Source: Chrysemys picta bellii (taxonomy: Eukaryota). From it: 64,000 bases of DNA. Position 1 is the stretch's first letter. Each line of letters starts with the position of its first letter. The stretch covers positions 30,442,001 to 30,506,000 of the forward strand of contig NC_088805.1 of NCBI RefSeq assembly GCF_011386835.1, given 5' to 3'. A model generated the notes under the pieces. The model had not been told where the DNA came from, ran no database searches, and saw only the letters and a list, made by a program, of their open reading frames with translations. Below are positions 1 through 64,000 of this stretch, in pieces. The translations under genes and the position numbers were made by a program.

Positions 1-1249
1 ACCAAAACTGGCAACCCTAAACTGAATACACGTGAAGATTTCAAAATCATCAATAAATATGTATTGAAAGAAAAGTGTTCTGTATCAGTTTCTCTCTGGC
101 TGATTTGTTGAGCCCAGAGTTCTATTTTACCTTTGCTAGAGTGGATGATAAACATCATGTACCCCTAAAGCAGCCTAAGGAAAGTAACTCCTGCCCTGCT
201 TTAGACATTTGTGACATCCCTGACTTGCAAGACAAACACTGAAGTCTGTGAACAAGTGAATGCCCTTCTGTGATTTTTAACTGTTCAGAAATATTCTATT
301 AATGTTTCAGTAACTCGTGTTTTCAAGATTTAGTTTAAAAAAACCATTTACTCATTAAATTGGCCTATACTTTGTCACATCCACTTACATTATCGATAAA
401 ATCAAAAGCCAAATCATGTTCACTTTACTCACTTGAGTAACTCTGTTCAAGGGAACTCACTCTTAAAATCAGTGGAACTACTCATAGGCGGAAGGTGAGC
501 GGATGTGACTTTTAATTTTTGCTCGTCAGCTCTTCGGAGCCAATCACATTACGGGACAATGAGCTGGAACCTCTATTCTGGAGGCCATTAATCAACACGG
601 ACAGCTAATTTCCAACTGTAACATCTTTACTACTAGCAATGATGCAGGAGATAGACAGAACCCAGCTTGTCTTCAGATCCCAGTTGAGTAGCTTCCAGCA
701 ATGGTAGCTAGAAAACTCACCTTTTAACTTGTAAATTAAGTCAGTTGGCTCTGAAATTTATTCAGAGTGAAATCCACCCATCAGCTTGGGGAACACAAAC
801 AGAGTCATGCCAGGGCCACCACAGTCTTGCTGCTGTATGAGAGAAAAGGCGGCCAGAGCAGGTGGCAATGCAGAGACATTTACAGTGCCACGGAGATATT
901 TCGGGGCAACGTTTTGAGGCACCACAGTGACATTTCCTGGTGGCACTTTGTGGCACCGCAGAGACATAGTCTGGCAACATTTCGCGAGGCTGCAAGGCTG
1001 TTTTGAGTTGCTGCTGCAGTGTGGTTAGAAGTCACCCCAAGCATTCAGAAGCATGACCCAGCCCCCCTAAAATGGTGAGACTAGCTTAAAAATGGTAACT
1101 GTCCATTCTAACAGCAGTAACTACGGGCTCTTTGGCCTCCCGGTTGGAGCTGTCAGGGGTTGGGCTTTCCCGCTCTTCTCCACCCAGCCAGAAGCTTGGC
1201 TCTTCGCTTAGTGCCAGCTGGGAGTCTCGCCCCAGGAGCACACCTCCCA

Positions 1250-1750
1250 CCGGCTCAGTGACAATCCGCTCAGGGCAGCTGCCTCCACTACACACCCGGC
1301 TCCGCCGAGCGCTGCTGGGGCGGGGGCAGGGGAGGAATCCTGTCGCCCGCCTCCAGGCCGTAGCAACCAGCCACGCCCCAGGAGCCCGTTGCTAGGGGGT
1401 CCGTGCGCTAACCCGGTCCGACCCGGCCGCTTCCGGTCCGCTCCATCTCCCGCCCCCTGGACCCCGCGCTTCTGGGTGTCTTTGGTTCCGCCCGGCGGGC
1501 AGCAGGAAGGGCTCGGGGCATGCTGGCCGGGGAGACGGACAGGGCGGTCAGGCGGCTCCTGCGGGCCGGAGGCGCGGTCAGGTCAGGAACGGCGGGGGCT
1601 GGGCAGGACGAGAGTAGGGGCGGGGCGGGTGCCAAGGGGAGAGCAGGCCCGGAGGGGAGGCCGGGGGGAGTCGGTCACGGGGGAGTGTGGGCCTGGGAGG
1701 GGGAGAGATGGTCGCCCCAACAGGAAGCCAGCCTGTGAACCGGGACTGGA
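1250..1750 (+). promoter_or_regulatory. USP30: CpG-island promoter and first exon region of USP30
   Basis: GC/CpG-rich tract around the USP30 ATG (1520), with GCCACGCCCC (Sp/KLF-like, ~1370), GTTGCTAGGG (RFX-like, ~1388) and CTTCCGG (ETS/GABP-like, ~1430). Motif function is inferred. Confidence 0.75.
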
Positions 1751-4700
1751 TAGTCTGAAACCCTTCCCGGGTGATGAAAGCCGTAAAGATCTCTGCCCCG
1801 GGGTAACTGTCCATTGTTCCACATCCAGAAAATAATTTGCCTCGGAGCCAGGGTGACCAGATGTCCCGATTGTATAGGGACAGTCCCGATTTTGGGGTCT
1901 TTTTCTTATATAGGCTCCTATTACCCCCCACCCCCTGTCCTGATTTTTCACACTTGCTGTCTGGTCACCCCACTCGGAGCTAAGGAGGGGGCTGTGTGTA
2001 CATGTGGAATGCGATTGCCTGGCATTATTCTGAACTTGAATGTACTGACTTGTCATATGACGGGTTTCCTTTAACCATGCGCCAGGATTTATTTCTTGCA
2101 TGTTACCATGTATCTAGAGAGATCCTTCCCCCCCCAGGGAACAGCGGGCATTGTGTCTATAATACTGCCAGCCCAAGAGCGACTGAACTGAGCTCGGCAC
2201 CCCACTCAGAAGGACCATATGTTAGCAGCTTGTGCTGAAGGCTAGTCCTATGATTTGCAAACTTTGGCTCCTTTGTTTACATGAGAGATGTATTGATGGT
2301 GTAACAATTGCCAAAGACATGATTGGGGATAAAAACACACAAAAATAGGATCGTACCGGACAAAAATATCAGTGTTCTGTGTATTACAGTGTCCTTGCCT
2401 ATCAGTCCTATATGATGTGTTAATGTTGTTACTGGTTTTCCAGTAGAAAACAGCAAGCAGACTTTTCCCCTTACTTTTTTAGGCATAAAGTAATGAAGAA
2501 CTGGGGTGTTGTTGGTGGAATTGCTGCTGCTCTGGCAGCAGGCATATATGTTCTCTGGGGTCCCATCACTGAAAGAAAGAAACGCAGGAAAGGTGGGGAA
2601 AGTTCTAAATTGACCAACATTATCCATATCCAGTAACAGAAAAATGTGTGCTAATGATGAATAAATTCTCATAATGTTCTCTAGAAAGGATGAGAGAATA
2701 GTAAAATGTCCATTTTATTGTGGGTTTGAATTTCTTTTGAGCTAAGACTTTGGATGTTAGAAATGTTGCCACTTTTCTTTTAATCGTTAGATTTTATAAA
2801 ACCTTTTGTTATATAGCAAAATATAAATTTTGGTCAGTGAATCATGTTGCCTCCTATATGAATTAGTCTGTATCAATAAAAGATTTTTATTTCCTATGTA
2901 GATTTGATCTTTATATATACTAGTTATGTTAGTTTAAAATTTTAAAAAGTATTATAATATATATTAGGCATGCTTTGTATGTGTTTTGTAATATGTTTGT
3001 ATTACCTATGGAAATTCAATAAAACTTAAGCAAATACACAAAATAAACACCTTCTGATTGAACATAAGCACAGGATAAGTGAATGTCTTCTGCTTTGGAA
3101 AGTAAATATTCATACTAAAAATAGCTAGAATAAAGAAATATATTACACAAATCTTTGAAAACTGGAGAGCATCCCTAATACAATACTAATCTCAGGGAAG
3201 GAGATCTCACTAAATTGAGACCAGGTGTGCAAAGGCACATACTTTAGGCCCCCATCCTGGAAACGCTTTTGAATGTGTTTAACTTCACACATCTGAATAG
3301 ACTCATACAAGCTATTTGGATGTGTAAAAATTAAGCACATATGTAAATGTTAGGATTATTACTATTATTATTTATTATTACTACTTATTATATGTATTAT
3401 TGTAGTACCTAGGAGTTGCAGTCATGAGGCAGGACCCCAGAATCAGGGCCTTCAACCTTGCAGATAGTATTACAAGTCACAAATTGAAAATTAAATACAT
3501 TACAGTTGTTAATTCCAGTTTATATGGTAATATACAGATAATCCCACAGTAATCCGTGCTTGATAGTGTTAAAATATAGCTTTCTGAAATTCAGTCAAGA
3601 ACATTTTTCAGAGGAAGTTTACTTTTTTTTTTTTTACAATGCCATGATCCTTAGAGACCACATAACACTATTGCATGTTTGAGTGTCTTCTGATTTCTTA
3701 AACAACAGTTGTAAACACCAAATAAAAGATAGAAGCTCGAAATCCAAATCACATGCATCATATCACTTTCAGTAAAAAATAAACTGTCCTAGGCTCTAGA
3801 ATGTAAATTGTTCATGCGTATTTCTAGGGCTTGTGCCTGGCCTTCTCAACTTAGGAAACACCTGTTTCATGAACTCTTTGCTGCAAGGCTTATCTGCTTG
3901 TCCGTCTTTCATCAAGTGGCTGGAGGAGTTTACAGCCCAATACAAGACAGCCCAGAATGAATCATCGGAGCACCAATATTTGTCGCTTACTTTGCTGTGC
4001 CTTCTGAAAGGTATCACGTTGTTAAACTTCTAAGGGGTTAGGTTACATTAATTAATAAACCCTAATGTGTTACTGGTTTTAAGGAATTAATTTGCACGGT
4101 GCTTAGTCTAAATGAGGAAGTTGAGAAATCTTTTATTTTTAATCTCACAAAGATGTCTCCCAGCTGTTGTCACGCTCAGAATTCAATCAGAAATACATTT
4201 CATTTCCTATCATTTAAGGTGGAAATTTCTCAAATAAATGCATGAGAGAGCATATGTGATGTTTGTTAAAAAGAGCAGAAAACTAAATTTCTTATTACGT
4301 TAATGAAGGTTGGGGGATCGAATAGGTAAACTTAATTAGCTGACTTGATGGTGTTCTCTGTGTACAAAGAAATGACTGTATCTTGGGTCCATTAACTCTG
4401 TTGAAAGCTGAGGTTTTTTTATTTGCCCAGGTTTTCATTACTGTTGAGTCCATGCAGCACCCTCAGGTTATTAGTGTGCTTCCTAAGTCCCACCAAGGAA
4501 TCTCTCAAACCTCTACTGCTGAAGGAAGGATTAGCTCCACGATACGTAATATTAGTTTACATTCATTTTCCAAGTCCCCTCTACTCTCCTCTTTCCTTGA
4601 AAAAGGATTTTTCCATTCAAAGTTGTTGTAAAGTTGAATGAGGTGCCAGGGTCTTGCCCCTTTCCCTGCCCCCACCTGCATTGTTGTTATGGAAGCTGAA

Positions 4701-7700
4701 GGAGAGGTCAGAGGGCGAGGTTTTAAAATAAATATAACTGCAGAACAAGCAGGGCCGGCTCCAGGCACCAGCTTCTCAAGCAGGTGCTTGGGGCGGCCGC
4801 TCCTGAGAGGGGCGGCCGCTCCTGAGAGGGGCGGCACGTCCAGGAATTCGGCGGCAATTCGGCGAACGGTCCCTCACTCCCGCTGGGAACAAAGGACCTC
4901 CCGCTGAATTGCCGCCGCAGATCGCGATTGCGATCACGATCACGGCTTTTTTTTTGTGTGTGTGTGTGTGTTTTGGCTGCTTGGGGCGGCCAAAACCCTG
5001 GAGCCGGCCCTGAGAACAAGGATTTACAAACATGTACAGCTGTTGAGGAAGGGGGAAAAAAGGCATTCTGCAAATCGTTCCTCTCAGACATAACTAAGAA
5101 ATAACTGCGCAGCTGTGGATCAGTGGGTTTAAAACATCCCTGCGCCCAGACTGGCTGGGCCAGCTTCTTGTACTTAAGCATGTGTTAACAAGTCATTCCA
5201 CTGTTGTAAGCGAAAAGAAATTAGGCCCAGTATATCCAGGTTTTGTGATCTAACCAATCTTAGTGGCTCCATTTATCATTTTGAATTTAATACCTCCAGC
5301 TTTATCCTGCCAAGAGGTCACAGAAGATGATGTCCTGGATGCAAGCTGTTTGTTAGAAGTGTTAAGGCTGTACAGGTGGCAGATCTCGTCATTTGAAGAG
5401 CAGGTGATTACAAATTTCGAACTAGATTATAGTATATGTTAGAGCTTGGATACTGTGACGATAGGTGCCTTATGTAATATAAGGTATTTATAGATCTGAG
5501 TATCAAATCTGAATCCTCTTCAGCATGGTGAAAAGTTATCTTTAGTAACTAAAAGAAAGCAGCAATGTGATTAATACATGACATCTTCAGTTTGTTTTAG
5601 AGACGCCTGATTCAGACTCTAATGCCTTTCAACTGTCAGCGTTTGGTCTGACGCTGCCAGGAGTGACAAGGTCCCAGGGGGTAAAATTCTAGTCCCATTA
5701 AAGTCATTGCAAGTTTTGCCATTGACTTTAACAGGGCCATGATAAAATGCCCTGGTTTCTGTTTCTAAGGAAGTTCCCTGTGTTTTCTTAAGGCTCCCAG
5801 ATTTAGTTACACATAACCGATGGGGCTTCTAGATCTTGTACACAGCACAAATGTGTACAAGTGGAAGCTGTGCAGACAAACCCAACACAGTAGATTCTGC
5901 TTAAGAGCAATATAGGTATTGACAACTTCCTGTTAATAGCAGCATTTTGCCAGGAACCAATCCCATCACATTGACTTTAATGTTAACGGGATGCGGATAT
6001 TGGCAACGGCATGCTGCTTAATAACACCATTTCTTTGATTCTTGGAAGAAAGGCCCCAGCTGTCGGCAGGTTTGGGAGGATGAAGCCAGGGAAGGAAGTG
6101 CTGGGGAGTGCCTACCCTGGCCGCAGCCCTACAAACCTGCCTGCGGCTGGTGCTCAGCCCATCCCAGTGCTTCCTTCTGGGGTTGCAGGCTCACAAACCT
6201 GTTGCCGCACAGGGATGGCACAGGAGGTAAGAGGCTGTGGACAGGGCAGTAGTGGGGAAGGGGGCTGTAGCCCACATGCCAGAGCTGCATGGCACTTCTC
6301 CCTGCACTCTCCAGGCTGTACCCTGCTGGGGGACTGCACCCAGGGAAGGAAGTGCTGGCACATGCTAAGCTCTGACCCCCAGAGAGCACAGGGAAGCATG
6401 TGATGCAGTCCCATGAGCCCCCAGCTCCCAATAGAAACTCCATCATCCTGCTGGTTTGCAGGGGTGCAGCCAGGGAAGGCATATCCCAGCACTTCCTTTC
6501 CTCGCTGTAGCCTCACAAACATGCCTTCTCCTTGTTAGCAACTGCTGGATAAGGGCAACTTTTTCATGGCAACTGAGGAGAATAAGCAGAATCTATTGTA
6601 TTTGAAAAATGTTTTCTGCTCCTAAGTGTGTGAAGTTTGGGGTCAGTAAATTGGTTCAGTTGTCTCTTCTATAAATATGGCTGTATATTTTATACTTCAT
6701 ATCCAAAACAAATGACATAAGGGTTCAGTTCTGCTCTCAATGAAGTCAGTCAATTTCACCATTGACCTCAGTGGAAAGCAGGCTTTGGGGTCATTATTGT
6801 GAGTATATTTTGTGTGTGTGTGTACACTCTTCAGTATTCTTTCAGTGTTATATGCCACAAATACATTTTAAAAAAAATGTTATACATTGTTGTGGGCTTA
6901 GCTTTGCAGAAAAGATTGTTGGCAAAATTGTAGCACAAGCATAGGGATATAGGACTGGAAGGGACCTCGTGGATCATCAAGTCCAGTCCCCTGCAATTGC
7001 AGGGAACCCCATCTTATAATCCTATTTATAAATTTATCTAGCTCCATCTTAAAATGAGTAAGAGAGTTTGCTCCCACTACTCGTATTGGGAGGCTGTTCC
7101 AGAACCTCACTCCTCTAATGGCACTTTAGAGACTAACACATTTATTTGGGCATAAGCTTTCGTGGGCTAAACCCCACTTCATCGAATGCTCACGAAAGCT
7201 TATGCCCAAATAAATTTGTTAGTCTCTAAGGTGCCACAAGTACTCCTTGTTCTTTTTGCTGATACAGACTAACATGGCTACCACTCTGAAACTACTCTAA
7301 TGGTTAGAAAATCTTCTCATTTCCTGCTTGAATGTATTCACGGCCAATTTATACTCATTTGTTCTTGTGCCAACATTGTCCTTTTGCTTAAATATCTCTT
7401 CTTCCTCTCTTGTGTTTACTCTCAAATGTATTTAGAGAGAGCAATTATATCTCCTCTCAGCCTAAGTGGTTATTATTAAATTAACTGGGTCTTAAAAGTG
7501 TAATAATTTCTTTTTAATGGAAAAATGAACACCTTATTTTGCCATGACAGATTCCTATGTGCACACATGCTCTTGGTATATTTGTTGATGCTGTCTTGTT
7601 TGATTCCCCTCTAAGTTGCATATCCCCCTTTAACAGGATGCTCATGAACTATTCCATGTCCTTACATCTTCATTGGAAGATGAGCGAGATCGTCAGCCCC

Positions 7701-10700
7701 GGATCACACCTTTGTTTGATGTGCATTCATTAGAGGTAAAACTGTATAAAAATGTTATTTCCCTTTCCTTTAAAGTGATAGAGCCTGTTTAGATACTAAA
7801 TATGCAATGCTGTTCTTCCATCTTTGGATAAAAATGAATTAATAAAACTAGCAAATTGAAAAAGAGAACTTTTCAAAGCAATGTAATATTTTAGGACTTT
7901 GCATTTATATTGACTCAGTCATTCAAGGAGCTGAGCGTCCTCAATGCCCATAAACATCAGTGGGAGTTGAGGGCACTCAGCATCCCATGGGATTGGGCCC
8001 ACAGCACCATCCATTTGAGAATCTCAGTATACTGTATGGATGGACTATAGGAATTGCCATAATGGCCCAGACCATTGGTCCATCTAATCAGGTATCTAAC
8101 AGTTGTCAATACACCAAGTGCTTCAGAGGGAGATACAAGAAACTATATAATGGACAATTATGGAATAAACTTCTAACCTTCCACAATTAGCAGTTGACTT
8201 ATTCTCTGAAACATGAAGGTTTAAATCTCTTATACATTTTTATTCTATCTAATATAACTGGATGTTCTGTCTATTAAGCTTTTATCAGTTGTTGTAAGCG
8301 CTCAGTATCTTGTTGCTCCAAGTTCCAGCGTTCATGGTGCGTTATATAAAAAACCCTTCTTTTATCTATTTTAAATTCATTGCTTTTTAGTTTCATTGGT
8401 TGTCCCTATATATTCATTTTTTTAAAGGTACAATTTTTAGACTCAAATGAGAGCATATTTAAGATTTTGTATTTTGTAAGGTGAGATTTAATACAATCTT
8501 TTTCCCTCCTGTGTAGCAGCCAGAAATAACCCAAAAGCAAATAAGCTGCAGGACAAGAGGTAACATTTTCTCCCTTGAAAACATGTGAAATGTGCATATT
8601 TACTTACAGACATGGCAACAGTAGTTGTTTTACTTACTGAAGTAATATTCCTATTATTTCATCTGTTTCTAGTGACCAGGAATGCATCTTTAAATGTCTC
8701 CAAAGACCATGTTAATTAAAGATTTGTAAACAGAAAGTGAAGTGTTCTTAAAAAACCTGGGTTTTAACAGCTGTAAAAAAGCAACAACCCCAAAGAAATA
8801 AAAAATCCAGGCATTATAATGATCATGATGAACGTGGAAGTACTAAATATTAAAGACAGTTACAACTTCGTATTTTAGGGTCACTTCACCCCATGTTGAG
8901 TCACTGGAAGTCTCAACATCCTTTTCATGGAAGGCTGACCAGTAACATGCTTTGCAAACACTGCAAACACCAGGTACAAGAATTTGTGTGTTTGAGATTA
9001 ATTATAAACAAATAAAAAAGGAAAGCTTAATCAAAGGGGATTCTTTAATGACAAGAACCATCTTTTGTTTTATTTTGTGCAATCCTGAAAATTTGCGGGA
9101 TTGGGGCCTTATATTGTAAGCAAACCAGGGCAAGAACTTTGTTTTCATATTTGTCTGTAAAGTGCCTAGGACAGCATTGGTGCTGTACAAATATGTGATA
9201 ATAATAATTAATAATGAAAAATACAAAATTGTGACCATGCTTTGTTTTATAAGTGTGGTGATTGTAACTTAAATATTGCTTTTAGTATTTGACTTTCACT
9301 TGCAGACACATTCGTGTTATAAGAGAAATCCGGTAGCACAGGTAGCATTTTAAGACTTGGTCATTCAGTCTTCAAACAGCCAATGTTCCTGTTAATTCTT
9401 ATGCAGTAAATGTGGGATTGGGCCGGGAGTGTTGACTTCTGTGCTGGACAGAGGAAACAGTATCTAATGCTTACAGAATATCTTCTGCTGCCATGGAAAA
9501 ATTCTACTCAAATATTTACAGAACAATTCCCAAAACTCTTTCTTTGCAGAAAAAAATAAACCTGCCCTCCAGTAAACTAACCAGAAGATATTTTGACCAG
9601 ATCTTTGAATTGTTTGTAACTAATTTTGCTGTATTTAGAACTACAAATCCAGATCAGATTATATCTAGTTAGAGTCCAGTCCTGTTAGGTGTTAGTACCC
9701 TTAACTACCATGTAGGACCATAGGAGTAGAGAGTGCTCGGGCCTGTTTTCATTAGGCTGAAGGTGGACTGTAACCCTGTGGACATGTGAAATGTTTTCTT
9801 TCAGAGTCCTGTGAGGTGTGATACATTTGACAGTCTTTCGCTGAGTATTCCAGCAGCCATGTGGGTATGTGCTTTCTGCTGAAGCATGATCCATTCTGTA
9901 CTACATGCTGCCTTATGGTCAAAGCTTTATTCTAGACTCGAGTCTTGTGCCTGAATTTAAAATGATGGGGTGAAATTGTAAATCAGTCATTTAGAATTAA
10001 TTTGATTACATTTTATTATTTTTTGTTGTTGTTTTAGTAGATTTTCCTGATTCAGTATCTTACTCTGAACATAGTGGGGCAAATTTCTAGCTTAGCTAAC
10101 CAAGTGTAACTTCATTGATATCAATGGAGTTGTCTGCCTACACCAGTAATAAATTTGGCCCTGTCTGCATATCTAGAGATACCAAAGTGCAACCTGAGGG
10201 CTGTGTGTTTCCTGCAAAGTCCTAGTATGTGCTTCTGCTTGCTTTCTCCCGATGATTAGAGTGAGGACAAAGGTGCCAAATTGTAGACTTTTAGAGCTGG
10301 TGATTTCAATAAAGAAGCCATTTCTGTTAATCTCTAAAGCCGTGTTTCTCAACCTTTTTGATACAAGGGACCAGCTTGCTGCCTTCCTAAACTCTGTCAG
10401 GTAGACCTCAGGGACCAGTGCCGGTCCACGTAGCGGTTGTCGAGAAACACTGCTCTAAAGGAGATACAAGTCTGGACAAATATTATGGTTGTTTGCAAAG
10501 TTATTATTAGATTACAAATAGTCCACCTGTATGCAAAATTTGTGTGGTCCTTAGTATTGCAAAGTTTGGGCCCCTCATATACTGTGTGTTATTAGCTTGT
10601 GTCTCCAGACAAGGGGTCTAACTGTTATCCCCTTCGTGTGTTCATGGAACAGCCATTTGCATTCATAGTTTTGTGCCAATGCCTAGGGGAGAACAGAACC

Positions 10701-13700
10701 AGGCTTTTGACACTTTTTCTGTGCTAGTTTCCTATTTTTATACCCAAGTTGAAGATGACCCCAGCTCACCAGCAGTATAGATTTTGCCATCGAAAAGATG
10801 GCTAAAAATAGCAAGAAAGCAACTAATGCATGAGACGTAAAATACAGCCAGAAAGCCACATTCCTGCTGGGCAAGGGGTCAGGCTGCAGAAGGTGTTTCA
10901 TGGGGCACTGTGTAATTGTGGAGGGAAGTATTGTAAGAGGGCCAGGGATCCATTGGTTCAAAACCCCACTAAGAAGGTGACACAGGAAGTGTAATGAAAC
11001 AAATTACTGAGGGAGGTAATGGAATCGCTGTCACTTGAGGTTTTTAAGAACAGATTAGACAAACCTGTCAGGGATGGTCTAGATCAGTGTTTCCCAAACT
11101 TGGGATGCCGCTTGTGTAGGGAAAGCCCCTGTTTACCTGCTGTTAGACTGTTTACCTGCCACGTCTGCAGGTCCAGCCGATCACGGCTCCCACTGGCCGC
11201 GGTTCGCTGCTCCAGGCCAATGGGAGCTGCTGGAAGCAGTGCGGGCCGAGGGACATACTGGCCGCTGCTTCCAGCAGCTCCCATTGGCCTGGAGCAGCGA
11301 ATCGCGGCCAGTGGGAGCCACGATCGGACGGACCTGTGGACGTGGCAAGTAAACAAACCGGCCGGGCCCACCAGGGACTTTCCCTATACAAGCGGTGTCC
11401 CAGGTTTGGGAAACACTGGTCTAGGTAATACTTAGTCCTGCCTTAGTGCAGGGGACTGGACTAAATGACCTCTTGAGGTCCCTTCCACTGTTATGATCCT
11501 ATGGCTACTACTCCTGCACATAGACTATAACAGCTCCCAAGGATGAACTGGGTGGAAGGAGGAGGCTTCCATGCCCCCACCAACCTTGTGTATGTTCTCT
11601 GCTCAAAGCCCTTCTACTCTAGCTTTGTGGAGGAGCCAGGATTTAGCTCAGAATGTATTAATTCCTATTAAATAGATAACTAAAATCCTTTAACAGAATT
11701 TAATTGTGTGCATCATAAAATCAGTGCAAAATTGTTTTTTCTCACACTCAGGGTCGTCCTATGACACTGGACCACTGCCTCCACCATTTCATCTCTTCTG
11801 AATCAGTAAAGGATGTTGTATGTGACAACTGCACTAAAGTATGTACTTTTAATTTATATACTCTTCCAGCCCAGTTTCTAGATCAAGTGACTCAGAGTGA
11901 GGACTCCTAGGTTCTACTCCTTGCACTGCTGCTGACTTGCTGAACCCTCAGTTTCCTCACCTCTGAAGTGAGGGTTCTACCTCACAGAGTGTTAGGAGTC
12001 TTAAATTATGAGTAGTTTGTAAAGCACTTTACAGATCCTGGAATACTCAGTGATTGCCAAGTATTAAATCTTATAATATCCTGGTGGGTTTTTTTTTTTT
12101 CTGATCTTTAAACACTGTTTTACAACTACACCTCTACCCCGATAGAACACTGTCCTCGGGAGCCAAAAAATCTTACCGTGTTATAGGTGAAACCGCGTTA
12201 TATCGAACTTGCTTTGATCCACCGGAGTGCGCAGCCCCGCCCCCCTGGAGCACTGCTTTCCCGCGTTATATCCGAATTCATGTTATATCGGGGTAGAGGT
12301 GTACTTGTAACTTGACTGGAGCACAGGGAGCAAGAGTAATGTGACTAAGATTAGACAGAGAATGTCTAAAGGTTAGACTTGAACCCAGAACTTTTGTGTT
12401 CATGGGCACTTTCTAGAAATGTTTCTATTTAGTTTCACTTCTTAATTCTCATGCACTGATATAGTTCTGCACTTCTGAGGTTACAAACAGCTGGGAAATG
12501 GTTAAACCTAAACAAACCGTTTAAACCTGCGTATAGCCCTCGATAAGAAACTACTATTTTTTGGCATATGCACACCCCTAGTATTGGTTTGTGTAATTTA
12601 ATATTATGGATAATTAAATGGCTATAATTATGTTTCCTTTGATTTCAGATTCAGGCAGAAGGAACACTGAATGGGCAAACCACAGAAAACCAGAGAACAA
12701 CGTTTGTTAAACAATTAAAGCTAGGGAAGGTGAGACAAATTGATTTGGCAAATTTATTTTTAAAGCCTCTACAGTAGTGTCTTCTAAAACAATCCAGTGA
12801 CTTATCTCTTCAGTCTGTTATTTTGATACCCACTTCTTGGCACTGAGCTTGGAGACTATTCGTATTCTATTTTGTACTTAAATGTGAACTCATTTGGCAG
12901 TTTTGTATGCCATAACACCTTGACTCAGCAAAGCACTTAAGCCTATGCTTAACATTAAACACATAAATAATCTCACCTTAATTCTACAGTGTGTGTAAAC
13001 ATATGTATTGCTGAGTTGTGGCTTATATGTCCCTTGAGATTCAGCAATAAAAATATGTGATTCCGTATTTCAGTGGTGAATTAAGTAATTCCTATATATA
13101 TTTTGTTAAACACTTTGCCATCCCTAAGCAATGGTATGTTCTTAAAATAAATAAATAAGCCCCATGCTGAATGCAGGTGATTGGGTGGGTGAACATGGTA
13201 ATAAACGGCTGAAACAACTTAGATTGTTCTGTGTTTGTGCAGCACACAGCACAATTGGATCCGAGTCTATGACTAGAGCTCCTAGGCACGACAGTTATAC
13301 TAATAACTTAATTGAAAGAGACAGTAAAACCTTGTGCTGCACTTTGGGTGTAAAACAATGTAACTGTTTGACTCCGGTTTCCATGGCGCTTGCTGGATTC
13401 ACTCTGACCAGCCACAAAAACATTGCACATGGAAACTTAGCTCTGGTTACAGTATAGTAGCACTAACTGCCAGGGACCTGGATCCTCTGTCCCCAAGGGA
13501 TTATATTGATCAGAATCTTTGGTCTGCGCTGGACAAGTTTAAAAAAATTTTAGATGAGTCTTTTAGAAACAGGCATGTGTTTTTATTGACTTTTCCCACC
13601 TGTGGCAAACCCTGTTAATTTTGTCCATCTACCTAATAAATTATGGTAGTGTTATTAGAAACCTCTCTTCTGACTGTCTGGCTTTATACTTTGTATTTTA

Positions 13701-16700
13701 GGCCTGGTCTACACCGGGGGTGGGGGCGGGGAGTCGATGTAAGATACGCAACTTCAGCTATGGGAATAGCATAGCTGAAGTCGACGTATCTTATTTCGAC
13801 TTACCTCCTGTCCTCATGGCGCGGGATCGACGGCCGTGGCTCCCCCGTCGACTCTGCTACCACCGCTCGCCCTGGTGGAGTTCCGGAGTCGACGGGAGCG
13901 CGTTCAGGGATCGATATATCGCATCTAGACAAGACGCGATATATCGATCCCTGATAGATCGATCACTACCCGCCGATCCGGCGGGTAGTCTAGACGTACC
14001 CATAGGTATTACTTCTAATGTGGATATAGTAGCAGATGAGAAGCCAGTTTAGTAATCCACTTCCCCATTCACTCTCTTGGACTTTAATTCTAGTTCCAAG
14101 AATATACTTTTAAATCAAGTAGTCGTTTCTTCCTATTTTTAATATGTCTGTTGACATTGTATTTCTGTGGAATGTGCTTGAAGCTCCCTCAGTGTCTGTG
14201 TATCCATCTGCAAAGGCTGAGCTGGTCAGACCAAGGCATGCCTCTGAAACGTCATGAACATGTGCAGTTCAATGAGTTCCTGATCATGGACATCTACAAA
14301 TACCACCTCCCTGTCCATAAATCAAGCCAGCATGATCTAAACCAGAAAGGCAATCCCTGGATGTCGTCTGAAACAAAGGCTGGATCAGCAGTAAAAGCCT
14401 CAGGTATTTGATCTGAAAATAAAAAATATCAGGTAGTTTGTCAGTGTGTAAGAAAAAATATATATTTATTTTGAATTATACTAAAACCTAGAAAGATCCC
14501 CTTTCCCAGCAGGCTTTGGCCCCTTGACATATATTTAAAATACAGTTCTTACAAATTTACTGTTCACTCCCATTCCAAAATACTTGGAGCATAGGTGGGC
14601 TGTGGAGAATTGGGCTGCGTTAGCCCCAAAGGATGGGTGAGTTCTGAAGTCGATAGGCCCTCACAGAGAAAGTCTCGTTAGTAGACCACCACTTTTAAAC
14701 CAAGGGAGCTCCAACTATGGCTGTATTGCAGGGGGAGTGCAGACCCTAGAGCGCTCATGTAATGTGGTCACAATGAGACCCTGTGTCAAAACTAATGTTG
14801 AAATTGCAGGGCAGTTCGAGGTGTAAATTATACAGTGTTTAACGAAAAGGGCCTGATCCTACAAACCCTTATTTATGCGAGGAATCCCATTGCGTTCAGG
14901 AGGCCTGTTCACATAGGAAAGAGTTTATAGGCTCATGTGTCAAAAACTGTGCATTAGGGAAAATGGCCCTGGATCCAGTCAGCCTTCAGTGTGCAGGGTG
15001 CCCATTAAAGTCAGAATTCAGCTCTAAAGAAGTCTTTTGTTGGCAAGAACAGCCATTGAGGAGGCGTTAGGCATGCAAACTGTGCCCTTGCTTGATAACG
15101 CCACAACTTTTTGCTTAAAGAAATAAACAAAATCTTCGCAAACTCGAGCAAACTGTTTCCAGTCTATATGGCTATATTGTATCACATCATTAGAGCTTAA
15201 TTCCTTTGTTGCTGCTGGTCCCAAGTCTTCAAATAATTACTTGAATCGACGGCTAACTACTACTTCAAATAACCCAAACTGAGCAGGGCTCTTGCAGCCA
15301 CATTCTACTATGAGCTGTTAATGGTGTCCTTGGATATAATGCTCCCCTTCCTCATTAGGGGATTGTGAGGTTTAATTAATTAATGTTGGTAAAGTGCTTT
15401 CAGATTCTCTAATGAAAGGTGCCATAGAGAGCACAGGACTATTATTTGTAATATGAATAGTTAAGCTGCAAATCAGTTAAATCACTGAATGTATAATTTC
15501 TCTGGCAGATCTGGAGCAGACATGTAGCACTAAATCATTCTTTATGAATGGCACCTGCTCTCCTTCATTATTAACATCCCCGATAACTTTCCCACTTGCC
15601 GTGGTTTCCGATTGCAGGTAAGTCAGACTTTTGAAGTTATTTCATAATTTCTACCCGTGCTTAAAACTGATGTAGATGATAGTTTCCTTTATTCCATCTT
15701 TACTGTGATTCGGTAGCCACAGAATTTACCATTTATCCCAGCTACTGCAAGTGTCCTCCTCGTTAGCGAAGGATTTCTATCCCTTTCTGCTTGGGTGATT
15801 TGGCAGGTCTAGTCTGCTCCCTGTGTCCGCAGCTAGTAAAAGGACTTGTGTGAATTATAAGTGAAGAGTTCAAAATCTCCTTTCTCTGGTTGTTTTTGCT
15901 CTGATGGCTGCTGCAGGAAAAAAATCAGGAGTGCAGCAAGCTTCTTACTGCAGAGCCATCAACTTATAACTGCTGCCTCTTCGCTGATATCTCCCTTTTC
16001 TTTTCTCTTGACTTTTGAGAACAAACGAGTGTTTGTCATTTCTTGTAGACGTTTTACAAGCCCGTTTTTCAGAGGAGCTGTGTGCTCGCTGCTCCCTGCA
16101 ACTTCTGTTGGAGCAGTGGACACTTCGCTCTTGTGATGATCAGGCCTAGTACTTGTCCTGTTAAATATTTTCCCCAGAGCACTCCTAGTTTGAGAATATT
16201 CACTTTTCCCATGTGGCTGGTATATAGTTCCTATAATGTCTGTCTTATCTGTAATCATGTATTTTCCCTGGAGTATATACTGACTTAAGATATTCCCTGC
16301 CTTTGCTCGCACCATGTGTCATGACCTGTTCCAGGAGGGGCAGCAATGGCTGTTTTATAGCCCACATGTTCGGTGAGATTCACAGCTTAGAAAAACAGGT
16401 GCATGGAGCAAGTACTTGAGAGGGCTTCCATTATTATATAGGGATGGTGTCATGTAATTTTATGTTTTTTCTGTTAAAATCATGTGTCCTGGGATAACTT
16501 TTACCATTAACACTGCTGTAGAACTTAGCATTCACATACTAAAGGAAACAGGTGGGGGGGCCTCACTGCAAAATTCAGAGCCAGTGTGCTGCACAGTATG
16601 CAGTGGCCCTCTCTAGAATACATTCCAGAAACTGTTTTCATTAATACTCAGAGCAGCAGTTCTAGTCTCCTGATTGGAGAAGAGTGAAGCATTTTGACCA

Positions 16701-17412
16701 GGGGTCCCCAACGCGGTGCCCGCGGGCGCCATGGCGTCTAAGTGCGCCCGCTTACTGGCCGGCAGACAAGCATCCACCAAAATGCTGCCGAGAAGCAGCG
16801 TCATCCAGAGGTGTCGCCACCGAAAATCGCCTATTGACGTTGCTGCATGTTGGCGGCATTTCGGCAGATGCTCGTCCGCCGCCACGGTCCTCTGTGGCTC
16901 GTCGTCTGGCGCCTGCCAGACGAAAAAGGTTGGGGACCACTGATTTTGACAATTGCAGTGAAGGTCTGGGGTGTTATGAGGGAATGTGCTGCTGTGAGAG
17001 TGCATCTCTTATGAAGGGGGTCCATGGAATGAAAAACATGCTTTAAAATGAACTAGCTACTGAAAATAAAGTGACTGGGGATTCTCCATGTACGTGTTTG
17101 ATACACAAGTGCTGCTGACCCCTTCCTTTCTCTCATTTGCCCTTCAGTTCCCCAGTGTACCTCTACCGTCTGATGGCTGTTGTAGTTCATCATGGGGACA
17201 TGCATTCTGGACACTTTGTGACATATCGCCGCTCTCCGCCTTCTCCCAAGACCGCGCTCTCGGTTAGTAACCAGTGGTTGTGGATTTCAGATGACACTGT
17301 GCGCAAAGCTAGTTTGCAAGAAGTGCTTTCATCTAGTGCTTACCTGCTCTTTTATGAGCGTGTTCACTCAAGAATGCAGCACCAAACTCAGGATTTCAGG
17401 GCTGAAGAATAA
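1520..17412 (+). CDS. USP30: Ubiquitin carboxyl-terminal hydrolase 30 (mitochondrial/peroxisomal outer-membrane deubiquitinase), 13 coding exons, 505 aa
   Basis: join(1520..1581,2483..2592,3828..4010,5300..5403,7637..7735,8517..8559,8879..8973,9805..9864,11752..11838,12649..12729,14184..14403,15509..15617,17148..17412) = 1518 nt, all GT-AG, frame continuous. N-terminal TM WGVVGGIAAALAAGIYVLWGPI followed by RKKRRK; Cys box GNTCFMN; His box HHGDMHSGHF; USP30-typical Ser in WLWISDD; ends QDFRAEE*. Confidence 0.98.
1849..1972. mobile_element. hAT-type MITE (AGGGTGACCAG TIR family)
   Basis: TIRs cagggtgaccag...ctggtcacccca; perfect 8-bp TSD ctcggagc (1841-1848 / 1973-1980); second copy at 59147-59270. 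Confidence 0.9.
4750..5012. mobile_element. hAT-type MITE (CAGGGCCGGCTC TIR family)
   Basis: TIRs cagggccggctccagg...cctggagccggccctg; perfect 8-bp TSD agaacaag (4742-4749 / 5013-5020); internal ~20-bp tandem duplication and (TG)n. Confidence 0.92.
6940..7465 (-). mobile_element. CR1 LINE 3' fragment, interrupted by a Penelope-like insertion
   Basis: Starts with the reverse-complement CR1 3' end (catag...ggactggaagggacc...caagtccagtcccctg); CR1 sequence resumes after 7303. Confidence 0.85.
7122..7294. mobile_element. Penelope-like element ends in inverted arrangement with hammerhead-ribozyme motif
   Basis: agagactaac...gcataagctttcgtg followed by its reverse complement cacgaaagcttatgc...gttagtctctaaggtgccac; direct repeat ctctaatgg at 7113-7121 / 7295-7303. 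Confidence 0.85.
8045..8370 (-). mobile_element. Older CR1-type LINE 3' fragment
   Basis: ggcccagaccattggtccatcta...ccaagtgcttcagaggga resembles the reverse complement of a CR1 subfamily 3' end (from memory); degenerate. Confidence 0.6.
10340..10452. mobile_element. hAT-Charlie-like MITE
   Basis: TIRs c(c)gtgtttctcaac...gtcgagaaacactg; perfect 8-bp TSD ctctaaag (10332-10339 / 10453-10460). Confidence 0.9.
11003..11503 (+). mobile_element. CR1 LINE 3' fragment with nested hAT MITE
   Basis: Encodes MESLSLEVFKNRLDK (CR1 ORF2 C-terminus), then the 3' UTR ...gaggtcccttcca...atgatcctatg; MITE inserted at 11085-11418. Confidence 0.9.
11085..11418. mobile_element. hAT MITE nested in CR1
   Basis: TIRs cagtgtttcccaaact...ggtttgggaaacactg; TSD gtctagat / gtctaggt; internal inverted GC-rich repeats. 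Confidence 0.92.
11880..12060 (+). mobile_element. MIR/CORE-SINE-like relic
   Basis: gagtgaggactcctaggttctactcc...actgctgctgacttgctg...cctcagtttcctcacctctgaa resembles the MIR core; degenerate. Similar relics at ~27680-27880, ~49360-49640, ~56900-57110, ~60770-60860. Confidence 0.55.
12129..12301. mobile_element. Tc1/mariner (Tigger-like) MITE
   Basis: TIRs cacctctaccccgata...tatcggggtagaggtg; TA on both sides; second copy at 54033-54219. Confidence 0.92.
13701..14001. mobile_element. PIF/Harbinger-type MITE
   Basis: TIR-like ends ggcctggtctacac...gtctagacgtaccc; flanks tta/ata; nested internal palindromes (gatcgatatatcgc...gcgatatatcgatc); CpG-rich. Confidence 0.85.
16699..16942. mobile_element. 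hAT MITE in USP30 intron 12
   Basis: TIRs caggggtccccaac...gttggggaccactg; perfect 8-bp TSD attttgac (16691-16698 / 16943-16950). Confidence 0.92.
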
Positions 17413-20188
17413 CTTGGACCTCTGGAGAAGGATAAAACTTGAGAAAACTGCTCTTGTGAGATGTACATTGCACCTCCTGACTGTTATGCAAATAGCCCAC
17501 TACATGCCCTTTGATATTCCATTCCTTCCTGGCAATGGTGCCTGGCTACTGCAGGGAGCTAGTGTTTCATACCAAAACGATGTTGCCCAAAGTTGGTCTG
17601 CTAGTGCTGGGCACTCCAGAGTGTGTCTGCATTAGAGAAGCATGTTTGCTGTTCAGATAATATTCTCTCTGCATCACAGATTTGAAACAGGGAATTTAAA
17701 ACAGGGACTTCCTAGGGCCACATCTTTTTATTCTGACCTGTATGCATGTTTTCAGATGGAGCTGCTTAGTGTCACCTTAAGATATTTCTTAGCTGGGGAG
17801 CCCTAGAAGTGAGTGATGAGAAATTACTGTGATCAAAGGCAATGATTTAAAAAAATGAAGTGCCTTGAGATTATTTAAATGGTTACATTGCCATTGTCTG
17901 CATCTACAATCTGTGGATTACATTCTGGTAAACATCTATATCAAAGTGATATGAAGAACTATTAACTGAATCACATTTTTTGTCATAACCCCAGCTAAGC
18001 AACTAAAACAAGTTGTCTCTACCCAACATGCTCGATCCAAAAAAGCCCTTTCCTATTTGTATCTTTTTTTCCCTAATATTTCATGTCTTTGTACATCATA
18101 GAAGTACTTATGTCAATACAAACTGCAGTTTTCTGTTTCAGGGAAATACTCAAATAGTTGATCAATTAGAATGGAGACACTGATTTGTTGCTCCATATCA
18201 TCATACTATAAGAGATGTTAAGAGAGAACAGTATCTGCTAGCAATCGCTATGGTAATGTCGTCTGTCTCTGTAAAACAATTCGATATTGTTGCATTAGAT
18301 CATCAGGTAGACTGTGCCTCTCAGTGCTGATCTTAAAGGTGACTGATTGGTACTCTAAACTCACCTTTCCTACCTTAACGATGAACACTGCCATTCCCTA
18401 TCATCCCTTCTAATGAATGCCTTCTGATCTGCAATGGCGCTTGAACCGGTTGGGATTGTGAGCCTGGGACTTGAAGCAACATGTGTCATGGTGGCTTAGA
18501 ATACACACAGTTGCATGGGCAGTGATTGGGACTTTGTCCAGTAGCCTGAACAGATTGGTATCACTGCACTAGATAGTGCTATTTTTAAAGAGTTTGATAT
18601 TAACCGTATATTGCTGCTCTGGGCTCTTTGGTGTGTAAAAAAAGAGACGGGGAAAGAGGCAAGAAATCCTTTTGGCTGTTTTTAAATTAATGGGGATAAA
18701 ATGGACAGACGTGGGCGTTCTTTTCTATTTATGTACTTCGGGGTGAGTGTGTGTGTGAGGGAGGAAGTCTGAATGTCAGACTAGGTCTTTTCAGTGTAAA
18801 ACAGTGACTGACTTTTCAGACAATATCTACTGCCTCTCTAAAGTAGCTTTTTTTCCAAAAAGTTTTTTTAATTGTAACTTTGTACATTTTGGATCCATAT
18901 CATTCAACTGCCTAATGTTGTTCATATGCATTTGGAGCTTTTTAATAGGAGACTGAAAAAAACAGCCACAAGATCATAGGCTATGAATGTATATAACACT
19001 TAGCTGAAGTCATTCCAGAGTGTGGAATCATGATCCCTACTCAGAATAATGCTCAGAACCCAGAGAAATCTGTATAAATCCATTGACCTATCCGGTCCAA
19101 AGAACCCTTGGCTTCTGTGTTAGAAGCCCTTTTTTTACCTTACTAATTTTATTACTATTTAAAAACATATGTAATACCAATGAACTTTGTGACCATTGAA
19201 ATAAGATCTAAACTCAGCATGTGACCCGCAAAAGCAAAAAAAGAATACCTGAGGCTGGAGCTTCTCTATTGTAGATAGATAGAAGTGAGCAATATGGGCT
19301 TTGCAAAGCAGTGCTGGTTGTCAACAGGGGCAAGAAATGCATGCAAAGCATCTGTCTACAGAAATCCTGCCAGTTGTACCTCTGACCTTCAAAACATTTC
19401 CATCTGACATTAGTGTATATGCTGCCATAGCGAGGCTCAACAGGGTGTGCTTTGAAATTTTCACTTCTTTGATTTTGTGGGAGTGTCTGCTCATTGATAG
19501 TATTTGAACAAGTCACTTTATTATGCAGTAATGTGTGGTGTGTCAGATACTACCCACTAGGAGGACTGTAGGCTTTAGGACTCATCAGCCTCTATATGAT
19601 TGTGTGAAGCCACACGCTGTGGCAAGTTGTGTGTGTGTGTGTGTGTGTAATGTTTTCTGAAAATTTCCTTTTGTATAAACCTGCTCTTCACTAGCGACAT
19701 TTCTCTGTGCCAGTTTGGGGTGAGGGAAAGGCTGCTCACTGTCACACATCACTAAGGTACTTGTTTGCCATACTGCCACTGAACTGGAAGTTTCATGTGG
19801 CATCTTCAGCAAAGGGCAATAGGAATGAGTGTTGGGCAGAATCTCTTCCTAGCTTCATTGCAAGAAAGGAACAGGAGTTCTTGTCTTAGCACTGGTTGTG
19901 GAGAAGTGTCAGCATCTTGGTCGTGATGCTGAGAAGTGCTGAGCACCCACACTTACATTGGTTTCAGAGACGTGCAGATGGTTGGCACCCCTCACGATCA
20001 GACCCTGGACACAGTCTGGCCAGCTGAGCCTCATGGGCAGACACCTTCTGAAAGCAATATGTCTCTTCAGGCGGAGGGGTACACCCAAATGGCTCAGCTT
20101 GTGGGATTGGGGGGCTAGTCTCTGTCAGCCAATATCAGCATTTTAATTTCTCAAAGGCTAAAGTTGTTGAAAAGGTGCTTATGAATGG

Positions 20189-20419
20189 AATAAAGGAATG
20201 ATATGAAACATTAACGATATAGAAAACTGGCCTCTGCTTACTCTGGTAGAACTAAGATAACAGCTCTTTAATTGAATTATTCTTGTTTTAATGGACATGT
20301 TAATAAAAAGGTATGATGTTAGAGTCCAAACCACTGCACTTCATTTCCAACACTGCTGTCTTTGAACTGCCTATTTCCTTATGGGAATTTTTGTACCTGT
20401 CCTGTTCAGTAGCAATAAA
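20189..20419 (+). terminator. USP30: Candidate USP30 polyadenylation signals
   Basis: AATAAA at 20189, 20302 and 20414 are the first canonical hexamers I found after the stop at 17412; usage not demonstrable from sequence. Confidence 0.35.
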
Positions 20420-20984
20420 AGAACCAACTTATTAGAAAAGGTATCTGGATGCATGTGGTGATGGATTGAAACAAAAGACAAGTGAGCGGCAGCAGTGATG
20501 TCTTTCCTTTTCTAATGCAATGGCCTGCAATACCGGCCATTGTGAGCTCCTGATTTTCTCTGTTCCATGGTTGAACACAAGACACTGACAAGGCTGTAGT
20601 ACTCAAAGGATGAGTTTTTAGTTAGTGTAACAGATCCTCTGTACGCACAGTAAAATATCAACATGAGGGCTACACCAGCACACATGTAAAGACAACCAGT
20701 CCTTGAAGTGTTTGTGTGTGTAGACCCCCTAAGCATGAGTTTGGATTCTTTTGGCCAGCATTGTCTCTTGGGGACATGCCTGCAGCTACAACCTGAGGGC
20801 ATATAGGGCCCAACCAGTTCCTTACTGTCCATGGCAGTGGGACAGAACCCCCGTAGCATCCACATACTCTGCACACTGAGCAATGGTTGTGAGGTTAGTA
20901 TAATTCATTAGTTAGTGTAGTTAATAGTTGTTTTTGTTACACCTTTTGGCAATACATCTATACGTATGCTTAGGAGCTGCCACT

Positions 20985-23232
20985 GTGGCTGAGACTAAAT
21001 CCTCAGGATTTAAAATGTGTCCCTCTTGTGAAGCTGTACAGCTCAGTGATTGACACTCTTGAAGACTTCTGTCTCAGGTATATTTCTCTGATAAAGGTTC
21101 AATCTGCCGCTCTTTTTCCAAGAGTATAACAAAGCCAGGGAAGTCTCCTAGCTCTTCCTTTTAGAATGCTCAAGGAGGGCCTCTTCAGAGCCTGGGCTTA
21201 AAAATCCTGTTAAGCCTCCTCTGTCTCTTTTGAGAAGTGCCCTGTTGAGCTCCCAGGCACATTCTTTGTCCAAGCATCAGTACCCCTCTGCTAGGGGGTA
21301 TGGCAGAGCAGACAAGCACTCCTCCACCCAGCCGTTGTCTGAAACGGGTCGGAAGAAGCATTGCTCCAGGGACAAGCACAGGCAAGGGTCACCCACCCCC
21401 GTACGCAGTAAGAGACACAAAACCCACCATGGTTTTGAATCAGCTCCTGCCTTCAGCCAAAAGGCAGTTCACAACCCAGATTGGGTCCTTCTGACACTTC
21501 AGCACTAGCTGATCATCAGGTACTAGAGATGGCACCTGCAATGCTGGTCTGCACTTTCCCAGCTACCAACTCCTCAGTATGGATAACCTGGGCGCGCCTG
21601 CTTCTGATACCAGACTCCATGGTGCAGATGTTTCCAGCACAGATTTACTGGGCTCTGAAGACATTCTCAGTCCCGAATGATCTTATGCTAACCAGGCAAC
21701 GAGACTCACCCCTACTCTCCTCATTGGCCAGTAGAGGTGCTTCTGTCTTGGTACCGACTTCTAATGTGACACGGTACCTATAAACTCCCCCGGTAAGTCT
21801 GGGTTGCAGGAGGATTCTATGACACCTACCAGGGTAGCTCCCCTGCAGGAGGAAGAGTATTCATTTTCTTTCTCTCCTTCACATAGTAAGGAAGATGGTC
21901 TCCCCCTGCACCTCAGTTTTACACTTCTGAGCATCACTGGTCTGATAGGTTTCAGAAGAAGTGGGCTGTAGTCCACGAAAGCTTACGCTCTAATAAATTT
22001 GTTAGTCTCTAAGGTGCCACAAGTACTCCTGTTCTTTTTACTGGTCTGATAGAAAGTCATGGGTCACCCTAATAAGCACAGGCCCTTGGGATCTCAGAGA
22101 ACATTCATTATGGTTTCCACCCACGTGGTGTCCAACCCTGTATCATAACAGCATGCAAGCTTGGCCATTTTGGGCTCCCTAGCATATGTAACCTAGGATC
22201 ACCTTCTACTACTCCCTCTAGAGTTAATCTCCCTCCCCTTCAAGACAAGAGATATCTACTCAACAGGGTTAGCTGGCGCAAACCCACAGCCTACAACAAG
22301 AACAGAGCAGTGAGGAAGAATAGCAGCAGGATAAGAAAGATCAATTGTTCCCAACAGAAATTTCTTCCTCCTCACCAGATGAGGCAGTCACTCCTCCTCC
22401 TCCTCCTAGCCAGCCAGATAATTCAAGGCCTTCCAAGATGCATGGTAGATACTTCAGAGATTCTAGTGGAGGTGATACAAGAAAAGTCACACATTACTAG
22501 GCCTCCTGCACTCCTCCCTGCCTGGTAGGTTTGTCATGTACATTACTTGTTAGAACCAGCTAAGGAGTTGTGACAAATCCTAGCATCAGTGGCATCCACT
22601 TCCAAAAGAGCTGACAAGTGCTATCAGGTACCCCCTTAGATTAGAATATGTTTACAATATACACGCCCCCCCCGATCACTAATGATGGTGGCGGCGATAG
22701 ATGAAAGATCTAAGCAACAGGGGCAGCCAAAGACACAATGTAGGAAAAAGACTCCTACAAAGCTTGACTTATTCAGCAGGAAGGTCTAACTCCTCAGCTA
22801 GTCTCCAGCTGCACATTTCCAGGTATCAGGCACTGCTCTCAAAGTGCCTCAATTCATAGAGAAGCTTCCACAGCCACAGTCCCCTACTGTCTGAGAGGTA
22901 GCTAATGGGCCAAACATCTCTTCATGCAGCTCTAGACCTATCTAATATGGCAGCATATTCAATGACTACTGCCACTGATGTGCAGGGCTTCATGATGATT
23001 AGTCCTATACTGCCTGGATTCTGTACCGGTGAAGGAACTGAGGAAGGCCTGCTTAGCCCCTTATGCCCTCAAGTGGTGGGTGGGTGAGGTTATCTATGGA
23101 GTAGGTGCAATCCAAGTGGACACTGCTGGCCAAAAGAATTCAATCTCGGGCACATACGCAACAACAGTGGAATCCATCTGGGCAATACATCTCCAAGAGT
23201 CATAGTTACTGTAAGATAAGTAACAGTTCTTA
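20985..23232 (+). mobile_element. Degraded, internally deleted DIRS1-like (tyrosine-recombinase retrotransposon) element, ORF1/gag-like relic
   Basis: Broken reading frames: SGFKMCPSC...D*HS*RLL...KGSICRSF (Cys-rich N-terminus, ~21003-21120), L*QILASVASTSKRADKCYQVP (~22568-22633), KLDLFSRKV-SSASLQLHISRYQALLSK (~22760-22845), LHAALDLSNMAAYSMTTA; ~23165-23232 resembles the DIRS right terminus. Family recognised from memory. Confidence 0.7.
21949..22039 (+). mobile_element. Short Penelope-like insertion with hammerhead motif, nested in the DIRS relic
   Basis: cagaagaagtgggctgtagtccacgaaagcttacgctc...gtgccacaagtactcctgttctttt; perfect 13-bp TSD actggtctgatag (21936-21948 / 22040-22052). Confidence 0.88.
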
Positions 23233-23378
23233 TTGCTTTGTTGGTATATATCTTCAGAAGCTCCAGAACTGGGTAGTGCTGTTTCCAAACCTGCACCAGT
23301 TACAATCACATTGTAAATGATGAAGGGGAAGTTTGTCATTTAAACAATTAGCATACCCTTCTCGTAGAAGAATCTTGT

Positions 23379-23384
23379 TTTATT
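23379..23384 (-). terminator. ALKBH2: Candidate ALKBH2 polyadenylation signal
   Basis: TTTATT on + (AATAAA on -) about 490 nt past the ALKBH2 stop. Confidence 0.4.
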
Positions 23385-23876
23385 TAAAAAATATACATGA
23401 CTCATTTGTAGAGCAGTCATGCGCTCCCATACATTTCAGACTTACTGAATTATTAGATTCTATGGTACGTTAGTATTTAGTAGAGACTTAAAAACAAAAA
23501 ACAAGGCATACTCACTGATAGGACTACCACAGACTTAAAAATAAACCTCTCTTCTGAACCAAGGAGAATAGCAGTAGAAAAATATACCATCAGGCTACAA
23601 TAGCGCTTGGCTGTAGGAAAATAATCTTGACATCCAAGATCAAATGGTTGCCGTATTTGTATCTAAACAACTGCATGTTATTCCCCGTTTGCTTTCCTAA
23701 TTTAAATACACTCATGTGACAAAGCTTGCACCACAGCAAGGTTCCTATCTCTTGCTGTATATGCAAAGGAAAAGGCAGTGTTTGAAAGAGAAATTGACTT
23801 ATGACATGGAAAGAAAGTTCTCATTTTCAGAGGTAAAAGGAGCTGTTCAAGCTAGACCTTAGGTTGTTAAATAACT

Positions 23877-26366
23877 TCATTTTTTTGGTAAAGCCATCAC
23901 TTTCCGAAATGTCAGGTTGATTCTTGGGGCTAGCACCTTCTTGCGGGTGGGCAGGCTGTGATACCAGTACACATTGGTGGGGTAGTTCATCATTAGTAAA
24001 CTGCCATGGGCCAGCTGCAGCTTGACTGGCTCAATGTGGCATGAGGCATTTTTCCCGCGGGAAGCACCGTGCCTGAAGAAAAAGTCCCTGCAGGCTCCAA
24101 AGGACACTGACGCGATGGGACTCCGTGGAACCAATTCTCTCTCATCATCTCGATGTTCACCTATGTGATCACAGCCATCTTTATATCTGTGAGGGGGAGG
24201 ATTAAATTAGCTCTTCCATCCACTGTACAAGCATATGCCAAGACACTGCTTTACTGCAGCATATTTATTTTTTATACACATACAGAGACTATTACTGGAA
24301 ATCAAATCTTAATTTAGTCACAAATGAGTCTAGCTTTCTCACCCTCGTGGATGATTTTCTACCACACAAACTGACACACACACTTGCGAGTTGGTTATCT
24401 GGATGAGAAAGACGGAGGGGCTCGCTTGAAATTTCACCGCCTTAGCCTCATAGACAAATCTGCATTTTGTGCAGGGCTCGAATGGAGGAGAGTTTCCTGT
24501 GACTTCGTTATACTTCTGCAGAACACACTGAAAATGTGCCACGTAGTGTGTTCCAGACTAACGCACATCTTGGGGAGAGGTTCGTCCCTAACGTCTCTCT
24601 CTCTCCTCCTCAAAAATGACCCAGTTCAAACACCAATTCTGTGCTTGGTTTGCAATCACTGGGATGCCACTCAGCTGAGCCTATTCCTTGTCTCAACAGG
24701 TGTGCAAGGATCATAGGATTGGGTCCCTGGTGTTTAATCATTCAGCAGTAACAGAACTATCTCCATTTAGATAATGTTTTCACCCCTCAGCCAAAACTAC
24801 GAGAGGCACTAAAGAAAGAGCTTAGCTTTTTGAATGCTTTCCAGTACTCTATTAGCTAGTTAACTCCACATTGGAAGTTGCGTATCCACAAATCCCTTTT
24901 CAAGAGTAAAATGAAGTGGCAAATAACTGCTTAATGATACCTGACTAGTAAAATGTCCTACAATCAAACTGTTGTTTGAACAGAGATGCTTACTGCCATC
25001 AGAAATCAAATGTTACCTGTTAATAAGAACAAAATTAAAAGTGTGTCCAGTGGCCAGGGTGATGCGCTCTCTGATACGGTTGAGAACTGGAATCCATAGC
25101 TTAGGAGAAAAGGTAACACCTGAGTAAGTGTATGTTAACTCAGGATCTCCATATGTCACCTGCTTCCTTGGGATGTTGTGCCATTTGCCAAACACTTGCA
25201 CTTTGGTAAGATCACCTGTTTGAATAAGAGTTTGGGAAAGTCAAGACCGATTTATCCTCCTTTTAGACAGCTAAGTAGCAGTGGGGTTTTTTTAAAGTTT
25301 AGAGTTAGGTCAAGTGCAATTATCAATCATTCCTACTGCAGAGCAGAGTATAACATATTCCCTGCTGTGCAGCCGCTCTGAGTGTGACTTAGAATGACAA
25401 TGCCACTAAATGGTGCTGCACATCTTAGCTTAAAAACCTGTCCATTTTAAAAGTGTTGCTGTCCAAAAACAATGACAGGAAGCTGACTAACACTAGAGAT
25501 CTACATGTATGAGACTCCTCATGAGGGATGGAAATAGCACCGTGCTCTGGGCTTCTCCCACATCACTCCCTGTTATTGAATGGGCGGGGATAACTGTAAA
25601 ATAACAGAACTAAAACTTGAATCCTTTCACCTTTCATGTGTTTTGCATGTTTCATGCTGTGGCCTTGATCATGCATAAACTTAAGAATGTGAGGTTGCAG
25701 GGTAGCAGGGTAGCATATGCATATGCTCTAATAAATTTGTTAGTCTCTAAGGTGCCACAAGTACTCCTGTTCTTTTTAAGAATGTAAGTGAGCCCACTGA
25801 ATTCATGTGCTTAATGTTACGCATATGCATATTTGAAGGATCTAAGCCTACGTTTGCCACTTACCCACTATGGGCCTGATCATGCAAACACATCTACCCG
25901 TTGGGACCTTTAATCCCATTAAAGCCAATGGGTATCCACTTAGAAGTAAGAGTCTGAGTGTACAGACTGTATGTAGGATTGGGCCTTCTGCGTAAAAACT
26001 TCCTCCCACCTATCCAATCCTGCACTGAAGTCATAAGGCAGAATGTGTCATGCCAATTAGAGATGGAGAGACATTAGGTCTGTTCGTCTGTTTACCTTCA
26101 AAATATTCCACTTCCTTTTCCAGCTCCTGGAAAATCTTGTCAGCCTCAGTTTTGCCGAACAGGATCTTGTAATCGCAGTTCAGACCCTCAGCCCGGATTT
26201 GCTTCCATGGAGAATGCACCAAGGACTCATCTGCACCTGGCATTTCTGACCGGGGCCTTTTCTTCTCTCCCCCATCTCTCATGCAGTCCAGCCCTCCTCC
26301 CGTCATCTCTAAGGGTTCTTGTTTGTTCTTGCCTGGGGAAGGCCTTTTGACCAAGAACTTATCCAT
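23877..26366 (-). CDS. ALKBH2: DNA oxidative demethylase ALKBH2 (Fe/2-oxoglutarate dioxygenase), 3 coding exons, 259 aa
   Basis: complement(join(23877..24186,25017..25215,26096..26366)) = 780 nt, GT-AG, in frame. MDKFLVK start; VQVFGKWHNIPRKQVTYGD; HxD motif in IGEHRDDERE; WYHSLP; RINLTFRK. Acceptor 12 nt upstream of the ATG (exon starts at 26378) implies a non-coding first exon. Confidence 0.98.
25722..25776 (+). mobile_element. Penelope-like 3' fragment
   Basis: tatgctctaataaatttgttagtctctaaggtgccacaagtactcctgttctttt matches the copies at 7190-7260 and 21985-22039. Confidence 0.8.
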
Positions 26367-28949
26367 TCCTAGCTGCCCCTAAGAAACAGTCATCAGCCTG
26401 CAACTAAAAGGCCTGATGGGATTTCACTCTTGTTAGATTCTGGGCTGCGTGGAACTACAGGGGCCTGGGAAATTTTAAATGCTTCGTTGAACACCTGTAA
26501 AATCCTTGCTCCCAAGCAACAGAGACTTAAAACTACCTTAATATGACTCCTAACAGATGGGGGATCGCTGCACCTCTGTGGAATGGAGAACCGGCTCCAA
26601 CGCACTCAGTCATTCCAGGGTCATCCTCAGAGTCTGGGCAATGCTCCTAGCGCCAGACAGATCGTTACTTAGGACTCCACTGAAACTGGCCTGGCTATCA
26701 GCTCACTAAAGGCATCCAGGCCACAGAAACAGCTCCTGCAGGCCTCATTTCCAGCAGCAATAGCTACTTCCCTCCCACCACTTCCTGTCTGAGACACAGA
26801 GCCAAATGTTCCACCCTTGCTCAGCCCTCCCACCCAAGCAGATTGTTTTGCTCTGTAAGGCTTGTAGCAAGGTCCCCTGGCACCACCTACTGGATCTTCT
26901 TAGAAGCATTTATAAATGACTAGAAACCACTCTCAGCCTAATGATAACTGAATCCACCACATTTATATGCATCAATCATAAGTCCTGTTTAACAGGTGAC
27001 TGTGCCAAACAATGTTATTTATTTTGTATGGCTTTGAGGGCTTCATATAAGGCAAGCAATCAGGCACTCAATTCGGGCACTTTTATCCTAATGTGCATAG
27101 CTTAGTAAACACTCATTACAGCATTTAGCTCCTAATGTTCTGGCCTAGCAAATTTAAGGCTGGATTTCATGCACACATTCCAGGATCCATGTCACAGGTG
27201 TATGTTCACTCCTTTGCCAACAAAATGAACGAATGAGGGATTTATCTCACATCAGTTATATTATTAATCATTTTTATTAACGTTGTGCCCGAGGGCCAAT
27301 CAAGAATGGGGCCCCATAGGCAGGTGCTGTACAAACACAGAATAGTAGACAGTCCCTGTGCCAGAAACCTTACAATCTAAACAGACCAGATAGATCCAGG
27401 GTGGGGAAGGGGTAGAACACAACAGCAGAGTGAATGATGGAATGATAGCAAATGCCATGTTAGTACCACATTTAAAAAAAAATTATATTTATTTATTTTT
27501 GGTGTAGATGTATTTAGGAGGGAATTGGCAAAATGCAAAGGGAAGGGGGACAGGGTAGAGGAGGGTAAGAGGGGCATGCATAGAGTGAAAAAGGTGCAAG
27601 TGCTATTCACACCTGTACTGACAGGGCCATGGTGTTCTGGGCCCCTAGTGTCTTGGGCACAACTTAAGAGGCAGCATGGTTACTGCATAAGGAGATAGAC
27701 TGGGACTCAGAAGATGTAGGGCCTATTCTTAGCTCTGCCACTGACTTGCTGGGTGATCTTGGGTAAGTCACTTTCCTCTATTTAGAGTGTAAACTCAGAG
27801 CTGGCAGGGTCTGTATAATGATTAGCACAATGAGGTCCTAATGTGTTTAGGATACTAACTAGGTGCAGTCATATAAACAACAACGAGTAACTTTAATTGT
27901 AATGCACACAAGTCAGTTTGTCCAGGCAGTCGCACCTAAATAAGTATTTCAAGTTCCTTTTCCAGCTGCAAGCACCTGGCACCCACATGCTCTACAATTT
28001 ATTACCATCCAAGTGCTCTTATTCCCCCCCCCATGAGTGGCTTTGTGATTAAAGCACTAGAGTGGGTGGCACGACTTTGGGGTCACACACCTGCTTCTGC
28101 CACTTTAACCTCTCCATGTAAGTTAGGGATAATAGCACTTCATGGGTGTTAAAGAAACACAGAGTTTTGTAATTCTTTAGGGAGCATCTCAACTTAGCCT
28201 CATCACTGCTACTTCCACTATAAACCTGCTTCCTCGTGTCATTTCCATTTACTTCTTCACTTGTTTTCTGTCTTCCCTGTTGATGTTTTCAGCATCCTCA
28301 GACAGGGTTGATAGAACGAGTTACTTAGCATTTGTAAAGAGCTCTGAGGAACCTGTTATGCAAGAGTTAAGTTATTTTATTTTGCTTGCCAAATAGCCCT
28401 TGTTCTGATCCGTCAAAACCCACCTGTGTTGCAATGCACCGAAGCTACAGAGAGATGTGATGGACAGCCTTAAAGTGCCAATTTTTGAGTTTGTAAACAA
28501 GATCAGGGCAGTCCGTTTGGAGTTGAGGCTCATGTCCCTTCCTGGCGTCATCCCCTTGCGCTATTCAGGCCCAGCACATCCAAGGAAAGACTTATTAGTT
28601 ACCAACCGTTTCTATTACGGCAGCACCCAAAGGGCTGTCAGGGTCTCATGGGGCTGGGTTGCAGCCCACCTCCCCCAGAGGCCCTGTAATCACCCCCCTC
28701 AGTGCTGCTTCCACCCCATCTGCCTGCAGGCCACACATCATCCACCCCCTGCTGGAAATGGGATTAGAATGAAACTGGGGTGAACCCATCAGAAGGGGGG
28801 AGACAGGGTGCATGGGGGTGCCACAGGGGAGGTGGGGGGACACACAAAGTGGCGGAGCAGGGAACCCGTGGGGGGGGGAAGGCCAGACCCAAAGGTGGGT
28901 GGGTCACTGAGCGGGGTGGGGGGTGGTAGATCCACAGGGGACCTGAGAA

Positions 28950-29266
28950 TGAAAACCACGGTCTGTTACCCACGTGCGTGAGCGCTGAGGGGCGGGGAGG
29001 AGACTGCCCCATTGCGCACGCGCTGACTGCCCCTAGGGACCCTCTCAAGCACGTGCTACCGCCAAGGTCCCCCTCCCCTTCTTACGCATGCGCACTCACT
29101 TGGCGCCAATTTCGGTCAGTCCTTCACCCAGGCGGCCGCCGGCCACTACCTCCGCCGGCTCCCGTGTGGGGAAGGGGCCGCCTGTCCCCGGCTAGCCGGA
29201 CCCCGTGTGTGGACGGGTCCGCCCCTCCCCAGCCGGCCGGACCCGCGGAGCCCACCCGCCGCCGGC
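28950..29266. promoter_or_regulatory. Shared head-to-head promoter of ALKBH2 (-) and UNG2 exon 1A (+)
   Basis: CpG island; E2F-like TTGGCGC (29100-29106) overlapping CCAAT (29106-29110); candidate minus-strand donors for ALKBH2 exon 1 at 29100 (CAA|GTGAGT) and 28970 (TGG|GTAACA). Confidence 0.7.
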
Positions 29267-32200
29267 ATGATCGGCCAGAAGACGCTGCACTCGTTCTTCC
29301 GCGCGGCGCCGCCGCCGAGGAAGCGGGAGCGCTCCCCGGAGCAGGGCGGGGATGCTGAGGTACGGAGGGGCCGGGCGGGACCCGGGGGCAATGCGGCCAT
29401 GCTCGGCGGCCAGCGCTTAGCAGAGCTTATTTAAAAGACCCGCCGATGAATGCGGCGCCGCTTTGGGGGATTGACCAATAGGAGCGCGCTCCTTGACCCA
29501 CGGTCCAATGGGAGGGCAGAGCTGGGAGAGGGGTGGGGCCAGACAACTTGGCGGGACTTCGGTAGTCACTGGCCAGTAGGGAGCGGGTTTCCATTCTCAG
29601 CGTCCAATCGGAGGGGTGGGACTGGGCGGGGTCGATACCGCGGCGAGCTCAGTCGGCGGCTCTTCATAGCGAGGGGCCAATAAGGGGAGCGGTGGCCTTG
29701 CCCTTGGCCAATGAGGAACGAGGGCGAGTGCCACGCGCGCTTTCCGTGGCTGAACATCCAATAGGAAGGGCGCTCCCCTGGGGGAAACACGCGCGGTTTT
29801 CCCGCGAAGTAGCCACGTGTTTGCGCGGCGCAGGGAGCAGTTGTCACTTAGCCCCTCCCAGGCTGGGGGGCGGGAGCCCCAAGCGCTCCGGCCACAGCCG
29901 CTCGCCTGCGGTACCCCGGGGGGGAGCAGTCCTGCCCGGCTCGCCCCGCTCCACCATGGGGCTCGCCTGCCCCTTGTTTCTCCGCGCGGGGCCGGGCCGC
30001 TGCGTGCTGCCCCCTCCCAGTAGCCGTCTCTTGTGTCGCGACCTCCAGGCCAACTTCCCCAAAAAGCTGAAGCTGGTGGAAGATGATTCGGGGAAGGCCT
30101 CGCCCCGCTCCCCTCCGCTGAGCCCCGAGCAGCAGGAGCGGATCCGCAAGAACAAGGAGGCGGCTCTGCAGAGACTCGCGTCGCGAAGCGTCCCCGCGGG
30201 GTTCGGAGAGGGCTGGAGGCGGCAGCTGGCGGGGGAGTTCACTAAGCCCTACTTCTCCCAGGTGAGTGAGCGCAGGAGGCTTTGCCCGGGGGAGGAGCGT
30301 CCCGCAGCAGCAGCTCGTCTGTAGCTGCTCCGTGCCTGCCCCTCTCCCTCGCCTGTACTGACCGCGCACCCCCTGCTTCCTCTAGCTAATGGCATTTGTA
30401 GCAGACGAGCGAAAACGTCACACCATCTACCCACCCCCGCAGCAAGTCTTCACCTGGACGCAGATGTGCGACATCAGAGATGTAAGTGCCCCTGGGGCGA
30501 CCCCTGCAGTGCCGGGGCGAGAGTCGGGATTTGCTGCTTTCGGATGTTTTTGATAAAAAGATGAAAGCTGTATTTGCAATCAGGCTCCAGAATGCCATGC
30601 ATGTGTTGACTCTCATGGGTTTTCTGCCTGGAAACCCAGTGCTTTAGAATGTGAACCCTGCTTTGTCTCCTGTAGTGTTTGTGTACTTTGCCCCTGTTTT
30701 CTCATCCAGATACTGAAATAGGGATTTCTGCATTGGTTGTTTCCATCCATGACTGCAACATAATGCTCTTAAAAACGTTAGCTGTCTTCTTGGCCTTTTT
30801 TCCCCTCGCCCTCCCCATTTCGGCACTGCCTTCTTTCAGATGCAACTTGGCTGTGATCTACAAATTTTTACTTTGTAGCAATACATACAATTCTAGATAT
30901 TTTGAGATATTAAGAAATATTGTTGTGTTATCCGCACTAATTAGTGTCTGTGTTCAGGTAAAGGTTGTCATCTTGGGACAAGATCCTTATCATGGACCCA
31001 GTCAAGCTCATGGACTTTGCTTTAGTGTCCAGAGACCTGTTCCACCTCCACCTAGGTAGGGTTATGCTTTATCTGTTTAAAAGTCTGCCACTATTTACTG
31101 GGTAGGTTATATATAGGCATACAGCTGTTTGTGGGTTTGCCTTTCTGACTGCCTTTGAGGTAATTGTTTTGTGATTTGCTGAAAAATTAATTTTATAACA
31201 TATGACAGAGTATTTCTACTTGTTGGGGAGCAGAAAGATGTCAGAAGAATGACTCGTATTGAATTTTAAGGTGTATACTTTCTGGAAAAGATCACCTTGA
31301 TCAGTGGGTCTATTAGTCCTCACAGAGAGCGCGCTGATCACAACACGTCATTCGTGTTCTAGCCAGTCCTTCAGCCACCCACTGACCAGGCTGTCAGTGG
31401 CACCAGACACTCAATTGGCATAGCGCACCGCAACCCAGGACTGCTGAGCGATCCACCAGCCTCAGCCGCCCAAGTAGCTGGGATTACAGGCGCACGCCAG
31501 CACACCCAGAGCCTTCTGGGAAAGAATTACTACAAAAATAAATTGGTGAATTCTACACAGACTTCTGGCTCCTCCAAGGTGGTGATGTATTCCCAAGTAT
31601 TTAGGGTCCAAACCTACAAAATTGGGTTTCCATGCAGATCGAATTGTAGTATCAGGGCCTTACACAGGGATGACCTGCAGCCTGATGGCACAGAAGAGCC
31701 ATTCTTGTCTTGGTTTCACAGAGGTCTTTATTTTCTAAATTGGATTGGATTAAACTTGCTTGTCTTCCTGTATTGCATACAGACACCATTCTGTGGCTCT
31801 ATTCACTCAGGCATCCATCCTGCAAATCCTTAAGCAGATGCTTAACTTCAAGGAGATGTGTGGTCCCATTGCCTTCAGTAAGCATTTGCATAAAAGGCAG
31901 CAGTATCAGGGACGTGGTATTAATTAAAAAGATAGGTAAAGAAAAGGACCTGTCATATACATCAGATAAATCAGATGACTATAATTTTCCTAAATGGGAG
32001 TTGGATGACACATCTAGAATGCGAGATTAGATTTTTAGTTCTTGGTAAAAGTTCCAATTGTAATATACAAAATCATTAACTTGTCTCTTTGATAATTGCA
32101 CAGAAATATTCTAAAAATCTCTTCCATTATTTTTGTTTGCAGTTTAGAAAATATTTACAAAGAGCTGTCTGCAGACATAGAAGATTTCACCCATCCCGGT

Positions 32201-34844
32201 CATGGAGATCTAACTGGGTGGGCCAAGCAAGGTAATCAATCTGTTCATCCTTCCTGGGTTCTTCATTTAGACCGTGTCTGTACTAGCTCTTATGTTGGCA
32301 AAACTTTTGTCGCTCTGAGTGGCATAAGTATTGCCAGCATAAGCGCTCGTGTGCACAGCGTTATGTCTGTGGGAGATGCTCTCCTGCTGACATAGCTACT
32401 GTTGCTCATTGAGCTGGTTTTATTATTTCGAAGGGAGAGCTCTCTTCTATCAGTACAGCTGTGCCACTGTAAGCTTTTCAGTGTAGACATGGCCTAAGTG
32501 GGGATTTTCCTCCTCAGTGAGTGGGTTGTAGTAGCAATGTTAATCTAGCTATTGGTACTTTCCAAACTACGTGGCTGAGATTTATTAAAAGGAACCATTT
32601 AAACCCCCCCAGCCTTTTAATGTTCATAAAGTGGTTAAATAATACTGAGTCGAAGCATGTAAAAAGTGAGCCTGTGCTTATGCACAGCTTAACCACGTCA
32701 GCCTTGACCTTATACATACACAATTGTCTTCATGTTCTCCCGACAAAGCACGTGTGCAATGTGCTGGCCTTTTTAACAAAGAAGAGTTCACAATTTTTCT
32801 TGAGGTGTATTCTCTCTAATGATTCTTGCAAAAATCCACTCGCCTGGGGGAATAGCTTTTTGATGGGTGAGTGAAATAGCATCCTTTTTATTTATTTATT
32901 TTCTTTTTCTTTTTAAATAATGGTAAAATGTCTGAGAAAATATTATGCTTGGCTGCAGGTCGGAAAACCTTTGTGATAGCTGTGTAAAACTGATGACCAC
33001 TCCCCAACAAGCATACAGCTTAATTGTAATGAATGATTATGCGATGTCATTACTGAAAATCTCATGAAGGTCTCAGAGTTCATCTCTAACTTCCGTGGAG
33101 TTGCCTAGGGAGGTTGTGGAATCTCCGTCATTGGAGATTTTTAAGAGCAGGTTGGACAAACATCTGTCAGGGATGGTCTAGATCGGGGTGGGCAACGTTT
33201 GGCATGCGGCTCGCCAGGGTAAGCACCCTAGCGGGCCGGGCCAGTTTATTTACCTGCTGACGCGGCAGGTTCGGCTGATCGCGGCCCCCACTGGCCGCGG
33301 TTCGCCGTCCCGGGCCATTGGGTGCGGCAGGAAGCAGCGCAGGCGAGGGATGTGCTGGCCGCGGCTTCCCGCTGCCCCCATTGGCCCAGGACGGTGAACC
33401 ACGGCCAGGGGGGCTGCGATCGGCCGAACCTGCCGCGTCAGCAGGTAAATAAACTGGTCCGGTCCGCTAAGGTGCTTACCCTGGTGAACCGCGTGCCAAA
33501 CGTAGCCGACCCCTGGTCTAGATAATACTTAATCCTGCCATAAGTGCAGAGGACTGGACTAGATAACCTCTTGAGGACCCTTCTAGTCTTATGATTCTCG
33601 TGTTAATGATACTGACTCAGCATTATAGTGGTAAATCTGTTTATGCGGACATGCTGTAACTTTAAAGGAAAACTCCATTAAAGCCTATTAATTTACAGAA
33701 ATTATACTTAGCCCCTATATTTATCCCCTAAATGGGTCTATTTCTTAGATGGGTTTCTTAATGACATTTTCTCCCTACTTTGACAAATGGATTGTTTGAA
33801 AACTCTGTACTGGTATCTCTCATGGATAGTTTTCCCATGAACAAAAGCTTAAATGATTTTTTTACCATTACAGATCCAGCAAAAGACTGGAAGAGAACTT
33901 ACTACTTTGCAAACTAATTCATGTTTTCTCTGTCCACATTGATATGTACATGTCTTGTTTGTGATTAGGAGTACTTTTGCTCAATGCTGTCCTCACAGTC
34001 CGAGCACACCAACCTAATTCCCACAAGGAAAAAGGCTGGGAACAATTCACTGATGCAGTGGTGTCATGGCTAAACAATAATTTGGATGGACTTGTCTTCA
34101 TATTGTGGGGAGCTTATGCACAGAAGAAAGGCATCTCTATTGACAGGGTATGGTTTAATTTTTCATATTTCTAGAAGTCTCAATGCTTCTTGCTTCACTT
34201 GGGACATTTTTGGTAGGATGCCATCCAGAGGGGGCTTTTGGTCATAAGTGGAAAAAATGGTTGCTGCTGCCTACTATTCTATAAAAAAAGCTAGTAGACA
34301 GTTAAGGGACTCAAGGAAAGTTGTGCCTGTCCACTTCTGTCACCTCTTTTTGTTCCAAGAGTGCTTATCCTCTAGGAACAAGAACAATCAATGTGGAAGA
34401 AATTAAGATACTGTTGTGTGAAGAGGCTCAACATTATGATGTGTAGTTTATCTCCTGCAGGAAACTTCCCAGAACAACTTAAACTCTTTGTTGTTGCTGT
34501 TTATTAGAAATGCAGCCATTTGTTGAGTGCAGAAAGCCTGGGCTTCATGGCAAACCTATGTGCTCTTGTTTTTAACTCGAACGACGAAGAGATACTTGCA
34601 ATTTCATTTCTGCATTTGATAATAGCACAGATGAGCAACTTCCATCTAGGATCTGAAAACCTGCCAAGTTTCTCATTCTTTTGTTATCTCCAACTTCTTA
34701 CAGAAACGTCACCATATTCTACAGACTGTCCACCCCTCGCCTCTCTCTGTGCACAGAGGGTTTTTTGGTTGTCGGCATTTCTCTAAAACCAATGAACTGC
34801 TGAAGAAGTCTGGCAAGAAGCCCATTGACTGGAGAGCACTCTGA
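29267..34844 (+). CDS. UNG: Uracil-DNA glycosylase, nuclear isoform UNG2, 302 aa
   Basis: join(29267..29359,30049..30261,30386..30481,30958..31055,32143..32231,33969..34147,34704..34844) = 909 nt. PIP-box [11 protein letters not shown]; RPA-binding-like [13 protein letters not shown]; catalytic GQDPYH; leucine loop HPSPLS; ends KKPIDWRAL*. Confidence 0.97.
29460..29955 (+). promoter_or_regulatory. UNG: UNG internal promoter (PB-like) for UNG1
   Basis: Six same-strand CCAAT boxes (29475, 29505, 29604, 29677, 29708, 29758), E2F-like TTGGCGGG (~29548) and TTTCCCGC (~29788), GC boxes. Confidence 0.75.
29956..34844 (+). CDS. UNG: Uracil-DNA glycosylase, mitochondrial isoform UNG1, 302 aa
   Basis: ATG in perfect Kozak CCACCATGG; 31-aa Arg-rich leader with almost no acidic residues, [31 protein letters not shown], reads in frame into the shared part at 30049 (internal acceptor CTCCAG|GCC); exon 1B is 29956..30261, then the same exons as UNG2. 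Confidence 0.92.
31292..31513 (-). mobile_element. 7SL-RNA-derived retroposon (SINE-like or chimeric retrocopy) in UNG intron 3
   Basis: Reverse complement of 31404-31512 aligns to the 5' ~110 nt of 7SL RNA (ctgggtgtgctggcgtgcgcctgtaatcccagctacttgggcggctgaggctggtggatcgct-cagcagtcctgggttgcggtgcgctatgccaattgagtgtctg); candidate TSD ttctggaaaaga / ttctgggaaaga (31280-31291 / 31514-31525). Confidence 0.8.
32270..32494. mobile_element. PIF/Harbinger-type MITE in UNG intron 4
   Basis: Ends gaccgtgtctgtacta...cagtgtagacatggcc, flanked by tta/taa. Confidence 0.75.
33101..33598 (+). mobile_element. CR1 LINE 3' fragment with nested hAT MITE
   Basis: ttgcctagggaggttgtggaatctccgtcattggag...gggatggtctagat[MITE]aatacttaatcctgcc...cttatgattct. 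Confidence 0.9.
33184..33515. mobile_element. hAT MITE nested in CR1
   Basis: TIR-like cggggtgggcaac...gtagccgacccctg; perfect TSD gtctagat (33176-33183 / 33516-33523); interior related to the MITE at 11085. Confidence 0.92.
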
Positions 34845-37599
34845 GCTGCAAAGATGAATTTGGGAGTGTATTCTGAAGTAGCCCTTATATCAAGGATCAT
34901 CCCATTCCTGAAAAATTGGGCTGCATGAGAATTATTCTTTAGACTTGGTCTGGCTGAAAAACAAAATGGCCTACTTTGCAGAAGTGCTACCTTTAAGTAT
35001 CTTTTTTACATACTGTATATGTTTAAGGGGAAAACCAGAGTTTGATAAAAAGAATAATGAAACTTCTAGGTTGTCAGATTTTTTTAAGCTGAAATCTGTT
35101 GAGCCTGTTCTCAAACCAAAAACCACGTATGTTCTTTGCTCTAATGGGACTATATAGGGAATTCTCATATTGAGCTAAACTCATAAAAATTTCAGTTCGT
35201 GAGCATCCTTTTACGGTTAGTGAAACACATCTTATTTGCTATTTCCCCCCCGTATTTTCCCATGTGTAAACCTAGATTTTGTGTTTGGGTAAAATGGAAG
35301 CACCTTTATACTCTTACAGCAAAAAAGCTAGTTACTGTTTGTTCTGCTAAAGATCTGTTTAACCCATTTTCATTTTCCAGATGTCGATGTATTTGTGCTT
35401 TAAAGATGGTTTTCTATCAGGCAGCTGGACTAGGTGTGTGGTCTTACTGAACATGCCTTTGAACTCCCTGAGGATTTCAGGGCTAATATCCCAGACAATT
35501 GGGGGAAGTTATGCTAATATTTGTGATGGTTTCTCTTTTTTATATGCAAAGTACTTTATTGTGAGTTTAATACTATCAAAGTTCCATTGGGCATAACCGC
35601 TCCTTCTAACTACCACAACAGCCTGACTTTCAGAAAAAGTGTTCTCATGTTGTTTAGTATGTGTCTTTTGTCACCTGCATATGTACCTGCTGATGACAGC
35701 TGAACTTCAAGGTGATCCTTCAGGATGGTATTAGAACCTTTCATGTCACTCTTCAACATGTTTGAATGTACAGTAAAATCAGGACACCTCAGATATAGAA
35801 TTGGTTCTGTGCATTTCATAGTTATGAATTAACATAATTGTCTTCATTTCACTTTTTTGAACCTCCTCTCATCCAGTGTGTATCTTTCTCCCACAGTTTT
35901 ACTTCCACTCAGAGCTAGTCTGAAGTTGGAGATGCCTAGCATCTCTAAAGTTACATCCCCTGAAGAGTTAAATCTGTTCTTTAGCATGTCACAGGGGGCA
36001 ACAATCTTGTTCATAGTCACCATTTAGCATCTGGTTACATTGTGCAAACCTATTTCTCGTGCCATACTGATCCAGCAATATTTACTCAGTTAAAACTCCC
36101 ATTGAAAACAATAGACGTTTTGCCTGAATAAGATCTACAGGAGTTGGGTCATCTAGTTCAAAGTGGATTATTGCCATTTCTTTTTTTATTTTTTATTTTC
36201 AGTATGTTGCAAACTGCAGTATGGAAGTGACAGATCCTTTTATCCATGAACATTTTGCTCACTGTTTGCCACTGTGGTGGCTGGCTCCAATAGAAATTGA
36301 AGATCTCATGCTGCTCCCACAAAGTAGGTGACAGAACTCCCCCTGATGTCAGTGGGAGCAAGGTGGGACCTTGATGAAATTCTAGGATTTCAGCTCTAGC
36401 TCTGAATTAATTGATACTTTTCTATTAACTTTCACTGATAAGAGAAAAAGTTTAGTTTATCCCTTCTGTGAAATTGCATCCTTATTTTGTACTATACTAG
36501 TACATTTTACACTAGTATCTATGTATGGAGAAGCCATTTCTGAATCTTTGTCCCAGTAGGTAACACTAGTACAAAAGAAAAGGTTCTATATGTTTTCTGT
36601 ATATATTGTTTAACCATGGTGTTGGTTTTTAAATAAAAATTCTACTTTCTTTATGCTGTTGTGCTGGAATCATTTACTTAGCTCCCCATGTTAAGTTCCT
36701 CTTATCATAAATGTTTTCTCTTAGAAGTGTGCTGTAGACTGTTTTCCAAAAAAATATTGATATTAAACATAGTAATCTTTGAACTTGAACTCTTACTTCC
36801 AATTCTCCATCCTGCTTTGTTTTCACAGACCTATTTTTTCCCTCAAAACATTTTGGTACGTCTCAATTCTGCAATTCAAATGAAAATAAAACCTAGTGGG
36901 TAACCTCATCCAAATCTTTCTATTGTAAGAGTCAAATAGAGCATATCACTTTCTGAGAGTGTTTTCTCAGCGGGCATACTATACCATTTTTTTTTAAACC
37001 CACCTGTATGAAATATACCCATTACCTACAGTGGCAGCCTTGCACAGACAATTATCACTTGTTTCCTTCTGCAGAACGTTTTACATGTGCAAGTTTTCCA
37101 CCTTCCACTAAACTGGGCCGCCATAGTATACTTCAGTAATTAGTCCATAGGCAACATTCTGTGCTGCCCCAATGGAGAATATTAGACCACATGACTTGGC
37201 TCCTGCCCTTAATGCTGGTGTAGGGAATTTTGATGGGCGTTTGTAAAATTCCAGTGGAAATATTTCCAGTGTTTTTTATACTCTATTTTGGATGGAATTT
37301 CCAGCAGCTTCATGCTGGGTGGAGGGAGGGCTTGAAGGAGGCAGAGAGTTAGTTACTCTGCAAATGGGATATTGTGTCAAACACAGACTTTGCCTTGCAA
37401 TGCTGCAGGTTTGTATTTCCTTTTATAGAGCGCTTCGAGACGCCAGGATGAAAGCTGTGAGCATATCGGAGTAACGTGGGCTCAAAACTAAATGCAGAAA
37501 GACGTTGACGCACGGGTCTAGACTTGTGTTTACACCTCCCTGACAGCAGTTTTGTCTGAACTGCCTGGCCCTGTCCTGGCATAACGGGGGAGCAGCAGG

Positions 37600-37936
37600 G
37601 ACCATGCGGCACCACTGTTGCCCCCTCTCTCCGGTGTGGGGCGGGGGCGTACGCACAAAACCAGCCCCGAGCAGTTCCGGGTTGGACCTTTGCAAACAGG
37701 AACTCCGCACCAGGCCGCTTTGACCTGACCTGGCCCTTTACAAACAAGACCGCTCCCACGGCCAGGCCAGAGCGGAGCCGGGTCGCCCCCCCGCCCCGAG
37801 GGCCCAAATGAGGACGGCGCCAGGGCTCACGCGACGTCAGGGGGCGGGCCCCGAGCCCGGGGGCGCGCGGGGGCGGGGGATTCCTTCCCGCGCGCCGACC
37901 CCGGCCTCGGTTCCCATGGCAGCCGCCGCTTGTGAG
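37600..37936 (+). promoter_or_regulatory. ACACB: CpG-island promoter and putative non-coding first exon of ACACB
   Basis: CpG island ~37600-38400 between UNG and the first ACACB coding exon; donor GAG|GTGCGT at 37936; GC boxes, CRE-like GACGTCA (~37832), DR4-like TGACCT-gacc-TGGCCC (37721-37736). Exon assignment is inferred. Confidence 0.6.
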
Positions 37937-38089
37937 GTGCGTTCTGGAGCCCGTGGCCCGGCCCGGCCCGGTCCTGCCTTCTCTCCGGCTCGGGCCGGGG
38001 GTCCTGGGGGCAGCGTGTCCTCCCCAGGCTCCGCGGGCAGGGTGGGGCCAGGGGCCTGCCAAGCTCCCTGCTCCTCAGCGCCGCTCACC

Positions 38090-38218
38090 CAGAGGTGCTG
38101 GGAGTAGGGGTTGGGGGGGGTTCCGCCCCCCCCCGGCCTGACGTGGCTCCCATCACATGCAGGGTTTACAGCTTGGTTCAGGGGCTCCCCGCCCCCCCCA
38201 TTGTTCCAGCCCCCCCTG
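38090..38218. mobile_element. Small hAT-like MITE inside the CpG island
   Basis: Imperfect TIRs cagaggtgctggga...ttccagcccccctg; TSD cgctcacc / tactcacc (difference explicable by CpG decay). Confidence 0.5.
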
Positions 38219-39004
38219 TACTCACCCCTTCCTTTGACAGGGGGACCGGCCCCATGGCCCACGGGGGGCGAGCCCCAGGGGGAGCCAGGTCGGTTTGTGG
38301 GGGTGTCTGGTTTTTCAGGTTTATGTGTAAAGGCCCCCCCAAGGGACCCCCGCGCAGGGGGGACTGCACCGCACCGGTGGTAGGTATGAAACTAGAGGCC
38401 TAGTAGCTCACTTCACCGTGGGTTTTCTGGGACAAGGCTGGATTAACAGACACACCGCTTTAACCAGTGGCCTTGTGAACCAGCCTGTCCACAGTTAACC
38501 CCGAAGGGTCCAGCGCAGCAAAAGGGGGTGTTGAGAGCGCGGTGAGGCATTGATTTTGGGAGGGGAAAGCAAAGCAGCAGGAACCCCTCCGCTCTGGCCA
38601 CGGGTCCTTGAACAAGATGATTTGAGGGTTTTCTTGCTTGTTACTTGCACTGTGATCTGTCCCGCCTCGCTTAGGGGTTATGGAAGAGGGTTTATTGTTT
38701 AATTGTCCCATTGAAATACCAAGCTTGATATTTTTTTTTTTTTTTGTAGAAGGGTGGGTGAACTGAGTGGTGAGAGTCCTAGGAGCAGTGGCGTGTATTC
38801 CCCCTCCAGCTCTGAAAATGTATCTCTGGCCTAGTTTGCATCACTTTCCTGCTCTTCTAATCCTGGGCCTCTCTTCAGTCACATGCTGTTTTGATAATGT
38901 GGGTTAAACGAGGGTTAGGATGATACCTTCAGACACTCTCTCCTCTGTGATCTAAAGCAAGATTTTATCCTTTGTACCTTGTTAAAAGCCTTTGATTAGC
39001 TATG

Positions 39005-39920
39005 GTTTCTTTTCCTTGTTTAGAAAGGCAATTAAGTTGTGAGGATTTATTTCTCCTTATCACATCCTGAGATAAAGAGAGAAACTTTAATGGAAATTCA
39101 GCTCCCAAGAAGATTAGACCTCCCTACTGCATGTTGTAAACTTTTCTTTCCAGACAGCACAATATTTCTGTCCCAAAGGAAAGCAACAGCTGTCAGGGAC
39201 CATAGTAAATTAACCACTAGAGGGAGAGTTTAGAATCCCAAAAGCGCAGTGAAAAATTGCACAAGAAGCTGAAGTTGGCTCCTTATCCATGGTACCAGCT
39301 CCTTATTCAAAGGCCTGAATTATTTACAAATACATCAGTGTAAGATTGAATTTTTAGCAGTTTTCATCAAATTAAGAAGATTGAATCTGATAAAAATTCA
39401 GTTTCTAATTACTTCATTATTTATTGATTAAAAATCCAGTAAGGAGCTGGCTTTTGACTGGCTGTAAATGACAAACTAAGTTTTGGGTCACCTGAAGTAA
39501 TGTGTCCTTGTGACCGACAGACTCTTCTGAAGGAGCTAGGACATGGCGCTTGTTGACCTGAAGCTTCGTTCTTGAGCAGCACGCCTCCACCTCTCTTCTA
39601 TGTTTTACACAAGGCTTGAATAAGGGGCTGGGTTTTGACTGATTGTATGTGCTGAAATGTGTCTCAGGTCACCCCAAGTGACATGTCCCCATGTCTGTGA
39701 GATTGTTGTGAAGGAGCTGGGACATCACTTGCTGACCCAAAGCTTTGTTCTTGAGCAGTGTGGAGTGAGCTATGATGTGCCCACCCCACTTTCGTATTGT
39801 ACACAGGACTTGAATAAGGAATTGGGTTTTGACAGAATGTACGTGACAAAAAAGTTTCAGGTTACCCCAAGTGACACTCCCTACGACTGTTATTTTGTTA
39901 TGAAGAGCTGGAGATATGCC
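39005..39920 (+). repeat. Left arm of a long degenerate inverted repeat, containing ~185-bp tandem units
   Basis: Tandem units marked by ggtcacc(c)aagt at 39486, 39667 and 39860; reverse-complement similarity to ~44020-45020 is clearest for 39198-39920, weaker further out. Confidence 0.8.
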
Positions 39921-39980
39921 ACTCCCAGAGGAAAACTTTTATTTCTGGTCTAACAAATGTATTACCCCAATTTTTATTTT

Positions 39981-40095
39981 TTTCAGAGTAGCAGCCGTGT
40001 TCGTCTGTATCCGCAAAAAGAACAGGAGTACTTGTGGCACCTTAGAGACTAACAAATTTATTTGAGCATAAGCTTTCGTGGGAAGCCCACTTCAG
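39981..40095 (-). mobile_element. Penelope-like insertion (truncated hammerhead motif)
   Basis: tttcagagtagcagccgtgttcgtctgtatccgcaaaaagaacaggagtacttgtggcacc...gcataagctttcgtgggaagcccacttcag. Confidence 0.88.
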
Positions 40096-41320
40096 TGTCT
40101 TAACTAACAATGAACATATGCAATATGCATGTAAAAAAACAACAAAAGCAATATTTGGCAAATTTGCTGCAAATCCAGCTGTAATGTTTTCACAGAAATT
40201 GTATGATCGTTACAAATGAAGTCTATGGGAACTTTTGGTTTGCTGTTACGTGAGTTAAGGACAGGAAAACTGGCTAAACTGATAGAACCGAGTTTAATTT
40301 TGGATGATATAAACACATGGTTTATGGTCAGTGTTGTGTCTTGTGCTCATTATGTAACAAAAATAATAAGGGGAGACTGTTTGGGCACCATTGACTCCCA
40401 AATAATCATGTTTATTAACTCTATGCAAAAATACAAGGCCTAGTTGAATGCTCACTGCTGCTCTGAGTGGTTTCTGATGGCTTCTAAAACCTAGAAAACT
40501 GTGAGTACCACTAGAGTGCTCACAAACTACTTAAATGAATACTACCCTATTCTTATATAGTACAGTTACTGAACCCGCTAGTGTCTTTAGTATTGCTCTG
40601 AGATTTGTACAACACCAATGTGTCTTAGTGCACTTTAACAGAATTTGGAGAACTCTTTCGGTGGCTAGAATATTACCACCTTTCCTTTTTAATTCCATCA
40701 TAGAAATACTAGCCCCCAATTTCATTAAGCATGTGGAAACATACAAAATGCTTCCTGCTGTTGTATGTTATCTCAACAACTTTGCTTTAATAAACTCTAT
40801 TGTTTATGCAAATAATTTTGATGATTTCTGTTGAACTAAGCAATATTTGAAACATTTTAAATATTAATTATATTCAAGTTGCATGAAAAAGAGCTACAGA
40901 GAGGGCAGATGAAGGATTTTTCGGGGGTTGGGGGCATTTCATTTTTGTCGGAATAGTCAGTGAGTGGTATTTGAAAAGGGGCAGGTCGCTGCTTTAAGGG
41001 GATTCCACCAAAACGTGTCTTGGTTTTTTTCAGCTTACTTGCTGTCATGCACAGAATCTCTGACAGCTGAAGGGCACATTTTTTAATCTTGCGCTTATGA
41101 GACTGAATTGTGAGTGTAATGAGAGAGATGCAGGGATCACCACTAATGAAATGATGTGTACTCAATTGATGCGATCCATTGCACTTTTACTTTGACTATG
41201 AAATTATAAAATAAGCAAAGAAGTTGTCATTTATTATAATAAAAAAAATTAACTGAGCAGTTGTTGGTGCTGATCACCGGTGACACCTATATTTAAGCAT
41301 TCTGAAGTATTTGCATGCTA

Positions 41321-41496
41321 AGGCCCTATTTTGCACAGAAGGGAAGTTTCTTCATAAATTTCTGCAGAATTGCTGCATAATGTGGTGCTGTCTGCCTCTC
41401 CATAAGGAGGTTTTTATGGTCTGTACACAACCAACTACTGCACAAACCTTCCACATGGAGAGGTAAACTTTGACAAAGTTGTGTGTGCAAAAGGGC
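41321..41496. mobile_element. Short MITE (Harbinger-like)
   Basis: Imperfect TIRs ggccctattttgcacag...tgtgtgcaaaagggcc; taa on the left. Confidence 0.5.
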
Positions 41497-41511
41497 CAGT
41501 AACAGGGTTTC

Positions 41512-42265
41512 ATAGACTGAGAGATTTTCAGGCCAGAGGGGACCATCTAGTCTGACATCCTGTATGTCACCAGCAAATTTCATCCAGTTACCCTTGTTGC
41601 TTGGCTCAAAACAGCTTATGTTTGACTAATATATTTTCTAGAATGCCAAGTATCAGAGGTGTAGCCATGTTAGTCTGTATCCACAAAAACAACGAGGAGT
41701 TCAGTGGCACCTTAAAGACTAACCGATTTATATGGGCATAAGCTTTCGTGGGTAAAAACCCCCACGAAAGAAGAGAAGAAGCGGAGTTTTTTACCCATGA
41801 AAGTTTATGCCCAAATAAATCTGTTTGTCTTTAAGGTGCCACCGGACTCCTCATTGTTCTTCTAGAATGGCATTCACTCTTGATTTGGAGACATCAAGAG
41901 ACAAAGAATCCATCACTCCTCTTGGTGGTCTGTTTCAATGGTTAATCACCCTCACTGTTAAAGATTTGTGCCTAATTTCTCACTTGACTTTGTCTGGCTT
42001 CAGCTTCCAGCCATTGGTTCTTGTTCTGCCTTTCTCTGGTAGATGAAAAGCCCTTTAGTGCCCACTCTTTGGTCCACATGAAGATACTTACACACTTTAA
42101 TCAAATCTTCCTTTTGATAAGCTACACAGATTGACCTCTGTAAATCTGTCACTGTAAGGCATTTCCTCCAGCCCTCGAACCATTTGTGTGACTCTTTTCT
42201 GTGCCCTCTCCAATTTTTCAACATCCTTTTTTAAAATGTGAACACCAGAAGTGGATGCAGTAGTC
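41512..42265 (-). mobile_element. CR1 LINE 3' fragment interrupted by a Penelope-like insertion
   Basis: Reverse-strand CR1 ORF2 C-terminal remnants (frameshifted; e.g. LKNWRG...WFEGWRKCLTV) and 3' end catagactgag...ggccagagggaccatctagtctgac. Confidence 0.85.
41646..41859. mobile_element. Penelope-like ends in inverted arrangement, nested in CR1
   Basis: gtggcaccttaaagactaac...gcataagctttcgtggg followed by its reverse complement ...gaaagtttatgccc...ctttaaggtgccac; 10-bp TSD ttctagaatg (41636-41645 / 41860-41869). Confidence 0.85.
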
Positions 42266-42635
42266 CCTTCCATCCTGACATTTCTATGATTCTGTGATTC
42301 TTCTAGTTGAGTTGAATGTCTCCTGGCTCTCTTTCCCCTCTTGGTCTCAAATTACCTGTCCACTTCTTTGGTTTGTACTCTCACCAATTCCCTTATAGGT
42401 GATCCCTTCCCAAGTGGTGTCTGTGAACATGATTTCCAAATCTGGTTGTCCAAGTCTTTGTTTTCTTTGCCGCTGCACAATGTTGCAACTCATGCTTCCA
42501 GACCACGTCGTCTTCTCCAGGAAGGTCCCCAGCTTGCATTTTCTATGCTAGAAATCTATTCTGTCTTCCAGCAGAAAGGAGAACATAGTACATCCAAGGC
42601 AGGTTGCAGCAGTTGTTCCTTCATCATCCATATTA

Positions 42636-42700
42636 GTGTTAGTCTGTATCCGCAAAAAGAACAGGAGTACTTGTGGCACCTTAGAGACTAACAAATTTAG
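42636..42700 (-). mobile_element. Penelope-like short fragment
   Basis: gtgttagtctgtatccgcaaaaagaacaggagtacttgtggcaccttagagactaacaaatt. Confidence 0.8.
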
Positions 42701-42726
42701 TTGCTACCTCTGGTATAGAGCCATAC

Positions 42727-43598
42727 CTAGATTCATAGATTCATAGATTATAGGACTGGAAGGGACCTCGAGAGGTCATCGAGTCCAGTCCCCTGCCCGC
42801 ATGGCAGGACCAAATACTGTCTAGACCATCCCTGATAGACATTTATCTAACCTACTCTTAAATATCTCCAGAGACAGAGATTCCACAACCTCCCTAGGCA
42901 ATTTGTTCCAGTGTTTAACCACCCTGACAGTTAGGAACTTTTTCCTAATGTCCAACCTAGACCTCCCTTGCTGCAGTTTAAACCCATTGTTTCTGGTTCT
43001 ATCCTTAGAGGCTAAGGTGAACAAGTTTTCTCCCTCCTCCTTATGACACCCTTTTAGATACCTGTAAACTGCTATCATGTCCCCTCTCAGTCTTCTCTTT
43101 TCCAAACTAAACAAACCCAATTCTTTCAGCCTTCCTTCATAGGTCATGTTCTCAAGACCTTTAATCATTCTTGTTGCTCTTCTTTGGACCCTTTCCAATT
43201 TCTCCACATCTTTTTTAAAATGCGGCGCCCAGAACTGGACACAATACTCCAGCTGAGGCCTAACCAGAGCAGAGTAGAGCAGAAGAATGACTTCTCGTGT
43301 CTTGCTCACAACACACCTGTTAATAATCCCAAAATCATGTTTGCTTTTTTTGCAACAGCATCACACTGTTGACTCATATTTAGCTTGTGGTCCACTATAA
43401 CCCCTAGATCCCTTTCTGCCGTACTCCTTCCTAGACAGTCTTTTCCCATTCTGTATGTGTGAAATTGATTTTTCCTTCCTAAGTGGAGCACTAACAAAGA
43501 CAAATGCAAAGTGCTCCACTTAGGAAGGAAAAATCAATTTCACACATACAGAATGGGAAAAGACTGTCTAGGAAGGAGTACGGCAGAAAGGGACCTAG
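42727..43598 (-). mobile_element. Young 5'-truncated CR1 LINE with inverted-duplicated 5' end
   Basis: (catagatt)n tail at 42727; uninterrupted ORF2 C-terminal frame 42821..43309 ([39 protein letters not shown]); 43493-43598 is the same element in opposite orientation. Confidence 0.96.
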
Positions 43599-44019
43599 AA
43601 CAGGAACAACTTGTCTGCCACTCCTGTTGACCTGGCAATTGACTTCTATACAAGTCTCACTGCTCAGCTCCCTTCCTTGGAAACAGGGAGGGAATAACCA
43701 CTTAGAGACTTCAAACACTGGTTCTGTTCGAAGGGTCCCAGCCACAAGGCTCTCATTGAGACACAAACAAACCTGACTCCGCTGGCCAGTTCAGGGGTGC
43801 ACAGCCAGCCACACAACGTTCTGTGGAGAACAAACAGATGGAACAACGTAACACTTGCTAAGTCCCTCTCCCTGCAAGCATAGGATGCACAGCTTCATCC
43901 TCTGAACCTCTCCTGTTCGCTGCTCCTTTTGCCCCGCTAAAGGGCGTTTGTGCATCTGGAGGGGGAGAAGGACTCGTCACATGGGCTACAGTTTTTCGCA
44001 AAGAAAATGTTTCAAGTCA

Positions 44020-45020
44020 GGGAGTTCCATGCCTCAGCTAGGTCAGAATGGTCTGACTGTCAAACTCTGGTTCCTTATTCAGAATGGAAGTGGGTGGGGG
44101 TGTGCCATTTGGCAGACGATTGTACAGAAACACAGGTTTGGTTTGGGGAAGGACTTATTCAGCGGTTGTGGAGACATGTCACTTGGGATGACCTGAGACA
44201 TCTTTTGTCACAGTCAGTAGGTCAGTCAAAACACTCCTCCTTTGCCTGATTGGGATGGGGGTGTGACATGTGGCAGCATATTGCTCAAGAATGAAGGTTC
44301 GAGTGGGGGAGTTAACATGTCCCAACTCCTTCAGAACAGTCTGGTGGTCAAGGAGGAGTGTGGCTTTGGGTGGCCTGAGACCTGTTTAATCACCTCCAGT
44401 CTGTCTAAACCCAGCACCTTATTCAAACTCTATGCCCAATATGGAATTGGGATGGGGGTGTGACATGTTGCACAGGAACGAAGCTTCGGGTTGGCGAGTG
44501 GCATGTCCTGGCACCTTCAGAACAGTCTGTCAGTCACAGGGATGTGTCGCTTGGGGTGATCCAAAACTTATTTTCTCACAAGCAGCCAGTCAAAACTCAT
44601 ATCCTTATTTGATTATTTAATAAATAAGTAATCTGTAATTAATTTTTTTATCACATTCAGTCATTAATTTGGTGACATTTTCTAAAAATTTAATCCTACA
44701 TTGATGTATTTTTAAATAATTTTGGCCTTTGGGCAAGGAACTGGGAACCACAAATAAGGGGCTGGTACCAAGAATAGGAAACCTACTTTAGCTTTATAAA
44801 TTGTAGCATATATATTTGTGTAGAAGCCTTGCACAATTAGTAACCAACTGATTTCTCCCCCAGAACTATGGGCTTTGATAAAATACATTTTTATTGTGAA
44901 ATAAATTAATCTATAAAACAAAAATTGGATGGGAGCTCTTGGCTTGGACAGTGTTGGGGCTCTAAGTAAATGAAGGCAGAAAAATCTTGGGTTAATAGCC
45001 ATGCAAAAGAAACTCCTTTT
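44020..45020 (-). repeat. Right arm of the long degenerate inverted repeat
   Basis: Reverse complement of 44570-44769 aligns with 39290-39480 (tggtaccagc...aaaggcc..aattattta.aaatacatca.tgta.gatt.aatttttag...ttttgactggctg); three ~185-bp tandem units at 44020-44570. Confidence 0.8.
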
Positions 45021-47202
45021 GTTTACTGGAAGTGGCCCTTCTACATGTATGTTGTTTTTTTTAACATGCTACACCTACCAATAACTCTAGGTGTCTAGAT
45101 GCAGAATCCAAATTGAAATCCGTTCATGACATGATCTGACTTCTCTTGGAGCAATAGTAAATAGACCCATATACACACACAAAAATAAGACCAAAACATA
45201 GGTCTTGGTCTTATCATTTTGATTAAATGTTAATCATTAAAAGAATTAGATATCTTCAGCCTTTAATTCTGCTGTACTCTGCCATAGAATAGCTACAAAT
45301 GATTTTATACACAGTGCCTGTTTTGCTTATTTTCAGGACAATTGTGTGTGTGTTTTTAATTAAAACTTTCCACAATGGATCAATTTCCCCTTATTTCTTT
45401 ATATAATTTTATAGCAGGCTGACACAAAAAATGTTTGTGCTGAACAAACTCAGCATTAAACAGTTGTTCATTTTGCATCACTGAGTGACCTTTGTCCCAC
45501 TAAATCTAATCCCATTTTGGTATGCAACAGAATAACTTGTAGCTGCTCTCCACATGCTTGATGTGGAGTCATTGCTGGCTTTTTTTTTTTTTTTAAACTT
45601 GGCTTCAATAAAAGTTTCCCAAGCAGAACGACTGAAGGGATTTTATTTAATATCAATGTCATAAATAAGATGAGAAATTTAATTTAGGGAAACTCCATGA
45701 AATGTGAAACCAAGCAAAGAATGTGGGTGACGTTTGGTGTCTTTAACCCCTTAAGGCCTCCGATGATTGGAAATACCAGCAGCCATGGAAAGGTTACCGA
45801 AATAATCCTCTCTGTGCATGTGGCTTTGGTTAGACGGACTGTTCAATGTGGGCCATGCATTACGAAAGCAATTTGGGTTTTCTGTTGCATGTTTTCAGAT
45901 CATTCTAGTTCTGGAGATACTTATATATCTAGCATGGCTCTGAGTTTTAAACAAACCATGGAAAATTGGGACTCCATTAAGGTAAACTTGTGTTAGGAAA
46001 CATAGCGAGTGCCTAAGTATATATATATTGAAACATTGTCTGTCATTCTTACCAGAGAATTATTAACGCTCTTCAATTGGTTAAATGCTAATAAGATTCT
46101 TTTGTACAGCAGGGATTGGTTATAATCTAAAATTTATGTTCATCACAGTCACCACTGCCAAATAGTCTCCGATGCTCAGCCTCTAGTCCACTAGCCTGAC
46201 AAGGTACAATAAATATTTAGTCTTCAAGAGCTGTGTAATGCTGAAAGCAGAGTGTGGAGGTCATGAAACAAAGGGCATGTGTGAAGATCCAGAGACCAGA
46301 TAGGATGGTAAGTGGCTTAATTATAATGGAACTAATATTGCTAATTAAAAATTAATATGGCTAATGTGGAAATAGAAGCAGCTCTGTGCAGGGGGGTAAT
46401 GCAATTGTTTGCCAGTGGGGGTTGTATCTGTCTGCTTGGAAGCCTGTGGCCATGAAGAAGAACTGATAATGGGGCTGGATGTGCCTTACTTCGATCTAAA
46501 CTGAGCAATATAAATTATGACCTTATTTAAATGGATTATGTTACTCTGAACTCCTACAAAAGCTGTTTAAAGATCAAATACTGAATGTTTTAAATGCTAT
46601 TTAGAGTTTTGAAAGCTCAGGTCTGAATATAAAAACTGCTTACTTTTAAAGTGACATCCTAAATGTTGCATTTGTATGTTTTCCAGCTGTTGATTGTAAT
46701 TCTATTTTAGCCGTTACAATGCGTGCATTTGTTTCCTGCCCCTTAAGGCCCAGATCCTGCAAACGCTTGTGCACATGCTTACTGTTACTACTGAAATAAT
46801 GAGACTACTCGTGGTATTTATTTAGCTTTAGATAAAAAGACCCCAAGGCTCTAAGTGCTGTAAGACATCATTAATAATCCAGTAATATCCCAGCACCATT
46901 AAAATAATGATTTCAGCAAGAACTCAGTTAGCCAACCATGTATAGAAATGCCTTTCCACCCCTTCATTGTTGTGAGGAGCAGCACGCCCTCTGTCCTCTC
47001 CAAAAAACAACCAACAGGTGGCTTTAGCCAGCATGCGCAGAAGCTCACCAAATTTGGGCTACATTGGACCAAGTAGGGGAGAAGTTCCAGATTCCTGGAG
47101 CCCTCACAGGGTAGCTGGCAACCTACTTCTCCTTCTCTTTTAGAATGAGAGAGATACAGCTCAAGTGCCCCTGCTAACCAGAGCTGTGAGTGGTCCCTTA
47201 CA

Positions 47203-47411
47203 ACATGTGTTAACTACTTACGCAAAACAATTTGTTCCACCTTGTATTTAGCTGTGATGCTCTGAGTACCTTTTCCAGCCCTGAAGAAGAGTTCTGTGTA
47301 GCTCGAAAGCTTGTCTCTCTCACCAACAGAAGCTGGTCTAATAAAAGATATTACCTCGCCCACCTTGTGTCTCTAATATCTCGGGACCAACATGGCTCCA
47401 GCAACACTGCA
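47203..47411 (+). mobile_element. Penelope-like non-autonomous element (second family) with hammerhead motif
   Basis: ttaactactta...gttccaccttgtatttagctg...ctgaagaagagttctgtgtagctcgaaagcttgtctctctcacc...aataaaagatattacctc; common reptile repeat recognised from memory. Confidence 0.8.
47277..47316 (+). ncRNA. Minimal type I hammerhead ribozyme motif (sense to ACACB pre-mRNA)
   Basis: AGCC-CUGAAGA-A-GAGUU/cugugu/AGCUC-GAA-AGCU-U-GUCU: intact core, 5-bp stem II, palindromic stem III, stem I with one mismatch. Confidence 0.65.
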
Positions 47412-47439
47412 GACCATAGCTATGGCAACCTGGCCTGGG

Positions 47440-48340
47440 GAGAGGGGTGGTCGCTCAGGTAGGTTTGTCCATGCCATTTAGGGCTCTGTAGGTCATAACC
47501 AACACCTTAAACTCCATCTGGAGACAGATGGGCAGCCAGTGCTAATCCCGGAGCATGGGTGTCACATGGTCCCAGTAAGACGCCTCTGTATTCTGTACTG
47601 ACTTCTTGTCCAAATGATTCTGATGCTGCATAGCCCCGTGTAGAGTGCATTGCAATAGTCTAATCCTGAGGTAACAAAGGCATGGGTGACAGTGGCAAGG
47701 TCAGTATCCAAAAGGAAAGGTCACAACCTCCTAGCCAGATGCAGGTGATAAAAAGCTGATTGGATTCCTGCTGTGATATGGCCATCAAACAGCAGGTGGG
47801 GGTCTAAAATCACTCCAAAGTAGTGAACCCTAGTAACTCATGATGGACACTCTCCCTCAGTCCAAAGGACTGAGATTACCTCTGCCATCTCCTCTGGCTG
47901 CTTCCCCTAGCCCACCACCATCAACTCCGTCTTGTCTGAGTTGAGCTTCAGCCAGCTTGCCCTTATCCATGCCCCAGTCTCAAGTAGATGCTTGCTGAGG
48001 TGCTGAACTTCATCATCCAAGTCAGACAAGCAGAGGTGCTGGGGATGCGGCAGCACCTGTGGCTTAAAGTAATAATAGCAACTGAATGCGTGGCTCCCAT
48101 CACATGTAGGGTTACAGTTTTGTTCGGTGGCTTTCACTATCTAAATTGTTCCAGTGCCCCTGCAGATGGGGTCAAGACAGACAGCTGGGAGTCATTAGCC
48201 TACTGACAACACTGCACCCCAGGCCTCCTACCCGCCCCATACGCACGTTGAACGGGAGGGCTGGCAGGATGGTGCCCTGAGGAATCCTACACTTCAGAGC
48301 TCTCGGAGTAGAGTTGAGCACGTGCCCATGTGTTGACAGG
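47440..48340 (-). mobile_element. Old L2/CR1-clade LINE reverse-transcriptase relic
   Basis: Minus-strand remnants CRIPQGTILPALPFNVRM (GVPQGS-like) and WIRASWLKLNSDKTELMVVG; many stops and frameshifts. Confidence 0.8.
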
Positions 48341-50524
48341 ACCAGGGCCTGCATTTCTCCCAGACCTCACTCCTGTTTGTTTCTGCTCAGTTTTGAAAAG
48401 TAAAACAACATGGGAATTGCTGCTTTTTCAGCAGCACCTCTGGTGGGCCTGGCGCTTTGGAGATGATACCCCGCCTCAAGACGGCTCCATCGTGGGAGGT
48501 GCTGAACTCCTGCCTCCCTTAGTGACGTCCGTAGGGTTTGAGGGTGCTTAGCACCTCATGGGATTGGGCCCTTAGTTGGGCATGGGAAAAGCAGGGGGCA
48601 GAGATCAAAAAGCAGGGGAAAGGGAAGGGGACATGAAGGATGAAGCTTACATAAAGTAAGGGCATGAGGTTTTGTTTGTGCTACTTGTGTGCCATGTGTC
48701 TTGTTCTTATGTTTAATTCTTTTGGATTTAGTGTCAGCAGACAGAGAAGAGTGTGTTTGCATGGGAAGAGATGGGTATCAGTTCAGTACAGGCAGGAAAC
48801 CAAGCCAGGCAGGTTTAGGAGGAGAATTGAAGAGACTGTGGGGGACCGTACCATGAGCTAGCTGGGTTCTGGTGTATTTTGTGGGGTATGATCTTTTTCC
48901 TACCTAATGTGGATGAGGAAATGGACTTCTTAGTCTTGAGGTGCAAATCCAGTGATTCCTTATTCTGTTGTCTGCATGCATTGTATGTGAAAGTGATCCC
49001 GGACCGGGGCGGCAACCTTCAGAGATTGGCAGGGCCCTGGTTTTGTGTCTGAATTTTTCCATTTTAATTTGATTACCCTTTACAGAAAACCTACTTGCCC
49101 AGATCAGAGCAGTAGTTTATCTAGTCAGGAGTCTAGTCTCCTCCAGGGGCAACATCAAATGCTTTAGAGGATGTTACCAGAAACTCCACAACAGAATAAC
49201 TTGACAATAAGCACTTTAACGTACAGATTTTAGTCCCTTCGTGTGGTGAGGTCTGTGTGGAGCCTTGCTGTTCTATTGAAATAAGCATTTCCAGGATTAA
49301 CACTTGTCTATTGCCTTCTCATCTGTGAATGAAAAATTGCGAGGATGAGCAACAGCAAGGTCCAGTGGATCGGAGCTGGGCCTGGCCTGCAACTTCTTTT
49401 CCCATAGCTACCACTGACTTGCTGTATGACCCTGGGCAAGTCACTTCATCTCTCTGGGCCCCTGGTTTCTTTCCCACCCTTTGTCTGTCTTGTCTTTTTG
49501 GTTTGTGAACTTTTGGGGGCAGGGACCGTCTCTCTCCATGTGTTTGTACATTGCTCAGCCCAATGGGCTCTGATCTCACCTGGGCATCCAGGTGCTACCA
49601 CAGTACAGATAGTAACAGTAATAACAATGCTAACCTGCAGGTCAGATCTTGTTAATAGGTAATTACTATAAATCGTCCTGCTGGACTAGAGAGCTTTGAG
49701 CCCATCCCTGTAATGTCCATGAGACACTGTGTTCCTTCCTCGTGTGCTAACTTGTCAGACAGCACGGTTTACCAGGCACCAGTCATTGGCTGTCACAGAA
49801 TATTTTCACAGGATCGGTGTGTCCTGTTTTAAAAATAAACCACATCAGCTTTGCCCCAACACTCAGCGTAATAAAGTCTTTGACATTAGACAGCAGCGGG
49901 AGACCATTGTCCCGTGACATCATTACAGGCGTGGCTAGCTGTACAAAAACATAGAGACAGTCTGCCCCAAAGAGTTTTCAGTCTAGGTAGGCAAAGCATG
50001 GAAGAAAGGCAGGCGCCTTCCCCTTTCCTCCGACATGCAGTCAGAACACCAGGGGCACCTTTGTAACATGCCACAAGCTGCAGGGCTGAATCATTTGCAT
50101 AAAATAGGACACATTTCATCCTTTCCGATCACCCCAAGGGCCTGTGGAGCCTCTGCGTGGCTCGTGATAGAGAATCACAGGCTGGGAGTCAAGGCTGCCT
50201 CGTGGGGGCCCTTGAGGTAGGATTTGTAGATGTGAAGCAGATTATTCATACCAGGTCACGAGGGTTTTGCAAAAGATACTGATAAATTCTGCACATGGAC
50301 CTGCTGGGACCTTTCCCTGAAGTCCTTAAATTGTGAAGGTCTTTCCCGGCCACTCCTGAGCCATGGGGATCATCCTACCCAGGGTGAACAGGCAGAAACA
50401 CAGCACAAACATTGTAAACAAGGAAAAGGGAGCGGGGAAGGGGGAGGAAAGGGAAAAACTTCTAAAAAGAGAGGGGGAGATCTCCTTCCCACCACTCCCC
50501 CCGGTCTTTTAATTATTTGAATTA

Positions 50525-50928
50525 CAGGAGAACCTGAGAGTTACGAACACCTCGGGAATGGAGATTGTTCCTAACTCTGAAATGTTTGTAACTCTGAACA
50601 AAATGTTATGGTTGTCCTTTCAAAAATTTACAACTGAACATTGACATAGTAAAGTTTCAAAGCTATATTATGCAGAAGAAAAATGCTGCTTTTAACCATC
50701 TTAATTTAAATAAAACAAGCATAGAAATAGTTTCCTTATCTTGTCAAATCTTTTTTTAACCCCCCCCCCCCTTTTTTTTAGTAATTTATGTTTAACAGAG
50801 ACTGTACTGTATTTGCATCTTTTTTGGGGGGTGGGGGGGAAGGGAGTCTCTGTTGCCTGATTGCATACTTCTGGTTCCTAATGAGGTGTGTGGTTGACCG
50901 GTCAGTCCATAACTCTGAGGTTCTACTG
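50525..50928. mobile_element. Tigger-like MITE
   Basis: TIRs caggagaacctgagagtta...taactctgaggttctactg; TA on both sides. Confidence 0.88.
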
Positions 50929-51146
50929 TAACTGCTTTTCAGAAAAGTGAATATTCAGTTTACCTCCTCCCCTTCCATCCCAGCCTGAATCCTTGGCATG
51001 TGAGATTTGTAGCGGAGGGAATTGTAATAAATAAATGTTGTTGGCATGAAACTCGCTTGTCCGTATGTCTTGTGCACACAGTTGTCTGTGTCTGCATGCA
51101 GATGGGCTAGACCTATGATAAGGTTTTGTATCTTGGTGGGTGTTTC

Positions 51147-51293
51147 CAGGGCCGGCTCTAGGTTTTTTGCTGCCCCAAGCAACAACAACAAAAAAAGCCC
51201 TCCAGGAGCACAACTGCTGAAGCAAAAAAAAAGGGTGGCCAGAGTGCCGCTTCTGAAATTGTGCTTGGTTTGCTGGTGCCTAGAGCCGGACCA
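51147..51293. mobile_element. hAT MITE (CAGGGCCGGCTC family), degenerate
   Basis: cagggccggctctagg...cctagagccggacc; related to the copy at 4750, opposite orientation. Confidence 0.7.
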
Positions 51294-52626
51294 CAATCCT
51301 ATGGGAGGCTGGTGCTTGCATTCTGTGCCTGGGTAGAGCAATCAGGCTGAGGACTTTACAAATGAGATGGAAATTGACTGAAGCAGTGGTGCACTTATAA
51401 GGATGCCTGGGTCCTTGCCATTTTTCAAATTGACTTTAAAAAAAAAATCTACTTCTGGTAGACACATACTCTTTATATAATATAACCTGGATTTTTCTTT
51501 TAAGTTACGATCTCTTCCCTGATGTTTATAAGGATCTTTTCAGCTAAGAGGAAACTGACATTGCAGGGAAAATTGACTTTGCACAATATTCTGTCAAGTA
51601 CACAAAATGAACAAGCTTAAAAAAACCTAGAGGGAAATAATTTTTCTGCTAACGTCTTTCAGTTCCAGTGTTCTTGGATGGTGCTAGTGACCAGAAGGCG
51701 CCCAGTTTTTAGGGAGAAATGTGATTTTATATTTTTCCCATCCAAGATGACGGTGTCCCTTTCTAAATGTGGCTACACCAAAGTCCTTGTAGATGGACTT
51801 TCATAATAGCCCAAAACTGGGGGTGTTGGCTTAGGATTTAATGTCAAAGTGAATGCACATCTGCTACTTCCATAAGTCACGTAAACTTATTAGACTGTCA
51901 CGTTTCTGTGGGAAAAAGCCAGGGTGTTGACTTGTATTAGCCTATTAGGCATATCTAGGGGAAGCTCAGTGCATAGTACCAGTCAGCTCTTGCCAAAGTT
52001 CTGTTTTTAGGAAGTAAAAATAGCTTGTGCCGTAACAGTGTCTTCAGTTTAGCTATTGCCTGTAAGTACATTGCAGTGCTGAATGAAGGACCAAGCAAAG
52101 AGATTTGTCAGAAGGATTTTGTTGGGTAAAAGATAAAGTAGCTGGCTGCTTTCGGTACTAAATGTTCTTTGGTGTTAGAAATATACCTGAAGATCTCTTA
52201 ACCAGCATTATGCTTCTGTTGTTTATTTTTCACAGGATCTGTGTGGGCGGGAGTGGGGGGATAGGAGGGAGGTCTGTAAGGTCTGGCTGCTGGCGGCTGC
52301 CTTTCGTTCTGTTAATCTAACATACACCACTAACAAACAGCTAATAGAGAATCGTGGTTTTGGAGCAAGGGGGATCTGATTCCTAATCCTTATTGCTGTA
52401 ATACAGTTCCTAGTGCTCTGGGACGATACATACTGGTCGTCTTGACATCTGCTGTGACCACAGAAGTTTTATGGTGTTGTTTTGATCCTGTGGTAGCATT
52501 TCAAATCCAACCAGTCTTTCTCTGTTAGAATGAGTCAGTCCCAGTCCACTTGCTGCCTGTTAGTGTTAACTGAACTAGATCGTGACTTTTATACATATGC
52601 ATCTCTTCATCTTTTAGGGTTTCTGA

Positions 52627-52677
52627 ATGTTACTGCTGGCCCTGTTGTCCTGTCTGATTTTGCTATGGTTTATTTAG
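52627..52677 (+). other. ACACB: ACC2 hydrophobic leader (MLLLALLSCLILLWFI) ended by an in-frame TAG
   Basis: ATG 52627, 16 codons, TAG 52675-52677, then ACC AAA ATG(52684) in the same frame; resembles the human ACC2 N-terminus MVLLLCLSCLIF...KIWGKM. Confidence 0.88.
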
Positions 52678-52683
52678 ACCAAA

Positions 52684-55600
52684 ATGGCAAATTCTCAGCC
52701 CGTTAACCAGCTAAAGTCAGAGACTGAGAGACCTAGTCCTGAGCCGCCAGCAGCCTCTGAAAACAAAGAGAAACCTTCAAAAGGATCAACATGCCAACTG
52801 CAGGAGAGGGCTGTAACACCACCCCAGTCCACAGGGCCTGGCCACACTTCACTGACCTCTGGACAAGTGTCCATGGATGCCTTTCAGCAAGCAGCAAGTA
52901 TGCTTTGGCAACACAAACTTCCAAATATCCCTTCTTCCTCTGACGTGTCAGAGCCGGCACAAGATGTTCCAGCAAACAGTTTAGCAGAGCCTTTATCTCA
53001 AGTTCCGCTTCCTTCATCAAAGCAGCAGATGAAGCTAAAGAAGTCCATCTCCAAGGAAAAGCAGGAGCAGTTTATAGAACGCACTCAGGTACAGCTCAAA
53101 AGGCAAGCGATGGCAAAATTTGTCCTGGGCTCTTTTGAAGATAACTCGTCTGATGATGAGCTGGTACCTGGATCCTTTAAAGTCACTAGCAGAAGTAGCG
53201 TGATGAGCGTTGGTTCCTCCTCCTCTTTTGAGTCCTTTTCACTAACGTCTTCTTCCACAACCATGAGGTAAAGAGCCCTGAGATTTGTTTCCAGTTTCTT
53301 TTGCTCAAAGCTATTTATAAATAAGTGAGGGGGAATGTAAGAAGTAGGAGTCAGTATATAAAATTTAAAATTACCCCCTAAATCCCACCCCACTCCCGGT
53401 TTACTGAAAATTGCTCTTTTTCTTCTAATGAAATTCTGTTTTTAAATGGAAACTTTTTATTTTCCGTTGACAAGATTGGGGTGCTGGAGTTTGAGCAGAA
53501 CCTTGCTAATCCCCACTTCGCTGGTCTGTGCATTTTAGAATTTTGCCCCCAAACACCAGGCAGTCTCTGCCCACATCTTAGCTAGGGTTTAAAAGCAGAG
53601 CCAGCGCTGCTAAATCTAAACCTGAGCTATGCTTCGCAGCAGCTCGTACGCTATGCTTTGCGGAATTGGGGCTTCACTCAATAATTTGCAATTGTCAGTG
53701 CTTCCCAATAGTTGTCCTGGTCACTAGTGCAGATTTGCAAGGTTATGCTGACTTCAAGAGGCTATTTATGTATATTACAGCATTGCAATGTCCAACTTGC
53801 TGGTGCATTAAATCTATTACTAAGTGGACTGGGCAGCTGGGGGATTAATAATGGAATATGGAACTGCAGAGTGTAGTCTGCCCAAATTATCCCCTTCATG
53901 ATAAGCTGGGGTTTTGAGGGGGCTTTCAGGTGAGTTTGGAGGAGTATTTAATACCCCTGTTTGAATTAGAAATGGGCCTGGATCAGGATCCTTGATCTAA
54001 AGAGCTCCCTAGCTGTGATCCTGATGCACATACCCCTCTACCTCGATATAACACTGTCCTTGGGAGCCAAAAAATCTTACCGTGTTATAGGTGAAACCGC
54101 GTTATATCGAACTTGTTTTGATCCACCAGAGTGCGCAGCCCTGCCCCCCGGAACACTGCTTTACCACGTTATATCCGAATTCGTGTTCTATGGGGTCCCG
54201 TTATATCGGGGTAGAGGTGTATCCATCTCTACTTTGACCTAAATGCCACCATGCACAGTATGTGGTTGATTTGGTTTCAAAATGGATATCCAATAATAAA
54301 CTCAGTGCAGCTGTTTGAGGTGGTGTATCCCCAAGAACTGTGTTCAGTGTCTGTGCAGAGAGCTTTCTCCAGAACAGTGCCATAACAGTTCTGAAAGCGC
54401 CTGGTTCGTGCTCCAACAGTGCCACAGCCAAGCAGCTACACTTCACCAGTGTCAGCCTGCTCTTGCCAATGAGCACCTTTGTGACTTTTGTCTGAGGAGA
54501 GATTAGAGAGTTGAAGCTTGGATGCAGCAACTAGAGAGGTCATCCTAGTTCTTGCTCTTACATGACAAGAGGAAAAGATTTCAGCTGAATTGAGGAACTT
54601 AAAATGAGAGAAATAATATAAGGTGTATTTTAACCCTTGGACTGTGATGAGGGATGTGATTGATAAATCAGCTTGACCCTGAGTTGCCCTGCCAACCTTT
54701 GTAGTTTTACAGTTGTGTGTGTGTGTGTGTGTGTGTGTGCTCCCTGACTATGCAAAGGAGAGAGAGAAAGTGACTATACACAAAGTGCTGTCAAAAGCAC
54801 AAAGGAAACATTGCAAAAAATAGATTTTTTTTCTTCTCCTAATCTCTTTCCAAGGTTGTTATAACAGATATTAATTGTAACTGTTTAAAAATATCAGATG
54901 GAAATGTGCTTTTTTTTTTTTTTTTTGGTCCATTGGATGCGCCCCTTTAAACATAGTAACTCAAGTTAAAATCAGACCACTTTTTTCTCCCCTGCTTTCT
55001 CTTTCATTTTGTTTTTTCCTTGTATGCTTGTTGTGTTTTTGTTTTTTCCCCTCTTCAAGCACGCCATCTTTTGGTCTGTGCAAATGTTGCTACCTTGTCA
55101 CTGCCAATAGTCTCCACATGGGCCAAAAATCTGCCCTCAGTTACCCTCATTAATGTCTTTGCATGGAGGTAACTAAGGGCAGAATTTTTCTCACTGGTGG
55201 GAGGATAAGACCATATTTAATACAGGGGATCATCATCATGTATGTTACACTTACCTTAGAGTTTATATCTGTATGGTGCAAAGCAACAGAGAGTGCTGTG
55301 GCACCTTATAGACTAACAGATGTATTGGAGCATAAGCTTTCATGAGTGAATGCCCACTTCATCAGACGCATATCTATCTGTATGGTGTATTTTTGTTTTG
55401 CTCAGTAACGACAGTTTTATTTGGCTGACCTATGGGCATGATTTTCAGACACCTTAAGCACACAGAATGAGTGCACAGTTAATTACAACTGCTTGTGCTT
55501 GCATATGTAATGCCGACAGACCCCGGTCATCAGCGGGCAGGATCGAACCTGGGATCTCTGGAGCTTAGTGGATGATCCTCTACCACATGAGCTAAAAGCC

Positions 55601-58600
55601 AAATGGCTTTTAGGTAAGGCTGTAGAGCAGACTCATTTAACTCTCTCTAAGTGGTCTCCGTGCCACTAGATGGGACAGAACACCACACCCAGAAGGTGTG
55701 TGGATTACACATGCACAAATGTGGCTAGTTAGCCAATTGCCCCTGCAGTGCCTAACTTTTTTTTTTAGATTGGTATACAGTTGTGTTAATTGCTTTGTGC
55801 CTATGTTATCTGAAAGTCTAGTCCCAACTGAGCATTATGGAATTTTAAGGAACTATTTTCAATAATTATTCTAAATAAATTCGCAATGCACTGTCGGGGG
55901 TCGGAGACCTTTACACTTTCTTAGCAGAATCACTTAGGGAGATCTGGGCAGGATTAATTTAAACTCTTTTGCCCTTCTAAACCCTAGTAGAAATACAGCC
56001 TTGTACTGTGCAACTTAACCGTGTTATTCCCTGTTTTTGGACTACACCAAAAGTAATACTTAATTCAGAAATTTCCAACATTATTTGACTGTCTCTGTTT
56101 TGGGCTGGGGAGAGGGACGTTACTCAGACACTAATGAGTAAAATGAAGGCCACCTGTCAGCACTGTTGCTTCGTTTTTTCACTTTGTAAACGTGTGGGTT
56201 CTGAGTGTGTTGAAATGGCTACTGGCTGTTAATAAATGAAGTGTATCCCTTTAAGGAATAGCAATAAGGTGACCTGGGCTGAGCTAGCCTTGAAGCAAAG
56301 GGCTGTTTTCCTTGCATCTTGGATCAGCAGATTATAGCGGTTGTGTGGGGTTTGCTTGCTCTTTAGCTGCTGAATTGTTTTACTTGGTGTCCTTTAGAGG
56401 TAAGCGAGCTTTTAAAACTCTAAATGATAACAATATGCAGATGTGAGCATTCGTGAACTGCGTGTGACCCAAAAGTGGGAGCATGCGCCTTAAGTGATCA
56501 CACTGTTTGACTGTTTGGTGAAACTTGGGGTCTGATCCTGTGAGGTGCTGAGCACCCTCCGTTCCTGTTGACTCCAAGAACTGCAGCACCTTGCCGGGTC
56601 ATGTGCTTAAAAAAAGAAGTCACTGCTAGGAAAGGAGTCATTCAGGTTAGGCTGTTATTTCACCTGTGTGTCAAGGTGAGGGTCTGGGATCCCAAAATGT
56701 TACTTTTGTGTGTGATCTTTGGTGACAGGCTGTGTTCCTCACTCTTATCCATGGAGATGGCCAGGCAGAATTTTACCTGCTGCTACCACTGCTTGGAGAA
56801 ACAATCGCTATCCTTCCTTCGTCAGCAAAGGAAGGAGAGTGGAAGAATCATAAAGCAGAATGAAAATGTTTATATTTACAAATGTGGGAGAAGGTGTGTG
56901 AGGCCTGGTGGCTGGGCCAGGGAGCTGGAATTCCTAGGATCTATTCCCAGCTTTGTCGCCAGCTGCCTGTGATGACCTTGGGCAGGTTCACTTCATCTTC
57001 CTGTACCTCCATTTCTGATGATGCAGATCTAAGTTGCAGGCAGGGTTATGAGGATGAGTGAAATGGTGTTAGTAAATTATCCTGCGATCTGGAGAGAAAA
57101 AGTGCTGGTGTTAATGGAATCAAATCCACAGCTCTCCCTTCGACAAAACACTCAAGAGCAAGAGCTGCAGATTTGGCCCTGATCTGTTACATATTAATTA
57201 ATAACTTATGTTTCTAAAGAGCCTCTCGCTGAGGCATTTGAGGTGCTGAGTGAATGGATGGAACGTGAGACAATTAAAACAGCTTACAAACTAGACGGTG
57301 CTGCCGTTATTGCAGTAATGCGCAGATTATGTGCTTGGAACAAAGTGCCCTCGTTTTAAAAAAGAGGGGTCTTGCCTGGGGTTTGGTCTTAACATTTTGG
57401 GTTGCCTATTGCTAAAAAGTGAGATTGATTAAGCTGTGTGGAGAGGCGGAGGGGGTGGGGGCAGGGGAAGGAGGGGGTGGGATCCATACCCTTGTGGCCG
57501 CTAGAGCAAAAGCTCACCCACCTTACGTGTAAAGAGGGAAGTCACATGCAGTGGCGTTACCAGAGTGCTGATCCTCCCCAGGCACCTTGCCAGGGAGCTC
57601 TTTGGAAGCCAGCAGGACTGATGCTGTCTCTACGGTATCCTTTATCAGCCCTGATGCTCCACCATTAACTTCAGTGGGTGCAGGATCCAGGCCCCAGGGC
57701 ATGCAGGATGGGTGCAACGTGCTCACGGCTGCTTGCAATAGCATTTGTTCCTCTTCCACGGCCTGAGAACAAAGACATGGGTAGGAATAACTTCCCCTGT
57801 CATCCTGTGAAGGGATCATTCATTAAACCCCTTCCCAGTGCTGAGCATCCAGCGTTTCAGCCATAAAACAATGACTCAGATAGACCTATTTGTATTCATT
57901 TACCAGGAAGGGGAACTTGCCCTTCAGATAAGGCACTTTGCTGTGTCAGTGCTTCTCAGTTTCTAGGGCTGGGCTTGCTGTGAAGTGGGATCTGGAGTCA
58001 GACATGGACTCCTGCGAGGTGTTTGATTGGGGTTTGGACCCAGAGTGACAGTTCAGGCCCCGCTCTGCTCATTGCATTTGTTCTTGCTCTGCATGTAAGT
58101 TGTCATTGACATGAGCTGGCGCCCTGCTCTGGTATGAGCCCGTTATACATAGCGCTGTGATAAGGCTGATAGGAATAGATTGCAGCATGAAACAAAAATA
58201 AAATCCAATCTTTCAAATCCCTATTCTAACCCACTTCTGGAAGAACTTAACCAACGTTTCATGGCTAAGCTGGACAGAGGTCTTCATTTGTTTATGTAAT
58301 TATAACGTTCACTAAAAGGTAGCAAATGACTTTGTCCATAAAATCATATGGACTTGATTCTCTTTCTCCCCTGCCCTTTGCATGTTGTCCGTTGTCTTGG
58401 TCTGTAAGCTCTTCAGAGCGGAGACCATGGCTCACTTTGTTCATGCACCACATTGGAAACACCTGCTTTGATACAAGTTTGTCAGTCCAACCCAGTCAGG
58501 AAATGCAAATGTTCAGGCTCCAGGTCAAGGTGATGTCTCTGCCTTTCACATACGCTGTGTAGTAAGGGTAGAGTTGGGTTCCTCCCCCCTACTCCCACCC

Positions 58601-61600
58601 CATCCCTACTTGGATTTTGCGAAACAAAACTCTGGCCCCTGTAGGTATCTGGTAAGGTGAAACTGCTCTAAGCTACTGTTGCTTTAAGAGAGAAGTGAGT
58701 GGAGCCAGCCCAAGGTCATTTAAGTGAAGTTTCTAATCTGTGCCACAGGGTGCTGCTAAAGAGTTCGCTGTTACTACTACTCTAGCTGCCAGGGGAAGGA
58801 GGAGAAATGGAGGCAGGGAAGAGAGACCGAGAAATGGAGGAGGAAGAGGAAGCACCCGGGTTGGACTCTGCAATGGGACCCTAATCACACATTGAATTAC
58901 AGAATGGAGGGAGAGGATGGGTCCAGTGTTTGAGAAGGTTGGCACCAGGGGCAAAAGAAATGTTCTGCCTTGGGTACCTTGAAAAGGGGATCAGGAGTTC
59001 AAGGCAGAATGTAACTTTCTTAACAGCTGCAACTTCGGTCTGCTTAGCAAAACAACAGGCGCCTGCTGCTCCTTTCTGATGTGCTTCAAGGGTTTTTCTT
59101 TACCAGTTTCCTAGTTCTGAGTATAGTTCCGGGTAGGAATCTCTGTTAGGGTGACCAGATGTCCCGATTTTATAGGGACAGTCCCGATTTTGGAGGCTTT
59201 TTCTTATATAGGCTCCTATTACCCCCCACCCCCTGTCCCGATCTTTTACAGTTGCTATCTGGTCACCCTAACTCTGTACTTGTTGAGATGTGTGCAGAGA
59301 AGCACTCCTTGAAAGTTAGTGGTAGCCAGGCATTGTTCCCTAAACATTGCCTGCATACTGCATTGGCTGTTTTTATTTTCTCATTGAAATGTGAAAGTTA
59401 ATGAATGTTTGTCCAGCGATTTGAATTTATCGAGCAATCCATGTATTTAGGGAGATTAAGGCAGCAGCTTTTCTTATGCAACTTTTTCTCTTTAGTTTTC
59501 TGAGTGTGGCAGTGAGTTATATCTGGGTTTTTTTTAGCACTGCACAATATTTTTGTGGCGTTTAACTTTTTTTTTTTTTAACTTTTGTGTTTGTGAGAGA
59601 TGCTGTCAGACTAAAAATAATTTATTTGAAAAACAAACCCAACTTCCCTGTATTACCCCTTCATTTATTAAAGCTAAAATCTTGTAAAACCAAACTTTTT
59701 TATAGTTTGTTTTCTTTGAATTTCAGGCATCTGGGACAATGAAAAATGAACTGGTTAGTTTCTCTTTAGCTACTGGGTTTCATCATGTTGTCCTGCTCTA
59801 GCATAGCACTGCATTGCTTGGGTTCTGCCCCCTGCAGGCTGGGGTTCATGTTGAAACAGTTCTTGCTGAAATATAAAAGTATTTTGTGGGTTTGGGAGAG
59901 GGAAGGGAATTTCTGTGCACATTAGCTTGATTGCTGTAAGAGTTAGCAACACGTTCATAACTTTATTGCAAATCTCATTATTTGGTTCTTTTCTTTACTC
60001 CAGGAGGTGGGACTTTATTTTCTCATGTGAGAATCTCTCTGATTTCATGATTGGGGGAAGGGCGGGGAGTACGTTTCTAGCCTTTAAGGTTGCAGAAAAA
60101 AACCTTACAAATATGAGCCCTGGATTCTCAAAATCCAGAAGGCAATTAAAAGAACCTAGAGTGTAGTATTTTAAAAAAATTGTAGCATTTGTAAGCCACT
60201 GTTATGACTTTTGAATGCTTGCGGTTGATACTGCTGGGATAAACACAATCTGAATATCTGGGCCTTAGCTATCTGCAAGTAGCCCTTTGATCATTAGCAT
60301 AAAGTACTAAAGGATTCCCATCCATGAAATTTACAGGAGACTGTTGTCTGAGCAGGATTAGCAAAGAAAGGGGTTCAGTCCTACAAAGCCTTTGCAAATG
60401 GACTTCTTGACTGGAGTTAAAGTGAGTACGAATTGCTCCTCTGAGTAAAGGTTCCGAGAGTGGAGAGGCAGCATTCTGCCCAATATTGCAGTATTTAGTG
60501 ACTGATAGGAAAATGAGAATGATACTGTCAGTGTGTTTTGATTTCCTGTTCAAAACTACATGCTTGTTTTTCTTTTGTGTCCTAAACACAAAGAGCATAA
60601 TTTATTTGATTGTTGCGTGCTGATTTCATGACTAGCAAATGCCCCGACCTTACAATCTGAGCTGCATGGGAAGAGCAGTGCTTAACTTCAAAGTGCCTCT
60701 CTGGCCCAGGAGGTCCTTTCATGCGTCTATGGAAAAAACAACAAAGTATGCAGCAGATTCGCAGGATGGTCTTGTAGATTGAGCATGGAACTGACAGCTG
60801 GTCCCAGTACTGCTGTTGATTTGCTGCATGTCTCTTGGGCAAGTCACATAGCATCTCTGTGCCAGAAGAAAGGTGTGCACTTAAAACACTGCAGCACTTC
60901 AGTGAAAATGCTCCTATGTTGACAGGAGAGTTTCTCTTGTTGGTGTAGTTAATCTACCTCCAGGAGCGGCAGTAGCTATGAGAGAAGCCCTGGATGTCTT
61001 ACACCAGTGGTTCTCAAATTTTTTTTTTTTTTTTTTCAATGGACCACTTGAAAATTGCTGAGGATCTCGGCGGACCACTTAATGATCTTTCCAAATGTTG
61101 TTTGTACCGTTAGCTAACTATGGTAAGGTGCTTTGGATAAAAGTGCTATATAAAAAACCCTTAATAATTAACGTTTTTTTGTTCTACAAATAGAAGCACA
61201 CAACTCATATTTTAATATCAGTAGTCTTACCTTTCTAATGCGATGGATGTGCCCTCTCTCCCCCGCCGCGGCAGCCCATGAGCCGAGGCTGGGAAGGACG
61301 GGGGGGATCTCTCCCCTGCCGCGGCAGCCCCCGAGCTGGGGAAAGTCGCCTCTTTCTCTGGCTGCCGCAGCCCCCTCTTCTCACCCCACTGCCCCCCCCC
61401 CGTACCCTCTATTTCCCCCAAGGCACCACCTCACTTTACATGTCCAGGCACCTAATTAGTGAAGCCATGGCTCCACTAATTAGGTGGGTGGCCCTTCATT
61501 CCCTCGTGTGTGACCGCCCAAGCGCGCACCTTAGAGGGAACTATCCGTGGACCACCTGAATGGAGCTCGCAGACCACTGGTGGTCCGCGGACCAAAGTTT

Positions 61601-62725
61601 GAGAACTGCTGTCTTACATCATGGCTTAGGTTGTTATAACTGTGTCACTCAGGGGGTGTGTGGTTTTTTCTCATCCTTGAGCAAAGTAGCTATACCCGTG
61701 TAAGTTTATCATGTAGGCCTCAGGACTCTTCTGTGACTTGGAGATAAGAAAGGCCTACCACATAGCAGTTGTGAGGCTTAATAACTGTTTGCAAAGTAAT
61801 TTGAGACCCTTGTGCAGAGCGTTGGCACGTTGCCAGCGATGTGTGATCTGTGAATCTTTGTCAGGCAGGAAGCGGATTAGTATTTGTCATGGCACTATCG
61901 TTATCCTGATAGTAGCTACACACATACTCAGCCTTGTCCGTCAACAGTCCTGAAATTTCCCAGTGATTTTGGCTGTGTGCGCGTCTGTGGTCTGAAATGC
62001 AAACACCAGGATGGCTCTCAGCCTCTCTTAGGGTATCTGTGTAGAGATAGAACATCTTTCCTAGCAGCACAATTGCCTTTTATCAATGGTTTTTAAATCA
62101 GTGACAGGTAGCCAAGGTCTTGGGCACTTGGCATCATTAAAGATATCCTGTTATTTTGCATAAGAGTAGGGGATTCAGCCCTGAAGAATTACATTTCGCT
62201 TTCCTAAATTTACTCTCCCATGTCTCTCAATTGAATACAGTGTTCTCCTTCACCCTTTGTGTAGGGTACTGTTTAAACAGCTTCTGTGTTCTGTCTTGGA
62301 AGAGTCTGCATATTGGTAAAGCAATCCTTTATATCCTGTATTTACCTTGTCGGGAGTGTACGGGTTATCTGATGGCTATTGATTCTTTGAGACCGTTGGT
62401 ATTACTGTGATGGTTTGTTTTTCATCTTAAGTTTTAGGCTGTTGCATGTTTTGCAAAATTCATTCCTTCTCAGAGTCCTAAGCTTGACATCAATCTGACT
62501 CTGCCCTTCTGAACTGTTGGCGTATCTAGACAGCAGCCTTGCTTTGATGATGATTTTTTTTTAAATGCCGTGTTTTTTTGTACTTGATTCAGGCCTAGCA
62601 TGTCAGGGCTGCACCTGGTCAAGAGAGGCCGAGAGCAGAAGAAGCTGGATCTCCAGAGGGATTTCACTGTCGCCTCACCTGCTGAGTTCGTGACTCGTTT
62701 TGGGGGGAACCGCATTATTGAAAAG
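52684..62725 (+). CDS. ACACB: Acetyl-CoA carboxylase 2, 5' part only (gene continues beyond the window)
   Basis: join(52684..53267,62593..62725); exon 2 acceptor at 52618. Contains [22 protein letters not shown] and TMR|[44 protein letters not shown], including the AMPK-site region RPSMSGL; GT-AG boundaries, phases match. Confidence 0.95.
54033..54219. mobile_element. Tc1/mariner (Tigger-like) MITE, same family as 12129
   Basis: TIRs cccctctacctcgata...tatcggggtagaggtg; TA flanks. Confidence 0.9.
54714..54738. repeat. (TG)n microsatellite
   Basis: Direct inspection; another (TG)n at ~19628-19647. Confidence 0.9.
55279..55374 (-). mobile_element. Penelope-like short insertion with complete hammerhead fold
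   Basis: 13-bp TSD tatctgtatggtg (55266-55278 / 55375-55387); minus strand 55369-55330 reads GCGU-CUGAUGA-A-GUGGG/cauuca/CUCAU-GAA-AGCU-U-AUGC. Confidence 0.88.
55506..55709. mobile_element. Solo-LTR-like element (TG...CA) containing a tRNA-like Pol III promoter module
   Basis: Ends tgtaat...attaca; 4-bp TSD cata/catg; minus-strand A-box TAGCTCATGTGG (55594-55583) and B-box GGTTCGATCC (55549-55540). Confidence 0.7.
59147..59270. mobile_element. hAT MITE (AGGGTGACCAG family)
   Basis: tagggtgaccagatgtcccg...ctggtcacccta; closely similar to 1849-1972; imperfect TSD around ctctgt. Confidence 0.9.
61005..61611. mobile_element. hAT-Charlie-like non-autonomous element
   Basis: TIRs cagtggttctcaaa...tttgagaactgctg; TSD tcttacac / tcttacat. 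Confidence 0.88.
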
Positions 62726-64000
62726 GTACCTTGCCCTTAGCCCAGCCCAGCCCAGGCGCGTGCTCGTGGGGATGTTTGGCTTCCTAGCTCTCTTTGCAGT
62801 TGGGATGCTGGTTTCCTGAACAGTTCTTATATTCTGTAGGCTGCTGGCGTGGAGGTTCCTAGGATATTAACATAGGTCAGTTATGTCAAAGCACCATTAA
62901 GGATCAAAATGGATCCTACAAATACAAAACTCTTTGGAACTTCTTAGAGGTGTCTCCTATATCCAGTTTTTTGCTTACTTCTTTCCTCCCTTGGTACGTG
63001 TGTGCAAACCCGCTTCTCCCTTGTCCCTGCTGATTGCCTGAAGGTTCTTTACTTTTTTCTTTTCATTGTAAACCTCCAACTCTTGACTTCCTATGTTGCA
63101 TCCAACACCTTTCTAGAGGGTGCTGCCTGTTGAAGCCAGTCAGTGCTGCGTTCTCAGTCCTCAGAGAAAGGGCTTCTGCAGAGCTTTGTGAGGTATTTTA
63201 TTCCTTCCCACGCCCAGGGCTGGGCAGTGCCTTGTGTTATGCTTGAATAAGCCAAGTTGTTGTTCTAAGTCAAAATTATTTCCCACCATCCCAAAAGTAA
63301 AGCTTTTTGGCTAAGACTCGACATCATGAAGACTGGCAGCCAAGTCACAGCTCCGAGAAACAGCGTTTGTTAGAAACACTGATCTAGTCTCAACTTCAGC
63401 ATTCGCAGGCAGCCCGCTCTTGAACTGGTTTTCTTTGATAGGAACAGACATTGCAGTTAATTGTCAGTGAGAGTCCCTCTACATTTCAGGGTGTTTATGA
63501 ATTGTATTGCAGACATCGGGCCAGATTCTGATCTCCATTGTGCCCGGAATAAATCTGGAATAACTACTTCAGTGGAGTAACCGAGAGCAGAATTTGACCT
63601 CGTATTTCAGCTTTCTCTCATTTGTGTAGAAACGGTAACTAGCCTAATGCTTCCTTCATCTGGAGACTTCCTGCAAAAGTTCAGCTCTTGGAAAGGAGCT
63701 GTTGTGAGCTGTCTGGGCTGTTATAATGTGTCTGTCCCTATATTCTGGTATTCTGCTCTCTCTACAACCATGGAATTCCCATGTTAATAACATTACTGTG
63801 TGTGTAATAACCAATGTACATGTTACTATGTAACTCCTTTCCAGTGATCTAAAGTCTGCAATTTTGGTGTCTTGGCAGAATATTGAATAAGGGACCAGCC
63901 TTTTTACAGTTCCCATATCTGAGCATTAGGGCCTGATCCTGCAAGGTGCTGTGTACCCTCGTCTCAGTTTTCAGGGGAAATGAAGGATCTCTCTGCCTTT

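What the first reader, a model, noticed from the sequence alone, without database searches (positions are those of the whole stretch)
52618..52690. In-frame stop codon cuts the mitochondrial anchor off ACC2 (ACACB)
Seen: ATG(52627) encodes MLLLALLSCLILLWFI, then TAG (52675-52677), then TK-M(52684)ANSQ... in the same frame, and the downstream ORF is intact. Established: mammalian ACC2 uses this hydrophobic N-terminus (human ...KIWGKM) to sit on the mitochondrial outer membrane, where its malonyl-CoA inhibits CPT1; the TAG falls where the Trp (TGG) is expected. Inference: a TGG>TAG change turns the anchor into a 16-aa uORF. The first ATG has weak context (tgaATGt) and the second a strong one (aaaATGG), so an unanchored cytosolic ACC2 would be made. 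The new AG also lies at the end of a T-rich tract (gtttatttag|acc) and could act as an acceptor that removes the leader. If fixed in the lineage, this would change control of fatty-acid oxidation. It may instead be a private allele or a single-base assembly error.
Basis: partly seen in the sequence, partly recalled or inferred. Interest (0 to 1): 0.85.

Follow-up and report, generated by a model that had tools for sequence, protein, structure and literature searches.

The report
Stop codon severs turtle ACC2 membrane anchor
In this turtle a single G-to-A change puts a stop codon between the membrane anchor of the fat-burning regulator ACC2 and the rest of the enzyme; it is in every animal checked and in the spliced mRNA, so the usual mitochondrion-tethered form can hardly be made.

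Summary
ATG 52627 opens MLLLALLSCLILLWFI, TAG lies at 52675-77, and ATG 52684 opens an intact 195-codon frame that runs to a GT donor.

- **Ancestral codon:** eight orthologous reptile/bird DNA loci all carry TGG at this codon. About 14 of 15 orthologous N-termini have Trp there.
- **Gene identity:** it is ACACB by homology and by ALKBH2-UNG-ACACB synteny. The genome is a turtle.
- **Not an error or private allele:** 31-mers spanning the TAG occur in 20 runs from 8 studies. Contigs from another conspecific and from a third labelled taxon also carry A at 52676.
- **Transcribed:** two RNA runs cover the exon about 40-80 times deeper than the introns. They are spliced at 52618 and 53267 and read TAG.
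- **Rejected claims:** the proposed new acceptor at 52678 is not seen. A-to-I correction is not visible.
- **Robust inference:** anchor and enzyme body cannot be joined in one protein.
- **Likely but untested:** a shortened, unanchored ACC2 starts at 52684. Yield is probably reduced, because an out-of-frame, strong-context ATG at 52665 overlaps that start.

The three taxa differ by only 0.3-0.4%, so how deep the change goes in turtles is unknown. This is a new variant of a known enzyme, of moderate interest.

The parts
52616..52617 (+). 3' splice acceptor AG of the first coding exon of ACACB
   Evidence: The motif 'ag|ggtttctgaATG' is conserved in 8 orthologous loci. RNA contigs of X8 and X36 begin or switch to non-genomic sequence at 52617.
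52618..53267 (+). First coding exon of ACACB (650 nt): 9-nt leader, anchor remnant, ACC2-specific N-terminal extension
   Evidence: RNA depth is 205 (X8) and 12.9 (X36) in the exon, against 0-5 in the flanking introns. The 881-nt X36 contig carries 202 nt before and 27 nt after the exon that do not lie on the flanking DNA.
52627..52677 (+). Remnant of the hydrophobic membrane anchor, now a 16-codon upstream ORF (MLLLALLSCLILLWFI + TAG)
   Evidence: It is homologous to the N-termini of P0001, P0002, P0004, P0005, P0007, P0019 and P0060.
52675..52677 (+). TAG stop in place of the conserved Trp codon TGG (G>A at 52676)
   Evidence: TGG is found in L001-L007 and L013. 31-mers carrying the TAG occur in 20 runs from 8 studies. 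No other letter is read at 52676 in X11, X9, X8 or X36.
52665..52706 (+). Out-of-frame ATG in strong context (tttgctATGg) with a 13-codon ORF ending TAA, overlapping the main ATG
   Evidence: It is expected to compete with initiation at 52684 by leaky scanning (inference).
52684..53267 (+). Intact reading frame from the conserved Met20-equivalent (accaaaATGg): the probable start of an anchorless ACC2
   Evidence: It matches ACC2 first-exon ORFs of other sauropsids at E down to 7e-43. It contains the conserved block [18 protein letters not shown].
53268..53273 (+). 5' splice donor GTAAAG
   Evidence: The X36 contig leaves the genome at 53268.
62593..62725 (+). Next coding exon (…[18 protein letters not shown]…FGGNRIIEK), intact, in phase with the first
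   Evidence: tblastn shows 89% identity to the skink ACC2 fragment P0005. The sequence and splice sites were read.

Best explanation
A G-to-A substitution at 52676 changed the conserved Trp17 codon of turtle ACACB (ACC2) to an amber stop. The allele is the one found in all sampled animals of three closely related labelled taxa. The exon is still transcribed and spliced at its normal sites.

The hydrophobic leader that tethers ACC2 to the mitochondrial outer membrane in mammals is therefore translated, if at all, as a free 16-residue peptide. It cannot be joined to the enzyme. This step follows directly from the sequence and the RNA contigs.

The enzyme body is most likely made from the conserved, strong-context Met codon 6 nt after the stop. 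There are two possible routes. One is reinitiation after the 16-codon upstream ORF. The other is leaky scanning past the weak first ATG. The product would be an ACC2 that keeps its roughly 195-residue N-terminal extension and its regulatory site but lacks the anchor. This step is inferred.

The stop is at codon 17, which lies inside the start-proximal zone where nonsense-mediated decay is inactive. That fits the presence of mature mRNA.

Yield is probably lower than ancestral, for two reasons. The spacer for reinitiation is only 6 nt. An out-of-frame strong ATG at 52665 also intercepts leaky scanners.
For: Sequence and frame.

Ancestral TGG and conserved exon architecture in 8 orthologous loci. 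Trp is conserved in about 14 of 15 N-termini.

Orthology: homology; the next exon intact; ALKBH2-UNG-ACACB synteny. The genome is a turtle.

Population evidence: every 31-mer of the 61-nt query spans 52676, and all 3 sampled words are held by 20 runs in 8 studies. Fifteen of those runs, from 14 samples in 6 studies, are not from a possible source sample. Two further WGS runs were chosen without knowledge of their state. X9 is the same label as the window but another study, and X11 is a third label. Both have single contigs of 2.3-2.8 kb across the site with no difference at 52676.

RNA evidence: X8 and X36 show exon-only depth, exact exon boundaries and TAG.

No other hydrophobic segment exists in the 195 residues; the maximum 19-residue hydropathy is 0.47.

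Start contexts.

Role of the ~20-residue hydrophobic leader in mitochondrial localisation: as summarised in PMC2629817.
Against: No protein, ribosome-profiling or localisation data exist.

All runs were Logan contigs, which drop minor variants. A minority TGG allele, partial RNA editing or a minor splice form cannot be excluded.

The 6-nt spacer and the overlapping out-of-frame ATG at 52665 argue that little protein may start at 52684.

The 202-nt upstream leader seen in the X36 contig could not be read, so further upstream ATGs are unknown.

Only about 11 kb of the gene is in the window, so intactness of the remaining exons is untested.

The three taxa differ by only 0.3-0.4%, so this may be a young, effectively neutral or mildly deleterious change in one species complex.
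Confidence: 0.6

Rival explanations
1. The long (anchor-type) ACC2 isoform is functionally lost in this turtle. Ribosomes are consumed by the 16-codon ORF and by the out-of-frame ORF starting at 52665. Little or no enzyme is made from this transcript. Any ACC2 activity would come from another promoter or first exon, as with mammalian ACC2.v2, or be dispensed with.
For: ATG 52665 has a strong context and its ORF overlaps the main ATG. Only 6 nt separate the stop from ATG 52684. An anchorless ACC2 isoform from an alternative first exon exists in human and rodents, with conservation reported in chicken (PMC2629817).
Against: The 195-codon frame after the stop is still fully open and its conserved block is intact. 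The mRNA is present and correctly spliced. No conserved alternative first exon was detected in the 9.3-kb intron by comparison with skink, gecko or a compact (bird-like) locus, though a 16-codon exon is easy to miss.
Confidence: 0.25
2. The stop is corrected or bypassed at the RNA or translation level, either by A-to-I editing of UAG to UIG (read as Trp) or by stop-codon readthrough. A useful amount of anchored ACC2 would then still be made.
For: UAG is the triplet preferred by ADAR enzymes, and amber-to-Trp editing is known from hepatitis delta virus (own knowledge). The anchor remnant has no second defect.
Against: Both RNA contigs read A at 52676 and no alternative contig is reported. The exon around the site folds no better than shuffled sequence (z = -1.27) and the TAG sits in a small loop, not a long duplex. 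TAG followed by A is not a known readthrough context (own knowledge).
Confidence: 0.04
3. The TAG is a common but not fixed allele. A TGG allele still segregates, so some animals make anchored ACC2.
For: The k-mer search lists only holders of the TAG words, and contigs collapse heterozygous sites. Runs X3-X5 of study P1 held the flanks but were not listed among holders, possibly only because of list caps.
Against: Every one of 16 non-source samples examined carries TAG, including the two chosen blind. No contig with G at 52676 was seen in four runs.
Confidence: 0.1
4. Assembly error or an allele private to the sequenced animal.
For: None beyond prior plausibility.
Against: Independent DNA and RNA runs from eight studies and three organism labels carry the TAG.
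Confidence: 0.01

Closest known systems
Canonical vertebrate ACC2 (ACACB), long isoform with N-terminal hydrophobic leader
   Same: It is the orthologous gene, in the same position after ALKBH2 and UNG. The exon structure is the same: the acceptor lies 9 nt before ATG1. The leader is homologous (turtle MLLLALLSCL… versus human MVLLLCLSCL… encoded by the cloning primer in PMC2629817). It has the same N-terminal extension, and the following exon is conserved.
   Different: A stop codon replaces the conserved Trp at the end of the leader, so leader and enzyme are in separate reading frames of translation.
Human/rodent ACC2.v2 isoform (Castle et al. 2009, PMC2629817)
   Same: It is an ACC2 without the hydrophobic leader. 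That isoform was shown to be enzymatically active and is expected not to be membrane-bound.
   Different: ACC2.v2 arises from an alternative first exon and replaces all 218 N-terminal residues with 16 new ones. It coexists with the anchored form. Here the loss is genomic, keeps the ~195-residue extension, and leaves no route to the anchored form.
Start-proximal nonsense variants rescued by downstream reinitiation and exempt from NMD (beta-globin, LMNA; PMC12776119)
   Same: The stop is within the first ~21 codons, an in-frame AUG lies just downstream, and the mRNA persists.
   Different: Those are disease or engineered alleles. This one is the prevailing allele of a wild species, and it removes a targeting signal rather than part of a globular domain.

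Membership tests
ACACB / ACC2 orthologue | ACC2-specific N-terminal extension with hydrophobic leader, encoded by the first coding exon | tested here: met
   P0001 aligns over residues 1-204, E=5e-63. Hits go to first-exon ORFs that continue into Biotin_carb_N/CPSase_L_D2 domains in skink P0005 and gecko P0060.
ACACB / ACC2 orthologue | Conserved synteny next to UNG and ALKBH2 | tested here: met
   The ALKBH2 first exon is at 26031-26366 (-) and the UNG exons at 29267-34841 (+). UNG also lies just upstream of the ACC2 exon in L014. The human gene order is from my own knowledge.
ACACB / ACC2 orthologue | Regulatory serine motif and start of the biotin carboxylase domain in the following exon | tested here: met
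   Exon 62593-62725 encodes [13 protein letters not shown]…FGGNRIIEK, 89% identical to P0005.
ACACB / ACC2 orthologue | Complete BC, BCCP and CT catalytic domains | not testable with these tools
   The rest of the gene lies outside the window.
Membrane-anchored (mitochondrial outer membrane) ACC2 | Hydrophobic N-terminal segment covalently continuous with the enzyme | tested here: not met
   TAG at 52675-77 lies in DNA of three taxa and in spliced mRNA. No other hydrophobic segment occurs in the following 195 residues.
Upstream ORF (uORF) controlling a main ORF | AUG and in-frame stop inside the mature transcript, upstream of the main AUG | tested here: met
   ATG 52627 to TAG 52677 lies within the spliced exon.
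Upstream ORF (uORF) controlling a main ORF | Translation of the uORF and an effect on main-ORF output | not testable with these tools
   This needs ribosome profiling or reporter assays.
Start-proximal NMD-exempt nonsense codon | Stop within about 21-23 codons of the start, and the mRNA not depleted | tested here: inconclusive
   The position (codon 17) fits. Mature spliced mRNA is present. Contig depth cannot measure depletion.

The most novel reading that the evidence does not exclude
The stop is fixed in an anoxia- and cold-tolerant turtle lineage. An abundant, active but untethered ACC2 is made from Met 52684. This lineage would then control CPT1 and fatty-acid oxidation without a mitochondrion-bound malonyl-CoA source. 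That would be a natural, possibly adaptive, knockout of ACC2 anchoring, and would test whether tethering matters at all.
Probability: 0.12. Interest if true: 0.75.

Novelty: new variant of a known kind. Interest (0 to 1): 0.5.

Why it matters
The idea that ACC2 regulates fat burning because it sits on mitochondria next to CPT1 rests on mammalian localisation experiments. A wild vertebrate whose only ACACB allele cannot join the anchor to the enzyme is a ready-made natural experiment.

If an active cytosolic ACC2 is made, tethering is dispensable, or is compensated, in a whole animal. If none is made, the long isoform is dispensable. Either result bears on how malonyl-CoA pools are compartmentalised and on ACC2-selective drug concepts.

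The case also shows, outside human genetics, a start-proximal nonsense codon turning a targeting signal into a uORF. No paper linking ACACB and turtles in this way was found.

Tried and rejected
- **Other turtles, by protein search.** Neither search of the 195-residue ORF returned any turtle orthologue. The exhaustive representative search found no relative above 57% identity. The indexed search found none above 55%. The indexed search's length filter also excludes full-length ACC2.
- **Other turtles, via the skink fragment.** The third search, using region 1-215 of P0005, returned only a skink and a gecko.
- **Reaching the exon from the UNG side.** This is impossible with 10-kb flanks, because UNG ends at 34841, 17.8 kb upstream.
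- **Metagenome motif scan.** A scan for a TGG/TAG-tolerant motif gave five chance microbial matches, for example peptidase-like genes.
- **New acceptor at 52678.** No joint or contig break is reported there in the two RNA runs.
- **A-to-I editing.** It is not seen in the contigs, and no duplex is predicted around the site.
- **Second copy of the exon in the window.** None was found.
- **Apparent parallel cases.** Gekko kuhli P0003 and Logan protein P0016 start at the Met20-equivalent, but their DNA has intact anchors with TGG. These are gene-calling artefacts.
- **ACC2.v2-type alternative first exon in the 53268-62592 intron.** No conserved block was found against skink, gecko or a compact bird-like locus. 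The test is weak for so short an exon.
- **Literature.** Abu-Elheiga et al. 2000 could not be opened. A search for ACC2 with 'leaky scanning' found nothing.
Full report
**What is in the sequence**

- A polypyrimidine tract and AG (52616-17) precede the exon, which starts GGTTTCTGA.
- ATG 52627 opens MLLLALLSCLILLWFI.
- TAG occupies 52675-77. ACC AAA follow. ATG 52684 then opens MANSQ… for 195 codons.
- The exon ends at 53267 and the donor is GTAAAG at 53268-73. The TAA that closes the mechanical ORF is therefore intronic.
- The next coding exon (62593-62725, [13 protein letters not shown]…NRIIEK) is intact and in phase.

**What gene and what organism**

An exhaustive HMMER search with the 195-residue ORF found 14 relatives. 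These are first-exon ORFs such as P0001, P0002, P0004 and P0007, plus a 614-residue skink fragment (P0005, Lerista edwardsae). P0005 continues into the biotin carboxylase domains.

Upstream in the window lie ALKBH2 (minus strand, 26031-26366) and UNG (plus strand, 29267-34841). They sit head to head at a CpG island. This is the human gene order, from my own knowledge. UNG is also the immediate upstream neighbour of the ACC2 exon in another sauropsid contig. The gene is ACACB.

The best named matches of the UNG exon are turtles: Chelonoidis abingdonii 91%, Chelydra 81% and Chelonia 81%. Other notes of this scan also call the genome a turtle. The run history shows a 2012-13 genome project, later resequencing, and a species label beside a second label. 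This makes me suspect a painted-turtle-type emydid. That is a guess, not a result.

**The stop replaces a conserved tryptophan**

I fetched the DNA of eight orthologous loci. They are a gecko, a skink, a probable crocodilian-grade relative (L002, 71% DNA identity including intron), a compact bird-like locus and four others. All keep the same architecture: ag|GGNTTCTGA-ATG, a hydrophobic run, TGG, (A/G)CC, AA(A/G), ATG. All have TGG where the window has TAG.

Among 15 orthologous N-termini, 14 have Trp at this place. The change is therefore a derived G>A at 52676.

Two proteins appeared to start at the second Met (Gekko kuhli P0003 and Logan P0016). Both have intact anchors in their DNA, so they are gene-calling artefacts and not parallel losses.

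**Is it real and how widespread**

A 61-nt query centred on 52676 was used, so every 31-mer contains the site. All three sampled words are held by 20 runs from 8 studies. Fifteen of these runs, from 14 samples in 6 studies and all labelled organism A, are not from a possible source sample.

I then laid four runs on 51000-55000.
- **X9** has the same label as the source but comes from another study. A 2348-nt contig shows 7 substitutions and 1 indel, none at 52676.
- **X11** carries a third label. A 2801-nt contig shows 11 substitutions and 1 indel, none at 52676.

Assembly error and private allele are excluded.

There are limits. These are Logan contigs, which collapse heterozygous sites, and the k-mer search lists only holders. 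'Fixed' is therefore not proven. The three labels differ by only 0.3-0.4%, which is one species complex. I could not obtain this exon from any other turtle. The depth of the change within turtles is the main open question.

**Transcription and splicing**

X8 and X36 behave as RNA.
- Depth in the exon is 205 (X8) and 12.9 (X36). In the flanking introns it is 0-5.
- X8's 624-nt contig starts at 52617.
- X36's 881-nt contig matches 52617-53268 with no difference. It carries 202 further letters before and 27 after that do not lie on the adjacent DNA. This is a spliced mRNA using the ancestral acceptor and donor.
- Both contigs read A at 52676 and run unbroken across 52678.

The proposed new acceptor is therefore not supported. 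Wholesale A-to-I correction of UAG to Trp is not seen either. The local RNA fold is unremarkable (z = -1.27), with the TAG in a small loop. Minor forms cannot be excluded from contigs.

**How it most likely works**

*Shown:* no ribosome can translate leader and enzyme as one chain. An in-frame TGA directly before ATG1 also excludes an N-terminal extension from the upstream exon.

*Inferred:* the enzyme starts at ATG 52684. Three points support this.
- Its context (A at -3, G at +4) is strong. The Met and its strong context are conserved in 8 of 9 sauropsid loci, whereas ATG1 always has T at -3. In the turtle ATG1 also has T at +4.
- The resulting protein has no hydrophobic segment. The maximum 19-residue hydropathy is 0.47, against about 2.1-2.4 for orthologous leaders. 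It should therefore be soluble.
- A stop at codon 17 lies in the start-proximal zone where NMD is inactive, about 21-23 codons in HBB and LMNA (PMC12776119). This agrees with the presence of mature mRNA.

Two features argue for reduced yield.
- Only 6 nt separate the stop from the next AUG, which is poor for reinitiation by established scanning rules.
- An out-of-frame ATG at 52665 in strong context opens a 13-codon ORF that overlaps ATG 52684. It would capture most ribosomes that leak past ATG1.

The chief rival is therefore that the long isoform is effectively lost.

**Comparison with what is known**

The ~20-residue hydrophobic leader is the proposed mitochondrial localisation signal of mammalian ACC2, as summarised in PMC2629817. 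I could not open the primary paper.

Anchorless ACC2 is not unprecedented. Human and rodent ACC2.v2 uses an alternative first exon, lacks the first 218 residues, is active, and coexists with the anchored form.

The turtle differs in three ways. The loss is genomic, it keeps the N-terminal extension, and it leaves no route to the anchored form. I found no conserved ACC2.v2-type exon in the turtle intron, but that test is weak.

No paper connects ACACB with such a change in turtles.

**Verdict**

- The nonsense change is real, widespread and transcribed.
- The splice-acceptor idea is rejected.
- The cytosolic-ACC2 outcome is plausible but untested, and is complicated by ATG 52665.

This is a new variant of a known enzyme. 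Interest is moderate. It would rise if the stop proves old within turtles and the truncated enzyme is abundant.

Noticed in passing
window 52665-52706: An out-of-frame ATG in strong Kozak context opens a 13-codon ORF that overlaps the presumed main start at 52684. It is harmless when ATG1 is used for the full protein, but it becomes a trap once the anchor is a uORF.
   Followed up: partly
window 52627/52684; L001-L007, L013: In all nine sauropsid loci the first ATG has T at -3. The in-frame Met about 19 codons later has A/G at -3, and G at +4 in 8 of 9. This hints that dual initiation (anchored plus free ACC2) could be ancestral.
   Followed up: partly
window 26031-26366 (-) and 29267-34841 (+): The ALKBH2 first coding exon and the UNG exons (both alternative N-terminal exons included) lie head to head at a CpG island at about 28-30 kb. 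This is the same order as in human.
   Followed up: partly
window ~51134-51290 and ~54030-54222: A very high-copy short repeat, SINE-like. Summed contig depth is 10^5-10^6 against about 24-33 for single-copy DNA in the two WGS runs.
   Followed up: no
window 51945-52193: A non-coding block about 450-650 nt upstream of the exon aligns at 71% with L002:4359-4596. Run X8 has some RNA contigs in 52072-52205. It could be an enhancer, an alternative leader exon or a low-copy repeat.
   Followed up: no
window 36557-36663: Short matches to L014:4339-4472, weak at E=0.07. They lie between the UNG end and the ACC2 coding exon, inside a CpG-richer stretch (36-38 kb). This is a candidate region for the ACACB promoter or non-coding exon 1, whose 202 nt are seen only as loose sequence in the X36 contig.
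   Followed up: no
window 42821-43309 (-): A 162-codon ORF resembling the C-terminal part of a CR1-type LINE reverse transcriptase, in ACACB intron 1.
   Followed up: no
window 52581, 53356, 53366, 53473: At 53356, 53366 and 53473 the window differs from X9 and X11, and also from a low-depth (2.6) X8 contig. At 52581 it differs from X9 and X11 only. The assembled animal therefore carries the minority alleles there. Within the exon only two differences were seen: 52822 C>T (Pro>Ser) in X11, and 53241 A>G (synonymous) in X9.
   Followed up: partly
L001 (Gekko kuhli, GCA_051903775.1) 2947-3005; L013 66-125: Deposited or called proteins start at the second Met although the anchor is intact upstream. 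ACC2 is also split into several gene models in the gecko record.
   Followed up: yes
window 61227-61559: A GC-rich patch about 1 kb upstream of the second coding exon. It is a possible site for an ACC2.v2-like alternative promoter. No conservation was detected.
   Followed up: partly
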